NCBI GenBank assembly: GCA_965198225.1
Contig: CBDAOY010000005.1
Location: forward strand, 256,001 to 320,000
Reading direction: 5' to 3'
Source of the DNA: Terriglobia bacterium
GTDB taxonomy: Bacteria > Acidobacteriota > Terriglobia > 20CM-2-55-15
Length of the DNA stretch: 64,000 nucleotides
Positions within the stretch are counted from its first letter, which is position 1, and each line of letters starts with the position of its first letter. The position numbers were made by a program, and so were the translations under genes. Shown piece after piece: positions 1 through 64,000 of the stretch. The notes beneath the pieces are model-generated. The model made no database searches. It saw only the letters and a program-made list of their open reading frames with translations, and was not told the origin of the DNA.

Positions 1-1304
1 TCCATGCTTTCACCACCGACCCATGCGCCCTGATCGACGGGAATCCGTTCGTTTCCGATACGCCGAAATATTGCCGCATCAGGCTTGAGCGAGAGTTCGT
101 GGATCTCGGGTCCCATACGAACCTTGAACGTTTGGCCGTCCCAGGCAATCAGTCTGGCACTCTGCCACTCGAAAGCGTTCTTCTTGAGGATCAGGCGCAG
201 CAGGACATCCCGCACGGCGTCGCCTCCGGCGGGCGACAGGATTCCCTGCTCCTGCAGAAACTCCAGGTCGGACTCGGTGGGTATGTTGGGGAAGAATCGA
301 GTGCGGATGAACTGGGCCAGGACGTCGGGTTCGGCTGACGGAGGCTCACCGATGGGGTCGAGGCCGAGAAACTGCCCGGCATCGTCAAAGCCGCCGACAC
401 CGGCCACACCGAGCAAGCCTTCGTCCCAACTGGAATACTCCGCCGTGGATGAAAACGGCTGCGGCTCCGGATGGCGGTAGTGACAAATGGTTGAAACCAG
501 GTACGGCAGCGTCTGCTGAAAAACGTTCTCGACGTTTTCGGTCCTACCCCCGCACGTGGAACTGTACAGCGCGTTGATGGGTTCGCCCTCGTAGGTCGCG
601 ATGATTCCCCGAGTCTCCTCCACGGCCTGTGTCGCCAGTGGATGCTCGGTGTCCAGACCCTGGTAGACCTGACAGAAATCCGTGGCGCAAATGTCGAAGT
701 TCTCACCCTCGAACTGGCCCAGGTTCCGTACGATGTAAGTCCTGGCCGCCACGGCCTGAGCCTTCAGCGCTTCCATCTCGGGGAAAGCGTCCGGAGCCAG
801 TTCGTTCGGAACGACGCCCAGGAGGTAGTCCTCGAGCGGCAGCTCGTTCACCACTGTCATCGACGCCCTTGAATTCCCGAACACCTCGATGTCTCCGCGA
901 TAGGTCCGGCCCTCAACCTCGAGAGGAACCCCACCCGCCGGCCTGGCCCGCACCCTCGAATCCAGCGCGCGGATCATAATCGTTTCGGGGTTGAGCTCGA
1001 TCGCCATCCGAGGGTGGAGATCGGCCCTGGAGTAGGTGCCTTCGGCGGCGTCCAGCGTGATCACGATCGAGAACTTGGCAGAGCGGGTCCGGACGCCTTC
1101 GAGCTCGAATGGCTCCGCCGAACGCAGCATAAAATCGCTGATGTTCTGCTGGATCCCGATCCGAACGACCGGCTCATCCGGCAAGGACACCTGTGACAGC
1201 AGAAGGAACCCGAACAAGAATCGGGCCCGCGCAAACTGCGGCCACAGTCGGCCTACGATCCCTCCGTGCCTTCGGGCCTCTGTGGTAATGATCCTGCTCC
1301 TCAT
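1..1304 (-). CDS. SpoIID/LytB domain protein (3' end runs off the window)
   Basis: Not in the ORF track. The minus strand translates NFDICATDFCQVYQGLDTEHP...YEGEPINALYSSTCGGRTENVENVF, which are SpoIID/LytB motifs. ATG at 1304 overlaps the tonB TGA (ATGA); the true start could be slightly downstream. Confidence 0.8.
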   Translation of the reverse strand, partial: MRSRIITTEARRHGGIVGRLWPQFARARFLFGFLLLSQVSLPDEPVVRIGIQQNISDFMLRSAEPFELEGVRTRSAKFSIVITLDAAEGTYSRADLHPRMAIELNPETIMIRALDSRVRARPAGGVPLEVEGRTYRGDIEVFGNSRASMTVVNELPLEDYLLGVVPNELAPDAFPEMEALKAQAVAARTYIVRNLGQFEGENFDICATDFCQVYQGLDTEHPLATQAVEETRGIIATYEGEPINALYSSTCGGRTENVENVFQQTLPYLVSTICHYRHPEPQPFSSTAEYSSWDEGLLGVAGVGGFDDAGQFLGLDPIGEPPSAEPDVLAQFIRTRFFPNIPTESDLEFLQEQGILSPAGGDAVRDVLLRLILKKNAFEWQSARLIAWDGQTFKVRMGPEIHELSLKPDAAIFRRIGNERIPVDQGAWVGGESM

Positions 1305-2833
1305 CGCATGTTGTACATGAACGTAAACTGCAGGACGATGTGATCGCTGTCGAAATCGCTGGGTAGCGGGGGAAACGGATTTGAGGCCTGAATCGCTGCC
1401 GCCGCCGATCGGTCGAGCGGATCGGCGCCGGACTGCGCCACGATACGCATGTCATCGACTCCGCCCCTCTTGAGGATCGTGAAGATGATAACGACACGGC
1501 CTCGGCGCCCCAGGCGCGCCGTTTCGGGGATCAGCGAGTACCAGTTGACCCGGACACGGTTGATGACCTGATTCATGTACGGGCCGAAATCATACCCGCG
1601 TGTGTCGGAGAGGATCGTTGGGTCTTCAGTCGAAAAGTTCGGTAGTTCCTGCACGCCCTGCTGCGTACCAGGGCGTCGGCCCGAAGCCGACTCCTGCCTG
1701 CGCCGATCTATTTGCTCGTCGATGATGCTCTCGGCGCGTCTTCGAAAGTCAGGCAGCGGGAGCGCCCGAGGGTTCGTGTTCTCTGCCAGGGGGGCGGCCT
1801 CCTCGGCGGCCTCTTCTTCCGGCTCCGCTTCGACATCCTCGCCGCCCTCGCCTACCTCCTCCGGCTCCCCGGCCTCTCCGATTTCCTCGATCGCAAAATT
1901 GCCGGCGCCATTCTCAGTCACCTCGGGGGGCTCCAGTGTGTCCCCTTCAGAGGCGGCAGGGTCGGCATCCGGCTGCGCCCCCTCTGCGATAACGTCGTCG
2001 GGACCGATCATTGGCGGTGGAGGAAGCTCCGGCGGTGGAGGCGGTTCGGGTTCGGGCGGTGGAGTCGGTTCCGGTTCCGGCGGAGGCGGTCCTGGAACAG
2101 GAGGCGCCTCCTCAGGCAAAGGAACGGCGATCGCGGGGGGGAGGTTCTCGGCAATCTGAGGCGGCGGCTCAGGAGCCGGTACGAGCTCCGGCGGCAACAC
2201 CAAGTCCCGGAGGATGAAGCGGTCCTGGTCGAAATCCTGACCCGCGATCCGGATGACGCGACGGGGTTGACTCCTCAAAAAGTCCGGGTTCAGGCCGAAG
2301 AAAACCACGATCAAGATCAGTGCCAGCACGCCGGCAGGGCGGTGCAACCTGCGGATCGACCACAGGGGTTTAACCTCGACGGGCTCGGCCGTTGTTTCGA
2401 CCGTGATCGGATGGAGAGAGTCATCGATCATCGCCCGTACCTGACGCACGATGGAAACCAGGACCGAACGCGGCTCGATCAGATTGTCGAGCGCGCCCGG
2501 ATCCGGAATGGCCGTGATCTCGGCTCGCGGGGGAGGATTCCGAAATTCCGCGAACAACTCCAGGAATTGACGACGGATCGAACTGAACGGAGAGGGAGCC
2601 TCCACCATCCGGGCCAGCGCTTCCGGATCGCTCGCGGCAGTTGTTTCAACGGGTTCTGGGGGGTTCCGACGCTCGTCGAGCAGCTCTCGAATCTGTCGGC
2701 GAAGCGAAGAAAACCACCCTTCCCGGGCAACTTCGTGAAGGGTGAAGATGCCCGGATCCCTGCCAGGTTCCGCAGGCCGGCCCCTGCCGGCTTCGGCAGG
2801 CCGTCGCTCCGTCGGTTGGTTTTCGAGTGACAT
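1301..2833 (-). CDS. TonB family energy transducer (Pro-rich linker, TonB C-terminal domain)
   Basis: Single TM segment, PEPPPP linker and C-terminal FGPYMNQVINRVRVNW...SG...LDRSAAAAIQASNPFPPLP. Confidence 0.8.
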   Translation of the reverse strand: MSLENQPTERRPAEAGRGRPAEPGRDPGIFTLHEVAREGWFSSLRRQIRELLDERRNPPEPVETTAASDPEALARMVEAPSPFSSIRRQFLELFAEFRNPPPRAEITAIPDPGALDNLIEPRSVLVSIVRQVRAMIDDSLHPITVETTAEPVEVKPLWSIRRLHRPAGVLALILIVVFFGLNPDFLRSQPRRVIRIAGQDFDQDRFILRDLVLPPELVPAPEPPPQIAENLPPAIAVPLPEEAPPVPGPPPPEPEPTPPPEPEPPPPPELPPPPMIGPDDVIAEGAQPDADPAASEGDTLEPPEVTENGAGNFAIEEIGEAGEPEEVGEGGEDVEAEPEEEAAEEAAPLAENTNPRALPLPDFRRRAESIIDEQIDRRRQESASGRRPGTQQGVQELPNFSTEDPTILSDTRGYDFGPYMNQVINRVRVNWYSLIPETARLGRRGRVVIIFTILKRGGVDDMRIVAQSGADPLDRSAAAAIQASNPFPPLPSDFDSDHIVLQFTFMYNMR

Positions 2834-2866
2834 CCCTCTAAAACAGTTTAGCCCGTCGTCCGTCCT

Positions 2867-3814
2867 TCAAGATACTGATCTCTGTGAGATGCTGCGCGCC
2901 TCCAGCCTCCGGCCAATCTCATCGTTGACCGAAACCGCCACGGCGAGCGCCGCGAGACCCGCTTCGCCGGTGACTCTTGGCGATTCGCGGTTGCGAACAC
3001 AGGCGGCGAAGCTTTCCAGTTGCAGCTTCAGCGGCTCCTCGTGAGCCGGTTCGAGCCGGCGCTCGTGAATTCTTCCGCTTTGGAGCGAGAGAACATGCCC
3101 CTGTTGGGCGGAAAAGTCGAGGGAAACGTAATCGTGTGGTTGGAAAAAACGCAGCTTGCGTACCTTGTCGGTACTGACACGGCTCGCGGTCAGGTTTGCA
3201 ACGCATCCGTCTTGGAATTCGATTCGGGCGTTGGCGATGTCGGCCTTCTCGGAGAGGACCGGAATCCCGACGGCCCGAATTTCCGACACCTCCGAGTCGA
3301 CCAGACTCAGGACGATGTCGATGTCGTGGATCATCAGATCCAGCACGACATCGATGTCGAGACTCCTCATCGAAAACACGCTCAGGCGATGGACCTCGAA
3401 AAACTGGGGCCGGGTAGCGAGTCCCTGTGCTGCGAGGACCACTGGATTAAACCTCTCGACGTGCCCAACCTGAAGGATCCTGTCGTTTTCGCGCGCACAA
3501 TCGATCAGCGATCGGGCTTCGCTGATGTTCGGCGCGATCGGTTTCTCCACAAGCAGATCGATCCCGCGGGTGAGACACTCACGACCGATGGTCGCATGCT
3601 CCTCGGTCGGAACCGCGAGGCTGAGGGCGTCGACGTCGGCGAGTAGATCCCGAAAGTTCTGCACGGCCCGGCCGCCGCAGTCGGCGGCGGCGCGTTCAGC
3701 CCTTTCGACCACGATGTCGGCAACTCCGACCAGCTCGACGCCATCCAACCCGGAATATATCCGAGCGTGATGCTGGCCGAGATGCCCGACTCCGATGACA
3801 CCGACTTTCAACAT
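2867..3814 (-). CDS. Gfo/Idh/MocA oxidoreductase, GnnA-like
   Basis: GVGHLG, EKP, GHVERFNP and DLMIHDID motifs; directly after lpxA-lpxI. Confidence 0.8.
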   Translation of the reverse strand: MLKVGVIGVGHLGQHHARIYSGLDGVELVGVADIVVERAERAAADCGGRAVQNFRDLLADVDALSLAVPTEEHATIGRECLTRGIDLLVEKPIAPNISEARSLIDCARENDRILQVGHVERFNPVVLAAQGLATRPQFFEVHRLSVFSMRSLDIDVVLDLMIHDIDIVLSLVDSEVSEIRAVGIPVLSEKADIANARIEFQDGCVANLTASRVSTDKVRKLRFFQPHDYVSLDFSAQQGHVLSLQSGRIHERRLEPAHEEPLKLQLESFAACVRNRESPRVTGEAGLAALAVAVSVNDEIGRRLEARSISQRSVS

Positions 3815-3851
3815 GGCAACAATTCGCTAATGTCCAAGAAACCGCTATCAG

Positions 3852-3918
3852 GTGTAGGTGCCGTCTATGACCGCACATCCAGACCGAAACAATGTGCGCT
3901 CATAGAGCGCACCTACAC
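3852..3918. repeat. GTAG-type REP doublet (family C, copy 1)
   Basis: gtgtaggtgccgtctatgaccgcac...gtgcgctcatagagcgcacctacac inverted pair. Confidence 0.8.
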
Positions 3919-3935
3919 TCCATCCTCCGTATCGG

Positions 3936-4751
3936 TCATTCGACTGCAACGATGGCGATTTGATTCTCGTCCGCTTTCCGTATGAAATCGTCGCGGTCGA
4001 TCATCAAGGTCCTTCGGGCTTCGATCGCCACGGCGGTCACGCGATGGCGGACCAGCGCGTCGATCGTTTCCGGGCCGACGACGGGCACGTCGAATCGAGG
4101 GTCCTGGTTCGGCTTGGCCAGTTTGACCAGTCTCAGGTCCCGACCGTTGACCAGAGAGGCCGCCCGTTCCACGATCGCGTCGGTCCCCTCCATCGCCTCC
4201 AATGCAACGCAGGCGCCGTCGCTGACGACCACAGACTGCCCAAGGTCCAGACGGCCCAACTCCCGGGCAATCCGGCAGCCGTAGTCCAGGTCCCGTTGCT
4301 CGTCGTCGGTCGGCTTGCGCCCGGTCAGCAGACCGGGAGCGGGCAGCAGCGGTCCGAGGAACGCCGTGGAATCCATCAACTCGATTCCCTCATCCTCCAG
4401 AACCCGGGCGACACCGCCGATCAAGGAATCGGTCGACTTGGTAGCCAGGCCGGCAAGCATCTGGAGCATCTTCAAGTCCGGAACGATGCCGCTGAAAATC
4501 TGCTTGTGCTTGACCTGCCCGGCCATGACCGCACGATTGACACCTTCGCTCTTGAACGTCTTGATCAGCTTCCCCAATTGTCCCAGCGACACCCAGTGAA
4601 CCGTGTCGGCTTCCTTCTCGATTTCGGGGAACGTTTCCTCCTTGATCGCGGCAACGACCATTTCGATACCCTGGCTCCGGGCTGCCTCCAGGACAAGGAA
4701 GGGGAACCTGCCGTTCCCGGCGATCAGACCGAATCTACTTGATGATCCCAC
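3936..4751 (-). CDS. lpxI: UDP-2,3-diacylglucosamine diphosphatase LpxI
   Basis: GLIAGNGRFP, LDLGQSVVV, EAMEGTD and KPNQDPRFDVPVVG motifs; follows lpxA. Confidence 0.9.
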   Translation of the reverse strand: MGSSSRFGLIAGNGRFPFLVLEAARSQGIEMVVAAIKEETFPEIEKEADTVHWVSLGQLGKLIKTFKSEGVNRAVMAGQVKHKQIFSGIVPDLKMLQMLAGLATKSTDSLIGGVARVLEDEGIELMDSTAFLGPLLPAPGLLTGRKPTDDEQRDLDYGCRIARELGRLDLGQSVVVSDGACVALEAMEGTDAIVERAASLVNGRDLRLVKLAKPNQDPRFDVPVVGPETIDALVRHRVTAVAIEARRTLMIDRDDFIRKADENQIAIVAVE

Positions 4752-5520
4752 GGGGCGAGCTCTCGATGAATTCGATGATCGTCTGCGCCTCGACTCCCTC
4801 GACCTGCTCGCGGATCGCCTCCACCGCCTGCGAAGTGTTGAGCTTGGACTGTAGCAGCAGCCGGAAAGCCTTCTTGACGTTCGCGATCTGTTCGGATGAA
4901 AAGCCCCGGCGTTCCAACCCGAGCGTGTTGGCGCCGTAGGCTTTGGTGTCTCGAGGAGTCACGGTCTTCGAGTACGGAAGGACATCTTTGGTCACGACCG
5001 AATAGCCGCCGATCCAACCGTGGGTGCCGACGCGACAGAACGGGTGAACTCCGGAAAACGCGCCGACCGTCCCGTAGTCCTCGATGACGACGTGGCCGCC
5101 CAGGGTGGCCGCATTCGCCATCATGACGTGGTCACCCAGTATGCAGTCATGGGCGACGTGCGCATTGACCAGGAAATAACAGTCGTTGCCGATGCGCGTC
5201 TCGCCGCCGCCGGCAGTCCCCCTGTTGACGTTCACGTACTCGCGGAAGACATTGTTCGCACCGATAACCAGGGGTGTGGACTCGCCGGCGAACTTGAGGT
5301 CCTGGGGCGGCGATCCGATCGTGCAGAAGGGGAAGAACCGATTGTTGTCCCCGATTGTCGTCGGGCCTTCGACGACTACATGAGACTCGAAATGGCAGCC
5401 CGCACCGATCCGAACGTCCTCCCCGATCGTGCAGTAGGGCCCGATGTAGACATCGGAGGCAATCTTAGCGTTGCTGCTCACCAGGGCCGTCTCATGAATT
5501 GTGCAACTACTCGTCGACAC
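4735..5520 (-). CDS. lpxA: UDP-N-acetylglucosamine acyltransferase LpxA
   Basis: Hexapeptide repeats, PQDLKF, HVAHDC, GLERRGFS. Confidence 0.95.
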   Translation of the reverse strand: MSTSSCTIHETALVSSNAKIASDVYIGPYCTIGEDVRIGAGCHFESHVVVEGPTTIGDNNRFFPFCTIGSPPQDLKFAGESTPLVIGANNVFREYVNVNRGTAGGGETRIGNDCYFLVNAHVAHDCILGDHVMMANAATLGGHVVIEDYGTVGAFSGVHPFCRVGTHGWIGGYSVVTKDVLPYSKTVTPRDTKAYGANTLGLERRGFSSEQIANVKKAFRLLLQSKLNTSQAVEAIREQVEGVEAQTIIEFIESSPRGIIK

Positions 5521-5543
5521 TGTCTGTATCCCTGGTCTCGACC

Positions 5544-5597
5544 GGCGCGCGAAGCGCGCCCAACGGCCTACGGCCTACGGATAACGGACTCACGGCC
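5544..5597. repeat. GC hairpin plus degenerate 7-mer tandem (acggcct)
   Basis: ggcgcgc-gaa-gcgcgcc followed by acggcct acggcct acggata acggact cacggcct. Confidence 0.5.
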
Positions 5598-6027
5598 TCT
5601 TCCCGATTGACGACAGCAAGGTCGCTTCCGCGGCCAGCTCGTCGCCCACGTGGACCTCCCCCCGCATCTTCCAGATGGTTGCCTTGCGTCGAAGGATCTC
5701 GACTACGATTCGCAGTTGATCGCCGGGCACGATCGGGCGTCTGAACTTCGCAGCATCGATACCCATGAAGTAAACAAGCGCGTTTTCCAGGTCGGGTTCA
5801 TCGAGGAGTCCGAGGATCGCACCGGTCTGGGCCATGGACTCGATCGTCAGAACGCCCGGCATGACCGGGGCGCCGGGAAAGTGCCCGGCAAAGAACGGTT
5901 CGTTGATCGTGACGTTCTTGATGCCGACGATCCGACTGTCACGTTCGACCTCGACGACGCGGTCCACGAGAAGGAACGGGTAGCGATGCGGAAGGATCCG
6001 CATGATCTCCGCGATACGCAGGTCCAA
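5590..6027 (-). CDS. fabZ: 3-hydroxyacyl-ACP dehydratase FabZ
   Basis: [13 protein letters not shown] and [13 protein letters not shown] motifs. Confidence 0.95.
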
Positions 6028-6063
6028 AGAGCCTCCTAACGCGCGTGCCAGTCAACTCGGGCT

Positions 6064-6624
6064 TCAGGGCTGCGGCTTTGGGCCAGGTTCGCTGGGCTCA
6101 CCAGTTTCAGCTGCATCCAACCGCCGTATGATTTCAGTGGTGATGTCGGCGACTTCTTCCACGAAAACGATGCCGGACTGAGGACTGGAGGCGTCCAGGA
6201 TGAGCGTGTACCCTTGTTCGCGAGCGTACTCTTCAAGCGCGGCGCCGGCAGCGTCGACGACAGGAGCAATCAGTTCCTGCTGTTTCGCCTGCAGCTCCAA
6301 TTCCGCGTCCTCCTGGTTTCGTGTCAACTGTGTCGTCTTGGTCTGGATATCCCTGTTCAGCTCCGCCAAAGCCGACTGCGACAGGGCTCGCTCCTGCGTC
6401 TGGAGCCGTTCCTGCAGGCCATTCAGCTCGTTCTGGAGTGCTTCGAGCAGACCACGACGCTCGTCGAAGAAGATCTGGATTTGCTCGGAAGCTCTCACTC
6501 CGCTGGCGCAGTCGCGCACGACTCTTCCGATGTCGATGACGCCCACCTTCGAGCCAACTTGTGCCGCCAGCGAGGTCGGCAGCAGCAGCGTGAGCGCTAT
6601 TAGCTTTAGGTACCTCATTTTCAT
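6064..6624 (-). CDS. skp: OmpH/Skp periplasmic chaperone
   Basis: Signal peptide, KVGVID, coiled coil and DITTEII; downstream of bamA. Confidence 0.85.
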   Translation of the reverse strand: MKMRYLKLIALTLLLPTSLAAQVGSKVGVIDIGRVVRDCASGVRASEQIQIFFDERRGLLEALQNELNGLQERLQTQERALSQSALAELNRDIQTKTTQLTRNQEDAELELQAKQQELIAPVVDAAGAALEEYAREQGYTLILDASSPQSGIVFVEEVADITTEIIRRLDAAETGEPSEPGPKPQP

Positions 6625-6669
6625 TTTTTATTCTTTCTCTCCAGGTCTGTGTCAGCTCGGCGCCGACCT

Positions 6670-9327
6670 CTAGAAAGTCCTTCCAACGGTGAATTTTATC
6701 GTGCGCAGATCCTCCCTCAGGAAGAACGGAGTTCCCTGATTCGGGCCCAAGTACGCGCGATTGATACGCAGGGGATTGTAGGCAAAAATCAAGCGGAAAG
6801 GCGCGTTGATGACCGGCATGATCACCTGTATTTCCGCACCCGTGCTCACGCGAACACCGGAATTCGTTCCCGGCAGGAACTGCACGGGCTTGAATGTGAT
6901 GTTTCCGTCGGCATCGACGATCTGCCGCCGCAGTTGGTCTTTGTCGGTGACCCAGGAATTCCCGACGTCGATGAACGGGGCGAGATTGATCGGCCCCACG
7001 ATGGGAATCCGGTATTCGAGGTTTGCGACCGCGGAGGTATCGCCACCGACCCAGGCGATGTCATCCACGGCGAACGGCTGGCCCGTCAACGAGTCCGTCA
7101 GTTCCCGATCTACAAAAGCAATCGGGCTGATCGACCGAAACTCGAAACCCCGGATGTCGAAGTCTCCACCCATGAAGAACCGTTCGAAGAACGGGGCACT
7201 CGTGCTGGAGAACCCCTTCAGGTACGACGTCTGCAGCCGAAACGCCAGGACATTCCGGCCGTAGTAGTCCGGCTTGAAGAGGTTCATCGACCTGAAGAAT
7301 TGAAACTCCATGATCGGCCGGATGAAGTTGACGTTACCGCCCAACGGACCGCCAGTGAATTCGAATGAACCCGTCAGACTTTGCCCGTGGGTCGGGGTCA
7401 TCGGGTTGTTCACCGTGTTGTAGGTGTAGGTCGGTATGATCGAGCGGGTTCTGAAATTGCTGAAGCTGCCGCTGGTAATCAGCCGCTCTTCCTCGGACTG
7501 CTTGACGTTGTCGAAGAAGGCCGAGGTCGCCGGGTTCACCGCGGAGGTCTCGGAATTGTCGAACTGGAACGTCATCCCGAGGCGCTGAAACACGCGGAAG
7601 GGGTAGCTGGCGAACACGTTGAAACCCCGACGGCTCTGCTCGTAATTCAACCGGTTTTCGAAGCCGAGCCCTTGGGGCAAGTCGTCCGGATTCAGGCCGA
7701 AGATGTCACGAGCCTGGTCGAACCGGTACTCGCTCCTGAATACGGAAAAGCCCGTAGAGATCGGTCGGTCCAGCAGGTACGGTTCGTTGAAACTGAAGAT
7801 CAAGTTGGACTGCCGCGTACCGCCCTGGATGTTGAACGACAGCGTCTCACCGAAACCGAGGAAGTTGTTCGTGGAGTAGTTCAACCCGAGGAAGCTTCCG
7901 CCGATGCCGCTGACACCCCCGTTGAAACCGATCGATTGCCGGCCTTTCTCATCCACGGTCAAAGTGATGTCCACCTCGGGCAGGGTCGGGTTGGGCCGAA
8001 TGTCGGCCGACTCTTCGGTGACTTCCTCGAAATACCCCAGCTGGTTGAGTCGCAGCAGGCTCATGTCCCACAGTTGGGAGTTGAAGATACTGCCTTCCTG
8101 CAGCATGACTTCGCGCCGAATCACCTTGTCCCGGGTCGTCGTGTTGCCGCGGAAATTGATCCGCTTCACGAAGAACTGGCGGTCTTCGTCGATGTCGATC
8201 GTCAAGTTCACGATCTCGTTCTGGTCGTCGAAATCGTGGAGGGGAACCGGCGTCGCATTGATGAAACCGCGGGCCCCGTACAGCTTCGTGAGGCTCTCAA
8301 AGCCTTCGCGAAGCATGGTTTCGTTGTAGACCTGGCCCGGGATCAAACCGAGTACGGCAAGGACCTGCAGGTCGGTGAACTCAGTATTGCCTGTGACCTG
8401 AACGTCACCGATCCGGTACTGCTCATTCTCTTCGACCTGAATCGTGATGAAGAAGCGATCGAGTTCCTTCTTCCAGAACGGAATCGGAATGCCCCACGGA
8501 ACCGGCAGCTTGATGAACGGCAGGGTCCGGTAGACCTTGTGCGGCCGGACCTCGATTTGCGGCTCGAGGACGTTGGCCCGGACGTATCCGTTCTCGGCGT
8601 ACATCATGCGAATCCGCGTGATGTCGTCGCCCATCTTCAGCTCGTGGTAGACATCCTTGCTCGTAAAGGGCGTGATTGGGCCTGCCTCCTTGAGCAACTG
8701 CATCGCTCCCTTGATCTTCCCATCCGAAAAAACCTCGTTGCCGATGATCTCGATATTCTCGATCTTGATCTTCGGTCCCTCATCGATGACGAAGGCAACG
8801 CCGATCGCGTTGGGAGGAATGTCGTAGGTTTCAACTTCGATCGTGGCGTTCTGGCGGCCCTTCTCGGCCAGCAGATCCAGCAGCACTACCTCGGCGCGCT
8901 TGACGCGCGTAGGGTCATAGGGCGACTCGATACTCAGACCGACCTTTCTCTCACGGAGGCGCTCCAGGATGTCGGACAACGTCACCGACTTGTGGTTCTC
9001 ATAGTCGATGGCCCGGATGAGGGGCTTTTCATCCACCCTGAAGATGATGATCTTGCCCCGGTCGCCTTCTTCCTCTTCCACAACGATGTCGTCGAAGTAG
9101 CCCAGGGCATAGAGCGCCTTGATGTCCCGCTGGAGGACAACGGTATTCACGACATCACCCGCCTTGGTCTGGAGGTTGTACTTGATCGTGTCGGAAGGGA
9201 TTCTGCGGTTCCCGAACACGTCGACGGCCTCGATCATGTCCGGATTCGGAGTACGCAGAATCTGGGGTTCGGCACCGTTCAAGAACAGCGCCATGAAAAC
9301 GGCAAACAGCTTCATTTCTTCCTCCAA
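6670..9327 (-). CDS. bamA: Outer membrane protein assembly factor BamA
   Basis: POTRA repeats (GNTTTRDKVIRRE), IRGF motif and C-terminal Phe. Confidence 0.95.
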   Translation of the reverse strand: MEEEMKLFAVFMALFLNGAEPQILRTPNPDMIEAVDVFGNRRIPSDTIKYNLQTKAGDVVNTVVLQRDIKALYALGYFDDIVVEEEEGDRGKIIIFRVDEKPLIRAIDYENHKSVTLSDILERLRERKVGLSIESPYDPTRVKRAEVVLLDLLAEKGRQNATIEVETYDIPPNAIGVAFVIDEGPKIKIENIEIIGNEVFSDGKIKGAMQLLKEAGPITPFTSKDVYHELKMGDDITRIRMMYAENGYVRANVLEPQIEVRPHKVYRTLPFIKLPVPWGIPIPFWKKELDRFFITIQVEENEQYRIGDVQVTGNTEFTDLQVLAVLGLIPGQVYNETMLREGFESLTKLYGARGFINATPVPLHDFDDQNEIVNLTIDIDEDRQFFVKRINFRGNTTTRDKVIRREVMLQEGSIFNSQLWDMSLLRLNQLGYFEEVTEESADIRPNPTLPEVDITLTVDEKGRQSIGFNGGVSGIGGSFLGLNYSTNNFLGFGETLSFNIQGGTRQSNLIFSFNEPYLLDRPISTGFSVFRSEYRFDQARDIFGLNPDDLPQGLGFENRLNYEQSRRGFNVFASYPFRVFQRLGMTFQFDNSETSAVNPATSAFFDNVKQSEEERLITSGSFSNFRTRSIIPTYTYNTVNNPMTPTHGQSLTGSFEFTGGPLGGNVNFIRPIMEFQFFRSMNLFKPDYYGRNVLAFRLQTSYLKGFSSTSAPFFERFFMGGDFDIRGFEFRSISPIAFVDRELTDSLTGQPFAVDDIAWVGGDTSAVANLEYRIPIVGPINLAPFIDVGNSWVTDKDQLRRQIVDADGNITFKPVQFLPGTNSGVRVSTGAEIQVIMPVINAPFRLIFAYNPLRINRAYLGPNQGTPFFLREDLRTIKFTVGRTF

Positions 9328-9573
9328 CCTTCAAACAGGAAAAACAATTTTAAATTGTACTACGACCATTCCCGTAAATCCAATGGACAGTGCATCATAA
9401 GTGTCCCGAATGGTCAGGCCTCCGAAGCCGGCAGACTCGTCTGGAAAAGCAACCGGGAATGGGATCGGATTCGACTTCCTCTACCGATAGGTATACTTCG
9501 CCCTGAAGCATTGATTCTTAGACTGTAGCGAGATGTTTTGGTGGGAAAGAAAGAGAGACTTTAGTGACAAGTG

Positions 9574-9645
9574 AGTGTAGGTGCGCTCTATGAGCGCATA
9601 AATGCCCGCAGAATCACGAGTTGTGCGTCATAGACCGCACCTACA

Positions 9646-9647
<2 letters not shown>
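9574..9647. repeat. GTAG-type REP doublet (family C, copy 2)
   Basis: agtgtaggtgcgctctatgagcgca...tgcgtcatagaccgcacctacact; overlaps the clpC stop codon. Confidence 0.8.
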
Positions 9648-12084
<2,437 letters not shown>

Positions 12085-12328
12085 GATCTGATCTCTGCGT
12101 TCAGTCTCGCCCGAAAAGGACGTCTACCTAAGGATTTACCGAGTTTTGACGACTATTTCGATTCTAGCCGAAGCGCACAAGCAGAAACAACAGGCTTTTC
12201 CTGCAACAGGCCGTAGAAACAAGCAAATACGGGCATGTTCCGACAGAGAACCGGGCGTCGATCCACGCGTCGAAGCCCCGAATCAGTCCGCCGGACACAC
12301 GGATCTGAGCCCTACCGGTCGCCTCACC

Positions 12329-13009
12329 TCAACGAGCCGGTGAAACGGCCTCGAGATGCCCAGCCTCGATTTTCCAGACCTGCTCACACTTTGCGGCGAT
12401 TCTCTCGTTGTGCGTCACGATCACCGAAGTGAGACCCCGTTCGGCATGGAGTTCCCGGACAACGTCAAAGACCTCTTCGCCGGTATGGAGATCGAGGTTC
12501 CCCGTAGGCTCGTCGGCGAGCAGGATTTCGGGTTCACCGACAAGGGCTCGAGCGATCGCAACACGCTGCTGTTCTCCTCCGGAAAGCTCACCCACCTTGT
12601 GCTCCAGCCTCGCCCCCAGCCCTACCCGTTCAAGCAATTGGCGGGCTCGCAACAATGCGTCGTCTCTCGTGTTGCCCCGAACCAGCAGCGGCATCGCCGC
12701 GTTCTCCACCGCCGTGAACTCGGGTAGCAGGTGGTGAAACTGGAAGACGAAGCCTACGTGGCGGTTACGAAACTCCGCGAGCCGGGCCGAGGGAAGGGCG
12801 AAGACATCCTCACCTTCGAACAGCACCTGGCCCGAACTCGGCGTGTCCAAGCCGCCAAGCAGATGGAGCAACGTACTCTTGCCAGCACCTGAAGGTCCAA
12901 TTACGGCCACCAGGTCGCCCCGCTCGACCGTCAGTTTGAGACCCTCGAAGATAACAATATCGGCGGCAGGAGTTCGGTAGATCTTCGACAGCTCAAGGGC
13001 TTCCAACAT
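12329..13009 (-). CDS. lolD: Lipoprotein-releasing ABC transporter ATPase LolD
   Basis: GPSGAGKST, FQFHHLLPEF, LSGGEQQRVAIARAL and DEPTGNLD motifs. Confidence 0.88.
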   Translation of the reverse strand: MLEALELSKIYRTPAADIVIFEGLKLTVERGDLVAVIGPSGAGKSTLLHLLGGLDTPSSGQVLFEGEDVFALPSARLAEFRNRHVGFVFQFHHLLPEFTAVENAAMPLLVRGNTRDDALLRARQLLERVGLGARLEHKVGELSGGEQQRVAIARALVGEPEILLADEPTGNLDLHTGEEVFDVVRELHAERGLTSVIVTHNERIAAKCEQVWKIEAGHLEAVSPAR

Positions 13010-13048
13010 AGGCGGATTATACGTGGATCGGACTGACAGATCAGGGGT

Positions 13049-13128
13049 TTAGCCACCGACTGCACCGATTTTTCGGATCAAGTGCCTTTGGGACAGACCG
13101 ATTCTTGCTGTCTGTGCAATCCGTGTTC
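13049..13128. repeat. Degenerate family B (cacggatt 9-mer) hairpin
   Basis: tagccaccgactgcaccgattt...tctgtgcaatccgtgtt resembles the 14408 and 15864 copies. Confidence 0.5.
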
Positions 13129-13132
13129 CTGC

Positions 13133-14347
13133 TTACTCATAGCGGAGAGCTTCCACAGGTTGGAGCTTGGATGCTGCGCGGGAAGGATAGATCGTGGCCA
13201 GGTAACTGATCAAAATTGCCGCAGTCGCCACAATTGCCGAGTCGATCGAGCTCAGCTTGAAGGGCACATAGGCGATGGAGTAGACGTCCGGGGCGAGGCT
13301 GACGAGGCGGTAGGCGTCGGCGACGTAGGCAGCGATGTTCCCCACGATGAGACCGATGGCCGTGCCGACCACCCCGATGATCACGCCCTGGGCGATGAAC
13401 ACCCGCCGTATGTTCTCCTCGGTCGCGCCCATCGACATGAGGACCGCAATGTCCCGCGTTTTCTCCATCACCATCATCACGAGTGTCACGACGATGTTCA
13501 GGGAAGCGACGATGACGATCAGGCCGATCGTAATGATCATCACGAGCCGCTCCAGCTGCAGGGCCTGGAAGATCGCTGTGTTCTGGGTCTTCCAATCGGT
13601 GTACTCGAGATCCTGGTCCAGGGCGGAAAGAATGCGTGGACCCAGCGTATCCGTCTCGTCGAGGTCTTCAACCTGTACCTCGATACTGGAGGCCACATCG
13701 CCGACGCGGGAGAGCCGCTGGGCGTTACCCAGCGCAACGTATACCCAACCGGAGTCGAACTCGTACAGTCCGGAGTTGAAGATGCCGACAACCTCGACGA
13801 AGCGGGAGAGGGGCGCCGGACCAGCAGGGGTCAAGCGCGTCTCCGCGCTCAGGATCCGCAGGCGATCGCCGACGAAAGATCCCAGATGCTGCGCCAGTTC
13901 CTCTCCGATCAGGATCGAGTTGTCCTTGAAGTCGTCGACCGAACCCTCGACCAGCGTGTTCAGGACATCCGATCGCGCGGCCTCGAGTTTCGGGACGATC
14001 CCCTTCATCCAGACGCCGCGATTCTGGACGGTGCTCGACAGCAGGACCGTCTGGTACAGGGCCGGAGCGGCCGCTTTCACACCGTCGAGGCGGCTTACCT
14101 GATCCGCCACCGAGCGGTAGTCGCTGATCCCGTCACGGGTTGCCTTCAGTAGCGTGATGTGGGCCTGCGCACCGAGAAGCTTCTCCTGCAGATCCTGCCG
14201 AAAGCCTGCGTTGATGGCCAGGGCGATGACGAGGGCCGCAACGCCGGCGGCGACCCCAACGATGGAGATCACTGTAATGAGCGACACGACGGCCTGCTTG
14301 CGCTTGGCCTTGAGATAGCGGATCGCTACGAGGAACTCGAACCTCAT
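13133..14347 (-). CDS. Lipoprotein-releasing ABC transporter permease LolC/E
   Basis: MRFEFLVAIRYL...EKTRDIAVL..MGA...PVEALRYE. The start is moved to 14347 because the ORF-track extension is repeat sequence. Confidence 0.88.
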   Translation of the reverse strand: MRFEFLVAIRYLKAKRKQAVVSLITVISIVGVAAGVAALVIALAINAGFRQDLQEKLLGAQAHITLLKATRDGISDYRSVADQVSRLDGVKAAAPALYQTVLLSSTVQNRGVWMKGIVPKLEAARSDVLNTLVEGSVDDFKDNSILIGEELAQHLGSFVGDRLRILSAETRLTPAGPAPLSRFVEVVGIFNSGLYEFDSGWVYVALGNAQRLSRVGDVASSIEVQVEDLDETDTLGPRILSALDQDLEYTDWKTQNTAIFQALQLERLVMIITIGLIVIVASLNIVVTLVMMVMEKTRDIAVLMSMGATEENIRRVFIAQGVIIGVVGTAIGLIVGNIAAYVADAYRLVSLAPDVYSIAYVPFKLSSIDSAIVATAAILISYLATIYPSRAASKLQPVEALRYE

Positions 14348-14407
14348 TACCCGGATTATACCTGGACTGATACCCCGATTACCGGATGGAACAGGGATCG
14401 TACGAAG

Positions 14408-14522
14408 TAGCCACGGATTGCACGGATTTAGCGGATTTCTTTCGGACAACGGACCACAGTATTCTTCCTATCCGTGTAATCCGTGAAATCCGTGGCGGTC
14501 TTTGTCCGAGCAATCCGTGGTT
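14408..14522. repeat. Family B palindromic repeat downstream of the split GxxExxY gene
   Basis: agccacggattgcacggatttagcggattt...atccgtgtaatccgtgaaatccgtggc plus an extra arm aatccgtggtt; direct repeat of 15864-15943. Confidence 0.85.
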
Positions 14523-15817
14523 TACCGGATCAATCTTTTCCACGTCAGGCTCTCCTCACCGAAATTGACCACGAGTCCGATCGGCACGGCCCGGGCTTTC
14601 ATGTAGGAAAGGGCCTGCGCAATATGCACATTGTGAATCCCGCTGACCGCCTTTAGTTCGACGATTACCTCGTCATTGACGATGACATCCAGCCGGTGTT
14701 TGCCGACTAGCCCGGGGCGTTTTCGGGTTAACACTAATGAGCATGAATGTTTTACGAATCATTCGGCGTGTGGAGGAGATCACACAGGAGCAGTCGGTTG
14801 TCGCATCGAGCCGGAACTGCCGCGTCATAAGGGCGGGGCAACGTCAGTCTTTCGAACCTGCGGACGGTCTTGAACGCCATTTTCAGACGGTATGGTGGCT
14901 GAGCAGGGCTGCAAGTGGCGCGGTCTGCCCAAGCGCTTTGGCAACTGTCCGCACCACCATCTACACCCGGATGAACCTCATACAAAGCTGGTGATGAAGA
15001 ACGGGGTGCTCGACGCCGTCTTCGAAAAACTCCAGCGCGAGCAACTGGTGCGCATCCGGGTGGAAGCCGTTTCGATGGACTCGACCATTGTGAAGGTCCG
15101 CATCCCGACGGCACAGGAGCGTTAAAAAAAACGGTCCGGTGGCAAGCGATCGGCAACCATCCCGCGGAGGATGGACCACCAAGATTCATCGGATGGTTGC
15201 CGCGAATGCTCGAACGGCGATAACGTTTGCACCTCTCGCCCGGACCTCCTAACCAAGCGCACGACGCCCCGCAGGGCCGCGAGCTGCTCGCCGGCCTGGG
15301 GCCGTTGCCCGCGCCGCTGCCGCTGCCTGATGGACCGTGCCTACCAGGACGACCAGACCCGCCAATTGGCTCTGGATTTTGGGTGGATTCCCGTCGTGCC
15401 GCAGCCAAGCGCAACCGCTTGGAGCCACCGGGAATACGACCGCGTTCTCTACCGCCGCAGGAACGAAGTCGAGAGGCGTGGTCTTCCGCCGACTCAAAGG
15501 TTTCCGGCGTCTCACGCGGTTTGGACAAAGTCCGTGAAATTATTCTCATAAGGGCCGCTTCGATAAACTCGACGTCATGTTCCTCGCCTTCCTTCACTTC
15601 GCTCTCATCGTCGAGGCACTACGTTAGTGTTAACACGCCCTAGCTGGCCTTTATAAGCGACTCGTACTTCCGATTCGGTGGTTCTCGATAGGCCTCGAAG
15701 GCCCAGTTCGTGAAGGAAGGCTTTCCTGTAGATGGTTTCCAGGAAGCCGGGGCCCAACACACGATGGACTTCCATGGCGGCGCCGATAATGGTGCGGGTG
15801 AGTCTCTCCGATCGCAT
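14522..15817 (-). pseudogene. GxxExxY protein gene interrupted by an IS5-family element
   Basis: The 5' half MRSERLTRTIIGAAMEVHRVLGPGFLETIY...YKGQL and the 3' half VGKHRLDVIVNDEVIVELKAV...NFGEESL join in frame across CTAG. Confidence 0.9.
14707..15643 (+). mobile_element. IS5-family (IS427-like) insertion sequence, heavily frameshifted
   Basis: Fragments VAEQGCKWRGLPKRFGN, MDSTIVKV, AHDAPQGRELL and YRRRNEVER; A-run at about 15124. Right IR is ttagtgttaacacgccc, left IR is the degenerate ggcgt...gttaacactaa; CTAG at both ends. Confidence 0.85.
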
Positions 15818-15840
15818 GATCTCGCCGGAGCATTTCGCGT

Positions 15841-15968
15841 GCCACGGATTGCACGGAGGAATCTAGCCACGGATTACACGGATTTAGCGGATTTCTTTCG
15901 GACAGCAGGCCCCAGTATTCTTCCTATCCGTGAAATCCGTGGCTTGTTCTATGTGTGTAATCCGTGGA
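15841..15968. repeat. Family B palindromic repeat upstream of the split GxxExxY gene
   Basis: gccacggattgcacggag...agccacggattacacggatttagcggattt...atccgtgaaatccgtggc...taatccgtggat, ending next to the lysS stop. Confidence 0.85.
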
Positions 15969-15969
15969 T

Positions 15970-17445
15970 CTACTCTTCGGCTCTCAAGTGCGGGAACAGG
16001 ATCACGTCGCGGATTGATCGGGAGTCGGTCAGCAGCATCGTCACGCGGTCGACTCCGATGCCTTCACCGGCGGTCGGCGGCATGCCGTAGGCCAGGGCCC
16101 GGACATAGTCGTCGTCCATGGCGTGCGCTTCTTCGTCGCCCCGTTTCTGAGCTTCGAGCTGGTCCTCGAATCGTTTTCGCTGGACCACGGGGTCGTTCAG
16201 CTCCGAATAGGCGTTGGCAATCTCCATGCCGGCTATGAATAGCTCGAAGCGTTCGACGAGCCGGGGGTCGCTCTTCTTCGCCTTCGAAAGCGGGGACATC
16301 TCGACCGGATAGTCGTAAATGAAGGTAGGCTGGATCAGGTGCTCTTCGGCGACGTTGTCAAACAGCTCGCCGATCAGGTAGCCGAGGGGAAGCTGCGGAT
16401 TGTAGTCGGCCTTCACATCGTCGAGTAGCATGACGACGCTTTCGGGTTCGTCGAACATCGACTCCTGGATCTCGCGCGGATAGTACTTGACGATAGCTTC
16501 CTTCACACTGAGCCGGGTCCAGTTGTCGAAATCGATCTCTTTGTCGGCATAGGTGATCCGGCGCGACCCGCAGACCTTGTCGACCACAGCCTTCATCATC
16601 TCCTCGGTCAGATCCATCAGGTCGGTGTAGTCGCTGTATGCCTCGTAGAACTCCAGCATCGTGTACTCGGGGTTGTGTTTGATCGACATCCCTTCGTTGC
16701 GGAAGCTTCGGTTCAGGTCGTAAACCTTGCTCAACCCACCGACGATCAGCCGCTTCAAGTACAACTCGGGCGCGATCCGGAGGTAGAACGGCATGTCCAG
16801 CGTGTTGTGGTGTGTCCTGAAGGGTCGCGCCAACGCGCCTCCGGCGACGGGATGGAGGATCGGAGTCTCGACCTCGAGGTACCCTCGGTCGTCGAGGAAG
16901 CGCCGCATCTCTCGGACGATCTGGCTGCGTCTTACGAAAACGTCGCGAACGGCCTGATTGACGATGAGGTCCACGTACCGTCGTCGGTACCGAATCTCGA
17001 CGTCGGTCAGTCCGTGCCACTTTTCGGGAAGTGGCAGAAGACCCTTGGAGAGGAAGGTCAACTCGGACGCCAGCACGGTGAGTTCACCGGTGCGCGTCCG
17101 GAACATCGCCCCTTCGACACCGATGAAGTCGCCGATGTCGAGCAGCTTGTAGAGATGGAAATCCCTTTCCGGAAGTTTGTCTTTCTTGGCGTAGACCTGG
17201 ATCCGGCCTCCGCCCTCGTAAATCGTCAGGAACCCGGCTTTTCCGAAAGGACGGCTTGCGACGATCCGGCCGGTCACCCGGACAGTCTCGGACGACTGCT
17301 CCAGTTCTTCACCGGATCTCTCGGAAAACTGGTCGGTCACAGCCAGCAGCGTGTGTGTATATTCGTACGAAGTCGGGTATGGATCGTAGCCGAGCTCTTC
17401 GATCTTCTTGAGCTTCTCGAGCCGGACCTGTTCGAGTTCTTCCAT
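15970..17445 (-). CDS. lysS: Lysine--tRNA ligase
   Basis: [23 protein letters not shown] and [15 protein letters not shown] motifs. Confidence 0.97.
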
Positions 17446-17478
17446 GGTCTGTCAGCGACGGATAAGAAGAAAAGATTC

Positions 17479-17562
17479 TAACCACGGAGGCACAGAGGCA
17501 CGGAACGAATTTTGTGTCCGAGCTGAAATCAAAAACTCCGTGTCTCCGCGCCTCCGTGGTTA
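17479..17562. repeat. Family A GxxExxY-type empty inverted repeat
   Basis: taaccacggaggcacagaggcacgga...ctccgtgtctccgcgcctccgtggtta; the right end overlaps the nusB TAA. Confidence 0.9.
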
Positions 17563-17976
17563 TGTCTTCTTCTCTTCAATTTCCTTCCGGATACTATCCA
17601 GAATCCCGTTGACGAAGTTGGGAGACTGCTCGGCGCCGTAGCGGCGGGCGATTTCGATCGCTTCGTTGATGACGACGGTGCTCGGGGTCTCTTCGTCGTA
17701 GAGCAGTTCCTGGGTCGCCAGCCTCAGGATGTTGCGGTCGACGGTGTCCATCCGATCGAGCCGCCAGTTTTCGGCGTGGCTCTCGATTACCGGATCGATC
17801 TTCTCAATAGCCCCAACGGTCCGCTCCAGCAACCGGTCGGCAAACTCCCGGGCGTCGGGAGACGCCTCGTGAACCTCCCAGAAGTTCACGGAAATCTCGT
17901 CAAACGGGTCGCGCGTCAGATCCCACTGGAACAGCATCTGGAGCGCGCACTCCCTTCCTTGCCGTCGAATACCCAT
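17560..17976 (-). CDS. nusB: Transcription antitermination factor NusB
   Basis: RRQGRECALQMLFQ, VVINEAIEIA and FVNGILD motifs. Confidence 0.95.
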   Translation of the reverse strand: MGIRRQGRECALQMLFQWDLTRDPFDEISVNFWEVHEASPDAREFADRLLERTVGAIEKIDPVIESHAENWRLDRMDTVDRNILRLATQELLYDEETPSTVVINEAIEIARRYGAEQSPNFVNGILDSIRKEIEEKKT

Positions 17977-17989
17977 CGAATATCGATTG

Positions 17990-18481
17990 TCAAAGATCGC
18001 GAAGCAGTCGGACCATTTCTATGGCAGCTATCGCCGCGTCGAAACCGCGGTTGCCGGCATCCCCTCCAGAACGGGCTGCGGCTTGCTCGTAGTTCTCGGT
18101 CGTCAGGACACCGAACGTAACAGGAATGTTCGCATCGAGCGAAACACGCAATAAACCCTCCGTGGCAGCGCGGCCGACATGCTCAAAATGCGGCGTCTCT
18201 CCGCGAATCACGCATCCGAGCGCGATGACCGCATCGAAGGCGCCGTCAGTGGTCAGGCGTTTAGCTGCCACCGGAAGTTCGAAGGAGCCGGGTACGCGAA
18301 CCACGCGCACTTCGTGGGGCGGCGTGCCGGTCTTCTCGAGCGCTTCAAGAGCCCCTTCGAGCAGGCGATCGACGATGTTCGCGTTGAACCGGCTCGCGAC
18401 GATCGCAAACCCGAGCCCCGAAGAGTCGAGGTTGTCGGGAATCTTCGGCGACTCTTTACTCTCCTTTGAAGTTCGCTCCAC
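17990..18481 (-). CDS. ribH: 6,7-dimethyl-8-ribityllumazine synthase
   Basis: SRFN, VPGSFELP and GCVIRGETPHF motifs; upstream of nusB. Confidence 0.95.
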   Translation of the reverse strand: MERTSKESKESPKIPDNLDSSGLGFAIVASRFNANIVDRLLEGALEALEKTGTPPHEVRVVRVPGSFELPVAAKRLTTDGAFDAVIALGCVIRGETPHFEHVGRAATEGLLRVSLDANIPVTFGVLTTENYEQAAARSGGDAGNRGFDAAIAAIEMVRLLRDL

Positions 18482-19235
18482 GTTTCTCCAGGAACGCTCG
18501 AGTCCCTTCCTTCATGTCCTCGGTCGCGCAACATAGACCGAACAGGGTCGCCTCGAGGAACTGTCCTTCCGCTTGAGTCATCTCGACACCCCGATTAACG
18601 GCTTCTAGACAGAACTGTACCGCCAGAGGCGCGTTGGCGATGATCTTTCTTGCCAGAGCCTCGGCAGCGCTTATGAGCTCGGCCTGCGGGACCACTTGGT
18701 TGGCAAGACCGATCCGGCTGGCCTCTTCGGCGGTGACCATCTCGCCGGTGATCAGGATCTGCATCGCGCGGCCTTTTCCGACAAGCCGCGGCAGCCGCTG
18801 CGTGCCCCCGTAGCCCGGGATGATGCCCAGCTTCACCTCAGGTTGCCCGAACACGGCATTGTCGGAGGCGATCCGGAACGAGCACGCCATGGCCAGCTCA
18901 CAACCTCCACCCAGGGCATAACCGTTGACCGCAGCGATCACGGGTTTGCCGAGTTCCTCGATGAAGTTGAACGTGGCCTGGCCTGACAACGCCCATTCTT
19001 TACCTGGCACGGGAGTCTGGACGGCCAGCTCGTTGATGTCGGCGCCGCTGACGAACGCCTTTTCCCCGCCCCCGGTAAGGATGACCACGCGGACTGCAGC
19101 GTCATTCTTCGCTTCCCCGAAAGCCTGCCGCAACTCGGCCACCGTCTGCGCGTTGAGCGCATTCCGCACCTTGGGCCTGTCAATGGTTACAAAGGCTATA
19201 CTGTCCCGGACTTCACACACTAAATTTTCATACAT
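18456..19235 (-). CDS. Enoyl-CoA hydratase (crotonase)
   Basis: AFVSGADI, GYALGGGCELA and GQPEVKLGIIPGYGGTQRL motifs; start at MYENLV. Confidence 0.92.
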   Translation of the reverse strand: MYENLVCEVRDSIAFVTIDRPKVRNALNAQTVAELRQAFGEAKNDAAVRVVILTGGGEKAFVSGADINELAVQTPVPGKEWALSGQATFNFIEELGKPVIAAVNGYALGGGCELAMACSFRIASDNAVFGQPEVKLGIIPGYGGTQRLPRLVGKGRAMQILITGEMVTAEEASRIGLANQVVPQAELISAAEALARKIIANAPLAVQFCLEAVNRGVEMTQAEGQFLEATLFGLCCATEDMKEGTRAFLEKRGANFKGE

Positions 19236-19263
19236 GGCTCTAACCAGTAGGATGAAGAAGATA

Positions 19264-19338
19264 TAACCACGGAGGCGCGGAGACACGGAGTTGATTAGAC
19301 CTCATGGGTTTCTCCGTGCCTCTGTGCCTCCGTGGTTA
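19264..19338. repeat. Family A empty inverted repeat
   Basis: taaccacggaggcgcggagacacggag...ctccgtgcctctgtgcctccgtggtta. Confidence 0.9.
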
Positions 19339-19346
19339 GCAAATTC

Positions 19347-20225
19347 CTAATACAACGGCTTTGGGTTGGCCGGGTCGCTGTGATCGTAGAAGCCGCGGCC
19401 GGTTTTGCGGCCGTGGTGGCCGGCCAGGACCATTCGCTTCAGCAAAGGAGGCGGCGCGAACCGGCGCTCACGGAACTCGTCGAACATGATGTTGGCGATG
19501 TAGTACGTCGTATCCAGGCCGACGAAATCCAACAGCGTAAAGGGTCCCATGGGATAGCCGCAGCCGAGCTTCATCCCGTTGTCGATGTCGGAAACTGAGC
19601 CGATACCCTCCTCCAGGCCCCGGACCGCGTCGAGCAGGTACGGCACGAGCAGCCGGTTCACGATGAAGCCCGACCGGTCGGTCGTCCGAATCGGAACCTT
19701 GCCCAGACTCTTGCCGAAGTCCATGGCCTCGTCCATGACGCCGGGGGCCGTCGTAATGGTGCCGACGACCTCGACCAGTTTCATGATCGGAACCGGGTTA
19801 AAGAAGTGAAGGCCGATAAAGCGGTCCACCCGCCTGGTCGCCGTCATCATTTCGGTGATGACCAGCGAGGACGTGTTGCTGGCGAAGATGGCTCCGTCCT
19901 TCACGGCTTCGTCCAACTCCTTGAAGAGCTCCCGCTTCAAGTCGAGGTTCTCGATGACGGCCTCGATGACGACATCGCAATCGGCCAGATCGCCGACGTT
20001 TGTGGTTCCGCTCAGCCGCCCCATGATCTCGGCCTTCTGCTCCCCGGTAATCTTTTCTTTCTTGAGCAGCCGCGAAAGCGACTTGTCGATCGATGCCATC
20101 CCCTTGTCGAGAAACTCGTCGGCCACTTCGCGGACGACGGTTTCGAACCCTGCCGCGGCCGCCGTCTGCGCGATGCCGGATCCCATCAGGCCACAGCCCA
20201 GCACTCCAACCTTCTTGATAGCCAT
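19347..20225 (-). CDS. 3-hydroxybutyryl-CoA dehydrogenase
   Basis: GCGLMGSGIAQ, SNTSSL, HFFNPVP and PMGP motifs. Confidence 0.92.
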   Translation of the reverse strand: MAIKKVGVLGCGLMGSGIAQTAAAAGFETVVREVADEFLDKGMASIDKSLSRLLKKEKITGEQKAEIMGRLSGTTNVGDLADCDVVIEAVIENLDLKRELFKELDEAVKDGAIFASNTSSLVITEMMTATRRVDRFIGLHFFNPVPIMKLVEVVGTITTAPGVMDEAMDFGKSLGKVPIRTTDRSGFIVNRLLVPYLLDAVRGLEEGIGSVSDIDNGMKLGCGYPMGPFTLLDFVGLDTTYYIANIMFDEFRERRFAPPPLLKRMVLAGHHGRKTGRGFYDHSDPANPKPLY

Positions 20226-20254
20226 TAATTAATGCCTCCCGAAACTTACGCCAG

Positions 20255-20324
20255 GTCTAGGGGCGGTCTATGACCGCACATTGTCCGAACCGAAACGACG
20301 TGCGCTCATAGAGCGCACCTACAC
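20255..20324. repeat. GTAG-type REP doublet (family C, copy 3)
   Basis: gtctaggggcggtctatgaccgcac...gtgcgctcatagagcgcacctacac. Confidence 0.8.
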
Positions 20325-20330
20325 CCCATA

Positions 20331-21503
20331 TCAGCTCAGTGCTTCGACAATAATTGCGATGCCTTGCCCACCGCCGATGCATGCGGTCGCAAGACCGTAT
20401 CGTTCGTTCCGTCGTCGGAGCTCATAGAGGACCGTCATCGTCAGCCGCGTACCGGTCGCGCCGAGCGGGTGTCCCAGGGCGATGGCACCGCCGTTGACGT
20501 TGACCTTGTCACGATCGAGACCGAGCTCCTTTTCCACGGCCAGATACTGTCCGGCGAAAGCCTCGTTCACTTCGATGAGGTCGATGTCGGAGAGCTGCAG
20601 TCCCGCCCGCTCGAGGGCTATCTTCGTAGCGGGAACGGGGCCGATGCCCATGATCTCAGGCGGTACACCAGCGATCCCCCAACTGACGATTCGACCCAGG
20701 GCGTTGCCGTTTGCCTTCTCGGCCGTGGTCAGGACAACGGCCGCGCCGCCATCGACGATGCCGCTGGCGTTGCCGGCCGTCACGAACCCGTCCTCGGCAA
20801 AGGCGGGCCGCAGCTTGGCCAGAGCTTCCATCGTGGTGTCCGGACGCATGTGGTCATCCTGCTCGACTATCTTGACGCCCTTGCGGCTCTTGAGCTCCAC
20901 CGGTGTGATTTCGTCTGCGAAACGCCCAGCCTGCCACGCCGCTGCAGCCGCCCTCTGACTGCGCAATGCGAACTCATCCTGCTGTTCGCGACTGATGTTG
21001 TGCTTGTTCGCCAGGTTATTCGCCGTCCCGGCCATGTAGCAGCCACAGTAGGTGTCCATCAGCGCGACCATCAACGAGTCCTCCATCTGAGCCTGACCCA
21101 GTTTCAGGCCCCACCGGGCGCCGCGGACAACGTGCGGCGCCTGGCTCATCGACTCGATGCCGCCCGCCAGAACGTGTTCGGCCTCCCCGAGTTCGATCAA
21201 CTGCGCGCCGGTGACGATGGCCTGAATCCCCGAACCGCACAAGCGGTTGAGGGTCAGAGCGGGCGTCTCGATCGGTAGGCCCGCCTTCAAGGCGACATGA
21301 CGTGCGCCATAGATCGCGTCGCCGCTGGTCTGCAGCGCGTTGCCAAAAACGGCATGATCGAAGTCCTCGGCGGCCACCCCCGACTGCTCGATCGCAGCCC
21401 GAGACGCGATGGCTCCCAACTCAAGTGCACTCAGGTCCCGGAGCGCTCCACCGTACTCCCCCATCGGGGTTCTTTTGCCGGCAACGATGACAATGTCTTT
21501 CAT
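20331..21503 (-). CDS. Acetyl-CoA C-acyltransferase (thiolase)
   Basis: NRLCGSG, NEAFA, GHPLGATG and CIGGGQG motifs. Start at MKDIVIV with a GGAGG RBS. Confidence 0.93.
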   Translation of the reverse strand: MKDIVIVAGKRTPMGEYGGALRDLSALELGAIASRAAIEQSGVAAEDFDHAVFGNALQTSGDAIYGARHVALKAGLPIETPALTLNRLCGSGIQAIVTGAQLIELGEAEHVLAGGIESMSQAPHVVRGARWGLKLGQAQMEDSLMVALMDTYCGCYMAGTANNLANKHNISREQQDEFALRSQRAAAAAWQAGRFADEITPVELKSRKGVKIVEQDDHMRPDTTMEALAKLRPAFAEDGFVTAGNASGIVDGGAAVVLTTAEKANGNALGRIVSWGIAGVPPEIMGIGPVPATKIALERAGLQLSDIDLIEVNEAFAGQYLAVEKELGLDRDKVNVNGGAIALGHPLGATGTRLTMTVLYELRRRNERYGLATACIGGGQGIAIIVEALS

Positions 21504-21555
21504 GTACGACCTCCAAAACTGACAATTATCGCACAATTCAGAGAGAGGAGGAACT

Positions 21556-21739
21556 TGACGACGGAGGCTCGGAGACACGGACATCTTTGTCTTTCGCCGA
21601 GCGTAGAGGCCCGTGAGAGAACCAATGTGAGGGGGACACGGCCTGGCCCTGTCCCCGGGTTTTCGCCACGCAGAAAAGTCGGTGAGCGATGCCACCTGCC
21701 CATCGCAAGATCTCCGTGCCTCTGTGCCTCCGTGGTTCA
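21556..21739. repeat. Family A inverted repeat enclosing a family D hairpin
   Basis: acggaggctcggagacacgga...[gggggacacggcctggccctgtccccggg]...ctccgtgcctctgtgcctccgtggtt. Confidence 0.8.
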
Positions 21740-21788
21740 TCTTCTTCGCCTGCCAGAGCGGAGTCAGACCACATGCTAGACTGGCGCA

Positions 21789-22736
21789 ATGATTCTGGTG
21801 ACAGGCGGGGCGGGCTTTATCGGTTCTCACCTCATCGACAGTCTGCTTGACCGAGGAGAGGAAATCGTCTGCGTCGACGATTTCAATGATTTCTACTCGC
21901 CGGACATCAAACGGGCGAACATCAGCATCCATCTGGAATCGAACCGGTATCGCTTGGTTGAAGCCGATATTCGGGATCAGAAGGCCCTCGCCAGCGTCTT
22001 CGAGCGTCACGGGATTCACAAGATCGTCCACCTGGCGGCACGAGCCGGTGTCCGCCCCTCGCTTGTCGAGCCGCTCCTCTACGAAGATGTCAATGTCCGT
22101 GGAACCCTGTATCTGCTCGAGTTGGCACGTGTGCACGAGGTCGACCAATTTGTTTTCGCCTCATCTTCTTCGGTTTACGGGGCAAACAAGAAGGTCCCTT
22201 TCAGTGAAGACGACCGGATCGATCGAACCATCTCTCCATACGCTGCGACAAAGTACGGCGGAGAGCTCTTCTGCCACACTTATCACCACCTCTACGGCAT
22301 ACCGACTACCTGCTTGCGATTCTTCACGGTTTACGGGCCGCGGCAGCGTCCGGAGATGGCGATCCACAAATTTACACGTCTGCTGTTCGAATCGAAACCG
22401 ATCCCCATGTTCGGAGACGGGGAAAGCGCGCGCGATTACACCTACATCGACGACATCCTGGCGGGACTTCTCTCGGCGATAGACCACCCTTTCGACTTCG
22501 AGGTGATCAACCTGGGAGAATCGAATACGACAACGCTCCGGGAATTGATCGATGCGCTCGGCCGTCTCTCGGGCCGGTCGGTCGATGTCGAACGCCTTCC
22601 CAACCAACCCGGCGACGTCGAAATCAACTACGCCGACGTCTCCAAGGCGAAACGCCTGCTCGACTACCACCCGACCACGTCAATCGAAGACGGCCTGTCC
22701 AATTTCCTCGAATGGTTCGAGAAAAGCCTGGCCTGA
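21789..22736 (+). CDS. NAD-dependent epimerase (UDP-glucuronate 4-epimerase-like)
   Basis: GGAGFIG, YAATK and RFFTVYGPRQRPEMA motifs. Confidence 0.88.
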   Translation: MILVTGGAGFIGSHLIDSLLDRGEEIVCVDDFNDFYSPDIKRANISIHLESNRYRLVEADIRDQKALASVFERHGIHKIVHLAARAGVRPSLVEPLLYEDVNVRGTLYLLELARVHEVDQFVFASSSSVYGANKKVPFSEDDRIDRTISPYAATKYGGELFCHTYHHLYGIPTTCLRFFTVYGPRQRPEMAIHKFTRLLFESKPIPMFGDGESARDYTYIDDILAGLLSAIDHPFDFEVINLGESNTTTLRELIDALGRLSGRSVDVERLPNQPGDVEINYADVSKAKRLLDYHPTTSIEDGLSNFLEWFEKSLA

Positions 22737-22760
22737 ACCGTTCGCAGTCGGAAAAAGGTC

Positions 22761-22842
22761 TTAACCACGGAGGCGCGGAGGCACGGAGATTGCCAAGAGA
22801 CATCGGCAACAAGACATCCCTCCTCCGTGTCTCCGTGGTCAA
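22761..22842. repeat. Family A empty inverted repeat
   Basis: ttaaccacggaggcgcggaggcacggag...ctccgtgtctccgtggtcaa. Confidence 0.85.
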
Positions 22843-22899
22843 ACCAAGTCCCCTCCGCTGTTCAGTTGAAGGGCGTATGTTAGGATTTATGTTTAGCTT

Positions 22900-24747
22900 A
22901 TGAGGGATTTTCTCGACACGCTCCAGGAGCGCGTACTCGTTTGCGACGGGGCGATGGGCACGATGCTCTACGGCAAGGGAGTGTTCATAAATCGTTGTTT
23001 TGACGAGCTCAACATCTCCTCGCCGGAAATGGTCAAGGAGGTTCATTCCGAATACATCGCGGCCGGTGCCGACATCATCGAAACGAACACGTTCGGTGCG
23101 AACCGGCACAAGTTGATGATGCACGGGCTGGGCGCGCAGCTGGAAGAAATCAACCGCCAGGGAGCGCGAATCGCGAAGGGAGCCGCGGGCGACGACGCCT
23201 TCGTCGCCGGCGCGATCGGTCCGCTCGACATCCGTATCGAACCCTGGGGCAAGACATCGATCGACGACGCCCGGGCGGCTTTTGCCGAGCAGGCTCGCGC
23301 TCTGCGGGAAGGCGGAGTCGACCTGTTCATCCTCGAAACCTTTTCGGACCTAAACGAAGTTCATGCCGCGATCCGAGGTGTTCGTGACGCATCCGACCTT
23401 CCTATCGTCGCCCAGATGACGATCGAGGAGGACGGGAACAGCCTCGAGGGAACGCCGCCGGAGGTGTTCGGCCGAAGGCTCGATGAGTGGGGCGCCGATG
23501 TCGTCGGCCTCAACTGCAGCGTCGGCCCTCAGGCGATGCTGGATGGGCTGGAAAGACTGGCCCTGATCACGACCAGGAAGCTCTCCGTGCTGCCGAACGC
23601 GGGACGTCCGCGAAACGTCGAAGGCCGTAACCTCTATCTCTGTTCGCCGGAATACATGGCTTCCTATGCCCGCAAGTTTGTCCGATACGGCGCGGGTATC
23701 GTCGGCGGATGCTGCGGGACGACGCCGCAGCACATCCAGGCCCTCCGCGCCGCCGTTCGTTCGGAAGAGCCCGGCGTCCGACACCGTATCGTGTCTGCCG
23801 CCCCCGCCCCCGCACCCCATCCGGAGACGGTTCCGTTCGAAGAAAAATCGGAAATCGCCAGGAAGCTGGCTGCCGATGAGTTCGTGTACTTTGTCGAGCT
23901 GATGCCGCCGCACGGCCACGAGGCGGACCAGGCGATCATCGATGCGAAGAGGCTCCGCTGCGCCGGAATCGACGCCATCACGATCGTCGAGGCGGCGCTA
24001 TCCAGTGCCCGGATGAGCGCGGTGTCGCTGGCGGTCCTGCTGAAGAGGGCCGCCGAGATTCCCACCTGCGTCCGGTACACTTGCTGCGATCACAACCTGA
24101 TGGGTATGCAGGCGGATCTGTTGGGAGCCTATGCCCTGGGCCTGAGAAACCTGCTTCTTGTCACCGGCGACCCTCCCCGGCTCGGGGACTACCCCGACGC
24201 GACGGCGGTCTTCGACGTCGACTCCATTGGGCTCACGAACATGGTCACACACCTGAACAGGGGGATCGACGTCGGCGGCAAGGAGATGGGACGGCCCACC
24301 GGTTTCCTGGTCGGCGTGATGGCAAACCCCGGCGCCGTCGATATCGATCGTGAGATGAAGCGGCTCTACTACAAGATCGAAGCCGGTGCGGAGTTCTTGG
24401 TCACGCCGCCGGTTTTCGATAGCACGCTGCTCGATCGGTTCGTCCGGAAGATCGAGCAGTACCGGAAGCCGGTCATCGCGGGGCTGATCCCGCTGGCCAG
24501 CTACAAGAACGCGGAGTTCCTAAATAACGAGGTCCCGGGATCGTCGATTCCCGATCCGATCCTGGACCGAATGCGCAACGCGGCAACGCCCGAAGCTGCC
24601 AAGGCGGAAGGCGTGCGGATCGCCCAGGAAACACTGCAGGCAATCCATGGAATGGTTCACGGGGTGCAGATCTCTCCTCCGTTGAACGACTACGACCGTG
24701 TCATCGAGATCCTGTCCGTCGTGGGATCAAAAGGAGCAGCATCGTGA
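22900..24747 (+). CDS. Bifunctional homocysteine S-methyltransferase / methylenetetrahydrofolate reductase (YitJ-like)
   Basis: DGAMGT, GLNC and GGCCGTTP, followed by an MTHFR domain with TGDPP. Confidence 0.9.
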   Translation: MRDFLDTLQERVLVCDGAMGTMLYGKGVFINRCFDELNISSPEMVKEVHSEYIAAGADIIETNTFGANRHKLMMHGLGAQLEEINRQGARIAKGAAGDDAFVAGAIGPLDIRIEPWGKTSIDDARAAFAEQARALREGGVDLFILETFSDLNEVHAAIRGVRDASDLPIVAQMTIEEDGNSLEGTPPEVFGRRLDEWGADVVGLNCSVGPQAMLDGLERLALITTRKLSVLPNAGRPRNVEGRNLYLCSPEYMASYARKFVRYGAGIVGGCCGTTPQHIQALRAAVRSEEPGVRHRIVSAAPAPAPHPETVPFEEKSEIARKLAADEFVYFVELMPPHGHEADQAIIDAKRLRCAGIDAITIVEAALSSARMSAVSLAVLLKRAAEIPTCVRYTCCDHNLMGMQADLLGAYALGLRNLLLVTGDPPRLGDYPDATAVFDVDSIGLTNMVTHLNRGIDVGGKEMGRPTGFLVGVMANPGAVDIDREMKRLYYKIEAGAEFLVTPPVFDSTLLDRFVRKIEQYRKPVIAGLIPLASYKNAEFLNNEVPGSSIPDPILDRMRNAATPEAAKAEGVRIAQETLQAIHGMVHGVQISPPLNDYDRVIEILSVVGSKGAAS

Positions 24748-25349
24748 GAACACTCGTCATCATCAGCCTACTCGTATTCGTGCCCCTGGCCGTCGCTCAG
24801 GATCTCGAAGATCTGGATCCCGGACTCTACGCCCACTTTGATACGACCGCGGGTGAATTCACCGTCGAACTGTTTCAGGAGGAAGCACCGAAGACGGTCG
24901 GGAACTTCGTCAACCTGGCCACGGGCCGACAGGACTGGAGACACCCCGTGACCGGCGAGGTCCGCAAGGATACCCCCTACTACGACGGCATTATTTTCCA
25001 TCGCGTCATCGCAGATTTCATGATCCAGACGGGAGACCCGAGCGGTACCGGCGCCGGAGGCCCGGGCTACACGATCCCCGACGAATTTGCCGGGGGACTC
25101 CGGCACAGCCGGGAAGGTATCGTTTCGATGGCCAACAAGAACGTTGCGGACAGCGGCAGCGCCCAGTTCTTCATCACGCTCGCAGCTACTCGTTTCCTGG
25201 ACGGAAAGCATGCCATCTTCGGACGGGTCGCCAAGGGAATCAATATCATCCGAAGTATCGGTAGAGTTCGAGTCGGCGACCGGGACAAGCCTATCAGGGA
25301 CGTCACGATCAACAAGGTGACGATACTGCGGAAGCAGGAGAAGGAGTGA
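24744..25349 (+). CDS. Cyclophilin-type peptidyl-prolyl isomerase, exported
   Basis: FHRVIADFMIQTGDP, QFFITL and LDGKHAIFG motifs; signal peptide. Confidence 0.92.
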   Translation: MRTLVIISLLVFVPLAVAQDLEDLDPGLYAHFDTTAGEFTVELFQEEAPKTVGNFVNLATGRQDWRHPVTGEVRKDTPYYDGIIFHRVIADFMIQTGDPSGTGAGGPGYTIPDEFAGGLRHSREGIVSMANKNVADSGSAQFFITLAATRFLDGKHAIFGRVAKGINIIRSIGRVRVGDRDKPIRDVTINKVTILRKQEKE

Positions 25350-25368
25350 GAAAGGCTCGGGCGCCTCG

Positions 25369-25418
25369 AACCCGGGGACAGGGCAAGCCCTGTCCCCCTC
25401 ACAGTGGCTCTCTCGCGG
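25369..25418. repeat. Family D hairpin repeat
   Basis: aacccggggacagggcaagccctgtccccctcacagtggctctctcgcgg is close to the reverse complement of 21611-21662. Confidence 0.75.
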
Positions 25419-25448
25419 TACGCTGGTGCGGAGCGGGGACAGCTCGTT

Positions 25449-26855
25449 CTAGCGGGAAGTTTCCCGGGCGATTACTTCGACGAATTCCTGAGCACTGTAG
25501 CCGGATGAGACGACCGGCACCCCCAGTTCCTCTTCGACCTCGGTAATCGTCAGATCATCCAGGAACAGGTATTCCTCTCCGATCATTGATTCGGCGGGAA
25601 GGACGACGAAGTCGCCGTGCACCTTGCCCTTCAAGGCCCGAACGAAATCACTTCCTGTCAGCAGGCCGGCGACATTAACGCCGGAACCCCAGAACCGGTT
25701 TTCGACGGCTACCGTCTTCAGATCGAGGCGGAACCTGGCCACGCACTCCTCCAGGTGTCGGTGGAACAAACGGCCGGTGCATATCGTGCCCATTCGTGAT
25801 GCGGCGGGCGGCATGAACTTCCGGATCGCTCGATCGAACTCATCGAGAAACGTCCGGACCATGCCGACGCCGTTCTCGATCTGCGGAAACTCGGCGTAGT
25901 GACTCTCGGGTGGCAGGACCTGCCCGGCCAGTATGTAGAACTCGTCTCCGAGAAAAACAAAGGGTGTGTCCCACTTGTCTTCGTAGTGGCGTTGGATAGG
26001 CTCGACGTGCGCGATCGTAGCTCGTGCGTAGTCTGGAGTAACCGAATCGAGTTTGGGCAGGTTCTCGCGATGATCCGTCAGCCCGAGCGGTACGACGGCG
26101 ACGGACTGAACCCCCGGATGGCGCCCGGCGAGGTCCTCGATCGTCTGTTCCAGGTGCGCCCCATCGTTGAGGCCGGGACATAGAACGACCTGGCAGTGCA
26201 GCATGATGCCCGCCTCCGTCAGCCGGTCCAGCTTGGTATCGAGGCCGTCATAGGTCGTGTTGCCGAGCATGGCGGTACGCAGCTCCGGTTCGGTGGCATG
26301 CACGGAAATATAGAGGGGTGAGAGCCGTTGCTCGATGATCCGTTCGAGCTCGTCTTCGGCAACATTGGTCAGCGTAAGATAGTTTCCGAAAAGGAACGAC
26401 AGGCGGTAGTCCTCATCCTTGATCCGAAGCGAGCGCCGGGTGTTGCCGGGATTCTGATGAACGAAGCAGAATACGCAGTCGTTGTCGCAGACGAGAGGCT
26501 CGATCGGTTCGAACTCGACCCCGAAATCTTCCCATTCCCGGCGGACGAACCCGAGAGTCCGATCCTGCGTCCGGAGCGACATCCGCTCGCCGACGCCGGC
26601 GACCCCGAACTGAAAGTCAACCACATCCAGGAGCGGGTCGCCGTTCAGTTCGAGCACCTCGTCTCCAGGTTTCAGTCCGATACGTTCGGCCAGAGATCGT
26701 CGATCTACAGACAGAACCCGTAGCGGTTGGCCGGCCCTTTTGCGTGCAGGCGGGGCGTGACGGTACTCATGCTGCGCGCTGATCTTTCGCGCGACGTCCT
26801 GGTCGTTCGTGCGACGGACGTAGGCGCCGGTGGAGAACTGCTTCTTCCGGGTCAT
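25449..26855 (-). CDS. PDZ + DUF512 putative radical SAM protein
   Basis: CDNDCVFCF, KDEDYRLSF and QIENGVGM motifs; start MTRKKQ overlaps the pgsA-like stop. Confidence 0.85.
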   Translation of the reverse strand: MTRKKQFSTGAYVRRTNDQDVARKISAQHEYRHAPPARKRAGQPLRVLSVDRRSLAERIGLKPGDEVLELNGDPLLDVVDFQFGVAGVGERMSLRTQDRTLGFVRREWEDFGVEFEPIEPLVCDNDCVFCFVHQNPGNTRRSLRIKDEDYRLSFLFGNYLTLTNVAEDELERIIEQRLSPLYISVHATEPELRTAMLGNTTYDGLDTKLDRLTEAGIMLHCQVVLCPGLNDGAHLEQTIEDLAGRHPGVQSVAVVPLGLTDHRENLPKLDSVTPDYARATIAHVEPIQRHYEDKWDTPFVFLGDEFYILAGQVLPPESHYAEFPQIENGVGMVRTFLDEFDRAIRKFMPPAASRMGTICTGRLFHRHLEECVARFRLDLKTVAVENRFWGSGVNVAGLLTGSDFVRALKGKVHGDFVVLPAESMIGEEYLFLDDLTITEVEEELGVPVVSSGYSAQEFVEVIARETSR

Positions 26856-27439
26856 CCGTTCTCGAGCAGTTTCCGGCCGATCGCAAGGTAGTTGAGGCCC
26901 GAAATCGCCGTCAGCAAGCCCGTCAGGATGAACAGGAAGTACAGTCCGGGCTCCTGCACATTCATCCAGTTGTAGGCCAGAACGACAAACACCGTCAGGA
27001 GTTGGAATGCCGTACTCGCCTTGCCGTACATTGTCGGCGGAAAGGTTCTGAAACCGTGGACAAGAACGAAGGCAAGGCTGCCCAACAGGATGAACACATC
27101 TCTGAAGATGACCAGCAGCAGCAGCCACAGAGGTATTGCGTTGGCAAACCCCATCTCGGGAAGCGACAGTACGACGATGGAACTGATCATCAGGAGCTTG
27201 TCCGCGATCGGATCCAGAATCGCGCCGACCGATGTCTTCTGGCCGAAACGCCGCGCGATGATTCCATCGAGGCCATCGGTCAGACCCGCTGCCAGGAATG
27301 TCAGCAACGCCCAACCGAGCCGGTTGTAGACGAGCAGAATGATAAACACAGGCACGAAGACGATCCGCAGGATCGTCAGCTGGTTCGCCAGCGTGAGGAT
27401 GTTCGGCTCGTAATGCTCGACTGTCTTGCTGGGTGACAT
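26852..27439 (-). CDS. CDP-alcohol phosphatidyltransferase (PgsA-like)
   Basis: DGLDGIIARR...GAILDPIADK motif. Confidence 0.9.
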   Translation of the reverse strand: MSPSKTVEHYEPNILTLANQLTILRIVFVPVFIILLVYNRLGWALLTFLAAGLTDGLDGIIARRFGQKTSVGAILDPIADKLLMISSIVVLSLPEMGFANAIPLWLLLLVIFRDVFILLGSLAFVLVHGFRTFPPTMYGKASTAFQLLTVFVVLAYNWMNVQEPGLYFLFILTGLLTAISGLNYLAIGRKLLENG

Positions 27440-27613
27440 TTTCTAGTTCCTGTTATTCCACCGGGCTCTCATCTACGCGGATTGCTCTGATTCTTTTGAG
27501 AATGAACTACCCGCGCACTACCTCGCCTTGTCAAGAGAGTGTCCCCGTAAACAAAAGGACGCAGGGACCAGGGTCCGTGCGTCCTTCAATCGTTCGATCC
27601 GGGCGACGTTCGG

Positions 27614-28042
27614 TTATTGCACAGTCACCGGAACCGCGGTATCGACCACCTGGCGGGAGCAGAAGCCGTCCGCCTTGGAGCAGAAGAAGTAGACGAGTGT
27701 CGCGGGAATCTCGTAGGCTCCCGCCTCCGCGGCCTCGACGACGATATCGAATGTCGGCACGTCGACGTAGTACTCGTCCGTCGATTTCGGGTCTTCCGAA
27801 GATGAAACCAGACTGGTGTCGGTCAGCGTCAGACCCTCGATCCCTTCGAGTTTCAGTTGAATCGGAGGAATGCGGTTGATGACGTACCCTTTCTTGACGT
27901 CGAAGGAAACCTTGACCTCTCCCGTCTCGCCGGCCGGAATGGACTTCTCGGAAAAAGCGGGCTCCATGACCTGGGGCAACGCGGCGCCCGGACCGGAGAG
28001 CTGCGCCAGAAGAAGGATGATTCCAACCGCAAAGTTCACCAT
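27614..28042 (-). CDS. Exported DsbD N-terminal-like domain protein
   Basis: Signal peptide, Ig-like beta pattern and YFFCSKADGFC. Confidence 0.6.
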   Translation of the reverse strand: MVNFAVGIILLLAQLSGPGAALPQVMEPAFSEKSIPAGETGEVKVSFDVKKGYVINRIPPIQLKLEGIEGLTLTDTSLVSSSEDPKSTDEYYVDVPTFDIVVEAAEAGAYEIPATLVYFFCSKADGFCSRQVVDTAVPVTVQ

Positions 28043-28118
28043 AATAGTCTCCTTTGATGCGACGCACTGACACCTCGTGCGGGAAGCTATCGGGGTGCAA
28101 GTCGTTCAGAATTATAGC

Positions 28119-29210
28119 ATGAGAATTACTTCGGTCGTGGGCGCCCGGCCCAACTTCATGAAGATCGCGCCGATTGCGGCCCTCCTGGCAGATGTCGGGG
28201 ACGTCCGGCACTACCTGGTCCATACCGGACAGCACTACGACCAGGGTATGTCGGACGTTTTCTTTCGAGATTTGTCAATTCCGGTGCCCGATATCGACTT
28301 GGGAGTCGGCTCGGCCTCCCACGCCGTCCAGACGGCCCGGATCATGGAGGAGTTCGAAAAGGTCTGCCTCTCGGAGCGGCCGGACGTGATCATAGTCGTT
28401 GGCGACGTGAATTCGACGATGGCCTGCACGCTGGTCGCGGCAAAGCTCCTGATCCCGGTGGCCCACGTGGAAGCCGGCCTGCGGAGCTTCGACCGGACGA
28501 TGCCCGAGGAGATCAATCGCCTCGTCACCGATGCGCTCGCCGAAATCCTGTTCACAACGAGTCGCGACGCCGACGAGAACCTCAAACGGGAAGGTGTCCC
28601 GGAAAAAAAGATCCACTTCGTCGGGAACGTCATGATCGACACCCTGCTGCAACACCGCGAGAAGGCCACGTCGCTCGATGTCGCCACGGGCCTCGGGCTG
28701 GACGGTGGCGGTTACGCCGTGATGACCCTTCACCGACCCTCCAACGTGGACGACCCCATCGTGCTCCAGGGCATCCTTGAATCGGTGCAGGAAATCTCGA
28801 AGTCAATGCCCGTCGTCTTTCCAATCCATCCCCGTACATCGGGGCGCATCCGGGAGTTCGAACTGGATCCTCTGGTCCACGGCGCCGTCCGTATCTGTGA
28901 TCCCCTCGGGTACCTGGAGTTCCTCAACCTGATGTCTGAAGCACGGTTCGTGCTCACCGATTCCGGCGGCCTTCAAGAAGAGACGACAATCCTGGGCATT
29001 CCCTGCTTGACCATCCGCGAAAACACCGAGCGACCTGTCACGATCACCGAAGGGAGCAACCTGCTGGTCGGAACCGACCCGGAGCGGATCCTGGAGGCAG
29101 CTCGAAAGATCCTTGCCGGCCATTGGAAGGAATCCAGGGTGCCGGAGTACTGGGATGGGAAGGCGGCCGAGAGGATCGTGAAGATCCTGACTGCAACGAA
29201 ACCCGCCTGA
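28119..29210 (+). CDS. wecB: UDP-N-acetylglucosamine 2-epimerase (non-hydrolysing)
   Basis: GARPNFMK, HTGQHYD, HVEAGLRS and TDSGGLQEE motifs. Confidence 0.92.
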   Translation: MRITSVVGARPNFMKIAPIAALLADVGDVRHYLVHTGQHYDQGMSDVFFRDLSIPVPDIDLGVGSASHAVQTARIMEEFEKVCLSERPDVIIVVGDVNSTMACTLVAAKLLIPVAHVEAGLRSFDRTMPEEINRLVTDALAEILFTTSRDADENLKREGVPEKKIHFVGNVMIDTLLQHREKATSLDVATGLGLDGGGYAVMTLHRPSNVDDPIVLQGILESVQEISKSMPVVFPIHPRTSGRIREFELDPLVHGAVRICDPLGYLEFLNLMSEARFVLTDSGGLQEETTILGIPCLTIRENTERPVTITEGSNLLVGTDPERILEAARKILAGHWKESRVPEYWDGKAAERIVKILTATKPA

Positions 29211-29242
29211 ACCTGATACGCACACGAACGCATGCGGATCCG

Positions 29243-29336
29243 TTAACCACAGAGGCACGAAGGCACAGACGTTTCTGGTCTGTGTGGAAGTGTATCCCGA
29301 TACAAATCCTCCGTGCCTCGGCGCCTCCGTGGTTCA
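29243..29336. repeat. Family A empty inverted repeat
   Basis: ttaaccacagaggcacgaaggcacaga...ctccgtgcctcggcgcctccgtggtt. Confidence 0.85.
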
Positions 29337-29636
29337 GAAAGTCTTCAAATCTGCGAACTAGTAGGTCGCGTCCCGCGCACAGTTTCTCCCGCCGCTCCAA
29401 TCACATCAGCCACTTAGCATTGGTACTCCCGATGCACCTATCAGCATGTTCCGGTGGTCGCCCTCGGGGGCTCATTTAACCGAAGGGCCGGTGCTTCCGA
29501 GGGCTCTGCCGGCGCATTCTCCAGGTTCCTCTCGGCGGTTAGGGGGTGAGGCTGTGTATTTATCAATGCAAAGGGCCGCAGTCGCACAGACCGCCGAGAG
29601 GAGACATCGCAAACCCTATCCTCAGAAGGAGGTCCC

Positions 29637-29927
29637 ATGTCCCGAAAGATTCTTGCCGGCACGATTGTGGCGACCCTTTTGTTCAGCATGGCAGCCATCG
29701 CCGGACAGCGTGGAAACCCGATGCCGGAACCTGTCAAGCTGGTCGACATCAACTCCGCGCCAATGGAAGACATCGAAACCGTCGTGATGAATGAGCTTCT
29801 CGCGAAGAAGATCATCGACAATCGTCCTTACGCCAACAAGAGGCAGTTGGTGACTCGAAAATTGATCACGTTCGAACATTACGAAGAGATCAAGGATCGA
29901 ATCATAGCCAGGCGAGGCCCACAGTAG
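29637..29927 (+). CDS. Exported helix-hairpin-helix (ComEA-like) protein
   Basis: Signal peptide and VDINSA...AKKIIDNRPY...YEEIKDRIIA; AGGAGG RBS. Confidence 0.75.
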   Translation: MSRKILAGTIVATLLFSMAAIAGQRGNPMPEPVKLVDINSAPMEDIETVVMNELLAKKIIDNRPYANKRQLVTRKLITFEHYEEIKDRIIARRGPQ

Positions 29928-29935
29928 GCCTGCCG

Positions 29936-30223
29936 ATGTACGTGCGGATGGTCATCGGTGAAGCGGCCCACAAGGAGCAGGTAACCGAGTTTGCCGGCAT
30001 CTATCACTCCGAGGTTCTTCCAAAGCTTCAGCAGGAGCCGGGGTTTCGGTCGGCAAATCTAATGATCGAAGACGGGGGGCGTATGGCTGTTTCGCTGACG
30101 GCATGGAACTCTCGCGAGGACTGCCTGAAGTATCACTCCAGCCTCGCCTACCGCGAGTTCGTAGAAAAGACACATCACCTATTGACCGGCGAATTCGTGG
30201 TCAAGCTGTTCAACGCGGTTTAG
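29936..30223 (+). CDS. Antibiotic biosynthesis monooxygenase (ABM)-like protein
   Basis: Dimeric alpha/beta barrel pattern QEPGF...LTAWNSRED. Confidence 0.65.
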   Translation: MYVRMVIGEAAHKEQVTEFAGIYHSEVLPKLQQEPGFRSANLMIEDGGRMAVSLTAWNSREDCLKYHSSLAYREFVEKTHHLLTGEFVVKLFNAV

Positions 30224-30275
30224 ACGCTTGATCCTCGAGTTTGAGGATTCGCCCTCTGATGGCGGGGATCAAGCG

Positions 30276-30365
30276 TGCTGTCAGCGATCAGCCTTCAGCT
30301 ACTTTGGGAACGGGGCGATAGCCCCATCCGGTGGAGCCGATAGCTGAACGCTGATGGCTGATCGC
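30276..30365. repeat. Inverted 7-mer tandem repeat (family E)
   Basis: gctgtcagcgatcagccttcagct ... agccgatagctgaacgctgatggctgatcgc. Confidence 0.65.
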
Positions 30366-30380
30366 ATACTCGCAATGGAA

Positions 30381-31394
30381 CTACTCGGCCTTCTTCCGGT
30401 AAGGCCGAAAGTCGACATTGCAGCGGTGACGCCGGAGGAAATCCATGAACCTCTTGTAGTCCGAGTCGGGCATCTTGAACAGGCGCACCATCTTCCGGTA
30501 GTTTCCTTGAGTCTGAAGAAGCCCGCGCCGTATCACTGCTTCGACCTGACGCTTCGTGATCAAGCGCTCGGTGTAGGGTCGAGCAACCGACTCCCAGAAA
30601 TCGTCCACAATGATCTCGTCGAAAGTCTCCCGGGTCAGGACATCGGTCGGTAAGGCGATCGCGTCCGGACCGATTGCTTCGGCCTCGACCGTGTAGTACG
30701 CGCTTTCGACGACGTTCTGAAGCTCCCGAATATTGCCGGGATAGGAGTAGCTCTCGAGTTTCTTCATGGCGTCGTTCGTCAAAGTTCTGACCTGGTGGTT
30801 TCGGATATTCAGTTCGCCGATGACGCTCGCGACAATTAGCGGGATGTCTCCTTTGCGCTTCCGGAGCGGCGGTATCTGGATTGGAAAGACGTTCAGCCGG
30901 TACAGCAGGTCTTCGCGGAACTCACCGGATCGGGTCATCGCCCGCAGGTCGCAATTCGTGGCCGCGATCACGCGGAGCTCGAGCTTTCGATCGACCAGAT
31001 CTCCAAGCCTGCGAACCTGCCGCTCCTGCAGCACACGCAGGAACTTCACCTGAAAGCGCTTCGAAGTGTTACTGATCTCATCTAGGAACAGCGTCCCGTG
31101 GTTGGCTTCTTCAAACAGGCCGGGCTTGTCGGCCACGGCCGTTGTGAACGCACCGCGCCGGTGGCCGAACAACTCGCTCTCGACCAGATCTTCGGGTACG
31201 GCACCGCAGTCGACCGGAACGAACCGGCCTCCGTTCGACTGGCCAAGATCGTGGATCGAGCGGGCCACGAGTTCCTTGCCAGTGCCCGTTTCTCCTTCGA
31301 TCAGAACCGAACTCGCCGCCCGTGCGGCCGCCCGGATCCTCGATTTCAGTATCTGCATCGCATCACTCTGCCCGATCAGTTTCGTATCCGTCAT
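30381..31394 (-). CDS. Sigma54-dependent enhancer-binding protein lacking an N-terminal sensor domain
   Basis: GETGTGKE, ESELFGH, GAFTTA, FREDLLYRLNV and YPGNIRELQN motifs; start at MTDTKLIG. Confidence 0.88.
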   Translation of the reverse strand: MTDTKLIGQSDAMQILKSRIRAAARAASSVLIEGETGTGKELVARSIHDLGQSNGGRFVPVDCGAVPEDLVESELFGHRRGAFTTAVADKPGLFEEANHGTLFLDEISNTSKRFQVKFLRVLQERQVRRLGDLVDRKLELRVIAATNCDLRAMTRSGEFREDLLYRLNVFPIQIPPLRKRKGDIPLIVASVIGELNIRNHQVRTLTNDAMKKLESYSYPGNIRELQNVVESAYYTVEAEAIGPDAIALPTDVLTRETFDEIIVDDFWESVARPYTERLITKRQVEAVIRRGLLQTQGNYRKMVRLFKMPDSDYKRFMDFLRRHRCNVDFRPYRKKAE

Positions 31395-31415
31395 GTCTAC
31401 AGAGCCGGAGGAGCC

Positions 31416-31952
31416 GTGGAGAAGGTCACACAAGAAATCGAGCTGGGTACGGTAGAAATCTCGAGGGAAGTCCGCAAGACCGTTCGAATACTCAACGGCC
31501 GGCCGGATCCGGATCTGGAGCAGGAGGCGTTTCTGGGCGTACTGCGAGCGTTTCGCCGGTCCGAGCCCGTGCGGCACCCACGGGCGCTCATCCGGAAGAT
31601 CACCCGGGACACCGTCATCGACCAGTGGCGCCTTCAACAGCGGCATCGATGGGACCCGATCGAATGCGTTCCGGACCGGTTCGTCACAGGTGGGTCCACG
31701 CAGGAAGCTGAACTGGAACGGGACCGAACGATCGAAACGCTGCGGGAAGCCATCCTGGGGTTGGGGTGTGAAATCCGCGGACCCGTCTATCTGTTCTACC
31801 TGGAGGGTTATTCGATCAAGACGATTGCCCGGATCTACGGCAAGTCGACCTCGGCCGTCAAGATGGCCCTCCACCGTGGGCGACGACGGGTCGCCGAAAT
31901 CATCCACGCGACCGCGACTATTAGTCGCGCAGATCAAGACATTAACGGCTGA
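31416..31952 (+). CDS. ECF-family RNA polymerase sigma factor
   Basis: GGAGGAG RBS with GTG; region 2-like DLEQEAFL and region 4 LFYLEGYSIKTIA...AVKMALHRGR. Confidence 0.75.
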   Translation: MEKVTQEIELGTVEISREVRKTVRILNGRPDPDLEQEAFLGVLRAFRRSEPVRHPRALIRKITRDTVIDQWRLQQRHRWDPIECVPDRFVTGGSTQEAELERDRTIETLREAILGLGCEIRGPVYLFYLEGYSIKTIARIYGKSTSAVKMALHRGRRRVAEIIHATATISRADQDING

Positions 31953-31989
31953 GAAAATCGCATGTCGCTGAATTCAATGGGTCATCGAA

Positions 31990-32005
31990 TGGTACCCGAC
32001 GTGAA
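31990..32005 (+). promoter_or_regulatory. Candidate sigma54 -24/-12 promoter
   Basis: TGGTAC-CCGAC-GTGAA has the right spacing but GA instead of GC at -12; about 45 nt upstream of the first precursor. Confidence 0.35.
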
Positions 32006-32048
32006 CTTAAACGTGACAATCCCGGCCCCGAAAAGGGAGGAAGAAACG

Positions 32049-32234
32049 ATGACAATAAAGGTCCACGCTCTTTCCGAGGCGGAGCTGCTGGCGACGTCCG
32101 GAGGAGACTGGGATTGGGGTGATTTCCTGGATGGCCTCACCTACGGTCTCGGCGTTGGGTGTTTTTGGAGCGGGGGCAATCCTTTCCTCTGCGGCGGTAC
32201 ACTCGTCGCGGGTGGAATCGGCTTGTACCTGTAG
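32049..32234 (+). CDS. Double-glycine leader peptide precursor A
   Basis: GGGAGG RBS; MTIKVHALSEAELLATSGG|DWDWGDFLDGLTYGLGVGCFWSGGNPFLCGGTLVAGGIGLYL. Confidence 0.85.
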   Translation: MTIKVHALSEAELLATSGGDWDWGDFLDGLTYGLGVGCFWSGGNPFLCGGTLVAGGIGLYL

Positions 32235-32244
32235 GAGGAAATAA

Positions 32245-32424
32245 ATGAAAATCCAAGACCTCTCACAGACAGAATTGATGGAGATCGGTGGCGGTGACTG
32301 GTTCGAGACGACCGCCGGCATCATGCTCGGAACCGCCTTCGCCGCCGGATTCCTGGGTTCGGGCGGGCTACTCGGTGTCGCTGCTGCGGCCGGGGCCGCT
32401 CTTGTCATGGAGGACTATCTCTAA
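32245..32424 (+). CDS. Double-glycine leader peptide precursor B (59 aa, not in the ORF track)
   Basis: AGGAGG RBS; MKIQDLSQTELMEIGGG|DWFETTAGIMLGTAFAAGFLGSGGLLGVAAAAGAALVMEDYL. Confidence 0.85.
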   Translation: MKIQDLSQTELMEIGGGDWFETTAGIMLGTAFAAGFLGSGGLLGVAAAAGAALVMEDYL

Positions 32425-32435
32425 CGCGAAGGACG

Positions 32436-32457
32436 GGAGGGGCAGGATGCCCCTCCG
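32436..32457 (+). terminator. GC hairpin after the precursors (attenuator or stability stem)
   Basis: ggaggggca-gga-tgcccctcc with no clear U tract. Confidence 0.4.
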
Positions 32458-32473
32458 CGTTAGTTCAAGGCAC

Positions 32474-33214
32474 ATGGACGTTTTTCAACTCGAAGAGGTC
32501 ACCAAAGACCGTGGGGACGACTTCACGCTCGGACCGCTGAGCCTTCATATGTCGCCAGGAGAGATCCTCGGTGTGATGGGGCCGAACGGGGCCGGTAAAA
32601 CGACTCTGCTGAGAATGCTCTGGGGCTTCCTCCGTCCCGACGCGGGACGGATATCTGTCTTCGGTCGGTCGCCGCACCTGGAACAGGTCTGGGTTCGACT
32701 CCGAGCAGGCTATTTGTCGGAAGCTCCCGAGTTCTACGGGTGGATGACCGGCAGACGCTTCCTTTCGTTTATCGCGGGATTCTATCCAAGCTGGGATTGG
32801 AGGCGCGCCGACCGGCTGCTCGAGGACTTCGAGTTGGACGGCGGGAAGAAGGTGGGGGAACTGTCGAAGGGCAACCGGATCAAGCTCGGCCTGATCGCAG
32901 CTATCGCACACCGGCCGCAATTGCTGATTCTGGACGAACCGACATCCGGCCTGGACCCAGTCATCCGAATTGACATATTGGAGTTCTTACGCACGCTGTC
33001 GCGGGATGACGGCACCGGCGTCGTCATGTCCTCACACGTGTCGGACGATCTAGACCGCATCGCTGACTCCGTATTGATGCTGAATGGAGGACGGGTTGTC
33101 GAGTACGCTCCCGCGGCGGTCCTGTTAGACAGGTACGACAAATGCCAGCTGGAGGAAGTGTTCCTACATGCAATCGGTCGGGTTTCCACGACTCGCGCTG
33201 CACATCGCGCGTAA
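32474..33214 (+). CDS. ABC transporter ATP-binding protein (possible immunity)
   Basis: GPNGAGKTT, LSKG and LDEPTSGLDP motifs; start MDVFQL. Confidence 0.85.
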   Translation: MDVFQLEEVTKDRGDDFTLGPLSLHMSPGEILGVMGPNGAGKTTLLRMLWGFLRPDAGRISVFGRSPHLEQVWVRLRAGYLSEAPEFYGWMTGRRFLSFIAGFYPSWDWRRADRLLEDFELDGGKKVGELSKGNRIKLGLIAAIAHRPQLLILDEPTSGLDPVIRIDILEFLRTLSRDDGTGVVMSSHVSDDLDRIADSVLMLNGGRVVEYAPAAVLLDRYDKCQLEEVFLHAIGRVSTTRAAHRA

Positions 33215-33809
33215 GGACTGGGGCGAGTCCAGGAAACTGATCCTGACTCTAACCGCGGCCTTGCTCGTCCCCGCTCTACTGGTCCGTTTATTTCCAGGCC
33301 GATCCGAAGACTTCGCCAAAGGTCTGCTCGCCGGCCTGCTCGCCGGCGCCGGCTTCGGCTATGCCCAGTACTGCTTCCTCAACGAACGCCTCCGGAATAC
33401 ACTGGATCTTCTACTGAGCCTGCCGATTGAACCCCGCGACCTTGTGCTTGCCAAATACGTCTCGCTCTACTCGATGGTTCTCTTCACGGTAAACATCCCG
33501 GCCCTCTTCATCTCCAACCTCCAACTCATCTTCATCGTCAACGCCGCTGCTCTGTCCCTGGCAACACTGTTCATGGCCACCACCGTCATCTCCGACAAAC
33601 CCTGGGCCGCCCAGATCCCGATTTATCTGCTCCTGGTTTTTATCCTCCCCTCTGAACGCCTCCTCAACCGTTACTACCCTTCCGGCCTCGACCTCTTCCG
33701 CACCCTCACATCCCACCCCCTCCTCCTCGCCACCCTGGCCCTGCTCCTGACCCCCGCCCTGATCGCTGGATCGACGTTTTTTTTCACCACGGAGGCGCGG
33801 AAGCACTGA
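33168..33809 (+). CDS. ABC-2-type membrane permease (possible immunity)
   Basis: About six TM segments and an ERLRNTLDLLLSLPIEPRDLVLAKY ABC-2 motif. Confidence 0.75.
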   Translation: MQSVGFPRLALHIARKDWGESRKLILTLTAALLVPALLVRLFPGRSEDFAKGLLAGLLAGAGFGYAQYCFLNERLRNTLDLLLSLPIEPRDLVLAKYVSLYSMVLFTVNIPALFISNLQLIFIVNAAALSLATLFMATTVISDKPWAAQIPIYLLLVFILPSERLLNRYYPSGLDLFRTLTSHPLLLATLALLLTPALIAGSTFFFTTEARKH

Positions 33810-34216
33810 GGTGAGGTTTCATCCGGTGACCCGACAGGTTATCGGTGCTGCGATCGAGGTTCACAAGGCCATGGGTTCGGGTTTGTTGGAGTCCATCTAC
33901 CAAGAATGCCTCGAAGTCGAACTACGATTAAGGCGTGTCCGTTTCGAGCGCCAGAAGACGATCCCCTTGACATACAAAGGCGTGGAGGTTGGGGCGGCGC
34001 TCAGACTGGACCTACTTGTTGGAAACACGGTCATCGTGGAGATCAAAGCGGTCGAATCGATAACACCGGTGCATGAAGCTCAGTTAGTAACCTACCTACG
34101 GCTCACGGGCTGCTCTGTGGGCCTTTTGATCAACTTCAACGTGGAGGTACTTCGGAAGGGGGTCAAACGCATGATCAACTACAGGTAGCTCCGCGCCTCT
34201 GTGCCTCCGTGGTTAA
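33784..34216 (+). mobile_element. Candidate autonomous GxxExxY element (family A arms enclosing the gene)
   Basis: Left arm caccacggaggcgcggaagcactgag abuts the GTG start; right arm ctccgcgcctctgtgcctccgtggttaa abuts the TAG stop. Confidence 0.6.
33811..34188 (+). CDS. GxxExxY protein (PD-(D/E)XK nuclease superfamily)
   Basis: IGAAIEVHKAMGSGLLESIY, RLDLLV, IVEIKAV, QLVTYL and GLLINFN motifs. Confidence 0.92.
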   Translation: MRFHPVTRQVIGAAIEVHKAMGSGLLESIYQECLEVELRLRRVRFERQKTIPLTYKGVEVGAALRLDLLVGNTVIVEIKAVESITPVHEAQLVTYLRLTGCSVGLLINFNVEVLRKGVKRMINYR

Positions 34217-34341
34217 CAAAAACTTCGTGTTCTTCGTGCCTTCGTGTTCAAAAAAATCGTCCCAACACGGACCATTTTCGAATCAGGCCAACCCATTTCA
34301 GTCAGTTGCGTTGTTGGAACCCCATTTGCCTCAATGTGGGG

Positions 34342-35595
34342 GTGCGGTACCCAATCGTCCACCAACACGACTCCAACGACCGCGGGCCGGCATGCCTGTC
34401 AATGGTCGCCGCCTACTACGGCGAACGTCAGTCCATCGCCCGTCTTCGGGAGCGATCCGGAACAGATCGTCAGGGCACCAACCTTGCCGGGCTGATCCAG
34501 GCGGCTGAAGACATCGGCCTCCAGGCGCGAGGCGTCCGGACCGACATGGACGGGCTCGACGAATTAGGCTTGCCCGCGATCGCACACTGGTCCGAAGATG
34601 GCCGAAACCACTTCGTCGTGTTGTTCAAAAAGTCCCGACGCAAGGCAACGATCGGTGATCCCGCGCTCGGCCGCAGAAGGCTCCCCGTCGACGAATTCCA
34701 GAAACACTGGACCGGCGTGCTTGGCCTCCTCAAGCCGACTCCCGACCTGAAAGGTCTCTCCGAGACTTCCTATACGAAACTCTGGTCTCTACTACGGCAT
34801 CACAGGAAGATCTTCCTGGATGCCCTGCTCGCGGCAGTCCTGATGACCGTCCTCGGCCTCTCCTCGTCTTTCTTCATCCAAGCCCTCGTCGACTTCGTGT
34901 TCGTCATCGGACGCGAACCCACCCTGAACTGGCTCGGCCTGGGCATGCTGCTCGTGCTTCTGGCGCGCGTAGCATTCCTCGGACTCCGGGCCTATCTACT
35001 GGCTCACCTCAGCCAGAGGATCGATGCAGATGTGATTCTGGGTTACCACCACCATCTGCTGGGGCTGCCGCTCTCCTTCTTCGAGTCACGCCGCACCGGA
35101 GAGATTCTCTCTCGCCTGAACGACGCGACAAAAATTCGTTCGGCCGTCAGCGGGACAGGCCTTGCCGTAATCGTGGACTCTATGATGCTGGCTTTGACCG
35201 CCTCTGTCATGTTCTGGATGCACTGGAAGCTGGCGCTTCTATCGCTCTCGTTGATGCCGGCAATGGTAGCTACGGTCTGGGGTCTGACCGGACCGATGAA
35301 ACGCGCGCAACGGACGGCGATGGAGCGCGCCGCCGGTTTCGAATCCCACCTGGTCGAGGCCATCGGAGCCATGCCTACCGTCAAAGCCTTCTGCGCGGAA
35401 GACAGGCTGCGGGTCCGGGGCGAGGCACGACTGATGGAAACGATCGACGCCGGCTTTCGCGCCCAGATGTTTGCCCTGCATTCATCGACGACGACCGCAC
35501 TGCTGGCTGGAGCTTCGGGTCTCGGCCTGCTCTGGTTCGGTGGACACGAAGTTCTGGCAGGGCGGTTAACCGTCGGGCAACTGATGGCCCTATAG
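34342..35595 (+). pseudogene. Peptidase C39-containing ABC transporter (PCAT), 5' part
   Basis: QHDSNDRGPACLSM, HFVVL and IGDPA, then TM domain FFESRRTGEILSRLND; stops at LTVGQLMAL with no nucleotide-binding domain. Confidence 0.85.
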
Positions 35596-35622
35596 GCGAA
35601 TTAATCAATTCTCACTTATTGC

Positions 35623-35656
35623 AACCGGGAGGTGCCTATCCTCCCGGTTTTTCTTT
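35623..35656 (+). terminator. Rho-independent terminator
   Basis: aaccgggagg-tgcctat-cctcccggtt followed by tttcttt. Confidence 0.65.
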
Positions 35657-35862
35657 GTGTTCTTGCTGAGCGCCGCGGCTCAGCTTGTCCACCTAGAGTC
35701 GATCCTTCCGAGTCACACGAGGACACGCTTTCATCCCATTCAGAATGGATCCAAATGTCCAGAGTTCGAAGTCGCAGGTTGGAGGAATTCACCGCGATAC
35801 GGGGTCCCAGATCTTGAGCCACACTGATTCAAGCTTCGGATCTGGTTCGCCAATGATCCGGC

Positions 35863-36294
35863 TCAAGAGAGTTGAGGGAGGATGGTGAAGCCTTCGTTGC
35901 GGGCGGCCTGAAGTAGTCTGGAATCAAGGCAGACGAAGTCGAGTCCCCGGGGCTGGTTGCCGCTCCCGAAGATCGAAGCTGCCAGTTGAAGGGAGTCGGC
36001 GGCTCGCAGCGGATGCAGGAGCACCGATCGGCTGGCCCCGTCGCGGATCCGCTCGCTCGGCACAAGTTCGACCCACGAGGCTCTTAACCCTTCGAGTACT
36101 GCGCGCGCCTCATCTTCGTCCTGCCGGGTGAATACCCCTTCTCTGCGAATCCGGGCGAACGCCGAGTGGCATTCAACTACGGTTCCCCACCAGACCACGA
36201 TCACCGGGTCGTCAGTAGCGATCCGTTCCAGAAGGGCAGTCCGGGGTTCTTCAAGGCAGAGAGGAATGATTGCGGAAGCGTCCCAGAACTTCAT
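35863..36294 (-). CDS. VapC PIN-domain toxin
   Basis: MKFWDASA, LRAADSLQLA and FVCLDSRL..AARNEGF motifs. Confidence 0.88.
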   Translation of the reverse strand: MKFWDASAIIPLCLEEPRTALLERIATDDPVIVVWWGTVVECHSAFARIRREGVFTRQDEDEARAVLEGLRASWVELVPSERIRDGASRSVLLHPLRAADSLQLAASIFGSGNQPRGLDFVCLDSRLLQAARNEGFTILPQLS

Positions 36295-36584
36295 CGCCCC
36301 TCGGCCCGTTCGTCTTCCAATGCTTTGAGGGCGGCTCCCGCTTCATCGAAGGGGCGCCGCATCTTCCAGAGGCTCTTAGGCAACTTGCAGGTACCAACAC
36401 GTGCCAGGCCTAAACTCGCCAGCTCAGTCAAATGAGGTGAGAGTCTGGCGTCCCCCTGTGGGAACGGTATGATCTTCGCGATCGGTTTGCCGCGCTCCGT
36501 TACGACGACCTCCTGGCCTGCTTTGACCTGTGCCAGGAATTCGCTGAGCGTCGCTTTTAGCTTGGATACGGTTGTGGTCGACAT
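36291..36584 (-). CDS. Phd/YefM-family antitoxin
   Basis: VSKLKATLSEFLAQVKAGQEVVVTERGKPIAKI; ATGA overlap with the toxin. Confidence 0.88.
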   Translation of the reverse strand: MSTTTVSKLKATLSEFLAQVKAGQEVVVTERGKPIAKIIPFPQGDARLSPHLTELASLGLARVGTCKLPKSLWKMRRPFDEAGAALKALEDERAEGR

Positions 36585-36597
36585 GAGACTAATATAG

Positions 36598-36630
36598 TTT
36601 AATATGAGTGACTATTCTAGTCATATTAAA
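36598..36630. promoter_or_regulatory. Palindromic operator upstream of the TA operon
   Basis: tttaatatga-gtgactattctag-tcatattaaa, with an inner tgacta/tagtca palindrome. Confidence 0.55.
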
Positions 36631-36632
36631 GT

Positions 36633-37853
36633 TCAAGGCTCTGGGTTCGTGACAGAGGTGTGGCGGCCCGGCTCCGACGCTTGTACGTTCCTGAACTTGC
36701 TGAACAAGAGCGACAACAGACTCTCCGTCCGTATAGTGAAACGAACCTCCAGAGCCAGGCCCAGGGGGAGATCCTGGGCCTCGTCAAAGTCAATCAGAAC
36801 ACGGTAGGCTCCGGAGCCTGGGTCTCCGATCCGGGCGTCGGGAGCGATGGAGAGAACGGTTCCCCCGAGACTTTCCGGGCCAGTCATGACGAGCCGGACC
36901 TGTTGCCCCGGGCACACGTTTTCGGCCTCCCGGTTCGGGAGCCAGGATTCGATCACCTGGACCGTCGGCGTGCGTGCCATCGTCGCTACGAGCGTTCCTG
37001 CGGGAAGGTGTTCGCCTGAGTGGAGGGCGGCGAATGAAACCAGCGTTCCGGTCACCGGGCTCCGGATGATCAACCGTTGCCGGTCCGTTTCGGCACGGTC
37101 TACCCGGAGCCTGAGGTCGGCGAGCTGTTTCTCGATCGGGATCTGTTCGCTCCCAAGCTGTCGTTGGCGGCCTTTGAACTGTGAACGTTTGAGAACGCGG
37201 GCTTGACGAAGGTCCTCGAGAACCGCCTCTTCAGGTGGGCGAGCTTCGATTTCCTCCTTTTGGGCTCTGGCCAGTCGGAGTGCTCGCTCGACCTCGGACT
37301 GGGATTGTTGAGATACGACGCCTTCCTCGAGCAGTTGTCGGTTCATCTCGCGTCGCTCCAGGGCGTCCGATATGCGCAGCTCGGCGGCGTGCAACTGGAT
37401 CTGATGTTCCTGGCGCCGTCGCTTGATCGCTTCCCTCTCGGCCTGAATCTGGAGCTCCAGCCGCTGCATTTCCAGGTCGAACACGTGCCTCGCGTCAGCC
37501 TTCCTGAGGCCTGTTTCGCGGAGTTGTTCTTCTACGAGGAGGATCTGCTCCTGGAGCGTTTGGATCTGCGATCGGGTCTCTCGGTCTTCGAGCCGGACGA
37601 GAATGTCACCGGCCCTGACGTGATCACGTTCTCTGCCAGAGACGGCGGCTATGATCCCGGCAACTTCCGTGACGATCCGGACGACTCCACCTTCAGGTCG
37701 CACGACACCGAGTGCGCGAACGGTAACGTCGATCTTCGTGAAGTGCGCCCAGAGTGTCGCGAGGGCCAGGATGCCTGCCAGCATGTACAGGGTTGCACCC
37801 AGGAGGGACGGGGATCGTCCCAGGTTGAGGTCAGGCCCCGAGCGCGTACGCAC
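36633..37853 (-). CDS. HlyD-family membrane fusion protein
   Basis: N-terminal TM, GDILVRL, long coiled coil and IRSPVTG; overlaps the end of the PCAT 3' part. Confidence 0.85.
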   Translation of the reverse strand: MRTRSGPDLNLGRSPSLLGATLYMLAGILALATLWAHFTKIDVTVRALGVVRPEGGVVRIVTEVAGIIAAVSGRERDHVRAGDILVRLEDRETRSQIQTLQEQILLVEEQLRETGLRKADARHVFDLEMQRLELQIQAEREAIKRRRQEHQIQLHAAELRISDALERREMNRQLLEEGVVSQQSQSEVERALRLARAQKEEIEARPPEEAVLEDLRQARVLKRSQFKGRQRQLGSEQIPIEKQLADLRLRVDRAETDRQRLIIRSPVTGTLVSFAALHSGEHLPAGTLVATMARTPTVQVIESWLPNREAENVCPGQQVRLVMTGPESLGGTVLSIAPDARIGDPGSGAYRVLIDFDEAQDLPLGLALEVRFTIRTESLLSLLFSKFRNVQASEPGRHTSVTNPEP

Positions 37854-38646
37854 GTTCCTCGATGTGGAAGGTCCGGTCGATGGGCAGAGGCTCGTGGGAG
37901 ATCACGAGCGTCGTCCGGTGTCCGCGGCGCCGTTCGATCAGGCTGCGGACGGCGGCTGTCGACGTGCGGTCGAGGTGGTTTGTCGGTTCGTCGAGTACCA
38001 GGATAGGCGGCTCGAGAAGGATCGCGCGCGCCAGGGCGATCCTCTGGCGCTCGCCCCCGGATAGCGTCATGCCGCGCTCGCCGATCACGGTGTCGTACCC
38101 CAGCGGCATCCGGTTGACGATCTCATCGACGTGTGCCAGACGGGCGGCCGTGCGCACCTCCTGTGCATCGGCGGACGGACGACCCAGGCTGACGTTGCCG
38201 GCGATCGAGATACTGAGCAGGTCGGCGTCCTGCGAGACGAAGACCACCTGCCGGCGGAGGTTCTCCAGGTCGTAGTCTCGGACGTCGATCCCGTCGATGA
38301 GAACGCGTCCGGACGACGGTTCAATGAATCGGCCGAGCAGGCGAACAAGCGTTGTCTTCCCGCTTCCGCTTCCACCTGCGATCCCGACGCACTCCCCTGG
38401 TTCGATTCTCATGCAGATGCCCTCGAGAACAGGATGGCGGCTCCCGTACCGGAAGCCCACGTTGCGAAATTCGATCGATCCCGCCAGTCTGCGTTCAACT
38501 GTTGAAGTAGATTTACGCCTCTTCTCGCCTTCGGCCTGAAACATTTCTCCCAGACGTTCAGCAGCGACCATTGCGTCCTGGATCGACTGGTTGGCGTTCG
38601 CCAGCCGCTCGATCGGCCCGAGGGCCGTTCCCAGCATGGTGTAGAA
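37831..38646 (-). pseudogene. PCAT 3' part (last TM plus nucleotide-binding domain), inverted relative to the 5' part
   Basis: FYTMLGTALGPIERL...GGSGSGKTT...LSGGERQRIALARA...LDEPT. Confidence 0.85.
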
Positions 38647-39133
38647 TCCTTATCAACCTTCGAGCGTACTGCTCGGTCGAAACAAAGTGTAGATGACTCA
38701 ACTTCGTCATGGAATGCCGGAGGGCATCATCGATCGCTCCGCTGGTGACCTCGCCACCATGAATGTGCGCGATCGGGATCTTGAACGGAAGAGCTGCCAG
38801 CGAAGCCGCATGCATCTCGAACCGGTCTCCCAGCACCACCAGCATGTCGGGACTGACCGAGCCATACAACCTGGAGAACCCAGACACGCACTGCCCCATC
38901 GATTCCGCGATGCCTGCGGGGCTATCCGACGCCAGTGGAATCGGGACCCGCAACGAGGTGTCCCAACCCTCCTTTTCGATGTCACGCACGCTCTCCCCGA
39001 ACTCAGGAGACAGATGCATCCCCGTCACGAACAACTTCAGGTCCAGCGATAACTCGGCTCGTACGGTCCGGAGGAGCGGCCGGTATATGCTGTAATCAGC
39101 GCGACTTCCTGTGACCACCCCGAGTGTTCTCAC
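38647..39133 (-). pseudogene. neuC: UDP-GlcNAc 2-epimerase (hydrolysing, NeuC), truncated
   Basis: TGSRADY, TGMHLSPEFG, GDRFEM, HIHGGE and RHSMTKLSHLHF; homology ends at the PCAT junction after about 160 aa. Confidence 0.85.
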
Positions 39134-40182
39134 GACACCATGTCCAGACTGAACAACGCACCCTCAGCGATGTCCTGAACCGTGCGTCGCCCGACCAGCT
39201 CGCCGCGTAGCGACGGTAGGAGACCGGTACCGGGTCGCTTGACGGCGATCATGTCCTCGGTCAGCATCGTTCCCGCGGGAATGGACTGCGAGGCCACGAG
39301 GCTCTTCCTGGCGACCGCGGCCGTACCGGCCTCGCTTGGCGCCGGCTCTTTGCGGCCATTGCCCAGTGCCGACTCGACGATCCGAATACCTGCTACAAGC
39401 GCTCCCAGTTCGGCCGGCTCGACAGACGCTTCGTGGTCGGGCCCGGGTAACGACCGATCCAGCGTGAAGTGTTTTTCGACCACGCTCGCTCCAAGCGCTC
39501 TCGCGGCGAGCGCGACCTGGATCCCGGACGTGTGATCCGAGTACCCGACCGGCAGATTGAATGCATCGCGCATCGTCCGCATCGCCCTCAGGTTAACCAC
39601 AGCCGGATCGGCCGGGTAGTTGCTGACGCAATGCAGGAGCAGTATCTGGTGGTTCCCGGAACCATCGATCGCACGGACGGCCTCTCTTACTTCTTCGAGT
39701 GTAGCCATACCGGTCGAAACGATCATCGGTTTGCGCTTGGCTGCGACGTGGGAAAGAAAGGGCAGGTTCGTGAGCTCGCCGGATGGTATCTTGAACGCAG
39801 GCACTTCCAACGTTTCGAGAAAGTCCGCACTGTTCTCGTCAAACGGAGTCGACAGAAACAGGACCCCACGCTCACGACAGTAGTCCTGGAGTTCCTGATG
39901 GGCGGCCGCGTCCAGTTCCAACCGCCGAAGCATTTCAAATTGAGTTTCCGCTGCGCCGGTCGTGCGAACCTGGTAGTCGGCCTTCGGTGAGTGTCGAGTA
40001 ACGATATTCTCAGCCCTGAAGGTCTAAAACTTAACGGCATCGGCTCTGGCCTCGACGGCCACATCGATCAGGCGCCGGGCCATCCCAACGTCACCGTTAT
40101 GGTTTACTCCGGCCTCCGCTATGATGAAACAAGGCTGATCCTCCCCGATCTGCCGTCCGTGGATATTGATGCAATCTACCAA
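39130..40182 (-). pseudogene. neuB: N-acetylneuraminate/legionaminate synthase NeuB with an in-frame amber stop
   Basis: IIAEAGVNHNG...DAVKF*TF (TAG at 40024-40026 in the KFQ motif), then SDHT, EKHFTLD and a SAF domain. Confidence 0.85.
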
Positions 40183-40973
40183 GCCGTCCACCCGCCGTCG
40201 ACCACCAGGTTTTGACCGGTGACGTAAGACGACAGATCGCTGGTCAGGTACGCTACAGCGCCCTTGACGTCTTCTTCAGAAGCCATTCGGGCAAGAGGCG
40301 TGCGTTCCCGATAGCGATTCACGAAAAGCTCCGGCTGGTTGCGCCAGATCCCCCCCGGCGTGATCGCATTGACCCGCACCCTCGGCGCCAGGATCATTCC
40401 CAGATGTCTGGCCAGCTGGATCAGGCTCGCCTTTGACGCACCGTATCCTGCCGGATTGGCGAGCTCCGTGCCCTCGTAGAGCCTCATATCAGGTCCGACA
40501 ACACCGTAAATGGACGAGACGAAGACCACCGATCCGCATCCGGAAGCGACGAGGGCTTCCCGCGCTTCCTGCACCATGACGAACCCCGAGGTCACGTTGA
40601 CACGCATAGCCTGGTCCCATGCGTCGACGGTCTGTTCGTTGAACGGGACAGCCCATCCCGCCACCCTGGTCGTGCCTACATATCCGGCGCAGTGCACCAG
40701 GATGTCCAGTCCCCCCATCCCTCGGATTGAGCTTCTAATGGCAGCACGGGTGGCATCCTCGTCCAACAGGTCGCAAGAAACGGATCGCACCGCACCCGGG
40801 TAGCTGCTCAGGAGCTCAACGCGCCGATCGCAATCCTCAGAGGTCTGGTCCAGCACGGTCAACTCCGACCCCAGCTCCAGCAACACCTCATCGACGGCGA
40901 GGCCGACGTGACCCGCGCCCCCACTGACGATGGCCTTCCTGCCGTCGAGTCTGATTAGTTGACTCGTGCTTAT
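40176..40973 (-). CDS. SDR oxidoreductase (flagellin-modification PtmA-like); apparent ATA start
   Basis: The frame extends upstream of the ORF-track start to include SGGAGHVG; YGASK and VDGGWTAW motifs. The first sense candidate after the upstream TGA is ATA at 40973. Confidence 0.7.
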   Translation of the reverse strand: MSTSQLIRLDGRKAIVSGGAGHVGLAVDEVLLELGSELTVLDQTSEDCDRRVELLSSYPGAVRSVSCDLLDEDATRAAIRSSIRGMGGLDILVHCAGYVGTTRVAGWAVPFNEQTVDAWDQAMRVNVTSGFVMVQEAREALVASGCGSVVFVSSIYGVVGPDMRLYEGTELANPAGYGASKASLIQLARHLGMILAPRVRVNAITPGGIWRNQPELFVNRYRERTPLARMASEEDVKGAVAYLTSDLSSYVTGQNLVVDGGWTAW

Positions 40974-41071
40974 CCGCTTCTTTCAGCAAACTACCATGGG
41001 TCCGACAGCCCACAGCGGCTTGACCCCAAGATATGGTGCCGAGCTGAAGCAACCGGACAAGCAGGAGTTGA

Positions 41072-41824
41072 CTAACCTGTCGCATCATCGACTCTGCTCA
41101 GCCACGGAAAGTCGATCAAACCGCCTCGGACCAGCAACTCGGCATGTTGGAACTGCTGTCGGTCGTCGATGGACATCGAACGGAGTTCAGGCATCTCATA
41201 CAAGAGGTGGCGTCCTTCGCGCCAGGATTCGCCCTGCGCTCGCACAAACTCCGCTCGCCATAGGTAAAGTGAACCGTTGATGCGGTAAACGGGAGGAACA
41301 TCCTGCCTTCGGTCAAACTGTATGCCGTCGCTCGCGATATCGGCCATGAACCCTTCGCGCTCGACGACACAATGCCAGATCGGATTGAAGGGAGGCTGAG
41401 ACACGCCGATAATGCCGTCAGCTTCGGGTTCGGCCCTCAGCCTGGCCAAAGCCTGCGTGACGTCGTCCCTCACGCGGGCGGGCGAAGTCGGGTCCAATAA
41501 CAACACCAAATCGTACCGGCCGCCTTCCTCTTGTTCCATGGTACAGAGCGCGTGCCGGATGACGGGCCACATCGGGGTGGTATCTTCGGCCAAGGTCGCC
41601 GGTCTTGTGAAAGGAACCTCAGCGTCGAAATCCCGGGCGATGGCCGCGATTTCGGCGGAATCGGTGGAGACGATCAAGCGATCGATCTCCGGACACATCT
41701 TCGCGAACAAGATCGAATGGACGACCAGCGGCAGTCCGAGGAAACTCCGGGTGTTTTTGCCTGGAAGAGCCTTCGAGCCGCCTCGGGCGGGTATGACCGC
41801 CAGTAGGTCGTGACTCGAAGTCAT
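41072..41824 (-). CDS. neuA: Acylneuraminate cytidylyltransferase
   Basis: IPARGGSKALPGKN, VSTDS and PTSP motifs. Confidence 0.88.
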   Translation of the reverse strand: MTSSHDLLAVIPARGGSKALPGKNTRSFLGLPLVVHSILFAKMCPEIDRLIVSTDSAEIAAIARDFDAEVPFTRPATLAEDTTPMWPVIRHALCTMEQEEGGRYDLVLLLDPTSPARVRDDVTQALARLRAEPEADGIIGVSQPPFNPIWHCVVEREGFMADIASDGIQFDRRQDVPPVYRINGSLYLWRAEFVRAQGESWREGRHLLYEMPELRSMSIDDRQQFQHAELLVRGGLIDFPWLSRVDDATG

Positions 41825-42867
41825 GAATAAGCTACCGCAGCGGCGGAATGGTCTTCGGAGGCCCGACGGGCCGAATCGCAGACCGCGAGTGCGTTCACCC
41901 CATCCGCGCCAGTAGCCAGTCTCGGGTCGACCTGGGCGGTGTGAGTATTGAAAAACGCTCGATCCTGCAGCGCGAACAAGTCGTCATGCCGCTCAGGATG
42001 AGAGCTTTGCTCAAACCCGTCCGGTCTGGTCAGCCGGACCGTACCCTCGATTGCATCCCACTCGAGTACGCCGTCCTGTCCGAACGCCGTCGTGTTACGT
42101 CTCGGGGGGCGCGTCAGGTAATCCAGATCGATAGACACCAGGCAGCCGTCGGAGACCTCCCAGTTCAATTGCGCGACTTCGTCCGATTCGATGCCGAGCC
42201 GGCCGAGATTCCTGATCCTTGCTTCCACCGCGTCCGGCCAGCCGAAAAGCCATGTCGCGTAGTCGATCTCATGGATGAGATCGCGCAAGACCCCACCTTG
42301 TTCGGGCTGCGCAGAATAACTTTCCCGGTACGGACGGTTGGTCCTCCAATCGGGCAGAAACGATCCACATTCAATACCGACCCTGTGGATTGAACCGATA
42401 GCAGAGAGCTGCGACCGGAACCGGTCGAGTGATTCGGAGAATCTCAACTGGCAACCCACGAACACGCTTCGCTCGGCGCCGGAAGCGGCTCGGACCAACT
42501 CGGCGGCGGAACACGATGTGCTCGAGATTGGTTTCTCGATCAACACGTCGAGGCCGGCCTCGATTGCGAAATGCGCGTCGGCAGCGTGTTGGTCCGTATT
42601 CGTCGCGACGATACAGAGCCCGGCTCCCAGGTCAGCGGCTTCCTTCACGCTCCGAGCCGTCCGGTAACCCAGCGTATCCAGTTCACTACGTCGTCCTGGT
42701 CGTTTAGGTATGGCGATAGGACAGACATGCTCCATCTGCGCCAAGACGGACATATGCCTCATACCGGCGCTGCCCGTACCCTGTACTGCCACGTACTGAT
42801 CCTGCGATTCGCTCAATGAACTGCTTCTAGACTCGACAGTCGAAAACGATCGGTCGGTAGACGGCAA
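41821..42867 (-). CDS. Gfo/Idh/MocA oxidoreductase
   Basis: GTGSAG, EKP and GGVLRDLIHEIDY motifs. Confidence 0.8.
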   Translation of the reverse strand: MPSTDRSFSTVESRSSSLSESQDQYVAVQGTGSAGMRHMSVLAQMEHVCPIAIPKRPGRRSELDTLGYRTARSVKEAADLGAGLCIVATNTDQHAADAHFAIEAGLDVLIEKPISSTSCSAAELVRAASGAERSVFVGCQLRFSESLDRFRSQLSAIGSIHRVGIECGSFLPDWRTNRPYRESYSAQPEQGGVLRDLIHEIDYATWLFGWPDAVEARIRNLGRLGIESDEVAQLNWEVSDGCLVSIDLDYLTRPPRRNTTAFGQDGVLEWDAIEGTVRLTRPDGFEQSSHPERHDDLFALQDRAFFNTHTAQVDPRLATGADGVNALAVCDSARRASEDHSAAAVAYS

Positions 42868-42876
42868 AGCGAAGAT

Positions 42877-43875
42877 TCAAGCCATCCCGTAACCGAACAG
42901 ATCTTCCGCATGTCTGGTCAGGGTGGCCGCATCCTTCAAAGTAGGCAGAGAGACAAGTCTTGTCAGATCCGGTTTCAGCATCGTCGCCACCTGTTCCGCA
43001 ATCCCATGCTTGACCCCAGGCGCGAATACAACGAGCGGCAATTCTTCCCAATCGCCGCGAGCTGACTTCTTTCGAAAAGCCCTTTCGAGCGGACACAATC
43101 GATACGACGCCAGGGCCGAATGCACTTCGATAGACCACCGGCTCTTGGAACGCCAGTCAGCGTGGTAGGAAAAAGGAATCCCGGCCGCGGTAATTCCACT
43201 GCCGACGAAAACGTCCCCAGCCGGATGCCACTCCAATTCCCCGGAGCTGTATCCTTTCCATCGCTCAGGCATTCCGATCAATCCGTAGGCCATGCCAATC
43301 ACGTGGAGGCTGTTGGCGATTCCCCACCGAGATAGTTCTACGGGCGGAAACCTCTCAACCCAATCGGCCTGAACCATCTCCGTAAAGGTATAAGTGCACG
43401 ACCGGATCCCCCCCTCTTCAGCAGCTTGCGCCGCGACTTCAAGGAAGGAGGGGTAGGCCAGTCGGTTATAGGCACACCGCACGTTTATCCCTTTCTTTTC
43501 CGCCTTCGCCCCCAGAGAGTCGATCACGTCCGATTGGTAAAACACCGGTTTCTCGATCAGGATGTCCCGGAACCCGAGTGACAGCAGTCGTTCCGCCGCG
43601 GCGACCGTTACCGCTGTCGGGGTCGCGACGATTCCCAACTCGCCCGGCTCCGCGTCTTGACTCAGCCGCTCAAAACCACCGGACACGACCTGGACCTTTC
43701 CAGGGTCCTCAGGAATCGCATGGTCGGACCGCGTGCAGATCCGGATGCGTCCCACCCCTAGGGCCTTCAGGGCGTCGAGGAAATGCCGCCCCATGTAGCC
43801 AAAGCCGACCAGTGTGATCGGACGGGAAGAAAAGTCGACCGTCGAAATGAGCTCGGCTACGCGTTCGGAAGACAC
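42877..43875 (-). CDS. Gfo/Idh/MocA oxidoreductase
   Basis: GFGYMG and ILIEKP motifs; GTG start with a GGAGG RBS. Confidence 0.75.
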   Translation of the reverse strand: MSSERVAELISTVDFSSRPITLVGFGYMGRHFLDALKALGVGRIRICTRSDHAIPEDPGKVQVVSGGFERLSQDAEPGELGIVATPTAVTVAAAERLLSLGFRDILIEKPVFYQSDVIDSLGAKAEKKGINVRCAYNRLAYPSFLEVAAQAAEEGGIRSCTYTFTEMVQADWVERFPPVELSRWGIANSLHVIGMAYGLIGMPERWKGYSSGELEWHPAGDVFVGSGITAAGIPFSYHADWRSKSRWSIEVHSALASYRLCPLERAFRKKSARGDWEELPLVVFAPGVKHGIAEQVATMLKPDLTRLVSLPTLKDAATLTRHAEDLFGYGMA

Positions 43876-43924
43876 GGACCTCCGACTGCGATGACGCCCG
43901 ATAAAACCCGGCGGGCGGCGTGAA

Positions 43925-44914
43925 TCAGGTAACCGGACACCTCGTCTGCGGCGCACCAAGTAACTTGTCGAAATGGGGTTGCAGGGAGGTCAAGATAAAC
44001 CGATGGGCTGGAAAACTTTCCTTCAACGTAGGCAGATCACACCGGCCTTCGGTCAGGATGTCCTTAGCAAAAATACGGGTCATGCGACTGGCAAGCAGGT
44101 CACTTTCGAACGGAATTCGTGTCCAGGCCCAACCGGCGTCGGGAGTACTCTCGTAGAAGGTTCCCGTGAGGTCCTCGACGATAGCGCGGTAACTTCCCGT
44201 GACGAGCGAAAAATAGAGCGGAGCGTCGTGCTCTGCTGAAGAGCACAGAACAAACTTGCTTCCCTTTTCGTTCGACCCGTAGATGGCCCCGCTCAGGTCA
44301 AACACATCGTTGCCACGTTTCGAGGGCCGAAGGACCAGATCGACTTGCTGTCCAGCACACTCGATCGAGCCGGATCCATCGTAGAAAAGGAAAAGGTCCG
44401 CCGCATGCACGCCGACCGTCGCAAGACCATAGTTCCCACCGACTGCAGTAAAAGCCACGGGGAGCTCTGGATCCAAATTGTGCTTAACTCGTTTGAAGGA
44501 CTCGTGAGCCCGTCTTGGGCAATTTACCCATATCGACAACGCCTTGCCTTCGGCACACTCCATCAGGTTTTCGTAATCCCCCACTGACTGGGCCACGATC
44601 TTTTCCAGCAGGAAGGACGAATACCCGAGCTGGTTGGCGACGTCGCGAACCACCTGGCATCGCACGTCCGCCTGAGTCGCGACGATACAGAGATCGCCGT
44701 CCCTGGACGCGTCACTGAGGGATCGCAACCAACGGAAGGTGATTCCCGCTTGCCTGTCGGGAACCTCGGCAACGCGATCCCGGCCCTTCTGCAACCCGTC
44801 CGGGCGGGGTTCGACCACTTCCACTTCAAGCACCTGAGGCACGGCGGCAATCGCCTGCAGGTGCCGGTTTCCGATTTCGCCGCAACCGACGATCAGGACA
44901 CGTTTGGATTGCAT
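43925..44914 (-). CDS. Gfo/Idh/MocA oxidoreductase
   Basis: MQSKRVLIVGCGEIGNRHLQ, LEK and WVNCPRR motifs. Confidence 0.75.
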   Translation of the reverse strand: MQSKRVLIVGCGEIGNRHLQAIAAVPQVLEVEVVEPRPDGLQKGRDRVAEVPDRQAGITFRWLRSLSDASRDGDLCIVATQADVRCQVVRDVANQLGYSSFLLEKIVAQSVGDYENLMECAEGKALSIWVNCPRRAHESFKRVKHNLDPELPVAFTAVGGNYGLATVGVHAADLFLFYDGSGSIECAGQQVDLVLRPSKRGNDVFDLSGAIYGSNEKGSKFVLCSSAEHDAPLYFSLVTGSYRAIVEDLTGTFYESTPDAGWAWTRIPFESDLLASRMTRIFAKDILTEGRCDLPTLKESFPAHRFILTSLQPHFDKLLGAPQTRCPVT

Positions 44915-44918
44915 GCCG

Positions 44919-46298
44919 CTACAAGAGTGTCGATGACAGCTCGCCTGAGGTATCGGCGCCACTGGCGGACGCCGAGGACCGTTGAACGCGGACGGACACC
45001 TCGCGTAAGACCTGGTTGATGCTCGGGTTGGGGGGCCGATCGAAGAGTCGCGGCTTGAACATCCGAGGATCGTAGGATCCATCTTTCTCGATCCATCCGA
45101 TTCCTGCGGAGGTTCCGTCAGCGAACCGTGGATTCCTGTGGTTCTTCGAGAAGGCGACAAAACCGATGACCGGCACGTGATCGCAGCTGGCGCTGGCAAC
45201 CCGTAGTGAGTTCGAGGCAGGTCCAGCCACAGCCGCGTAGTCACAGACGATTTCGCGCAACGCGCAGTCGCTGCCGACGATCTGAGCCGGAATTCCCGCT
45301 TCGGCTAGGTAATCCCTCAACCGGTATGGCCACTTCCCGCTCTCACGCGGATGCAGCCTTAGATGCACGTTGTTGGCCCCCGTCTCATCCATCACGGTTT
45401 TTGTGTCCCGACGATAAAAGTCCAGGAACACTTCGGGGATGAAGTCCTCATCCGTGAATACGCTCAGCGGCGAGAGAATCGCACCGGTTCTGGGAACCTC
45501 ACCGGAACAGCGACAGTTCCCGTGGGATGGGTGCTCGGCCACACGGACTTCGGTCTCCTCAAACAGTGCGTCGTGCGCTCTGGCTTCGAGCTCGTCGACG
45601 AAGATGACAGCGTCCGACCTGCCGCAACCGACATGCGTCAGGCGGTCAAGAGGGCGTAACCGGAACGTCCGGCGCAGGAAGATCGACGGCAGCAGAACCC
45701 GCGCGTAGTATTCGAGGATCGGCCGAACGAGCCTTCGCGCACGCGCCCACAGTAGACGACGGGTCTTCAAGGCGAGGATCGACATGCTGTCCTTACGGAG
45801 CCTCTCGATCAGCTTCCAGCCGGAGAAGCCCTGCCGCATTCGACGACCGGCCCTCGGAGAAGCTTCCTCACCGAGAAGGCCGCGCGTCAGCTCCTCATTT
45901 CTGAACAGGTACGTGGCCTGAGGCCAATATGTCACCCGGACGCAAGCATCCGAGGCCACGCATTCGAACATGCAACGTTCGATCAGCTCCTCTTCCGTGC
46001 CGGCCAGCATCAGATCAAACTCGTACGATCGCAGTTCCTGGAGGTGCCGCCGGAGATACCAGACGACTCTCAACCGGTCGCCGAAACCCGGAGCCAGCCA
46101 GTACCGGCGGACGACGCCGGAGTCACGGAGCGATTTCATGGATTCCAGCACGATGTTCCGGGTATGGAAATCTCTGAGGAGCACGTAGACTTCGTACTCT
46201 TCCGCCAGGCGGGGAAGAAGCGGGACGATCTCTTCGTGCAACGTGTACGCGTTGCTCCAGACCACCAGGACCCGGGGTTTCAAATTGGGGGCAGACAT
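44919..46298 (-). CDS. Hypothetical glycan-biosynthesis protein (possible GT-B nonulosonate transferase)
   Basis: Long co-oriented ORF in the neu cluster with an LHPRE motif; family not recognised. Confidence 0.45.
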   Translation of the reverse strand: MSAPNLKPRVLVVWSNAYTLHEEIVPLLPRLAEEYEVYVLLRDFHTRNIVLESMKSLRDSGVVRRYWLAPGFGDRLRVVWYLRRHLQELRSYEFDLMLAGTEEELIERCMFECVASDACVRVTYWPQATYLFRNEELTRGLLGEEASPRAGRRMRQGFSGWKLIERLRKDSMSILALKTRRLLWARARRLVRPILEYYARVLLPSIFLRRTFRLRPLDRLTHVGCGRSDAVIFVDELEARAHDALFEETEVRVAEHPSHGNCRCSGEVPRTGAILSPLSVFTDEDFIPEVFLDFYRRDTKTVMDETGANNVHLRLHPRESGKWPYRLRDYLAEAGIPAQIVGSDCALREIVCDYAAVAGPASNSLRVASASCDHVPVIGFVAFSKNHRNPRFADGTSAGIGWIEKDGSYDPRMFKPRLFDRPPNPSINQVLREVSVRVQRSSASASGADTSGELSSTLL

Positions 46299-46301
46299 CC
46301 T

Positions 46302-48173
46302 CTAGCCGTGCTCCTGTCCGCCGGACAGGACAGAGCTCTCCGCGGCATCGTCGGCGGCGTCGATTCCGTAGAGCCTGGAATAGGCCCCCCCGGTAGCCAT
46401 CAAGGTCTCATGCGTGCCGCGCTCGAGCACTCGACCCGAATCCAGCACGAAGATCTGGTCGGCCTGACGGATCGTGCTCAGGCGATGCGCGATGACGAGT
46501 ATGATCGCGTGGTCCCGTAGGGTGGTGATCGTGTCGTACACCACTTTCTCGGTCCGGTTGTCCAGCGCGCTGGTGGCTTCGTCCAGGACCAGGATATCCG
46601 GTCTTCGCAGCAGCGCCCTTGCGATGGCGATTCGTTGACGCTGCCCTCCCGACAACGCAATTCCTCTGTCCCCGATCGGGGTATCGAAACCATCCGGAAG
46701 GCCAGACACGAAGTCGTAGACGTCTGCAAGCTTAGCCGCACGGACGAGCTCTTCCTCCGCAGTATCTGACGTCCAGACGATGATGTTGTCGCGTATGGAC
46801 GCGTTGAAAAGGAACGCGTCCTGCGGCACGTACCCGATGCGTTTTCGCCAGGAACCGAGGTCGATTTCCCGGAGATCCTCGCCATCGATCAGGATTCGGC
46901 CGGACGTGGGCCTATGAAGACCGAGGACCAGGTCCGCAATCGTACTCTTTCCCGCACCGGTGGCCCCGACGACTGCGCTGATCGTCCCCCGTGGAAGGGT
47001 CATTTCGATCCCGTGCAGAGCAGGGTTGTCCGCCCTCGAAGCGTAGACAAAGCCCACATCTTCGAACCTCATCTCCTCGACCGTCTGGATCGGCTTGCTC
47101 CCTCGTTCTTCCGCGACCGTCCGGTTCAGTATTTCGTCGATCACCTCGACGCTTTTCCGCGACACATTCAGCTCGACCATCGCGGTGTTGATGCTCGCCA
47201 CCGCCGGACTCACCCTTCGGATCGCGAGCAGGAAGGCGGTCAGCGTCGGGAAGCCCATCCCGAGCGAGGGGTACAGAAACGTGGCCGCACCGAGAAGGAG
47301 CACGACTACTGCTGCCGCCGCTTCGTTCAGGAAAGTCGGCGCGTGCCGGAAGAGTGTCAACCGCATTGTGGGTACGACTTCGGCAAGCAACAGTCCCTGA
47401 TGCCGTTCTACGATCGAAGGCTCCAGACCTTCAGCCTTGACGACTCGCAGACCGTCGATCGCGTCGCCTTCGACTTTCTTCTGATTCCCCTGCAGAGAAT
47501 AAATCGTCCGTCCGTGGGCGTCAGCCTTTCGATCCATAAGCTTTCTCAGTCCCCGAACACCGACGGCAACCAGCAGACCGATCACGAGAGTCGCCCACCA
47601 GGACAGGTACAACATCAGGCCGAGCATCAGGACGCTGTTGAATATCCCGGTGAACAAGACTCCGAGCTTGCGGATCGTAGAGTAAGCCGCGTCGGCCGGC
47701 ACGTTGATATCGTGCAGTGTTTCCTCACGATTCCTCGCCGAAGCGTTCTCGTAGCGAGCGTACAGAAGCCTTTCGAACAACGAAGATTTCATTTCTCGAC
47801 GGAGCCGGTGCGCGATCGCTGCCGTGAGGTACTGGTGCAGAAGAGAAAACCCACCGCTGAGGAGGAAAAGCAACACCGCCACAGCCAGCACCGCCAGTAT
47901 CGCAACGTTGAGGTCTCCCGAAGACCCGAGCGACCGAAGGACTCCGGTGGCGATATTCAGAACGGGGTTGTCTGCTGCTTCATCCGCGCTGGTTATGGCG
48001 TCGATGATCGGCACCGTCAGTCCGATCGTTGCCGTCTCGAGTCCCGCGGCGGTGGCCATGAGTGCGGCGATGAGGAACGCCACCCAGAAATGGGGACGGA
48101 TGATGATTCGCCAGTAGAAGGCGATCGTGCCCGTTTCTGCAGAAGCAGGCCGGTTATCGCTCATTGGAAGCAT
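46302..48173 (-). CDS. ABC transporter permease/ATPase (MsbA/PglK-like flippase)
   Basis: TM domain plus GATGAGKST, LSGGQRQRIAIARA and DEATSALD. Confidence 0.85.
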   Translation of the reverse strand: MLPMSDNRPASAETGTIAFYWRIIIRPHFWVAFLIAALMATAAGLETATIGLTVPIIDAITSADEAADNPVLNIATGVLRSLGSSGDLNVAILAVLAVAVLLFLLSGGFSLLHQYLTAAIAHRLRREMKSSLFERLLYARYENASARNREETLHDINVPADAAYSTIRKLGVLFTGIFNSVLMLGLMLYLSWWATLVIGLLVAVGVRGLRKLMDRKADAHGRTIYSLQGNQKKVEGDAIDGLRVVKAEGLEPSIVERHQGLLLAEVVPTMRLTLFRHAPTFLNEAAAAVVVLLLGAATFLYPSLGMGFPTLTAFLLAIRRVSPAVASINTAMVELNVSRKSVEVIDEILNRTVAEERGSKPIQTVEEMRFEDVGFVYASRADNPALHGIEMTLPRGTISAVVGATGAGKSTIADLVLGLHRPTSGRILIDGEDLREIDLGSWRKRIGYVPQDAFLFNASIRDNIIVWTSDTAEEELVRAAKLADVYDFVSGLPDGFDTPIGDRGIALSGGQRQRIAIARALLRRPDILVLDEATSALDNRTEKVVYDTITTLRDHAIILVIAHRLSTIRQADQIFVLDSGRVLERGTHETLMATGGAYSRLYGIDAADDAAESSVLSGGQEHG

Positions 48174-48285
48174 GGCTGGAGGTCGAATGGCAACGAAGTT
48201 TCTAGGTCGAAGAACGGAGGATCGAGTCTGTCAAAGCCCCGACTCGTCCGCGATCCGCTCAGAAAGGTAGCGCCGCGGACTACGA

Positions 48286-49428
48286 TCAAGCGAAGTATGA
48301 CTCCACCGCTTCGGCCGCGTATTCGATGTCGTCATCGGACAGGTACTGGTGAACGCCGAAGTGTAGACCCGTACGCCCGATACGTTCCGCAACCGGAAAC
48401 TCCCCTTCACCATGGCCTAGAAAACGAAACGCGCGATGCTGGGTCGGCAGAGATCCGAACAGCGTTTTGCACTGGATTCCTCGTTGCTCCAGGCTGTCAT
48501 ATAGCTGATTCATGGGTGCCTTATCGTCGCGCAGGACGAGGGGAAACGCGTGGGGACAGATGACTTCACCGGCTCCGTCAGGATAGCGGATCAAACGGTC
48601 ATCCAGCGCCGAAAGTCTCTCGTGCAGCCGAAGCAGATGCCGGCGTCGCCGCTCGAATGTGCGATCGAAATCCTGCATGCCTTCGATGCCGATGGCCGCT
48701 TCGAGGTCGTTCATCTTCGAATTGAATCCGATGCGGTCGAAGTTGAAATACAACTCGCCACCCCGGCGCCCATGGCTGCGTATGGATCTGCACGAGTCGG
48801 CGGACTGCGGGTCATTCGCCACGACCATCCCGCCTTCGCCGCTGCAGATGATGTGCGCGGTATAAAAGCTGAAAAGACCCATGGCTCCGAATGAGCCGAC
48901 GACCTTCCCATGGAGTGTCGCCCCATGCGCCTCGCAACAGTCTTCGATCACCGTCAGGCCGTATCTCGCGGCGATGTCCAGGATGGGAGCCATGTCGCAG
49001 GGTCTGCCCATCGTGTGGACCAGTTGAATCGCCCTGGTGCGCGGCGAAATCGCTTCCTCGATGCGAGCCGGATCGATGTTGAGAGTGATCAGCTCCACAT
49101 CCACGAAACGGGGAACAAAACCTGCCGCCAGGATCACGTTGGCTGTGGACACGAACGCGAGCGCCGGCGTGATCACTTCGTCACCCCTGTCCGCACCCCG
49201 GTCGAAAAGCGCCGCCATGGCGACCATTCCCGCATCCGTGCCGGAACTGGTGGCGACGGCGTAGGGATAGCCAAACCGACTTCGAAACGCGGCCTCGAAC
49301 TCTCTGACGTTCTCACCCTCCGACACCCAGTTGCTGTCTATCGCCTTCTGGAGGTACTTGCGGGCGGTCTCGCCGATCTCGATATGACCGAATGAAACGC
49401 GGTAGTGGTCCACAGTCTTCATGCTCAC
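48286..49428 (-). CDS. DegT/DnrJ-family PLP/PMP enzyme, His-type (ColD/RfbH-like dehydratase)
   Basis: EDCCEAHGA; SFYTAHIICSGEGG has His where aminotransferases have Lys. Confidence 0.75.
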   Translation of the reverse strand: MSMKTVDHYRVSFGHIEIGETARKYLQKAIDSNWVSEGENVREFEAAFRSRFGYPYAVATSSGTDAGMVAMAALFDRGADRGDEVITPALAFVSTANVILAAGFVPRFVDVELITLNIDPARIEEAISPRTRAIQLVHTMGRPCDMAPILDIAARYGLTVIEDCCEAHGATLHGKVVGSFGAMGLFSFYTAHIICSGEGGMVVANDPQSADSCRSIRSHGRRGGELYFNFDRIGFNSKMNDLEAAIGIEGMQDFDRTFERRRRHLLRLHERLSALDDRLIRYPDGAGEVICPHAFPLVLRDDKAPMNQLYDSLEQRGIQCKTLFGSLPTQHRAFRFLGHGEGEFPVAERIGRTGLHFGVHQYLSDDDIEYAAEAVESYFA

Positions 49429-49440
49429 TACAACCGAGTA

Positions 49441-49578
49441 CTAGCAGGCTGCTGAAAAACTCTCCGAACAGGTGCTGAAAGGACGTTTCCAGCGATTTGT
49501 TCGACCAAGAGTCAATGACTTATGGGCGCAGTTGACGCTTCCGGAGTCCGTCAAAATCGTTTTTCAGCACCCTGCTAG
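49441..49578. mobile_element. MITE 1 (CTAG-flanked)
   Basis: TIRs ctagcaggctgctgaaaaac / gtttttcagcaccctgctag. Confidence 0.8.
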
Positions 49579-49849
49579 TGACCTGTAACAGTGCTATCGG
49601 TACCAGCGTTCGGCGGAACGGCGTCGGATTCTAGGAGTGACGCTCGAGCCAATGCTGTTTCATTGCGAGGGCGTTACGACACCGAAGACGGCGCCGCTCC
49701 GCCGAACCCTTCGGGCCGATGGGGGTTGCGGGCGATCTCTTTGTCGGAAGCCGTCACCGATGAAAGAGCATCGCTTTCCGTCTCCCTCCTCGACCTCGCC
49801 CGCAAGACCCATCGGCGATGGTGCCGATAGCACTGTTTCAGGCCACTAG
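49575..49849. mobile_element. MITE 2 (CTAG-flanked, about 34-bp TIRs, internal hairpins)
   Basis: ctagtgacctgtaacagtgctatcggtaccagcg versus cgatggtgccgatagcactgtttcaggccactag; shares its left CTAG with MITE 1. Confidence 0.75.
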
Positions 49850-49867
49850 CCATTCTGAGGGGCCTGC

Positions 49868-50809
49868 CTATACGTTGGACAGAGAGGCTCTGCCGAGCGT
49901 CTGGTAGCCCTTGATCAGTTCCTGGATTCCGTCGTCCAGGCCCCGTATGGCTTCGAAGCCCGCCTCCCGGAGACGTTGATTCGAGACGATGTAGTTGCGT
50001 TTGTCGGGATCGCTGCCGATCGGCGCAAAATGGATGTAGAAACTCGGTAGATACTCTTTGACTTTGTTCGCGAGCTCCTCTTTCGAGAGGTTCGCGTCAT
50101 CCAGGCCTGCATTGTAGGGTCTGCCCACCATGCTGCCGGCATTTTCAATGCAGTGAACCATGCAATCGGCCACATCGCGAATGTGGATGTAGTTCCTCTT
50201 GAAGTCCTTCTCGAATATCACGAGGTAGCCATCCGTCATCGCGGCGAGCACAAAGTGGTTCACCATCAAGTCAGTCCGCATTCGGGGAGACATTCCGAAC
50301 ACGGTAGCCAGCCGTAGCGTGATCGTGTTCTGAGAGGCCAGCAGTTCCGCCTCGGCTCGGACCTTTGTCTTCCCGTAGAGGGAGATGGGCTCGAGCGCGG
50401 CCTCCTCGGTGCAGTACGTCTCCCCGGATTTCGTGCCGTATCCGCTGTTGGTTGTGGGAAAGACGACCAACTGGCCCGGGTCACGCATCTTGTTCAACGC
50501 CTCGACGGCGCAGAAATTGACCTCCTCGGCCAACCACGGATCGCGATCGCATGCCGGCGCACCGACGAGAGCGGCCAGCGGGATCACGACATCCGCGTGG
50601 CGCACGAGAGATTGCATCAATGCCGGCTCGCGCACATCACCGCGAACAAAAGCAAAGTCCGGATTTGCGCAGAGGTGGAACAGGCTCTGTTGATTGAAGA
50701 GCAGGTTGTCGACGACCGTCACCCTGTAGCCGGCGTCGAGCAGCCGCTCCGACAGGATCGAGCCCAGGTAACCGGCGCCGCCGGTGACAAGAACACGATT
50801 CTTGCTCAT
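49868..50809 (-). CDS. NAD-dependent epimerase/dehydratase
   Basis: GGAGYLGS, YGKTK and RLATVFGMSPRMR motifs; start MSKNRV. Confidence 0.85.
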   Translation of the reverse strand: MSKNRVLVTGGAGYLGSILSERLLDAGYRVTVVDNLLFNQQSLFHLCANPDFAFVRGDVREPALMQSLVRHADVVIPLAALVGAPACDRDPWLAEEVNFCAVEALNKMRDPGQLVVFPTTNSGYGTKSGETYCTEEAALEPISLYGKTKVRAEAELLASQNTITLRLATVFGMSPRMRTDLMVNHFVLAAMTDGYLVIFEKDFKRNYIHIRDVADCMVHCIENAGSMVGRPYNAGLDDANLSKEELANKVKEYLPSFYIHFAPIGSDPDKRNYIVSNQRLREAGFEAIRGLDDGIQELIKGYQTLGRASLSNV

Positions 50810-51144
50810 TCTGAATTCCGGGTCATCTTGAAGGTACCTCTCCTCACCGACCGGTTCCTTCGGAATTCGCGCTTGCAGGGCGACACACAAATCGCCTCCC
50901 AGTTCCACCGGGCAAACATATAAGCTTATGATATAAAGGGCTTAATACCAAACACAACGACTGCCCAACTGGGGAACGGGCCGCGCCGAGGATCTCGAGG
51001 TCAGCCGGCCATGCCGCAGTTGAACGCCACCGGATGAACGTACTTTCGCACTCGCGCTTCAGGAGTATCAAACAGGCTGGTCAAATCGGGGTCGTTTCGA
51101 GGTAGCAGCCGGCCGCGTGAAAATGCCCTGAATCGCGCGTACGC

Positions 51145-52989
51145 CTAAGCCAACTGGCTCTCCACTGTCTCAAGCCGCGGAAACAGGTCGAGCGCTTCGA
51201 AGCGAATCCGCCAATACGTCGACGATTCGGCGAAGCGCCGCGACAGATCGAGGCGCCTTCTGGCTTCCTCGTGATTTCCTAACTTCTTTTCTATCAGAGC
51301 GAAATAAAGGTTCCCGAGAGCGTTGTTGGCGTGGGTATGGTCACACATGTTGGTGAATAGTCGATGCAGCATCCGCAGCTTGGTTGAACTTTCCAGCGCC
51401 CATATCTTCTCGTAATTGACCTTGTAATCCATGACCATCCAGACGTCTCGTATGTCTGCCCTTTCGGGAACAATGGTCGGATCGCACTCCAGCATGTTGA
51501 TGAAATCGTCGGCAGACATCCGTTCGTTCGCCTCCCTCCGGATCTGGCCGCCGGTAGAACCGACGAAAGGCCTCTCGGTTCCGTCGATCATTTCCTCTTC
51601 GGTCAGGAGGCCGGCTGCGAGGGCGTGATTCGTCAGTTCCACCCCCGGTATGAAGTTCAGCGGCTGGATCGTGTACCAATCGAGGCCCATGTCCACTCCG
51701 AGCTTCACGGTCTGCAAGACCTGTCCGATCGTCTCATCGGGGAATCCCACCATCAAGAGACCTTTCGCAAAGACGTTCGGAAATTCTTTCATGATTTCGG
51801 CGCACTGCAGGTAATGTCGAACTCCACTCGGCTTCCGGACAGCGGCAAGGATCTCCGGACTTCCTGATTCGATGCCGACGCTCAGCGCAACGCAACCGCT
51901 CTCCGATGCGGCCTGCGCGATTTCCCGCGTCATCGCGGAGGCGATGATGCCGTTCGACGCATCCCACGTCACACCGAGGTTGCGCCGCACCATTTCATTG
52001 AAAAGACCGACGGCCCGGCTCGCGTTGTAGAACAGGTCGTCGTCAAGCCACATGATGTGCCCGATCCCGTAACGGTCACGCAACAACTCGATCTCATCGA
52101 CGACGTTGTGGATGTCTCTCATCGAAACGCCGTACCCGTTGAAAGTTCTGACCGAACAGAAGGTACATTGAGCACGGCATCCGACGTTGGAAAGGACGGT
52201 CGCGGCCCGAGTCCTGTCCGCCCACAACCAGTGAAATGCCCCGATCCTCCCATGCTCCGGGGAGTATTGGTCGATGGGAAGATCGTGATAATCCGGAATG
52301 ATGTTTATCGATTCCGGTGTCTTGGGGGCCCGCTGTTCCAACGCGACATACCGCTCGCCGTCCAACATGCCAAGTTGGGTCAGCTTCTCCTTTCCGACGG
52401 CTCCATTGACGAAATCCAGCGTGTCGACGAAACTCGCGTTTCCTTCGAACAGACACACGATGTCTACTTGCGGGCAATCTCTGGCAACGATCTCGGCGGC
52501 ATCGGAGTTATGGGTTCCACCGGCGAACACGGGCATGGCCGGGTCGATGCTTTTGACATGGGCAGCAACGCGCTTCATCTGCCGGTAATAGACCGTAAAC
52601 ATGCATGTGAGGGCGACAATATCCGGGCGAAACTCCTCGACACGCTTCTCGAGCAGAAACCGCCACGTGTCATAGTCGAAAGCTTCCGGGTGCTTCTTGA
52701 AATTCTCCTGAAGCAGGAAATTGAGATCCAGGATGCTTATGTCGTCGGCCGGGTAGCCGCCGTTCTGTAACGCCCGGGACATGATCGCAAAGCCCGCAGG
52801 GGGGAAAACCGGGTATCGATTACCTTTCGCGACTTCAGGGTCGAAGTCCTCTTCCGGCACGTTGGGCGGGTTTACGAACAGGATCCGTCTGCATCCTTCT
52901 GGGAAAAGGCTCCTGAGCTTTTGCGCGACGATATCCCGGGGGTCCAGCTGTGTCACTGAACTCACGCGGGTTTGATCATTACTCGTCAT
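51145..52989 (-). CDS. Cobalamin-binding radical SAM protein
   Basis: B12-binding N-domain, GCRAQCTFC, GIESGS and GFPDET. Confidence 0.85.
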   Translation of the reverse strand: MTSNDQTRVSSVTQLDPRDIVAQKLRSLFPEGCRRILFVNPPNVPEEDFDPEVAKGNRYPVFPPAGFAIMSRALQNGGYPADDISILDLNFLLQENFKKHPEAFDYDTWRFLLEKRVEEFRPDIVALTCMFTVYYRQMKRVAAHVKSIDPAMPVFAGGTHNSDAAEIVARDCPQVDIVCLFEGNASFVDTLDFVNGAVGKEKLTQLGMLDGERYVALEQRAPKTPESINIIPDYHDLPIDQYSPEHGRIGAFHWLWADRTRAATVLSNVGCRAQCTFCSVRTFNGYGVSMRDIHNVVDEIELLRDRYGIGHIMWLDDDLFYNASRAVGLFNEMVRRNLGVTWDASNGIIASAMTREIAQAASESGCVALSVGIESGSPEILAAVRKPSGVRHYLQCAEIMKEFPNVFAKGLLMVGFPDETIGQVLQTVKLGVDMGLDWYTIQPLNFIPGVELTNHALAAGLLTEEEMIDGTERPFVGSTGGQIRREANERMSADDFINMLECDPTIVPERADIRDVWMVMDYKVNYEKIWALESSTKLRMLHRLFTNMCDHTHANNALGNLYFALIEKKLGNHEEARRRLDLSRRFAESSTYWRIRFEALDLFPRLETVESQLA

Positions 52990-53060
52990 GCAAAATCCTT
53001 TCCTGCTGCAGTGGTAAGTCCGATGCTTCCCAGTTCAGCGCTGTCCATCAATACAACCCT

Positions 53061-54044
53061 TCATTCGAGAGCCTGGTCTGACGATACGCTACCATGCTCG
53101 CAGTACCAGTCGATAGTCCTCTGGAGTCCCTCCTCCAGGGAAAACCGGGCTTGGAAACCCAGTTGCTCTCTGGCCTTCGTCAGGTCTACGAGTCGAACCG
53201 GAATCGTCGTCGGTTTTGAAGGATCGTAGATGACTTCGGCGGCGGTGTGCTGCGCGAGCCTCAGGATCAGCTCCAACGATTCCCTAATCGTAACAGGGTT
53301 GCCCGACCCGATGTTAAAGGGATCGAAATGTGTCCACCGCTCCATCGCTCGAAGCATCGCTTCGACCATGTCCGAAACGTAGACAAAGTCACGCACCGCG
53401 CTACCGTCGCCCCACACCTCGAACGGGTTCTGCTTCTCGACTGCACGACGGATCAAAGCCGGGAGCACGTGTGATGTTCCGAAGTCAAACTTGTCGAAAG
53501 GGCCGTAAACATTCGTCGGTCGGACGATGATGATCTTCCGACCGTACTTCTCGCAGTAGAACTGTGCGAGCTTTTCGGAGTATCGCTTCATCCATGCGGA
53601 CCCGAAATAACTGGGATGAGGATCCCCCGAAAAAGCTTCCTCTTCCTTCACGGCGTAGTCGACGGGTGGATACACGGTCGAGCTGCTTATGAACAGGCAT
53701 CGATCGACGGCGCCGGTGGCTTCGAGCATCCGCACGTTCATGATCAGATTATCTGTCACATGAACGAGCGGGTTCGTTGCAATCGCGTAAGCGCCGGAGG
53801 TGTTCGCGGCGCACAGGAAAGCATAATCGACGCCTTCAACGACCCGGGTGCAGTCCTCCGCGCGGGTCAGATCGCACCTCACGTAGGAAATGTTCTTATC
53901 TTCGACGACCTGATCCTTGACATGAAGGGTCGCCCGGACACTGGCGCCTCTACGAGCCAATTCCTGGACCAGGTTGGCTCCGATCAACCCCGTCGCTCCG
54001 GTGACCAGCACCTGTTTATCGCTGTAGAAATCGGACTGCCCCAT
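53061..54044 (-). CDS. GDP-L-fucose synthase-like reductase (Fcl/ColC-like)
   Basis: GATGLIG, SHVLPALIRR and VWGDGSAVRDFVY motifs. Confidence 0.75.
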   Translation of the reverse strand: MGQSDFYSDKQVLVTGATGLIGANLVQELARRGASVRATLHVKDQVVEDKNISYVRCDLTRAEDCTRVVEGVDYAFLCAANTSGAYAIATNPLVHVTDNLIMNVRMLEATGAVDRCLFISSSTVYPPVDYAVKEEEAFSGDPHPSYFGSAWMKRYSEKLAQFYCEKYGRKIIIVRPTNVYGPFDKFDFGTSHVLPALIRRAVEKQNPFEVWGDGSAVRDFVYVSDMVEAMLRAMERWTHFDPFNIGSGNPVTIRESLELILRLAQHTAAEVIYDPSKPTTIPVRLVDLTKAREQLGFQARFSLEEGLQRTIDWYCEHGSVSSDQALE

Positions 54045-54501
54045 TTTCGCCCTAAGGAATACCGTCCGACGTTATCGCCCGGTACACCGGCATGAAGTCG
54101 TCGTGGTACGGAGAGGCGGGGCTCAACAGCCTCTCCAGTCGGAGATCGCTTCGAGAGCCAGGTTTGATCCTTCGGATCTGATCGTACACGGACCGCGCAG
54201 TCGGCGATTGTTCAAGTGTTCTCCTCAGAGCGTTGATCTTCTTCCCGAGAGCGGTCGGATGTGGCCTGTAACCTATCGCAGTCGCCAGGTAGTCGGAAAA
54301 GGATGCCCGAAGCAGTTCACAGGCCGCATCTTGGCTCATCTTTGTGTGACGGACTAGAGCCTCCGTCACCGTATCCTGGAAAATCCTAAACGACGACTGC
54401 CAGTTCGGCTGCGAAATCCAATCCAGAAGATCCCCCTTCGTGAGCCCATGCCGGTGGGGTCCAGCCTGGCGAAACAGGTACAAGCGGTTCATTTTTTTCG
54501 C

Positions 54502-56046
54502 CTAGGAGTCTGCGCGGCAGAGCGCAAAGAACTCGGACTGATTGGGATTTGAGAGGGTCTTCGGAGGAGAATCGACCGATTCTTCCGATACGACGAGTTC
54601 AGAGTTGTACGGACACCCGTAATTGGCCGTGTATCGGGTCTGCCGGGTTGCGGTTTTCCGGATTATGCCCATTCGATCTTCCCGTTCATCCGTCGTAAGT
54701 TCACCGCCAGAGTGACCAGATTCCACTCCCCGGTCACTTTGTCCAAACCGCGTAGACTGAACTGTCGGAATCCGAGCACCGACTTGATCCACCCGAAGGG
54801 CGGCTCACCAATGTGCTTTCGGGCCCGGTAGCGGTCACGCCCACGCTTGGTTTTCATCTTTCTCATCATCCGACCAACAGCGGTGTCTTTGGGTGGGAGT
54901 GGGGCACGGGCGAGATCCTTCTCGCGACCCATCGCAACATACCCGTCAATCTGACGTTGTTCCAACATCCCCAGATTTGACTCGGATCGATATCCCGCAT
55001 CGGCCAGCACGCGGTCGGGACGCTCCCCCAGATTGTCGCTCAACGCATCCAGCGTGGGTTCCAACTGCCCCACATCCGATGCATTGTCAGTCACCGTTGT
55101 TGCCACGATGATCCGGGCCTGGGAATCCACCACCGCTTGCGCGTTGTAGCATTGCTGGAACCCTTCGGTGGAGGTCTTCATCATCCGGCTTTCCGGGTCG
55201 GTGAAGTTGTCCTGGGCCGTGGGTTTAGGTTCCCCCATGGGACGTTTGAATGGCTTCTTTCCGCATCCGGGTTTGTGATCTTTGGTGTTCCGTCCCGCTT
55301 CCTTGTCCGCGGCCATCTGACGTTCTTCGAGCCGCTTCATGGCCGCCTGTATCGTGGCCAGGCGCTTCTTGCGCGTGGCCAACCCGTCGGGCAGTTCGTC
55401 TCCGCGCCGGTCCTTGCCGTATCGCTCGTCTTCGTCCTCATCGGTCGCCTCGGCCCGGTTCAACAGATCCCGAATCTGTTCACCCAATTCGGTCTCCTGC
55501 TTTTTCATGCGTTCGTAGCTCATCGCTTTGCGTTTGCTTGCATTCGCCCGCATCTTGGTCCCGTCCACCGCCACGGTTCCCATCTTCACCAGTCCCGCTT
55601 CCCGCGCCATCATCACCACTTGCACAAACAGGTTTCCGAACTCCTCAAGATGCAGTTTGCGAAAATCCGAGATCGTTCGGTGCGCCGGAAAGTTCTCCGC
55701 TCCCAACATCCGGAACGCTACGTCGTCGGTCAACTTCGCCGCGATCTTCCTGGACGAGAACACTCCGGTCGCGTACCCATAAATCAGCACCTTCACCATC
55801 ATCCGCGGATCAAACGCCTGATTGCCCGGACCCTCGGTTCCATACCGCTGTTCGAACGCGCTCAAATCCATCGCGTCCACCGCGTCCGATATGAAGTACG
55901 ACAGGTGATCTTCGGCCAACCAATCTCTCAACGACGGTGGCATCAGCAGTGTTTGTTCTGGGCTATAAGTCCGATAGGTTCGTGCCATGACATATCTTCG
56001 ATCTTTATCCGCCCAATTCCGGTCCTTCTGCCGCGCAGACTCCTAG
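54502..56046 (-). mobile_element. IS1182-family insertion sequence
   Basis: TIRs ggagtctgcgcggcaga / tctgccgcgcagactcc with CTAG at both ends; intact transposase. Confidence 0.9.
54663..55988 (-). CDS. IS1182-family DDE transposase
   Basis: LMPPSLRDWL, SSRKIA, VDGTKMRANAS, TDPESRMM, LADAGY and FSLRGLDKV motifs. Confidence 0.92.
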   Translation of the reverse strand: MARTYRTYSPEQTLLMPPSLRDWLAEDHLSYFISDAVDAMDLSAFEQRYGTEGPGNQAFDPRMMVKVLIYGYATGVFSSRKIAAKLTDDVAFRMLGAENFPAHRTISDFRKLHLEEFGNLFVQVVMMAREAGLVKMGTVAVDGTKMRANASKRKAMSYERMKKQETELGEQIRDLLNRAEATDEDEDERYGKDRRGDELPDGLATRKKRLATIQAAMKRLEERQMAADKEAGRNTKDHKPGCGKKPFKRPMGEPKPTAQDNFTDPESRMMKTSTEGFQQCYNAQAVVDSQARIIVATTVTDNASDVGQLEPTLDALSDNLGERPDRVLADAGYRSESNLGMLEQRQIDGYVAMGREKDLARAPLPPKDTAVGRMMRKMKTKRGRDRYRARKHIGEPPFGWIKSVLGFRQFSLRGLDKVTGEWNLVTLAVNLRRMNGKIEWA

Positions 56047-56172
56047 CAGCCTGTCGGACTAACACCAAATCGAAAACCTAAGTCATTCATATGACGGTGT
56101 TTACAGTTTCGAGCTGAAAAGGGCCGTCGTTGAAAACAAAGGACTTACGCCGAAAGTCCGACAGGCTGCTAG
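56043..56172. mobile_element. MITE 3 (CTAG-flanked)
   Basis: TIRs ctagcagcctgtcggact / agtccgacaggctgctag. Confidence 0.8.
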
Positions 56173-56834
56173 CCTCGAATGAGAGCCAGACAGCCGACCA
56201 CGATTTCGGTAAATGCTCCATCCGAGAGAAACCGGGGACTTTCGAGGTCTCTGCAATCGCAGGCCTCGCGATATTCCTCGGTGCGATGAACGGAAAAATC
56301 CAGGACCCAATAGTCTCTCAGGAAGGAACTCAGCCTTTCGGCAGGAGTCTCCTTCTCGCACTCTTTGATGAAATAGCGGCCCAGGTTGTCGATTTCACCC
56401 CAGGCGCCCTCCTTGTCCAGCCCAAACACGACTGCCTGCCCCTGCGCGGCGGCATAGTGGGAATTGCTTTCGAGGAACTCGATACAGTCCCTCAGCCCGT
56501 CCGGGACGAAGAGGTCATCGTCGCCCAGGTATGCGACGTACTTCTCCTCAACCATGTCCGCCAGCCTTTTCACTACTGCATGAGATACGATGCCAGGATC
56601 GATCCACCGGTGAACCACCCTCAGTCGCCCCTTGAGCTCTTCGATTCTCGAAAGAACTCGATCGGTATGGGTCTGATCGCTGGAGTCGCCCAGGTAGATG
56701 GTGTAAGGACAGTCGACGCTGGCGTAGTAGTTCAACTGCCGGATGACGAAGTCGGAGTGGTTCTTAGTGGGGATTACGATCCCTAGCACTTCCTGAACCT
56801 GCAACTGGAAGTGGCGTCGTAATCCAGACAGATA

Positions 56835-58193
56835 CTAATCGTGCTCGATGAAATCATCGAAACTGCTGCAGACGCGGTCCGCGAACTCTTTCCCTAAATC
56901 GGTGATGACAATCGCGTGCTCGGAAAGTTCGACGATGCCGTCATCGACAAATTCACTCAGCCGGTTCTCCTCCTCTCTGAAATACTCTCTGAACCGGATC
57001 CCGTACCTTTCTTCGATATCCCGGTACTCGAGGTGGAAGTAGCCGCGCAACGCGCTGATGACGTCCCGGCGGATCTGATCATCCTGGCTCATCTGGTATC
57101 CACGGTAGATCGGGAACCTCCCTTCCTCCAGAGCGGCTCCATACTCGGACTCTTCGTAGGAATTCTGAGAGTAGAAGCGCCCACCGAGGTTGCTGTAGCT
57201 GTGCACTCCGAGCCCGAGCATATCGGGGCATTCTCCAGGGGTGTAGCCCAGAGAATTCCACTGCATCTTCCCCTGTTCCATCGATTTCGCCACCGCATCG
57301 GAAGGTTTTGCGAAATGATCGTAGCCGGTTCGGACGTACCCGCCTTTCTCGAGAGTCTCCAGAGCCGTTAGAAACAGCACCTTCCTTTCGTAGGAATTCG
57401 GGAGCTCGCCATCCCTTTTCATGAGCTTCTGGTGCGGCGCAAATCCCGGGGAGTAGTGAAGGTAGTTGAAACAGACACGGTCGGGCGACATTTCCACGAC
57501 CGTCTCCATGGTCTTTCGCATCGTTTCCGGAGTCTGCTTGGGCAAGCCACAGATGACGTCGAAATTCACGCTGTGGAAATACTGTCGGACATCGGGGGTC
57601 AGCAGGTCTGCTGCCAGGTGAGCCGGCTGCACCCGGTTGATTGCTTCCTGCACGGCAGGATCAAAGTCCTGTATGCCGAAAGAGATCCTGTCGATTCCTA
57701 CCTCATGGTAGAACTTCAGCATCTCCTTATCGATCCGTCGCGGGTCGATTTCAATCGAGAACTCTCTCAGGTTCTCGATGTCGACGATGGATCCGAGTTT
57801 GTCGACCATGTCTGTGACGTCGCTCTTGCGCAGGAAGGTCGGCGAACCGCCCCCGAGGTGGATTTCCCGGATATCGGGAGTGATGGCATGCTCCTCGAAA
57901 AACTCCCGAAACAGGTCTATCTCTCGGTAGAGGAAGCTCAGGTAGTTCGTCGCCTTGTCGTAGTTCCGCGTGATGGATATGTGGCAGGTACAGAACCAAC
58001 ACAGCTGTTCGCAGTACGGAATGTGGACGTACAGCAGTATCGGTCTGCGGGTCGAGCCTGACAGTGTTTCGAGCGCACTCCTGAAGCGGTCGTCCGTGAA
58101 GTCGGTCGACCAGAATTTCTTGTGAGGGTACTCCGTATACATGAGCGCCCTCTCGCCATACTTTGTCGCCAGATCGATTTCGAGTTCGCTCAA
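56835..58193 (-). CDS. HemN-like radical SAM protein
   Basis: YTEYP, LYVHIPYCEQLCWFCTC, GGGSPT and YDHFAKP motifs. Confidence 0.85.
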   Translation of the reverse strand: MSELEIDLATKYGERALMYTEYPHKKFWSTDFTDDRFRSALETLSGSTRRPILLYVHIPYCEQLCWFCTCHISITRNYDKATNYLSFLYREIDLFREFFEEHAITPDIREIHLGGGSPTFLRKSDVTDMVDKLGSIVDIENLREFSIEIDPRRIDKEMLKFYHEVGIDRISFGIQDFDPAVQEAINRVQPAHLAADLLTPDVRQYFHSVNFDVICGLPKQTPETMRKTMETVVEMSPDRVCFNYLHYSPGFAPHQKLMKRDGELPNSYERKVLFLTALETLEKGGYVRTGYDHFAKPSDAVAKSMEQGKMQWNSLGYTPGECPDMLGLGVHSYSNLGGRFYSQNSYEESEYGAALEEGRFPIYRGYQMSQDDQIRRDVISALRGYFHLEYRDIEERYGIRFREYFREEENRLSEFVDDGIVELSEHAIVITDLGKEFADRVCSSFDDFIEHD

Positions 58194-58222
58194 GGATCTT
58201 TCCCTTTTGTTTTTATACCGGC

Positions 58223-58846
58223 TTAACGCTCGTCGGGGCGAGCCCCCTCCGAACGTCCGGCCTCATAGCCTTCATCTAGAGTCATGATCTTTTCGCGTGC
58301 GAGCAACACGCCGGCCACGCTTCCAAGGCTCTGCAGCCGTCCGGTCTCGATCATGGTCGAAACCCGATCGAGCGAGGCTCGCACCACGTCGATGAATTCC
58401 GTCTGGTCCAGTCGTTGTTCCGAGGTACACCGCGAGTCCAGCGCCATGAACAAGTATACCGGGTATTCATGCGAAGTCGGATGGGCTGAAAGGCTTGCCA
58501 GTTCGACCCACCGATCCGACGAGTAACCGGTTTCTTCACGAAGTTCTCTCTGCGCGGCTTCCAGCGGCGTTCGGTCCTCGGGGGAAACATATCCGCCCGG
58601 AATCTCGGTTAGCGTTCGACCCGCGCCATGACGATACTGGCGGACGAGGACAACTTCCAGTTCCGGAGTTAGGGCAACGATGCCCACTCCGGGTGGGAAC
58701 TCGGCCACGTGATAATCGTCGATGGTGCTGCCGTCGGGCAGGCGGCATGCATCGATCCTCCAGTTGACCCAGCGACTCTTTTCCAGGTAGGTCGACCGGA
58801 CCACCGTCCACTTCCTCGTGTTCTCGCCGCAATCGTTACTCATCAA
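58223..58846 (-). CDS. NUDIX hydrolase
   Basis: Nudix box EIPGG...AAQRELREETG. Confidence 0.88.
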   Translation of the reverse strand: MMSNDCGENTRKWTVVRSTYLEKSRWVNWRIDACRLPDGSTIDDYHVAEFPPGVGIVALTPELEVVLVRQYRHGAGRTLTEIPGGYVSPEDRTPLEAAQRELREETGYSSDRWVELASLSAHPTSHEYPVYLFMALDSRCTSEQRLDQTEFIDVVRASLDRVSTMIETGRLQSLGSVAGVLLAREKIMTLDEGYEAGRSEGARPDER

Positions 58847-58915
58847 CCAAACCGTAGATAGCGCCGAGCAGAGTCCACGACTCGCATCGTCCGCCCGGGA
58901 AGGCCAGGCCCCGGC

Positions 58916-59674
58916 TCACCATAGATCGACCGCCTGTCCGGTGACCCTTACGCCCTCTTCAGAAAGCGAAAGAACCGTCTGAGCCACCTCATCCATCGTG
59001 ATGAAACGTCGCCGCGCATTCTTCTGTGCCATCAACTTCCGAACTTCTTTGGCGCTGAGACCGCGATCCTTCATGATCTTTTCCACGTTGTCCTTAAGTC
59101 CAGGCGTATCGACATAGCCGGGACAGACTGCGTTCACCATCACGCCGGAATCCACGACCTCAAGGGCCACGGACTGCGTGAACCCCAACACGCCATGCTT
59201 CGCCGCCGAGTAGGCACTAAGGTAGCGGGAACCTCGCTTGGCGGCCATCGAAGCGAGGTTCACGATTCGGCCATACTGTTGACTCGTCATCACGGCAAGC
59301 ACTTCCCGGGTCATCAGGAACACACCTGTCAGGTTCACCGAAAGAACACGGTTCCATAGATCGCTGTCCATCTCTCTGAGCAGCGCACTCGAGGTGTCTC
59401 CCGCGTTATTGACGAGAATATCGATCTTACCGAAACGCCTGTGAACTTCGTGAACAAACCGCCCGACTTCGGCCTCCGACGTCACGTCACACATGGAGCT
59501 CAAGACACCGGGACCGATCCCCTCTGCGACCCTCTCGAGTTCGTCCCTGTTACGTGCACAAGCCGCCACGCTCGCACCCTCGAGTGCAAACGCACTGCTT
59601 ATGGCTTTACCTATACCCCGTGAAGCTCCTGTCACGATGGCCACGCGGCCTTCGAATCTTCCAGAGGATCTCAC
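58916..59674 (-). CDS. SDR oxidoreductase
   Basis: TGASRGIG, NNAG and YSAAK motifs. Confidence 0.88.
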   Translation of the reverse strand: MRSSGRFEGRVAIVTGASRGIGKAISSAFALEGASVAACARNRDELERVAEGIGPGVLSSMCDVTSEAEVGRFVHEVHRRFGKIDILVNNAGDTSSALLREMDSDLWNRVLSVNLTGVFLMTREVLAVMTSQQYGRIVNLASMAAKRGSRYLSAYSAAKHGVLGFTQSVALEVVDSGVMVNAVCPGYVDTPGLKDNVEKIMKDRGLSAKEVRKLMAQKNARRRFITMDEVAQTVLSLSEEGVRVTGQAVDLW

Positions 59675-59755
59675 ACCTTCACCACGCCGATACCGCTCAG
59701 ATCCGCCGCCGGGCGGAGACTTTCGGCGATCCCTGTTTTGGATCTCGACGAGGAA

Positions 59756-60466
59756 TCAATGTAGTGGGATTGCGGTTCGGTTCGCATTCTTCCCGGGGAT
59801 GAAATCCACACCGCGCTTGATGTAGATCAGCTGACACAAGGGCCGCGAACGTTCAGGAGACACATTGGGGTATGAACCGTGGACTACACAACCATTCAAC
59901 ACCAGCATACCTCCCTTCCCTGCCACCAGATCGACCTTCTCGTACTTGTTCGGTGGCTCGACGACGTTCCCCGGACTCTCCCCGACATCTTCCCGGTAAC
60001 TCTTCACGGGCGCGAAGGGAAGAAGTCCCTCCTTGTGTGAGCCCGGAAAGATGAACATCCCTCCGTTCCCGGAGTCGGCATCTTCAAAGAAGATATTCGT
60101 CGTGATATAGGCGCCGTACTCGGCCTGGGGGTACGAATTGTCCTGGTGCGGCTGCCAGGCCTGGACGGCGTAGCGACTTCTCGCCTTCTTGAAAAGCATC
60201 TGGCTCATCAAGCCCACCACTTCGGTTCCCTGCAACTGCTCCACCCTGGAAACGATCTCCGGCCGCTTCATGAGTTGGCGGATCTCAGGCTCACTTCGGT
60301 CGAGATTCAAGATGGCCGAGTAGTCTTCGTCCGCGTACTCCTCGAAGATCGTCATCAGACGGTCGCACTCCTCCAGCGGCAACAGATTCTCGACGACCAG
60401 GTAACCGTTGTCGCCATAGAACTGAACCTGCTCTTCGCTGAGGGGACTGTTTACACCTGCGCTCAT
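59756..60466 (-). CDS. Phytanoyl-CoA dioxygenase family (Fe/2OG) protein
   Basis: HQD, PGSH and VHGSYPN..R motifs; start MSAGVN. Confidence 0.85.
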   Translation of the reverse strand: MSAGVNSPLSEEQVQFYGDNGYLVVENLLPLEECDRLMTIFEEYADEDYSAILNLDRSEPEIRQLMKRPEIVSRVEQLQGTEVVGLMSQMLFKKARSRYAVQAWQPHQDNSYPQAEYGAYITTNIFFEDADSGNGGMFIFPGSHKEGLLPFAPVKSYREDVGESPGNVVEPPNKYEKVDLVAGKGGMLVLNGCVVHGSYPNVSPERSRPLCQLIYIKRGVDFIPGKNANRTAIPLH

Positions 60467-60503
60467 GACTCCGCTTCTCCCGACATCTACCAACACGACT
60501 CCA

Positions 60504-61499
60504 TCATTTCTCGACTTCCGTCGAGGGGGCAAACACGTCGTATCGCTTGCCTTGATTCCTTCCGTTCTCCCTATACCACTCCATAGTAGATCGGATCCCA
60601 TCCTTCAGCGTTATCTTCGGCTTGAAACCGATGGCGGTGGCGCGAGAGATCTCCAGTACTCGCTCCAGATCACCGGAGGGTTTCGACGTGTCCCATTCCA
60701 CGAATGGCGGAGACGTCATGTTGCTCAGAATGATTTCCACCAGTTCCGCGACCGAAACCCCTTCGCCGCATCCTATATTGACGGGACGTCGCTCTTCAGA
60801 CCGCGCCAGGACCAACAGTCCCGTTGCTGCATCCCTGGAGTGGAGGAAGTCTCTCCGTTGGGAACCGTCACCCCAGACCCTCAACGGACTCTTACCATCG
60901 ATGGCGCGCTTGATCAACGATGGTATGACCATCGCGTTTTCCAGGTCAAAGTTGTCGAAGGGCCCGTATACGTTCGCCGGCCGGGCCACCGAGACGTCCT
61001 CCCAGCCGTACTCAATCCTGCAGGCCTCTGCCTGCAGCTCACCGATTCGTTTAGCCCATCCGGCAAAGCGGTCATTCTCGGACGGAAAGGTCTTCCAGAC
61101 ATCATCCTCGTGAAAAACTGGTGCCGGGCTGTAAACGGCCAGGGAGCTCGTAAAGAGAAAACCGCCGACGCCCGCCTGACGGGCGGCCTCCATCAGATTC
61201 GTGTTGAACCGGAGATGAGGAACCAGAAAGCTGGCTGGTTTTCGCGTCGTTACCGCGGGAGATCCCTTGACGCACAACAGGTTGAAGACAAAGTCAATGT
61301 CAGTGCAGGATTCCAGGCAGTTTCCGAAGTCCAGCAGATCGACCTGACGGAACTCCGCGTCCGTATGAGCCCGGGACGGGTCGTCCATCGACACGATCCT
61401 GACGCTGGCGCCTTCGGCCAGCAGCAACTCGACGAGCGGTATGCCGATCAATCCGGTTCCGCCGGCAACCAGGACGTTTTTTCCTCTGAACTCTTTCAC
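60504..61499 (-). CDS. GDP-L-fucose synthase-like epimerase/reductase
   Basis: GGTGLIG, RPANVYGPFDNF and VWGDGSQRRDF motifs. Confidence 0.75.
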   Translation of the reverse strand: MKEFRGKNVLVAGGTGLIGIPLVELLLAEGASVRIVSMDDPSRAHTDAEFRQVDLLDFGNCLESCTDIDFVFNLLCVKGSPAVTTRKPASFLVPHLRFNTNLMEAARQAGVGGFLFTSSLAVYSPAPVFHEDDVWKTFPSENDRFAGWAKRIGELQAEACRIEYGWEDVSVARPANVYGPFDNFDLENAMVIPSLIKRAIDGKSPLRVWGDGSQRRDFLHSRDAATGLLVLARSEERRPVNIGCGEGVSVAELVEIILSNMTSPPFVEWDTSKPSGDLERVLEISRATAIGFKPKITLKDGIRSTMEWYRENGRNQGKRYDVFAPSTEVEK

Positions 61500-61500
61500 C

Positions 61501-63450
61501 CTAGAAATGCCCTTCGATCTCGGCCTCTACAAGACTATGTCCGTAAAGGTACGCGCCCTTCTTGTTGCCGTACCAGACGACTTCACGGTACCACTGATTC
61601 CAGTCGGACCACGTTTCCGTGGTTCGGTCGATCCGGTGGGAGGAAACCGTCCGCTCGAGCGGTATCGGAACGCCCTTCAACACCGACTCGTTGGTGGACA
61701 ACGCGATCTCCAGATCCTCTGTCTGGAACGGCATTTTGATGAGGGAGCGATTCAGTTCGAAAGCATCACGAAGCGCTCCCCGGGGAACTTCAGCCCCCGA
61801 CAGGCTCCGAACCAGGAGTCTTTCGGCCTCCTCGTAGAATCGCTCCAGCCGGCCGCTTCTGGCCAGTTCGATGAAGACGAACTCATCCGCCGGCCACCAG
61901 ATGTTCAAGTAGTCCTGTGCCGGGCAGTACTCTTCTCCTCCCGCCTGGATCTCGCGGGCTTTCTGTATGAACGTCGACCGAATACCCTCGATGACCGGAA
62001 AGTCCGCGTCGTCCATCTCTGAAAAAATCGAGAGAAGCTGCCGGTAGGGGATTCCGCAGGCTTCGTGGAGAAGAATCAACGGTATCTGGATGATCTTGTC
62101 GAAGTGCATCAGCGCCGTCACCCAGCAGAACGCCCGTGTCCGAACCCAATCCTCCGGAGGCATGGTGTTTGTCGCGACGACAAGTTCCTGCATCTCGTCG
62201 ACTCCATCGACCGATTCAGCGATCACCCCATGGTATATGACCGCTTTCGACTCCACCGTCACCGTGCCGTAACGCTCGCGGTACACGGGATCAGCCATCT
62301 CCGCGTTGGGCAGGATCGACAGGTTTCCGAACTGTATCCGGTTGTGTTGACCATTTTCGATCGCCGACGAGACCCCGTCGGCGAACGATTCGTAGGTCTC
62401 GCCCGGTAACCCAAGCAGCATGTCGTTGTACGTCTCGATTCCATCTATCGTGAACCGGCGCTGGAGTTCACGGTACGAATCGAGGGAGATGTTGCCTCTC
62501 TTGATGTTGTCCAGCGTAGTCGAATCGAGCGATTGGAAAGCAATCGTCACACCTTTGTTGAGGCCGGCGGCGGCCAGCCGCTTCTGGACCTCGTAGGCTC
62601 GTTCGGTGGCGTTCTTCGTGTTCTGAACCGAGAGCGCGTGGGGATAGCCGGTGCGCGCTTTGACTTCGGCCACGTGTTTCACAAGGTCGAGATCTCGCGG
62701 AAGGATGCCGAAATTGGCATCGGCGCAGAAGATGAATTCGATCTCGTGCGCGGCAAACCACTCCAGTTCCGCGTAGAGAGTGTCGATGTCGAAACGATAC
62801 ACCTTGCTGGCGATCGCGGATCCCCAATCGCAGAAAGTGCATGAAAAGGGACAACCGCGATTCGTCTCCCAGAGAGCCAGCCACTGCTCACCTGGATTCC
62901 TTTCCATCAGGTCATCGAAAACGCCTCCGAGGTAGGGAGACGGAATCACGGACAGATCCTTGAGCCGGGCCACGCGGGGGGTCTGGCGGTATTCAAGATC
63001 CTGGTCCAGAAAGCTGAGAGAAGGCACCTTTGTCCATTCCCTGGAGGGAAAGTTTTCGAGAATCGAGAGGAAGGCCTGCTCGCCCTCGTTGTGACAAGCT
63101 AAATCCACGCTGGTGTTTTGACGCAGAAACGTCTCTCCACGATCGGGAACCTGAGGGCCGCCGAAGACCGTCAGGACCTCGGGGTTCCGTTGCTTTAGAG
63201 CCTCCGCGATAGCTAATGAGAGTCGAATGTTCCAGACGTAGGAACTGAAGAAGACCGCCTCGGCCTCGGCCAACTGCAGCACCGCCTCATCTACGGGTGT
63301 CCGCTGGTAGACAGGAAGCAGAAATTCGTAATCCTCCGGGCGCTCCAGGTGCGCTTGAGCGTATGCCTGAAGGATGCCCGCCGAATACGGAAGATAGTTC
63401 TGCCCTGAGAAGCTGTTGTTGATCTGGACCAGACCGACCTTGACGGCCAT
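61501..63450 (-). CDS. Cobalamin-binding radical SAM protein
   Basis: YVWN, GGPQ, ETNRGCPFSCTFCDWG and LPGETYESF motifs. Confidence 0.85.
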   Translation of the reverse strand: MAVKVGLVQINNSFSGQNYLPYSAGILQAYAQAHLERPEDYEFLLPVYQRTPVDEAVLQLAEAEAVFFSSYVWNIRLSLAIAEALKQRNPEVLTVFGGPQVPDRGETFLRQNTSVDLACHNEGEQAFLSILENFPSREWTKVPSLSFLDQDLEYRQTPRVARLKDLSVIPSPYLGGVFDDLMERNPGEQWLALWETNRGCPFSCTFCDWGSAIASKVYRFDIDTLYAELEWFAAHEIEFIFCADANFGILPRDLDLVKHVAEVKARTGYPHALSVQNTKNATERAYEVQKRLAAAGLNKGVTIAFQSLDSTTLDNIKRGNISLDSYRELQRRFTIDGIETYNDMLLGLPGETYESFADGVSSAIENGQHNRIQFGNLSILPNAEMADPVYRERYGTVTVESKAVIYHGVIAESVDGVDEMQELVVATNTMPPEDWVRTRAFCWVTALMHFDKIIQIPLILLHEACGIPYRQLLSIFSEMDDADFPVIEGIRSTFIQKAREIQAGGEEYCPAQDYLNIWWPADEFVFIELARSGRLERFYEEAERLLVRSLSGAEVPRGALRDAFELNRSLIKMPFQTEDLEIALSTNESVLKGVPIPLERTVSSHRIDRTTETWSDWNQWYREVVWYGNKKGAYLYGHSLVEAEIEGHF

Positions 63451-63476
63451 GATTCTCCTTTCGAGTGGCGTCCGAA

Positions 63477-64000
63477 CTAAAAAACGGGGGACTCGGACTT
63501 CTGGCGGACCAACTCTGCGGCGCGCGCCACAATCCGGTCGACGCTCGGCGTGCCGTTATCCAGATGAGGCGCAAAACCCGCCGTTCTCTCCTCCAGGGCC
63601 AGAGCATGAACCGGCGACGAGGACGCCAGCATCAACTCATGCGCCAGACACCTGGAAGGGCCGCCCGTCTCGAAATCGGAATCCAGAACCAGCCCGAGCC
63701 CGGTTTTGCGGAGAGAACCGGTCATGGACGCGGTCACTTGGAACGGTTTGAGCCAGAACAGATGGATCACGTCGCACACGATGCCTTCCGAGGCGAGTCG
63801 CTGCCTGGCCTCCAGCGCATTGAGTCTCGTTGCGCTGATCGCAAGAATCGTGATGTCCGCCCGATCTTCGAGCAGATCGTCCATCTCGTAGTCGATGCCG
63901 AAACTCCGGCGATGCTCGCTGACGTAGACAGGATCGTCGTGCTTGATGAACCAATTCCAAGCCTCGGTCCACTCTCCGGGGGTCGGCCCGGTGAGATGTT
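63477..64000 (-). CDS. TPP-dependent dehydrogenase E1-beta / transketolase C-terminal subunit (5' partial)
   Basis: The frame is open to the window edge: PTPGEW...DDPVYVSEHR...DITILAIS...HLFWLKPF. Confidence 0.7.
   Translation of the reverse strand, partial: HLTGPTPGEWTEAWNWFIKHDDPVYVSEHRRSFGIDYEMDDLLEDRADITILAISATRLNALEARQRLASEGIVCDVIHLFWLKPFQVTASMTGSLRKTGLGLVLDSDFETGGPSRCLAHELMLASSSPVHALALEERTAGFAPHLDNGTPSVDRIVARAAELVRQKSESPVF

Follow-up and report, generated by a model that had tools for sequence, protein, structure and literature searches.

The 64-kb window (the whole stretch of soil-bacterium DNA analysed here) contains a small GxxExxY (PF13366) gene between lolC/E and lysS, which is bracketed by two strongly folding palindromes and by extra single arms. 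Each palindrome arm is built by stacking a 9-nt unit, CRCRGATTN; the repeats are referred to here as family B and the gene as GxxExxY-B. A paralog, GxxExxY-A, lies in the same window between the arms of a second repeat, family A. The features are as follows.

13052-13126: a family-B element, degenerate and without a gene, in the lolD-lolC/E gap (nhmmer E 8e-6 with the profile of the family).
14410-14496, + strand: left family-B palindrome, consisting of an L arm (14410-14436), a loop and an R arm (14470-14496); nhmmer E 3e-21.
14503-14520, − strand: R-extension (outer) arm belonging to the left element; the stop codon of GxxExxY-B (14522-14524) is 1 nt away.
14522-14710, − strand: C-terminal half of GxxExxY-B, with the stop at 14522-14524, the D and E-x-K motifs and PF13366 positions 57-116 (E 4.4e-16).
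14711-15639, + strand: IS5-family insertion of 929 bp that has inverted ends; its CTAG target duplication occupies 14707-14710 and 15640-15643.
15640-15817, − strand: N-terminal half of GxxExxY-B, with the ATG at 15817, the GFLETIY motif and PF13366 positions 2-56 (E 6.1e-15).
15841-15967, + strand: full-length family-B element on the right side, with 42-nt arms at 79 % (inverted-repeat search), made up of an L-extension arm (15841-15860), an L arm (15866-15892), a loop, an R arm (15926-15944) and an R-extension arm (15950-15967).
33786-34215, + strand: GxxExxY-A, intact (33811-34188), between family-A arms of 8-nt units.

A sequence-only reading of this DNA had described near-identical palindromes on both sides of the GxxExxY gene, and these are indeed present, as direct repeats with 92 % identity over 78 nt. 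The left palindrome has 27-nt arms with 85 % complementarity and is missing its outer L-extension arm, and the core of the right palindrome spans 15866-15944, with the element ending 2 nt short of the lysS stop (15970). The same reading had placed extra single arms against the two stop codons, and we located these 2 nt (lysS) and 1 nt (GxxExxY) away; as elements of full length have a nested structure of ∼127 nt, with two arms on each side of a loop, they belong to the element itself. Outer arms equivalent to 14503-14520 are also present in other family-B copies. The ends of the GxxExxY-B gene are 1 nt and 23 nt away from family-B arms. Upon single-strand folding, z-scores of −5.8 and −7.2 were obtained for the left and right elements, respectively, with 0/200 shuffles folding as well, and CCACGGATT was found eight times in the window, where 0.70 occurrences were expected, a count that 0/100 shuffles reached. 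A degenerate empty copy, suspected near 13049-13128, was recovered with the family profile at 13052-13126, where folding has been lost (z −0.9). Also borne out was the description of families A and B as sharing a CCACGG terminus and differing in their units, the period being 9 nt in B and 8 nt in A. A search of Rfam with the elements returned only chance-level microRNA-hairpin matches, which scored 17-22 bits where the gathering scores were 51-100. The possibility that the palindromes are IS ends was ruled out, as the IS is bounded by inverted ends of its own, with the CTAG duplication falling within the gene.

Both halves of GxxExxY-B belong to the PF13366 (PDDEXK_3)/TIGR04256 family. The N-terminal half scored 56 bits with the PF13366 model (cut-off 22) and 56.7 bits with TIGR04256 (cut-off 35), and the C-terminal half 59.7 and 67.3 bits against the same models and cut-offs, the latter over TIGR04256 positions 57-116. 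The insertion point of the IS lies exactly between PF13366 profile positions 56 and 57. Because of this split, an uninterrupted gene of ∼115-125 residues is absent from the assembly; it is present in the allele of another public sequencing run (X3), in which a 676-nt contig with 0 mismatches joins 14706 to 15640, skipping 933 bases and opening the 120-codon frame again. There is, therefore, an IS-broken allele here and a whole allele in run X3. The copy of the IS at 14711-15639 has a weak DUF4096 match and is degenerate or poorly polished, with ∼100 apparent extra bases in the form of small indels. Elsewhere in the genome the IS has seven long matches of ∼86-89 % identity, six of them ∼810 bp, and one scanned match (C6:285909-286718) encodes DUF4096 and DDE_Tnp_1. 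The split of the gene by an IS5-family element had been overlooked in the sequence-only reading.

The 120-residue GxxExxY-B protein is a minimal member of the PD-(D/E)XK nuclease superfamily, whose signature is an acidic residue in helix 1 followed by D and by E-x-K on the central strands. Residues E22, D62, E72 and K74 are conserved in at least 90 % of 35 sequences, and all four are kept across the two halves of B; with the catalytic signature E...D...E-x-K nearly invariant over this alignment, nuclease activity is predicted. Fold comparison was carried out with paralog A only, B being in two pieces. The structure model of paralog A (pLDDT 96.7) has the restriction-endonuclease-like αβββαβ core and gave matches to such folds at Z 8.2-6.7, the best of which were all PD-(D/E)XK proteins (3ijm, Z 8.2; Cas4 4ic1, 8.0; BpuSI, 8.0; Hjc 1gef, 6.7), and the best Foldseek E-value was 1.1e-3. 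At the sequence level, paralog A had no match in the Protein Data Bank better than E 0.031. The function of GxxExxY/PF13366 is listed as unknown in PMC3424549, and our literature searches returned no description of a link between the GxxExxY gene and repeats.

Rather than being private to this gene, the palindromes belong to a dispersed family, a point missing from the sequence-only reading. Within the 6.41 Mb genome family B comprises 39 loci by nhmmer, or 37 by exact pattern. Its element is a palindrome of ∼90-127 nt that recurs genome-wide in about 37 intergenic copies without a gene. With 39 loci in 6.41 Mb, the probability that two copies flank the gene by chance is, by our arithmetic, negligible. 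The two copies flanking GxxExxY-B are sister copies: among 35 aligned family-B copies, a 9-nt loop deletion is common to these two only. Repeat loci were also more frequent near GxxExxY genes than expected, with 6/37 family-B loci within 100 kb (1.15 expected) and 9/49 family-A loci within 50 kb (0.76 expected); the same test showed no such clustering for three families with 7-nt units.

A genome-wide profile search returned only two GxxExxY loci, namely A, nested in a family-A hairpin, and B, between two family-B elements. GxxExxY-A matches PF13366 at E 5.7e-43 and TIGR04256 at E 4.9e-45, and it is syntenic in the relatives G002, G003, G005 and G012, as well as in G020 by flank likeness alone. 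In each genome, the arms around this syntenic gene are of the type found in that genome's dispersed family. For this genome (G000) that family carries CACGGAGG, with 61 matches here and none in any of the 23 relatives from the same family, and at four orthologous sites that were read, CACGGAGG is present where congeners have CGCARAGG. Arrays of the CGCARAG type gave 474 matches in G002, 376 in G003, 149 in G005 and 72 in G020, and at most three in 17/18 PF13366-negative genomes. Family-A hairpins have their arms in common and unrelated loops, so that simple copying of a master element does not fit. In G018 the paralog A locus is occupied by a B-clade gene.

Among 40 relatives, GxxExxY matches were found in 22, with 0-7 per genome and a patchy distribution. 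Paralog B is single-copy here, and its only close relative in this set is in G018, where the sister gene (tree support 99/93) lies at a different locus, in a genome with 66 matches to a B-like 9-nt (B′) pattern. Family-B pattern matches number 58 in this genome, 46 in G012 and 66 in G020, and in the latter two no B-clade gene or remnant was detected using the family model or either half of the B protein as query. Variant B′ gave 120 matches in G001, 73 in G003 and 29 in G002, and again no B-clade gene was found in these three genomes. As B or B′ is abundant in five relatives without a B-clade gene, the hairpins persist without it. Excision of the gene had been predicted to leave lysS-lolC loci with a single hairpin. 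One such gene-less homologous locus does exist in the congener G001, whose lolC-lysS gap has a single hairpin next to the stop of lysS, in a position colinear with that of the right-hand element; this hairpin is of the diverged B′ type and so is not a same-family empty allele, and G002 and G003 carry an unrelated 8-nt-unit hairpin at the site. At the orthologous lolD-lolC gap, a canonical B element is found in G012 and a B′-type element in G003, and orthologous intergenic sites in four genomes nearly always hold some hairpin, with the family varying. In the gene-negative genome G006, periodic arms were found in 0/37 hairpins in 400 kb against 2/58 in 400 kb here, an underpowered comparison given the insensitivity of the detector. 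G006 carries other, non-array repeats.

In order to map repeat type onto the GxxExxY phylogeny, as the sequence-only reading had suggested, we used a tree of 39 proteins from 22 related genomes, after removal of L015, which is identical to L013, of the truncated L020 and L052 and of the frameshifted L051. Array periods were called by hand, because the automatic period caller was unreliable. The clades separate by period, 8 versus 9-10 nt: the period was 8 in 17/20 rows of the clade holding paralog A, and 9 or 10 in 17/19 rows of the clade of paralog B, in which 8 was called in 0/19. On the tree, the label '8' requires three changes against a shuffled mean of 12.8, and 0/500 shuffles were as low. 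At least three CRCRGAT[TG] units were present close to the gene in 5/19 rows of B's clade and 0/20 of A's, and at least three CRCRRAGR units in 1/19 and 13/20, respectively. Protein clade is, as such, linked to repeat period, a link carried largely by one deep split and by the hand-called periods. An exclusive mapping of clade to unit across phyla was considered and dropped, with loose B-type and A-type motifs each found near 14/79 loci; the sequence of the unit changes too quickly to follow clade by any simple rule. The proposal of one cognate repeat family for each nuclease is consequently upheld in part. It agrees with two genes each lying in a family of their own, with the split between clades by period and with the A arms that track the genome's family; it does not account for the abundance of B and B′ in five relatives without the gene, nor for array families that have no GxxExxY gene.

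The bracketing of GxxExxY genes recurs in other genomes. Flanking inverted repeats scoring ≥ 14 were detected at 35/78 GxxExxY loci from many phyla and at 0/78 shuffled controls, at least three B-type units lie near the gene at 14/79 loci compared with 0/79 far-flank controls, and nearly all of 41 loci from relatives have inverted arrays around the gene. This genome additionally contains at least five other inverted-array families without a GxxExxY gene. One of them, with a GTAGGCC unit, encloses a four-helix-bundle PF05635 gene, and the nesting of small genes is thus not nuclease-specific.

Excision through the direct repeats is plausible. A joint skipping the whole cassette was absent from the contigs of runs X1, X3, X6 and X7, a neutral result since contigs drop rare variants. 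One X3 joint, 14496 to 15864 (11 unrelated letters between, depth 6), was rejected as an excision product, as it would amount to two adjacent hairpins; it most likely represents another locus or another organism. Backward joints from around 15892 to 14452-14467 proved to be other family-B copies with different loops.

REPIN-RAYT systems consist of REP doublets and REP-associated tyrosine transposases (10.1101/2022.05.22.493013, PMC5581495, PMC3116915). The likenesses to the present case are one gene per family, flanked by extragenically dispersed palindromic repeats; syntenic and apparently vertical inheritance of the gene, in the case of paralog A; and repeat families that differ between related genomes, with repeat populations that outlive the gene. 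The enzyme there is a Y1 HUH transposase, whereas here it is a 120-residue PD-(D/E)XK family protein; the REPs are GTAG-tagged, whereas the arms here are stacked 8-10-nt tandem units ending in CCACGG; and in most of the relatives studied here the gene sits inside the hairpin loop, unlike in those systems. The RAYT family PF01797 was absent from this genome at E ≤ 0.001, with matches in 6/14 control genomes.

IS-MITE pairs are similar in that inverted terminal arms enclose a gene or a short non-coding core, and in that gene-less copies are many and gene-bearing copies few. At the present loci, the arms are common to gene-bearing and gene-less copies. The pairs differ in that there is no recognised transposase family and no target-site duplication established here, that family-A copies have unrelated loops, and that the copy with the gene keeps its syntenic place across genera and does not hop. 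Some 23S rRNA intervening sequences carry an ORF, a long inverted-repeat stem enclosing one small ORF, and a gene of the IVS-protein family (PF05635) is nested in another array family here. Unlike these, however, our locus lies between the protein-coding genes lolC/E and lysS and not in an rRNA helix, its ORF specifies a nuclease-fold protein, and the B gene has a hairpin on each side rather than being enclosed in a single one. Free-standing homing endonuclease genes include PD-(D/E)XK types, and they too are small nuclease genes in or beside a plausibly recognised sequence; in contrast to them, dozens of presumed targets are uninvaded here and there is no intron or intein.

The locus is best explained as the gene-carrying member of a REP-like family of 'array hairpins'. 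We put at about an even chance that this amounts to a partnership of the REPIN-RAYT kind with a PD-(D/E)XK nuclease, seen during gene loss. The binding, cleavage, mobility and order of events that we infer would then run as follows. The GxxExxY-B protein most likely recognizes the stacked units and would cut at or near the extruded hairpin, and this cutting would move or copy hairpins and occasionally the gene itself, following REPIN-RAYT logic with an unrelated enzyme. A family-B hairpin would have come first, at the 3′ end of lysS, and the gene would then have been added beside it along with a duplicate of the hairpin. The gene appears dispensable and under loss, being split by an IS5-family element in this strain and whole in another sampled strain. 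The persistence of hairpins without a B-clade gene, the unrelated loops of family A, the array families without a GxxExxY gene and the dependence of the clade-period link on one deep split and on hand-called periods weigh against the partnership, as do two further observations. The gene-adjacent arms at the B locus face inward, so that the gene lies between two complete elements, whereas in most relatives it is nested within a single pair of arms. Moreover, family-B pairwise identity has a median of 0.72, and nearest-neighbour identity is at most 0.91 in all but two pairs; judged by this divergence, the copies are old and show no sign of recent activity. A wider form of the partnership, in which GxxExxY nucleases and stacked-unit hairpins make up a widespread, undescribed nuclease-repeat class whose specificity and unit or period co-evolve, and in which an active family overwrites gene-end hairpins, is offered only tentatively. 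Such overwriting would explain why orthologous sites, like the four read above, keep a hairpin whose 'flavour' changes in step with the resident gene's arms.

A reading that we consider rather unlikely, though one to be taken seriously, is that the gene parasitizes hairpins which themselves originate and are maintained in another way; it would be a selfish homing-type insert whose nuclease targets arrays of a given unit, which brings the gene into or next to a hairpin, and it would play no role in spreading gene-less hairpins. This would suit the genomes in which B or B′ thrives without a B-clade gene (5/7 carriers), the patchy distribution (22/40 relatives with a match), the re-use of the paralog A site by a B-clade gene in G018 and the position of the gene in the loop of one hairpin in most relatives, as with a homing endonuclease gene inside its target; the lysS-proximal hairpin, too, would predate the gene, because G001 has a hairpin without one. 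A parasite would, however, hardly be expected to keep one gene copy per family despite dozens of potential target hairpins, or to be fixed, as paralog A is, at one syntenic site across genera with arms tracking the genome-wide family. Nor would hairpins independent of the gene be expected to cluster around GxxExxY genes, or CGCARAG-type arrays to be missing from 17/18 gene-negative genomes.

Improbable, in our estimation, is that the hairpins are host-serving REP-like structures (terminators or mRNA stabilizers at gene ends), with the gene a passive passenger that gathers at such permissive places and no specific recognition. The placement of family B is what such a function might produce, as 34/35 copies are intergenic, 13 of them between convergent genes and only four between divergent genes; the hairpins of varying family at orthologous sites in four genomes and the non-nuclease gene nested in another array family also fit. 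Against this, there was no orientation bias relative to transcription in co-directional contexts (10 same sense versus 8 opposite) and no Rfam family match, and the tracking of array period and unit by clade, the match of arms to each genome's family and the clustering near genes are all left unexplained. Finally, that local tandem duplication or recombination of existing hairpins trapped an unrelated, horizontally acquired gene as a chance by-product is already disfavoured and highly improbable: the sister relationship of the flanking copies fits local duplication and GxxExxY-B has no close relative in congeners, but a like bracket recurs around the gene's relatives, as seen in the inverted repeats (35/78), the B-type units (14/79) and the arrays at nearly all of the 41 relatives' loci.

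The GxxExxY-B locus thus resembles known partnerships between hairpin repeats and an enzyme, but with a different enzyme family. The window offers a test bed: one genome holds two paralogs whose repeat families can be told apart, some relatives retain the repeats but lack the gene, and there are syntenic sites with switched repeat flavour; moreover, the IS-broken and intact alleles in the population would provide a natural knock-out pair for testing the co-evolution idea. The PF13366 family is large and spans many phyla; if its proteins act on the arrays that surround them, an orphan nuclease family would gain a role. REP-like hairpins in many phyla without RAYTs would then gain a candidate enzyme, and it would become possible to study small nucleases whose recognition units are short, periodic and evolvable.

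The GxxExxY gene between lolC/E and lysS (PF13366/TIGR04256; paralog B, GxxExxY-B) lies in a 6.41 Mb genome (G000; 60 % G+C, nine contigs) among palindromes whose arms stack a 9-nt unit (CACGGATTG, CACGGATTT, AGCGGATTT), here termed family B. A further GxxExxY gene in the window, paralog A, is bordered by arrays of 8-nt units (family A). These features are located as follows (window positions):

13133–14347, minus strand: lolC/E, with FtsX and MacB_PCD domains
14410–14496: left family-B palindrome, a direct repeat of 15866–15944
14503–14520: single arm between the left palindrome and the GxxExxY gene
between arms 14503–14520 and 15841–15860, minus strand: GxxExxY-B gene
14522–14734: C-terminal frame of GxxExxY-B, profile positions 57–116
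14711–15639: IS element of 929 bp (inverted ends, CTAG duplication), separating the two GxxExxY-B frames
15605–15817: N-terminal frame of GxxExxY-B, profile positions 2–56
15841–15860: single arm preceding the right palindrome
15866–15944: right family-B palindrome, a direct repeat of 14410–14496
15950–15967: single arm between the right palindrome and lysS
15970–17445, minus strand: lysS, a class II tRNA synthetase
33811–34188: intact GxxExxY-A, between inverted 8-nt-unit arms (CACGGAGG and variants), CCACGG ends outward

The palindromes and extra arms that the sequence-only reading had placed around GxxExxY-B were borne out by these coordinates, by single-strand folding (z = −5.8 for 14408–14498 and −7.2 for 15839–15969, with 0 of 200 shuffles equalling either) and by an excess of CCACGGATT (8 occurrences in the window versus 0.70 expected). 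Using a profile made from full-length copies, we collapsed 73 matches into 39 family-B loci across G000, whilst the exact 18-nt pattern marked 58 arms at 37 loci. Outer additional arms are present on many copies, and the full-length element runs arm-arm-loop-arm-arm over ∼127 nt (e.g. 15841–15967); the 'extra single arms' are parts of this element. A crude ORF call put 34 of 35 copies in intergenic space, with 13 between convergent and four between divergent genes, and their orientation showed no bias relative to transcription (10 vs 8). The family is old, its median pairwise identity being 0.72. At the B locus the gene-adjacent arms are directed inward, so that GxxExxY-B has a complete element on either side. 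Among 41 loci from relatives, most have the gene nested within one arm pair. The left and right palindromes share 92 % identity across 78 nt, and, among 35 aligned copies, only these two have in common the string CAGTATTCTTCC and a loop deletion of 9 nt. They are sisters, produced when one element was duplicated rather than through two separate insertions.

Pfam and NCBIfam matched GxxExxY-B as two separate open frames. Other long matches to the intervening IS number seven in G000 (∼86–89 % identity, six of ∼810 bp), and the single copy scanned (C6:285909–286718) carries DUF4096 and DDE_Tnp_1, placing the element in the IS5 family. In silico deletion of the IS and one CTAG gave a 120-codon open frame. 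Contigs from four public sequencing runs were aligned to the region: in run X3 a contig of 676 nt (depth 22.6, 0 mismatches) joins 14706 straight to 15640, skipping 933 bases, and the B-locus contigs of run X1 terminate within the IS, as expected of a disrupted copy. This marks the disruption as recent and polymorphic. Compared with the six full-length (∼810-bp) copies, the copy at 14711–15639 has ∼100 additional bases spread over many small indels, and a locus-specific X1 contig differs at 11 gap positions, taken to fall in its last 33 nt, within the IS; this copy may be degenerate or badly polished.

lysS and lolC/E are neighbours in all 11 relatives fetched, and none of these has a GxxExxY gene between them. 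The single-hairpin lysS–lolC locus anticipated by the sequence-only reading does exist without the gene in the congener G001, where one nested hairpin in a 177-nt gap is colinear with the window's right-hand element, outer arm beside the lysS stop included, but its repeat flavour has diverged (9-nt units ACGCRGATT, here B'). At this site two further congeners, G002 and G003, have an unrelated hairpin built from 8-nt GGACCTCG-type units, and other relatives have gaps of 12–280 nt or unrelated inserts. The lysS–lolC gap of G005 contains a 3.2-kb insert (L004:363–3552) bounded by CGCAAAGG-type hairpins that by eye encodes a TypA/BipA-like GTPase along with a small pair of genes. For a degenerate copy at 13052–13126, the orthologous lolD–lolC site is canonical B in the relative G012 and B' in G003. 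At orthologous intergenic sites generally (window 2834–35600 vs L053–L064; G000, G003, G002 and G012), a stacked-unit hairpin is nearly always present and its family often varies by genome, including CACGGAGG, CGCARAGG, GGACCTCG, ACGCAGATT, TTGGCTTT and AGCTNTTAGCT.

G000 has only two GxxExxY loci in the whole genome. Paralog A has syntenic counterparts in G002, G003 and G005, 17–19 kb from lysS and behind the same ABC-2 membrane gene, with a truncated remnant in G012. Its arms are CACGGAGG in G000, CGCAAAGA in G002, CGCAGAGG in G003 and CGCAAAGG in G005, G020 and G012, G020 being assigned to the site solely by close flank likeness to G012. Four orthologous sites with an A-type hairpin in G000 and congeners, read manually (gaps 18456–19347, 20331–22900 and 28077–30381, plus the paralog-A gene), likewise showed a flavour of its own in every genome. 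The main rival explanation for the association, which casts the GxxExxY gene as a homing-type parasite whose host hairpins spread by other means, fits this synteny and the single gene copy less well.

Several further features of the A locus were recorded. Within 33168–33809 the left arm encodes the C-terminal TTEARKH of the ABC-2 membrane protein, the stop lying inside the arm; in G005 (L014:1–963) that frame continues through the left arm into GxxExxY with no stop, as a 320-residue frame. A third array type (CACGAAGG-type, minus-strand reading) directly follows the cassette's right arm (34222–34250). Both families share a 5-nt unit core in G000 (CACGG: CACGGAGG, CACGGATT; 14412–14436, 33788–33810) and in G003 (CGCAG: CGCAGAGG, CGCAGATT), a pattern broken in G012 and G020, which combine CGCAAAGG with CACGGATT (cores compared on the window and L053–L056).

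Residues E22, D62, E72, K74 and Q86 (paralog A numbering) are conserved in ≥ 90 % of 35 sequences, and both B halves have them. The predicted structure of paralog A is a confident model (pLDDT 96.7), and every one of its best structural matches has a restriction-endonuclease-like fold, with modest scores: 3ijm (Z 8.2, 97 residues aligned, rmsd 2.9), Cas4 4ic1 (Z 8.0), the BpuSI nuclease domain (Z 8.0) and Hjc 1gef (Z 6.7), with a best Foldseek E-value of 1.1e-3; a search by sequence found no solved relative. The protein is, on these grounds, a minimal PD-(D/E)XK domain whose catalytic signature is intact. A table in PMC3424549 lists the function of PF13366 as 'Unknown', a passage of 10.1101/2021.01.26.428298 refers, in an unrelated context, to a GxxExxY domain adjoining a reverse transcriptase, and the published literature searched yielded no description of a GxxExxY–repeat link.

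PF13366 is patchy, with matches in 22 of 40 genomes (0–7 per genome). The CACGGAGG pattern of family A, whose copies have arms in common and unrelated loops, gave 61 matches at 49 loci in G000 and 0 in 23 same-family relatives, and the CGCARAG pattern 474 in G002, 376 in G003, 149 in G005 and 72 in G020, so that whole-genome counts track paralog-A arms. Seventeen of 18 PF13366-negative genomes had ≤ 3 CGCARAG matches, the exception being G001 (171; assembly 94 % complete, 230 contigs). Arms matching the genome's family, and gene-negative genomes without arrays, are again a poorer fit to a parasitic gene.

As the sequence-only reading proposed, repeat type was mapped onto a GxxExxY tree. The 39 proteins form two clades (support 94/87), and period follows clade: period-8 arrays occur in 17 of 20 rows of the clade containing paralog A, and period 9 or 10 in 17 of 19 rows of the clade containing paralog B, with period 8 in 0/19. 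The label '8' required 3 changes versus 12.8 when shuffled (0/500 shuffles this low), periods being called by hand and the signal being largely one deep split. GxxExxY-B has its sister in G018 (support 99/93), a genome with 66 B'-pattern matches; that sister gene (L018, C460:11339–12874) lies upstream of a C39-peptidase ABC exporter, where G000 has paralog A. A 1551-nt GxxExxY locus of G021 (L015) and the corresponding one of G003 (L013) are identical in protein and flanks despite differing genus labels, which may reflect a mixed bin or recent transfer.

The G018 protein was used to find 80 loci from many phyla (next-best identity 51 %). Flanking inverted repeats scoring ≥ 14 were present at 35 of 78 usable loci versus 0/78 shuffled controls, and ≥ 3 CRCRGAT[TG] units stood beside the gene at 14 of 79 loci versus 0/79 in far flanks. 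With gene-flanking copies excluded, nine of 49 family-A loci fall no more than 50 kb from the A gene (0.76 expected, P 6e-8) and six of 37 family-B loci no more than 100 kb from the B gene (1.15 expected, P 9e-4); as the two genes are just 18 kb apart, these signals are not independent. Three families of 7-nt units showed no enrichment at distances of up to 50 kb from the B gene (3/122, 1/57 and 0/59 loci). Clustering near the genes hints at local action.

The proposal that each nuclease has one cognate family held in one direction. Family-B matches number 46 in G012 and 66 in G020, comparable to 58 in G000, and none was found in congeners G001–G003, which have 120 (G001), 29 (G002) and 73 (G003) B' matches. 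Searches with the family model and either protein half revealed no B-clade gene or remnant in G012, G020 or G001 except for a marginal G012 match (E 0.027), and the sole GxxExxY gene of G002 and G003 is that of the A locus. Thus, the gene implies the family (2/2 genomes), but the family does not imply the gene (5/7 without it), and these gene-less B populations are the better fit to the parasite explanation. Our G000 census also found no GxxExxY gene for five inverted-array families of 7-nt units (GTAGGCC, CAGTAGT, AAGTGAC, TCAGCKA and GAGATTY). Two PF05635 four-helix-bundle genes are present in G000, one nested between GTAGGCC arrays; array hairpins therefore also embed small non-nuclease genes. 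The nested PF05635 (23S rRNA IVS-protein) gene, at C8:688650–689420 outside the window, lies inside inverted arrays of the GTAGGCCGTTG unit, a family of ∼122 loci in G000, and direct copies of another palindromic element flank the second (C6:1039426–1039722).

The best-supported explanation is a partnership of GxxExxY and array hairpins that resembles REPIN–RAYT and differs from it in the enzyme, here a GxxExxY nuclease. In such a partnership the nuclease would recognise the stacked units of its own hairpin family, with binding, cleavage and mobility all presumed. The GxxExxY-B gene may have inserted beside an older lysS-proximal hairpin, which was duplicated along with it, and would be dispensable and now undergoing loss.

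Follow-up and report, generated by a model that had tools for sequence, protein, structure and literature searches.

Gene-less word-array hairpins as candidate partners of a GxxExxY nuclease cassette in a Terriglobia bacterium

Five short repeats in a 64,000-nucleotide stretch of DNA from a Terriglobia bacterium (the window) are probably, at a rough probability of 55%, the gene-less and non-autonomous partner population of the GxxExxY cassette that resides in the same stretch. The layout resembles that of REPIN repeats and their RAYT (REP-associated tyrosine transposase) genes, with a small PD-(D/E)XK nuclease taking the place of the transposase. We infer that this nuclease mobilises the hairpins. 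The word arrays bracketing the only intact GxxExxY gene point to an undescribed repeat-plus-nuclease partnership, and a literature search found no published description of a layout of GxxExxY gene plus hairpins.

The repeats lie at 17479..17562, 19264..19338, 21556..21739, 22761..22842 and 29243..29336, where the sequence-only reading had placed them, and each was read directly. They occupy intergenic gaps, as it had also described: hairpin 1 separates the end of nusB from the beginning of lysS, overlapping the former with a terminal TTA (17560-17562) that is complementary to its stop codon; hairpin 2 separates the end of hbd from the beginning of the enoyl-CoA hydratase gene; composite copy 3 separates the divergently oriented thiolase and epimerase genes; hairpin 4 separates the end of the epimerase gene from the beginning of the homocysteine methyltransferase/MTHFR gene; and hairpin 5 is downstream of wecB. 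Hairpins 1, 2, 4 and 5 are two-armed and read as expected, with a left arm of 8-nt period (TAACCAC followed by two to three CRCRGAGR words), a loop of ~20-40 nt and a reverse-complement right arm. Copy 3 has a perfect right arm and a left arm that has degenerated, departing from the 18-nt motif at 3 positions, with ~120-130 nt between them. The spacer lengths that had been given (~20-40 nt, and ~130 nt at 21556) hold; calling all spacers unrelated was wrong for copy 3, whose loop belongs to a repeat family of its own (108 blastn hits). The same junction between a family-A arm (the family of these five repeats) and this 108-hit repeat is found, in the same register, in nine copies. The motif AACCACRGAGGCRCRGAG with at most 3 mismatches has 18 matches in the window versus 0.4 expected; in 100 dinucleotide-preserving shuffles the mean was 0.40, the maximum was 2, and none (0/100) reached 18.

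The full cassette (33784..34214, plus strand) has the same TAACCAC plus CRCRGAGR arms as the five empty copies, and an upstream ABC-2-like open reading frame ends within its left arm. Its 125-codon gene (33811..34188, plus strand) matches TIGR04256 (GxxExxY; E 4.9e-45, 152.6 bits against a cut-off of 35, positions 2-116 of 116) and PF13366 (PDDEXK_3; E 9.4e-44, 149 bits against a cut-off of 22). The GxxExxY motif corresponds to G24-E27-Y30; these residues and D67 are invariant in 48 sequences, and E77 and K79 are each kept in at least 90% of them. An AF2 model (pLDDT 93.2) adopts the PD-(D/E)XK fold with a best Z of 8.1. The same fold is found in Cas4 (SSO0001), the BglII and BpuSI nuclease domains and the archaeal Holliday-junction resolvase Hjc (Z 8.1, 8.1, 7.5 and 6.9; rmsd 2.8-3.2 over 86-104 residues), at values typical of a shared general fold only. 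The D...ExK catalytic pattern is common to the GxxExxY protein and PD-(D/E)XK nucleases of similar size or fold. A sequence search against solved chains gave no match for the protein, and Foldseek with the model returned nothing at E <= 1e-3. In the available part of a superfamily survey, the function of PF13366 is given as 'Unknown' (PMC3424549). The genome holds one intact TIGR04256 gene and two halves of a second, and the only family-A arm pair with a gene inside is the pair that encloses the intact one.

A genome-wide motif search found 55 two-armed and 19 one-armed family-A loci (~74 copies) against the one intact GxxExxY gene, which upholds the view of an amplified, gene-less family. These hairpins are unchanged in the contigs of 4 runs from 4 studies. 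Each arm has two or three 8-nt CRCRGAGR words after the TAACCAC end, and column agreement in the 26-nt arm consensus is 82-99% outside the R positions. The loci are concentrated around the intact gene: 19/74 fall in C5:220-451 kb, which is 3.6% of the genome (binomial 1.2e-11), while a control family C has 4/119 in the same stretch (0.63).

The association of gene and arms also extends across phyla. The 80 closest GxxExxY genes come from many phyla and show 50-61% identity; at least two inward-facing CRCRRAG words flank 47 of them on both sides and 17 more on one side, and the same word class is found in 0/60 control windows located 820-1000 nt away from GxxExxY genes. An inverted match of at least 17/20 nt spans the gene at 53/78 loci versus 12/78 cross-locus pairings. 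Word class tracks protein subfamily. Among 78 loci from relatives of the intact gene, 47 carry '...AG' words and 0 carry '...AT' words; among 76 from relatives of the split gene's N-half, the numbers are 15 and 27 (Fisher p 2e-12, without correction for kinship). The CAC/CGC word states change 16 times in 60 rows, a count made on a poorly resolved protein tree and not compared with shuffled labels. Taken together, local clustering, the cross-phylum unit of gene and arms and the correspondence between word class and subfamily support a link between family A and the intact gene.

How the empty copies arose is less simple than had been proposed. The sequence-only reading considered them internally deleted derivatives of the 33784 element; the shared arms and the amplified gene-less family are upheld, and internal deletion is not supported. 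They may instead be target or scar sites of that element, as it also suggested. The loops (0-129 nt) share no word longer than 9 nt with the cassette interior in any of 50 loops (best E 0.067), and only 2 similar pairs were found among these 50. Since the loops resemble neither the cassette interior nor each other, the empties did not arise by deletion from the present cassette, and with so few alike pairs most did not arise by copying one another as whole units. Arm complementarity is 0.804 to the element's own partner and 0.799 to arms of other elements, and without covariation between partners the pairing itself is not the conserved feature; the arms are under sequence constraint rather than structure constraint.

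These observations are what an in-place process without transposition would leave, in which short-patch repair or gene conversion, perhaps after nuclease cuts, uses other arms as templates to overwrite the arms of old static sites. By this logic the arms would stay alike and switch words with the resident cassette while the loops remained site-specific, and the unique loops and the lack of closer likeness between partner arms both agree with it. So does the occupancy of orthologous gaps in same-genus genomes. The lysS-nusB, ech-hbd and thiolase-upstream gaps hold hairpins in 4/4 of the genomes covering them and the gap after wecB in 3/3, with other words, which in three same-genus genomes match the genome's own GxxExxY cassette. 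The cassette itself is at the orthologous site in three same-genus genomes, each with its own words; in G002 and G003 it lies in the orthologous gap between the ABC-2 and C39-ABC genes, and its arm words are those of the empties in the same genome. Both genomes have one GxxExxY gene each, yet several arm types in hundreds of copies.

Several findings argue against overwriting of static sites. The clustering of family-A loci around the gene is unexpected of old static sites. Comparison of the near-identical sister genomes G002 and G003 shows turnover of two kinds. The cassette was swapped at one fixed site, where the flanks are 92-100% identical, identity across the cassette is 52-66% and the proteins are 56.8% identical. 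Hairpin-bearing elements were also gained or lost: when 4 hairpin sites of G002 were located in G003 (flanks 93-98% identical), 2 had no hairpin, 1 was kept and in 1 the flanks lay 1662 nt apart rather than 148 nt. Neither of the two polymorphic sites has a clean insertion junction or a target duplication. In the ech-hbd gap the loop is not the same in the two sister genomes, and neither are the arms. Additionally, the common arm-cargo junction of the nine composites and a common loop in three G002 copies indicate whole-unit copying. We consider in-place overwriting improbable, although it survives better than the other alternatives.

A second alternative is an ordinary MITE moved by an unrelated DDE transposase, such as a TA-targeting IS630/Tc1-like enzyme, with the GxxExxY gene as a passenger between the arms. 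Like prokaryotic MITEs, the elements are short, non-coding, intergenic and multi-copy, with terminal inverted repeats and a possible TA flank. The conserved end is T|AACCAC...GTGGTT|A, with T preceding in 47/55 copies and A following in 36/55, which fits either a TA target duplication or a longer inverted repeat. Unrelated cargo is found between the arms of family A (the 108-hit repeat) and between those of other families (a ferritin-like gene in one, a four-helix-bundle gene in another), as might be seen for a MITE with passengers. Unlike in MITEs, the interiors here are unrelated to the only gene-bearing copy and to each other, and the arms are internally periodic. Family-A arm pairs within 3 kb enclose no transposase, and no parent insertion sequence (IS) with family-A ends was seen among them, the largest unit being 430 bp. 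A passenger would not keep its word class on both sides in 47/80 relatives from many phyla, nor switch words with the protein subfamily (47:0 versus 15:27). As judged from arm pairs within 3 kb, this explanation is weakened, and we hold it to be slightly more doubtful than in-place overwriting.

The hairpins might instead serve the host as terminators, mRNA-stabilising stem-loops or RNase III sites under selection in operon gaps, with the GxxExxY gene merely inside one of them. They do fold strongly: as single-stranded DNA the four short copies reach -21.8 to -27.4 kcal/mol (z -4.8 to -8.6; hairpin 1, dG -24.1 and z -5.7; hairpin 2, dG -27.4 and z -8.6), and 0/200 shuffles folded as well. All copies in the window are intergenic, three of them between co-directional genes, and the orthologous gaps bear hairpins in all same-genus genomes that cover them. 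Against such a role, copy 3 lies between divergent gene starts, no U-tract is present, and a terminator scan gave 22 sites versus 17.1 +/- 4.7 expected. Partner arms show no covariation (0.804 vs 0.799), and sites are gained or lost between near-identical genomes. The words are species-specific, with 110 family-A arms here versus 1-2 in same-genus genomes (0-13 across 39 relatives), and the linkage of gene and arms holds across phyla. A host function is, by a small margin, the least likely of the three. Plain intrinsic terminators are rejected, as there is no T-run after the arms, whole hairpins were not called by the scan, the arms do not covary and 2/4 sister-genome sites are polymorphic. 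An Rfam search gave no match at gathering score; its two sub-threshold chance hits were to miRNA precursor models (30.9 bits versus 100, and 23.8 versus 73).

The sequence-only reading would count as refuted if the repeats were fixed at orthologous positions as ordinary terminators and were equally abundant in relatives lacking GxxExxY genes; half of this is borne out. Site occupancy is indeed conserved, the same-genus gaps holding word-array hairpins in three same-genus genomes; the words differ, and the motif is scarce in relatives. Of three relatives without GxxExxY or four-helix-bundle genes, the two sampled over 400 kb each have no periodic hairpin and one dubious one, respectively, and the third, sampled over 216.5 kb, has one dubious one; a further relative (G038) without GxxExxY and with a broken four-helix-bundle gene has 1 clear periodic hairpin per 400 kb. 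In three GxxExxY-bearing genomes the numbers are about 5, 6-7 and 4 per 400 kb. No relatives close enough to supply empty sites for family A were found.

Under the preferred reading of a nuclease and its hairpin partners, the GxxExxY protein would read the tandem 8-nt words of each arm, probably with several protomers side by side, and would cut at or near the TA|ACCAC boundary. Cutting would let the arms and the intervening DNA be copied or moved, preferentially into nearby intergenic DNA, and might also homogenise the arms via repair from other copies. Any effects of the hairpins on transcripts would be secondary. Some observations fit this scheme less readily: the unrelated loops are not predicted by a plain copy-and-paste element, and the hairpin-occupied orthologous gaps are not predicted by random insertion. 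The hairpins unchanged across the runs, the several arm types beside a single GxxExxY gene in G002 and G003, the frequent CAC/CGC switches and the unclean junctions at the polymorphic sites also count against it.

The closest known parallel is that of REPIN/REP sequences and RAYT genes (PMC3116915, PMC3337134, bioRxiv 10.1101/2021.07.10.451892). As described in the available parts of these papers, a single-copy enzyme gene is flanked by a repeat thought to be its substrate, tens to hundreds of gene-less palindromic copies are intergenic, the repeat is lineage-specific and the gene is at one locus in related genomes, all of which is similar here. The resemblance of one intact gene and 74 loci to this system is functional only. 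RAYTs are HUH/Y1 transposases, whereas the enzyme here is a 125-residue PD-(D/E)XK nuclease, and a PF01797 (Y1_Tnp/RAYT) profile search of this genome (97% complete) gave no match, the control having matched in 6/14 known genomes. REP palindromes form doublets with a conserved spacer, whereas the arms here are tandem 8-nt word arrays around unrelated spacers. According to the same parts of that literature RAYTs are mostly inherited vertically, whereas the GxxExxY cassette is exchanged between near-identical genomes and has its closest relatives in other phyla.

A second possible parallel is offered by the STRR (short tandemly repeated repetitive) sequences known from filamentous, heterocystous cyanobacteria. 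In the available part of PMC2670836 they are tandem words, usually of 7 bp, that can form hairpins and lie in gene gaps such as hupS-hupL; their function is described as unknown, and roles in transcript stability are suggested. Tandem short words, hairpin formation and location between genes are shared with the repeats studied here. The phylum, the words and the period (8 versus 7) differ, and in that part of the paper a link to a nuclease gene is not given for STRRs.

More tentatively, and with the balance tilting against it, GxxExxY proteins in general may be the enzymes behind a widespread and so far undescribed kind of DNA, mobile or domesticated. The nuclease would recognise tandem arrays of words 7-10 nt long at either end of a unit and would move or copy the arms with their cargo, the word being a simple, evolvable 'address' matched to the protein subfamily. 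If so, the orphan GxxExxY genes, which number in the thousands, would belong to one system with the word-array hairpins found in many phyla, possibly together with the four-helix-bundle 'IVS' genes and maybe the cyanobacterial STRRs.

GxxExxY cannot be the sole partner of such hairpins, since at least four further word-hairpin families with 7-nt periods have no GxxExxY gene in this genome; one of them brackets a four-helix-bundle gene (TIGR02436) and another a ferritin-like gene. Some 23S rRNA genes contain ORF-bearing intervening sequences, in which a small ORF lies within inverted repeats that form a long stem, and TIGR02436 is the 'IVS protein' family. The TIGR02436 gene bracketed by word-array arms may be comparable in having a small ORF enclosed by inverted repeats, and differs from these intervening sequences in that the copies here are outside rRNA genes.

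The window also contains a second GxxExxY cassette with short family-B arms (14505..15862, minus strand). Its gene is split into halves (14528-14707 and 15641-15802) by a 933-bp IS-like insert (14708-15640), and gene-less family-B hairpins with CACGGATT words of 9-nt period adjoin it at 14410..14497 and, on the other side, at 15866..15943. Genome-wide, family B has 38 hairpin loci, 8/38 of which lie in the same C5 stretch around its own gene (5e-5). The split gene and the family-B hairpins were absent from the sequence-only listing for the five repeats, as was a one-armed, degenerate family-A arm at about 1262..1287 (minus strand) that was found by the motif search. Directly after the intact cassette, a single arm of a third word class (the complement of CACGAAG words), with no left partner seen, occupies 34215..34262.

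The five gene-less hairpins that the sequence-only reading had placed in the window are all present on direct reading of the sequence, and four of them (17479-17562, 19264-19338, 22761-22842 and 29243-29336) have the left arm with an 8-nt period and the reverse-complement arm that had been ascribed to each copy. These four consist of TAACCAC, two to three 8-nt CRCRGAGR words, a loop of ~20-40 nt and the reverse complement, and as single-stranded DNA they fold with energies of -21.8 to -27.4 kcal/mol (z of -4.8 to -8.6). The other copy (21556-21739) has a perfect right arm and a degenerate left arm with ~120-130 nt between them. An 18-nt motif was matched 18 times in the window at up to three mismatches, compared with 0.40 on average and 2 at most in 100 dinucleotide-preserving shuffles of the window. 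When the neighbouring genes were typed by NCBIfam and Pfam, all five copies proved to be intergenic, as claimed: in order, they lie in the gap between nusB and lysS, in the gap between hbd and an enoyl-CoA hydratase gene, in the divergent gap between a thiolase and an epimerase gene, in the gap between the epimerase and a homocysteine methyltransferase-MTHFR gene, and downstream of wecB. Contigs from four sequencing runs (four studies) span the five hairpins and the gene-bearing cassette, all unchanged, and none of the joints listed skips a hairpin, at a contig level that cannot show rare variants.

The claim that the hairpins belong to an amplified gene-less family was borne out by a motif search of the 6.41-Mb assembly (nine contigs; the window is C5:256001-320000), which gave 74 loci of this family (family A, with CACGGAGG-type words), 55 two-armed and 19 one-armed or degenerate. 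Anchoring on the terminal arms had given 57 pairs, two of which were discarded as artefacts of adjacent copies. After two 26-nt arms are trimmed, the interior measures 0-129 nt, the sole larger unit being a 430-bp cassette, and 78 of the 110 arms carry three in-phase words and 25 carry two. Open frames of 250 codons or more hold 12 of 54 elements compared with 386 of 500 random sites, a test of intergenic location that is noisy owing to the G+C-rich genome. In-frame insertion was considered for the four longest of these cases and rejected, as they represent either the ends of ORFs or spurious read-through. An arm has on average an identity of 0.804 to its own partner's complement and of 0.799 to the arms of other elements. 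Selection on the stem would force partner covariation and selection on the word array would not, so that the constraint lies on the arm sequence and not on the pairing.

The cassette (33784-34214) consists of family-A arms around a 125-codon gene that matches TIGR04256 'GxxExxY' at 152.6 bits (cut-off 35) and PF13366 PDDEXK_3 at 149 bits over its full length. A TIGR04256 profile search of the genome found this gene, which alone is intact, and the two halves of another on the minus strand (14528-14707 and 15641-15802), split by a 933-bp insert (14708-15640). The insert is called IS-like because it has inverted ends, CTAG on both sides and eight genomic copies of at least 700 nt (86-89% identity). 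Its read depth is 300-1400 compared with about 5-40 nearby, its reading frames are broken, and Pfam gave just a sub-threshold match to DUF4096 (E 0.0069). Short arms of the CACGGATT word with a 9-nt period enclose the second gene, and thus both GxxExxY genes of the genome sit inside arms of their own hairpin family. Complete gene-less hairpins of this second family (family B) lie on either side of the split gene, at 14410-14497 and 15866-15943; genome-wide there are 84 arm matches at 38 loci, with a loop that, unlike that of family A, is conserved.

An alignment of 48 GxxExxY sequences shows no variation at G24, E27, Y30, E37, Y55 and D67 and at least 90% conservation at E77, K79 and Q91. The AlphaFold model (pLDDT 93.2, pTM 0.86) gave no Foldseek match at E <= 1e-3, and in the PDB no solved chain was matched by sequence. 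A wide structural search returned general PD-(D/E)XK neighbours only, including the BpuSI nuclease domain and the SSO0001 Cas4 (both Z 8.1), BglII (7.5) and Hjc (6.9). Both the fold and the catalytic pattern are compatible with an active nuclease. A survey of PD-(D/E)XK proteins gives the function of PF13366/PDDEXK_3 as 'Unknown' (PMC3424549), GxxExxY occurs as a mere neighbouring-gene label where it is named in PMC8934634, and the title and abstract of PMC12085832, on an algal-virus genome, do not deal with it. No literature on the biology of GxxExxY, PF13366/PDDEXK_3 or TIGR04256/TIGR02436 was found in a search that most subscription journals fell outside.

The hairpins had been proposed to be non-autonomous partners of the GxxExxY element, and this holds as an association, the mechanism being a proposal. 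The region C5:220-451 kb, which surrounds the intact gene at 289.8 kb and makes up 3.6% of the genome, holds 19 of the 74 family-A loci (binomial 1.2e-11). It also holds 8 of the 38 family-B loci (5e-5), with the family-B gene at 270.5-271.8 kb, and 4 of the 119 loci of a third family with GTAGGCC words (family C; 0.63), so this region is not merely rich in all repeats. The 80 nearest GxxExxY genes on one-genome-per-species contigs (50-61% identical) come from Chloroflexota, Acidobacteriota, Pseudomonadota, Planctomycetota, Verrucomicrobiota, Bacteroidota, other phyla and Methanothrix. At least two inward-facing CRCRRAG words lie within 170 nt on both sides of 47 of these genes and on one side of 17 more; at 820-1000 nt off, such words were found on both sides of 0 of 60 genes and on any side of 2. 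At 53 of 78 usable loci the two sides of the gene match in inverted orientation over at least 17 of 20 nt, compared with 12 of 78 when the upstream side of one locus was paired with the downstream side of another, a control that is inflated by shared words.

The word also varies with the protein. Among 78 relatives of the intact gene, 47 have '...AG' words, none '...AT' words and 31 neither, and for the N-terminal half of the split gene, 76 relatives that share 43-63% identity with it were drawn from metagenome contigs and gave counts of 15, 27 and 34. Word class and protein subfamily are associated at a Fisher p of 2e-12, a value overstated by uncorrected kinship. The CAC and CGC word states change 16 times over 60 rows on the protein tree of the intact-gene relatives (82 sequences, 38 of 78 inner branches unresolved). 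The best explanation, to which we give a probability of roughly 0.55, is a partnership of the REPIN/RAYT kind in which the PD-(D/E)XK GxxExxY nuclease would act on the word-array arms. The likeness lies in the type of repeat-enzyme partnership, and no Y1/RAYT transposase was found in the genome of the window.

One part of the earlier proposal, that the empty copies are internally deleted derivatives, is not supported. The loops have no sequence in common with the cassette interior beyond a 9-nt word (E 0.067), and among 50 family-A loops just two loop-loop pairs are similar. The empties therefore did not arise from the present cassette by internal deletion, and in most cases they are not whole copies of each other. 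A set of nine composite copies is exceptional: in these a family-A arm is fused, always in the same register, to a distinct repeat of ~70 nt with 108 blastn matches genome-wide, 10 of them in C5:220-451 kb; the right arm is retained in three of the nine, including the hairpin at 21556. The same repeat, seen at 25369-25418 and in the loop of that hairpin, has a strong GGGGACAGGG...CCCTGTCCCC stem and matches no Rfam family.

The window gene order is retained in three same-genus genomes (G001-G003) at ~73% nucleotide identity. Word-array hairpins occur in the orthologous lysS-nusB, ech-hbd and thiolase-upstream gaps in four of four genomes each, and in the gap downstream of wecB in three of three (the G001 contig ends there). 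This occupancy of the same gaps disagrees with random insertion. The words in these gaps differ from those of family A and are of the GACGCARAG and ACCGCAGAGG types, the GTCCGAAG type and the ACGCGGATT type. The family-A motif (up to one mismatch) has 110 matches in the window's genome (G000), 1-2 in the three same-genus genomes and 0-13 across 39 relatives, and of 40 genomes 23 contain GxxExxY genes. At up to two mismatches, the ACCGCAGAGGCGCAGAGG pattern was counted 5, 56, 74 and 115 times and the GACGCARAG-type pattern 7, 114, 320 and 232 times in G000, G001, G002 and G003, respectively; for GACGCARAG a reversed-pattern control is uninformative, as reversal merely shifts this word to another register.

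Four G002 hairpin sites, with flanks 93-98% identical in G003, were looked up in that genome. The hairpin is missing from two of them, whose flanks are 18 and 50 nt apart compared with 261 and 257 nt in G002; it is retained at one; and at the fourth 1662 nt separate the flanks compared with 148. These junctions yield no target duplication, both polymorphic sites being of the replacement type with no clean insertion. Three G002 copies have their loop and outer flanks in common, which indicates whole-unit copying in this sister family. In-place homogenisation of hairpin arms is the rival to be set beside the shared gaps on the one side and these missing and copied units on the other, and we regard it as unlikely. 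With unlike loops, shared gap occupancy and other word families that lack a GxxExxY gene, three ideas stay possible: the unit copied or homogenised may be the arms rather than whole elements, existing hairpins may be the preferred targets, and other word families may be served by other small proteins.

At the orthologous gap, which lies between the ABC-2-like gene and a C39 ABC transporter gene, G002 and G003 each have a GxxExxY gene in cassette arms made of the words of their own genome. In both, as in the window, the ORF upstream of the cassette terminates within the left arm. The cassette flanks of the two genomes are 92-100% identical in 50-nt windows compared with 52-66% across the cassette, and their GxxExxY proteins are 56.8% identical, no nearer to each other than to proteins of other phyla. 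It follows that the cassette was either exchanged at a fixed site or is evolving far faster than its surroundings. An ordinary MITE that carries GxxExxY as a passenger gene is a rival on which both the match of word to protein and the element ends bear, and it seems to us quite improbable. The ends read TA|ACCAC...GTGGT|TA, with T before the element in 47 of 55 and A after it in 36 of 55, and are either a TA target duplication or one extra inverted-repeat base pair; the flanks form a weak palindrome with a left side rich in purines.

Host-function hairpins, a reading to be weighed with the shared gaps and with a terminator and promoter scan that found no enrichment, the hairpins lacking a U-tract, are likewise unlikely. 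An Rfam search of 14000-35000 (E <= 1) found nothing above threshold; two sub-threshold miRNA-model matches on hairpins are taken as chance.

The first hairpin ends in a TTA that reads as the nusB stop codon on the opposite strand, which agrees with the earlier description. Two genes of the window, that for the ABC-2-like permease (33168-33809) and nusB (17560-17976), take their stop codons from inside or the edge of a hairpin arm, and the stop of the ABC-2-like gene of G002 and G003 also comes from a hairpin arm, though the arms differ. The NAD-dependent epimerase gene (21789-22736) is bracketed by the third and fourth hairpins. It is missing from the orthologous gap in the three same-genus genomes, where a single hairpin and then the methyltransferase gene come directly after the thiolase gene. 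These genomes have a homologue of 69-71% identity elsewhere, in G001 on a different contig and in G002 and G003 (69-70%) ~12 kb off among other repeats. The gene may have moved at the hairpins, or the homologue elsewhere may be a paralog. Gene callers and synteny analyses should reckon with hairpins that supply stop codons (nusB, ABC-2-like) and flank rearranged genes.

Genomes of one genus (g4; G006, G016 and G022) as well as G037, G015 and G027 gave no TIGR04256 or TIGR02436 match. Periodic hairpins were sought in genome samples by a seed-and-extend search for internally periodic inverted repeats whose arms measure at least 20 nt, and a mirror-repeat control flagged 0-1 per sample. This search replaced two earlier word-agnostic detectors, one too strict (15 hairpins) and one too insensitive for 400-kb samples (0-2 each). 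Samples of 400 kb from genomes with GxxExxY gave nine flagged hairpins with five true word arrays (G000), seven flagged with six clear (G002) and four periodic hairpins (G035). Genomes that lack it gave none (G006, 400 kb), one doubtful case in a G+C-rich repeat (G016, 400 kb), one doubtful case (G037, 216.5 kb) and one clear case (G038, 400 kb, with a broken four-helix-bundle gene). With seven genomes sampled, two of one genus, this leans towards a dependence of the hairpins on a cargo gene.

A word-agnostic scan of G000 found 57 hairpins compared with 0 in a reversed control, and at least four further word-hairpin families with 7-nt periods occur there without a GxxExxY gene. A four-helix-bundle (TIGR02436) gene at C8:688908-689228 lies in inverted GTAGGCC-word arms of family C (119 loci by the pattern used), and a ferritin-like gene of ~150 residues at C6:200991-201550 lies in inverted CAGTAGT-word arms of another of these families.

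GxxExxY/PDDEXK_3 is a large family without an assigned function, and it gains here a concrete genomic context: a gene inside short-word arms, ~70 gene-less arm sets, a word that varies with the protein and a cassette apparently exchanged at a constant site. Provided that the words are indeed read by the nuclease, a repeat-enzyme partnership of the REPIN/RAYT type would have been invented a second time and independently, a common class of intergenic hairpins of soil bacteria would have an explanation, and word and protein would together make up a compact DNA-recognition code in which the protein is 125 residues long.

Other repeats were seen in the window. A palindromic family of the GTGTAGGTGCGC... 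type occurs at 20253-20330 (between hbd and thiolase), 3852-3918 and 9574-9647, with dozens of copies in G001 (~80-88% identity); the read depth there is very high. The hairpin at 30281-30361 belongs to another word family with a 7-nt period (TCAGCGA/TCAGCCT type, 21-nt arm, 39-nt loop). Two inverted-repeat elements, at 49574-49850 (32-nt arms) and 56043-56172 (18-nt arms), have their ends at or beside CTAG.

Follow-up and report, generated by a model that had tools for sequence, protein, structure and literature searches.

GxxExxY proteins, which have no assigned function, are very common in bacteria. Free-standing homing endonuclease genes, those of the PD-(D/E)XK type included, are small selfish nuclease genes inserted between host genes; they are patchily distributed, are replaced at fixed sites and have been proposed to pass through a cycle of invasion, decay and loss. 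In REPIN-RAYT systems, as outlined in the sources cited here, a gene present in few copies has inverted copies of a short palindromic repeat on its two sides. The same repeat is also dispersed extragenically, separate gene copies pair with different repeat populations, and the genomic position is kept across genera (10.1101/2022.05.22.493013, 10.1101/2021.07.10.451892, PMC8266576). According to the account given in PMC4990558, ORF-bearing intervening sequences (IVSs) of 23S rRNA are 428–444 nt long, possess a 28-bp terminal stem and are excised by RNase III. The same account describes IVSs of Leptospira and Coxiella that encode an S23p four-helix-bundle ORF, records ORF-less versions, and presents these IVSs as long suspected of being mobile, with the ORF aiding mobility (PMC4990558).

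Here we analysed a 64,000-nucleotide stretch of DNA from a Terriglobia bacterium (the window), in which a GxxExxY gene is set between two inverted arms. We propose, at a probability of roughly 0.45, that the gene and arms seen here are one instance of a widespread selfish cassette made up of a PD-(D/E)XK (GxxExxY) nuclease gene and its own inverted arms; the likeliest reading is that the cassette is REPIN/RAYT-like in layout and IVS-like in shape. The recurrence of the gene-plus-arms package across many phyla suggests a type of selfish DNA cassette not described before. A search of the openly accessible literature returned no description of this architecture. The locus comprises the following features:

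33168..33809, plus strand: ABC-2 type permease gene, the upstream host gene, whose 3′ end enters the left arm
33772..33810, no strand assigned: left (purine-type) arm, a T-run followed by CACCACGGAGG CGCGGAAG CACTGAG
33811..34188, plus strand: GxxExxY protein gene, 125 aa, PD-(D/E)XK nuclease superfamily, with PF13366/TIGR04256 matches
34189..34227, no strand assigned: right (pyrimidine-type) arm, CTCCGCGC CTCTGTGC CTCCGTGGTTAA and an A-run
34201..35595, plus strand: C39-peptidase/ABC-membrane exporter ORF, which is the host gene downstream and breaks off after 464 aa
34222..34261, no strand assigned: orphan pyrimidine-type arm of another unit type, CTTCGTGT TCTTCGTG CCTTCGTGTT and an A-run

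The GxxExxY ORF (378 nt) starts with GTG at 33811 and ends with TAG at 34186–34188. An inverted-repeat finder returned two arms of 39 nt each, 79% complementary and 378 nt apart, a spacing that is exactly the ORF; the left arm thus stops one base before the GTG and the right arm opens one base after the TAG. The sequence-only reading of this DNA had claimed such a base-exact fit, together with an orphan arm after the right arm, and both were recovered at the positions listed here. Each arm consists of about three tandem 8-nt units (CACGGAGG CGCGGAAG CACTGAG, with the complement on the other side), and the general scheme is about three tandem C-R-C-N-R-A-G-R octamers per arm. The GGAGG/GAGG just 5′ of the start codon comes from the purine arm. 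A T-run lies 5′ and an A-run 3′ of the stem, opposite to the order in a terminator; intrinsic terminators were ruled out because the T-run is on the wrong side. The orphan arm downstream of the right arm reads CTTCGTGTTCTTCGTGCCTTCGTGTT and then an A-run over 34222–34257, and the sequence on its outer side is complementary to the T-run region that precedes the left arm. Its unit type, CRCGAAGR, forms the third arm population of the genome (10 arms), and the orphan arm may be what is left of a previous cassette.

The last codons of the permease gene, whose ORF ends at 33809, are encoded within the left arm, and permease orthologues in relatives end inside their own left arms. Comparison with relatives suggests that the real start of the exporter is probably near 34330. 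The genes upstream of the cassette comprise two small ORFs of double-glycine type, an ABC ATPase and the ABC-2 permease, and a C39-peptidase ABC exporter follows downstream. The unit had been described as lying inside an otherwise coherent bacteriocin operon. It does lie between the permease and the exporter, but the exporter ORF stops after 464 aa and its ATPase domain was found inverted at 37834–38637, so the operon is not fully coherent.

The GxxExxY protein matched PF13366 (PDDEXK_3; E = 9.4e-44, 149 bits against a curated cut-off of 22) and TIGR04256 (E = 4.9e-45, 152.6 bits against a curated cut-off of 35). PF13366 was the sole Pfam match of the 125-aa ORF, which did not come out as a member of the S23p/four-helix-bundle family. 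The motif reads G24-x-x-E27-x-x-Y30, and in an 18-sequence alignment G24, E27 and Y30 are invariant or nearly so, while E27, D67, E77 and K79 are invariant. With both family matches and conserved catalytic residues, the earlier assignment to the PD-(D/E)XK group stands. The AF2 model (pLDDT 92.6) matched the nuclease domains of Cas4, BpuSI, HsdR and Hjc (Z 6.6–8.0); as modelled, the protein has a restriction-endonuclease-like PD-(D/E)XK fold. A Foldseek search with the model returned nothing at E ≤ 0.001, and neither a sequence search of the PDB nor a search of PHROGs gave a match. PADLOC returned weak Cas4 model matches alone (E about 0.003). Cas4/RecB-like nucleases are thus the best remote matches of the protein (with SSO0001 at Z 8.0), but the GxxExxY protein is ~75 residues shorter and lacks a CRISPR context, and the resemblance is at the general fold level only. 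A single-protein query recovered at least 543 relatives among 594 candidate stretches; among the matches listed, the closest homologues share 59–61% identity and belong to other phyla.

The arms are part of a family dispersed over the genome, as had been claimed. Genome-wide, 95 arms fit one consensus, TAACCACGGAGGCRCRGAGGCRCGGAG. Within the window, CCACGGAGGC has 18 matches at ≤1 mismatch, compared with a mean of 7.46 and a maximum of 15 in 100 shuffles, and these matches form +/− pairs at 17482/17559, 19267/19335, 21559/21735, 22765/22838, 29247/29332 and 33787/34212. On average, 11% of the bases of the 44 paired elements fall inside called ORFs, compared with 82% genome-wide. Hairpins occur on 8 of 9 contigs between housekeeping genes, which is not the arrangement of an integron cassette array (attC). 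Gene-less versions of the cassette arms constitute the main intergenic hairpin families of the genome. Most hairpins have short loops of mutually unrelated sequence, indicating that they did not arise as simple deletion derivatives of a single master copy. The members of these families in the window, together with the second GxxExxY gene of the genome, are:

14411..14497, no strand assigned: complete short CACGGATTN-type hairpin adjoining the second GxxExxY copy
14510..15865, minus strand: second GxxExxY gene of the genome, pieces of which match at 14528–14707 and 15641–15802
17479..17562, no strand assigned: ORF-less hairpin of the cassette-arm family between lysS and nusB, DNA fold z −5.78
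19264..19338, no strand assigned: ORF-less hairpin of the cassette-arm family between enoyl-CoA hydratase and 3-hydroxyacyl-CoA dehydrogenase genes, DNA fold z −7.74
21556..21738, no strand assigned: hairpin of the cassette-arm family with a 130-nt loop
22762..22841, no strand assigned: ORF-less hairpin of the cassette-arm family, DNA fold z −4.56
29244..29335, no strand assigned: ORF-less hairpin of the cassette-arm family downstream of a UDP-GlcNAc 2-epimerase gene, DNA fold z −3.45

An IS-like insert of ~0.93 kb (about 14728–15645) interrupts the second GxxExxY gene, which is bracketed by inverted 9-nt CACGGATTN-type arms, GCAATCCGTGG at ~14510–14522 and CCACGGATTGC at ~15843. A similar CACGGATTN-type hairpin was seen on the other side, at about 15867–15945. 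The two GxxExxY genes of the genome are flanked by its two largest arm types, CRCRGAGR (85 arms) and CACGGATTN (44 arms), with one intact gene per roughly 85 arms. Arms also enclose other cargo: a 604-aa GHKL ATPase ORF lies between CGCAAAGG arms, and some loops hold a second repeat, as in the hairpin at 21556..21738, whose loop carries a second dispersed repeat (..CCGTGAGAGAACC..GGGGGACA..). A search of the 97%-complete genome for the Y1/RAYT transposase (PF01797) gave no match, which rules out a RAYT. The RAYT/REP-like layout proposed from the sequence is upheld, with two genes inside the two largest arm populations and no Y1 transposase present. An Rfam search at E ≤ 1 over 14000–36000 found nothing beyond two sub-threshold miRNA-like hairpin matches.

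Enrichment of periodic inverted arms in the flanks of GxxExxY genes, and co-variation of arms and protein, had been put forward as checks on the idea. The enrichment is strong. CRC-type tandem arms lie ≤80 nt from GxxExxY genes at 53 of 84 loci in the window's phylum and at 58 of 77 loci across many phyla, a set that includes named records; the comparison sets gave 92 of 3673 control ORFs and 2 of 30 four-helix-bundle genes drawn from the window's phylum. Such arms are present on both sides (R..Y) at 24/84 and 21/77 GxxExxY loci compared with 0/3673 control ORFs. Arm alignment scores reach 30 or more at 40 of the 84 loci, compared with 11 of 1000 control ORFs and 62 of 1000 mis-paired flanks. 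A 14-of-16 periodicity detector proved too strict (30/84 loci, 41/1500 controls) and was replaced. Median distances from the inner arm ends to the gene are 8 nt on the start-codon side and 4 nt on the stop-codon side, and both arms are within 80 nt at only about half of the GxxExxY loci. Among six named plasmid/chromid records, those of Bernardetia, Bacteroides finegoldii and Treponema carry arms on both sides of the gene; the Sphingomonas record has the upstream arm alone, at a gene between fabD and fabG.

The co-variation is also borne out. Arm similarity follows protein identity (Spearman 0.45), and in a Mantel test 0 of 2000 permutations were as high. Paralogous GxxExxY genes of one genome carry different arm units in 6 of 6 genomes. 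Ten or more three-unit arm hits were counted in 27 of 52 GxxExxY-positive genomes versus 9 of 99 negatives (odds ratio 10.8, p about 1e-8), in a table of hand tallies that treats related genomes as independent, which they are not, and includes an unpublished genome (G076). Taken from sequence comparisons, the link between the nuclease and the arms is correlative.

Relatives of the genome reveal turnover at the locus. Between the sister species G002 and G003, protein identity is 95% for the permease and 98% for the exporter but only 57% for GxxExxY, and DNA identity falls from 92–98% to about 55–60% from the T-run before the left arm through the exporter start. The cassette has been replaced wholesale at the same site between these two species. 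The arm type round each gene is the dominant arm type of that relative's genome, and the cassette site is identical in three genera. The expectation of empty sites in relatives was answered in part: G006 has a permease–exporter junction with neither gene nor arms, and its 600-nt spacer yielded no GxxExxY remnant even with filters off, but no clean empty site or target duplication was seen. G012 retains a 40-aa GxxExxY remnant. The hairpins compared in G002 and G003 occupy identical sites, suggesting that transposition, if any, is slow. The region compared also contains a G002-specific insert of 1.76 kb, which is an IS, and a G003-specific insert of 166 bp, which is an unrelated MITE. Candidate excision joints at the locus, from 33811, 33812 or 33815 to 34189, have sides of 22–28 nt with other letters between them; they represent further copies of the hairpin on metagenome contigs and not an excision event.

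If the locus is a selfish cassette, the nuclease would recognise the arm units, or the hairpin/cruciform that they form, and cut arm-bearing sites, and repair from another copy would then convert, replace or fill the cut sites. The process would be homing-like, with the 25–40-nt arms providing both recognition site and homology, and ORF-less hairpins would be non-autonomous relatives, or footprints after gene loss. In the operon transcript the arms may pair and loop the ORF out, in a manner resembling the ORF-bearing 23S rRNA IVS excised by RNase III, and such looping-out may explain the tolerance of insertions between operon genes.

Some insertion sequences target REP loops, and the hairpins might similarly be an independent REP-like family, propagated or maintained by a host factor or an unknown one, whose loops are invaded by GxxExxY as a separate selfish gene with no role in making or maintaining them. 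Four genomes of 97–100% completeness (G102, G080, G119 and G043) have 38–67 three-unit arm hits of the same unit type with no GxxExxY match at E ≤ 0.001, indicating that the gene is not needed for such hairpins to persist. In G001, which belongs to the same genus as the window, 280 arm hits were counted and GxxExxY gave no match; this assembly comprises only 4.0 Mb in 230 contigs and lacks the exporter too. The heterogeneous loops, the other cargo between arms and the low ratio of intact genes to arms also suit such an invasion. However, the loops are no generic landing site, given CRC-type arms at 58/77 GxxExxY loci of many phyla and at only 2/30 four-helix-bundle genes. Many GxxExxY-positive genomes possess gene-flanking arms and hardly any free hairpins (25 of 52 have <10 pattern hits), and the arm ends are fused to the start and stop codons. 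Co-variation of arms and protein argues in the same direction, although homing restricted by arm homology would produce it too. We regard an independent hairpin family with an invading gene as possible but doubtful.

It is unlikely, in our judgement, that the arms act solely in the transcript, as an IVS-like stem cut by RNase III or a stem sequestering the RBS, so that they insulate or control a small gene whose nuclease has a cellular or defence role and which spreads by ordinary recombination and gene transfer. Several observations do fit such a role. Both the MFE and the centroid fold of RNA 33765–34235 pair the left with the right arm (−182.5 kcal/mol, z −3.76), the purine arm supplies the GGAGG/GAGG, and size and shape agree with the ORF-bearing 23S rRNA IVS as described in PMC4990558. 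Mismatches in gene-flanking arms favour G·U on the sense strand (78 vs 39, p 4e-4), an excess that is mostly of one class (G/A 62:29) and could reflect composition. Genes of the four-helix-bundle ('IVS protein') family share this architecture but use different repeat units, with scores ≥30 at 19 of 30 loci, showing that the design is wider than the GxxExxY nuclease. However, mismatches are without strand bias both in the four-helix-bundle arms (38 vs 40) and in the short hairpins between co-directional genes (34 vs 46; 25 of 41 analysed), and the T-run and A-run stand in the reverse order of a terminator. A role in RNA would also leave unexplained the cassette swap between sister species and the hundreds of ORF-less copies that lie between housekeeping genes and have arm types common to the gene copies. 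Intergenic hairpins are common in this genome, and an ordinary small gene could in principle have come to lie between two unrelated repeats or terminators. Such a coincidence is extremely improbable, as both-sided CRC arms mark about a quarter of GxxExxY loci and none of the control ORFs, both GxxExxY genes of the genome are flanked, and the arm pattern is conserved across phyla.

Returning to the selfish cassette, a broader and more tentative proposal is that GxxExxY nucleases are the mobility/maintenance enzymes of pan-bacterial hairpin elements that have no HUH or DDE transposase. Each lineage would read its own tandem-octamer 'dialect' (C-R-C-N-R-A-G-R), driving break-and-copy conversion between sites that bear arms and leaving ORF-less hairpins, and together with four-helix-bundle cassettes these elements would be the source of ORF-bearing rRNA IVSs. 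The class may occur in archaea too. A tie between GxxExxY and its own flanking repeat code would give the family its first testable function. It would also place a second type of enzyme chemistry beside that of REPIN-RAYT, until now the example of systems that pair a gene with dispersed hairpins, account for many fast-evolving intergenic hairpins in several phyla, and bear on the origin of rRNA intervening sequences. Tandem units this short, co-varying with a nuclease of only 125 aa, would in addition merit attention as a simple and possibly modular means of DNA recognition.

Among known systems, MITEs and ISs with terminal inverted repeats are marked by target-site duplication and by internal sequence that is homologous among copies; in the cassette family the loops are unrelated and the flanks, inspected by eye, continue the inverted symmetry outward instead of forming direct repeats. 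Like homing endonuclease genes, the GxxExxY gene is a small, putatively selfish nuclease gene between host genes, patchy in distribution and replaced at a fixed site; unlike them, it would presumably target a hairpin present in many copies and not a single allele, and its flanking arms travel with it. The 23S rRNA IVS, as far as PMC4990558 describes it, shares with the cassette a unit of ~430–450 nt with terminal inverted repeats, a stem of ~28–39 bp, a loop ORF of ~120 aa and ORF-less versions. The cassette, however, lies between permease and exporter genes and not in an rRNA helix, encodes a nuclease and not a four-helix bundle, and has arms of tandem units with about 100 dispersed copies. 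With REPIN-RAYT it has in common a gene flanked by inverted copies of a cognate repeat, a dispersed and mostly extragenic repeat population, separate gene copies matched to separate repeat populations, and a gene position kept across genera. It departs from REPIN-RAYT in its enzyme, a 125-aa PD-(D/E)XK nuclease in place of a Y1/HUH transposase, in arms built of tandem 8–10-nt units in place of a single REP stem, and in highly variable loops; in addition, the GxxExxY gene is exchanged between close relatives, and hairpins of the cassette type persist in some genomes without it.

The GxxExxY gene lies exactly between two inverted arms, as the sequence-only reading had claimed: the 378 nt separating the arms (39 nt each, 79% complementary by a repeat finder) are precisely its ORF. 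Its family identity was confirmed by Pfam (PF13366, PDDEXK_3, E 9.4e-44) and NCBIfam (TIGR04256, GxxExxY, E 4.9e-45). Each arm combines a T- or A-run with about three 8-nt units (CACGGAGG CGCGGAAG CACTGAG, or the complement). The proposed orphan arm after the right arm was also found, and its outer flank is complementary to the T-run region on the left (repeat finder).

Features of the window (window coordinates)
about 14525-15817, minus strand: second GxxExxY gene, split by an IS-like insert of ~0.93 kb
about 14728-15645: the IS-like insert, with short terminal inverted repeats
31962-32424: pair of small ORFs, 90 and 59 aa, preceding the ABC genes
33772-33810: left arm; the permease ORF ends within it, at 33809
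33811-34188: GxxExxY ORF, GTG to TAG, 125 aa
34189-34227: right arm
34222-34250: orphan pyrimidine-type arm of a different unit type (CTTCGTGT TCTTCGTG CCTTCGTGTT)
34201-35595: C39/ABC exporter ORF, stopping early (464 aa) after the membrane domain
35866-36584: two ORFs, encoding a Phd/YefM-type antitoxin and a partner of 143 aa that has no Pfam match
36636-37853: HlyD-type gene, inverted, downstream of the exporter
37834-38637: ATPase domain of the exporter, inverted

The coherent bacteriocin operon proposed for the surroundings stood as to its permease and exporter neighbours, but it is not fully coherent, as the exporter is truncated and its ATPase domain inverted. Both small ORFs, which have no Pfam match, carry double-glycine-like motifs (..ATSGGDW.. 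and ..MEIGGGDW..) and probably encode bacteriocin precursors.

GxxExxY genes were present in 17/30 genomes (the window's own and relatives, 1-7 matches each) and in 52/151 sampled genomes of the phylum (E <= 1e-20). From the latter, with no more than two loci taken from any genome and the unpublished genome G076 left out, 84 loci remained once truncated genes, loci at contig ends and four duplicates had been discarded.

Arms around GxxExxY genes of the phylum and around controls
Ungapped inverted match >= 12: 36/84 GxxExxY loci; 0.8% of 1500 long-ORF flanks; 2.8% of 2000 mis-paired flanks
Local alignment score >= 30: 40/84 GxxExxY loci; 11/1000 long-ORF flanks; 62/1000 mis-paired flanks
Any CRC-type (C-R-C-N-R-A-G-R) tandem arm within 80 nt: 53/84 GxxExxY loci; 92/3673 long ORFs
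Purine arm upstream and pyrimidine arm downstream: 24/84 GxxExxY loci; 0/3673 long ORFs

The predicted enrichment of arms in GxxExxY flanks was thus borne out, and coincidence is scarcely credible beside these controls. The median gap between inner arm end and gene is 8 nt on the start-codon side and 4 nt on the stop-codon side, with reverse polarity (pyrimidine arm upstream) at 1/84 loci. A wider scan with one genome per species gave at least 80 loci, whose record titles name Chloroflexota, Pseudomonadota, Acidobacteriota, Planctomycetota, Desulfobacterota, Verrucomicrobiota, Bacteroidota, Methanothrix and others; for named plasmid or chromid records, 6/8 matches were inspected. Arm scores reached 30 in 39/78 usable loci, and after removal of one duplicate of the phylum sample, 58/77 had a CRC-type arm and 21/77 had both arms. 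Arms flank the gene on both sides in Bernardetia (between ade and mannose-1-phosphate guanylyltransferase), Bacteroides finegoldii (between radA and an FAD protein) and Treponema; Sphingomonas has only the upstream arm (gene between fabD and fabG), Gemmatirosa a full hairpin just downstream, and Prevotella direct repeats in place of inverted arms. The gene-between-arms pattern is general for the family. Several of the relatives' GxxExxY genes contain a frameshift or an in-frame stop codon, with arms still recognisable (loci L017/L028 in G017, L021 in G028, L014 in G023).

The arms belong to a dispersed inverted repeat, again as first proposed. With at most one mismatch, CCACGGAGGC occurs 18 times in the window (shuffles: mean 7.46, maximum 15), its matches arranged as plus/minus pairs spaced 60-180 nt apart. 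Across the 6.4-Mb genome, a unit regex found 126 arms and 35 plus/minus pairs, and 95 arms share the consensus TAACCACGGAGGCRCRGAGGCRCGGAG. The 44 paired elements from a wider seed have a mean of 11% of bases in called ORFs, versus 82% for the genome, and lie between co-directional (27), convergent (12) or divergent (5) genes; neighbours within the window are housekeeping genes such as lysS, nusB and ribH. Folded as DNA, four copies from the window form hairpins (z -3.5 to -7.7), and an Rfam search over 14000-36000 gave no family for these octamer hairpins.

Both GxxExxY genes that a family search found in this genome are armed, with different arm types. The second is bracketed by inverted 9-nt-type arms (CACGGATTN) and has complete short CACGGATTN-type hairpins on either side; a Pfam scan of the longest ORF in its IS-like insert found no intact transposase. 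Strict counts, which required two or more homogeneous units per arm, were 85 CRCRGAGR, 44 CACGGATTN, 10 CRCGAAGR, 3 CGCAAAGR and 2 CGCAGAGR; the two genes therefore bear the two largest arm types, and the orphan arm next to the intact gene belongs to the third-largest.

At the permease-exporter site, the gene follows the permease in G002 and G003 (same genus) and G005 (another genus), and G012, from a further genus, keeps a 40-aa remnant there. Between G002 and G003, protein identity is 95% for the permease and 98% for the exporter but only 57% for GxxExxY; at the DNA level, sequence that is 92-98% identical gives way at the T-run preceding the left arm to a stretch of about 55-60% identity, and similarity is regained at the exporter start. 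The window's protein shares 59-61% identity with other-phyla homologues among the matches listed, but only 53-55% with same-site genes of its own genus. As in the window, the right arm of G003 is followed by an orphan arm whose type differs. An empty site was partly recovered: the G006 junction has neither arms nor a gene remnant, and its spacer, about 600 nt long, is unrelated.

A simple master-and-copies picture fits poorly with several observations. Loops measure 13-185 nt in 32/35 arm pairs and are unrelated in sequence. Orthologous short hairpins occupy identical sites in G002 and G003, differing by whole-unit indels or concerted unit-type changes. A second dispersed repeat (core ..CCGYGAGAGAGCCAMTGTGAGGGGGACAGGG..CCCTGTCCCCGGGTGTT..; window 21600-21700, without an Rfam match, and about 55 other genome places) has some copies inside octamer-hairpin loops. 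At locus L156 (G000:C9:1250677-1252652, window's genome), the ORF surrounded by CGCAAAGG-type inverted arms is 604 aa long and encodes a GHKL ATPase domain (HATPase_c_3, E 1e-11). Separately, G003 has a 166-bp palindromic MITE-like element (L106:7008-7172) that G002 lacks at the orthologous position; this element, which has 30 or more G002 copies at 91-97% identity, bears no relation to the octamer hairpins.

Arm type also follows gene lineage. Units of paralogues differ in 6/6 genomes with at least two armed loci in the sample, and over 40 armed loci arm similarity correlates with protein identity (Spearman 0.45, reached by 0/2000 permutations), the mean arm score being 5.7 where identity is under 40% and 13.4 where it is 60-70%. 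The expected arm/protein co-variation is thus present, although shared descent alone can produce it. Four-helix-bundle genes (TIGR02436, the family of the rRNA IVS ORF) are likewise bracketed by inverted tandem-repeat arms, both in the window's genome (2/2: G000:C8:688908-689228 and G000:C6:1039408-1039725) and in the phylum sample (19/30 loci, L126-L155, score >= 30); their units are very diverse, CRC-type in only 2/30.

In the protein, E27, D67, E77 and K79 are invariant across an 18-sequence alignment. The predicted model is confident (pLDDT 92.6) and resembles Cas4 SSO0001 (Z 8.0), BpuSI (7.9) and Hjc (6.6) at fold level only; no solved structure matched by sequence. We tentatively read the cassette, mechanism included, as a selfish hairpin element, with a probability of roughly 45%. 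From the association of gene and arms, the nuclease would cut arm-bearing sites, and repair may then copy or replace cassettes there.

Alternatively, the hairpins could be independent and REP-like, with GxxExxY a separate selfish gene merely invading their loops, which we consider rather unlikely.

Arms and gene tend to co-occur: two-unit matches number 157 in the window's genome, 450 in G002, 403 in G003, 185 in G005 and 213 in G024, versus at most 4 in 12/13 relatives without the gene, and the dominant unit is that around the gene in G003 (CGCAGAGG/A) and G002 (CGCAGAGA). At least 10 three-unit matches occur in 27/52 gene-positive versus 9/99 gene-negative phylum genomes (odds ratio 10.8; hand tallies including G076, related genomes not being independent). 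On the other side, G001 has 280 two-unit matches without the gene (a 4.0-Mb, 230-contig assembly also missing the exporter), and G102, G080, G119 and G043 (97-100% complete) have 58, 67, 59 and 38 three-unit matches with no GxxExxY match at E <= 0.001, again against simple master and copies. All nine gene-negative exceptions have four-helix-bundle genes (tally including the unpublished G052); G135 has GxxExxY fragments only.

A role of the arms solely in the transcript, with a cellular or defence nuclease, appears improbable. In the RNA fold of 33765-34235 the two arms pair (z -3.76), and sense-strand G.U predominates among mismatches in gene-flanking arms (78 to 39, p 4e-4), chiefly in the G/A class. 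Of 41 short hairpins analysed, the 25 with co-directional neighbouring genes have arm mismatches free of strand bias (34 to 46), which also speaks against simple master and copies.

The literature searches found no published description of the gene-between-inverted-arms architecture. The RAYT/REP analogy with different chemistry held in that REPIN-RAYT has a similar layout and the window's genome contains no Y1/RAYT transposase; the mechanism it implies stays conjectural. The ORF-bearing 23S rRNA IVS is similar in size and shape to the cassette, being 428-444 nt long with a 28-bp stem and excised by RNase III (PMC4990558).
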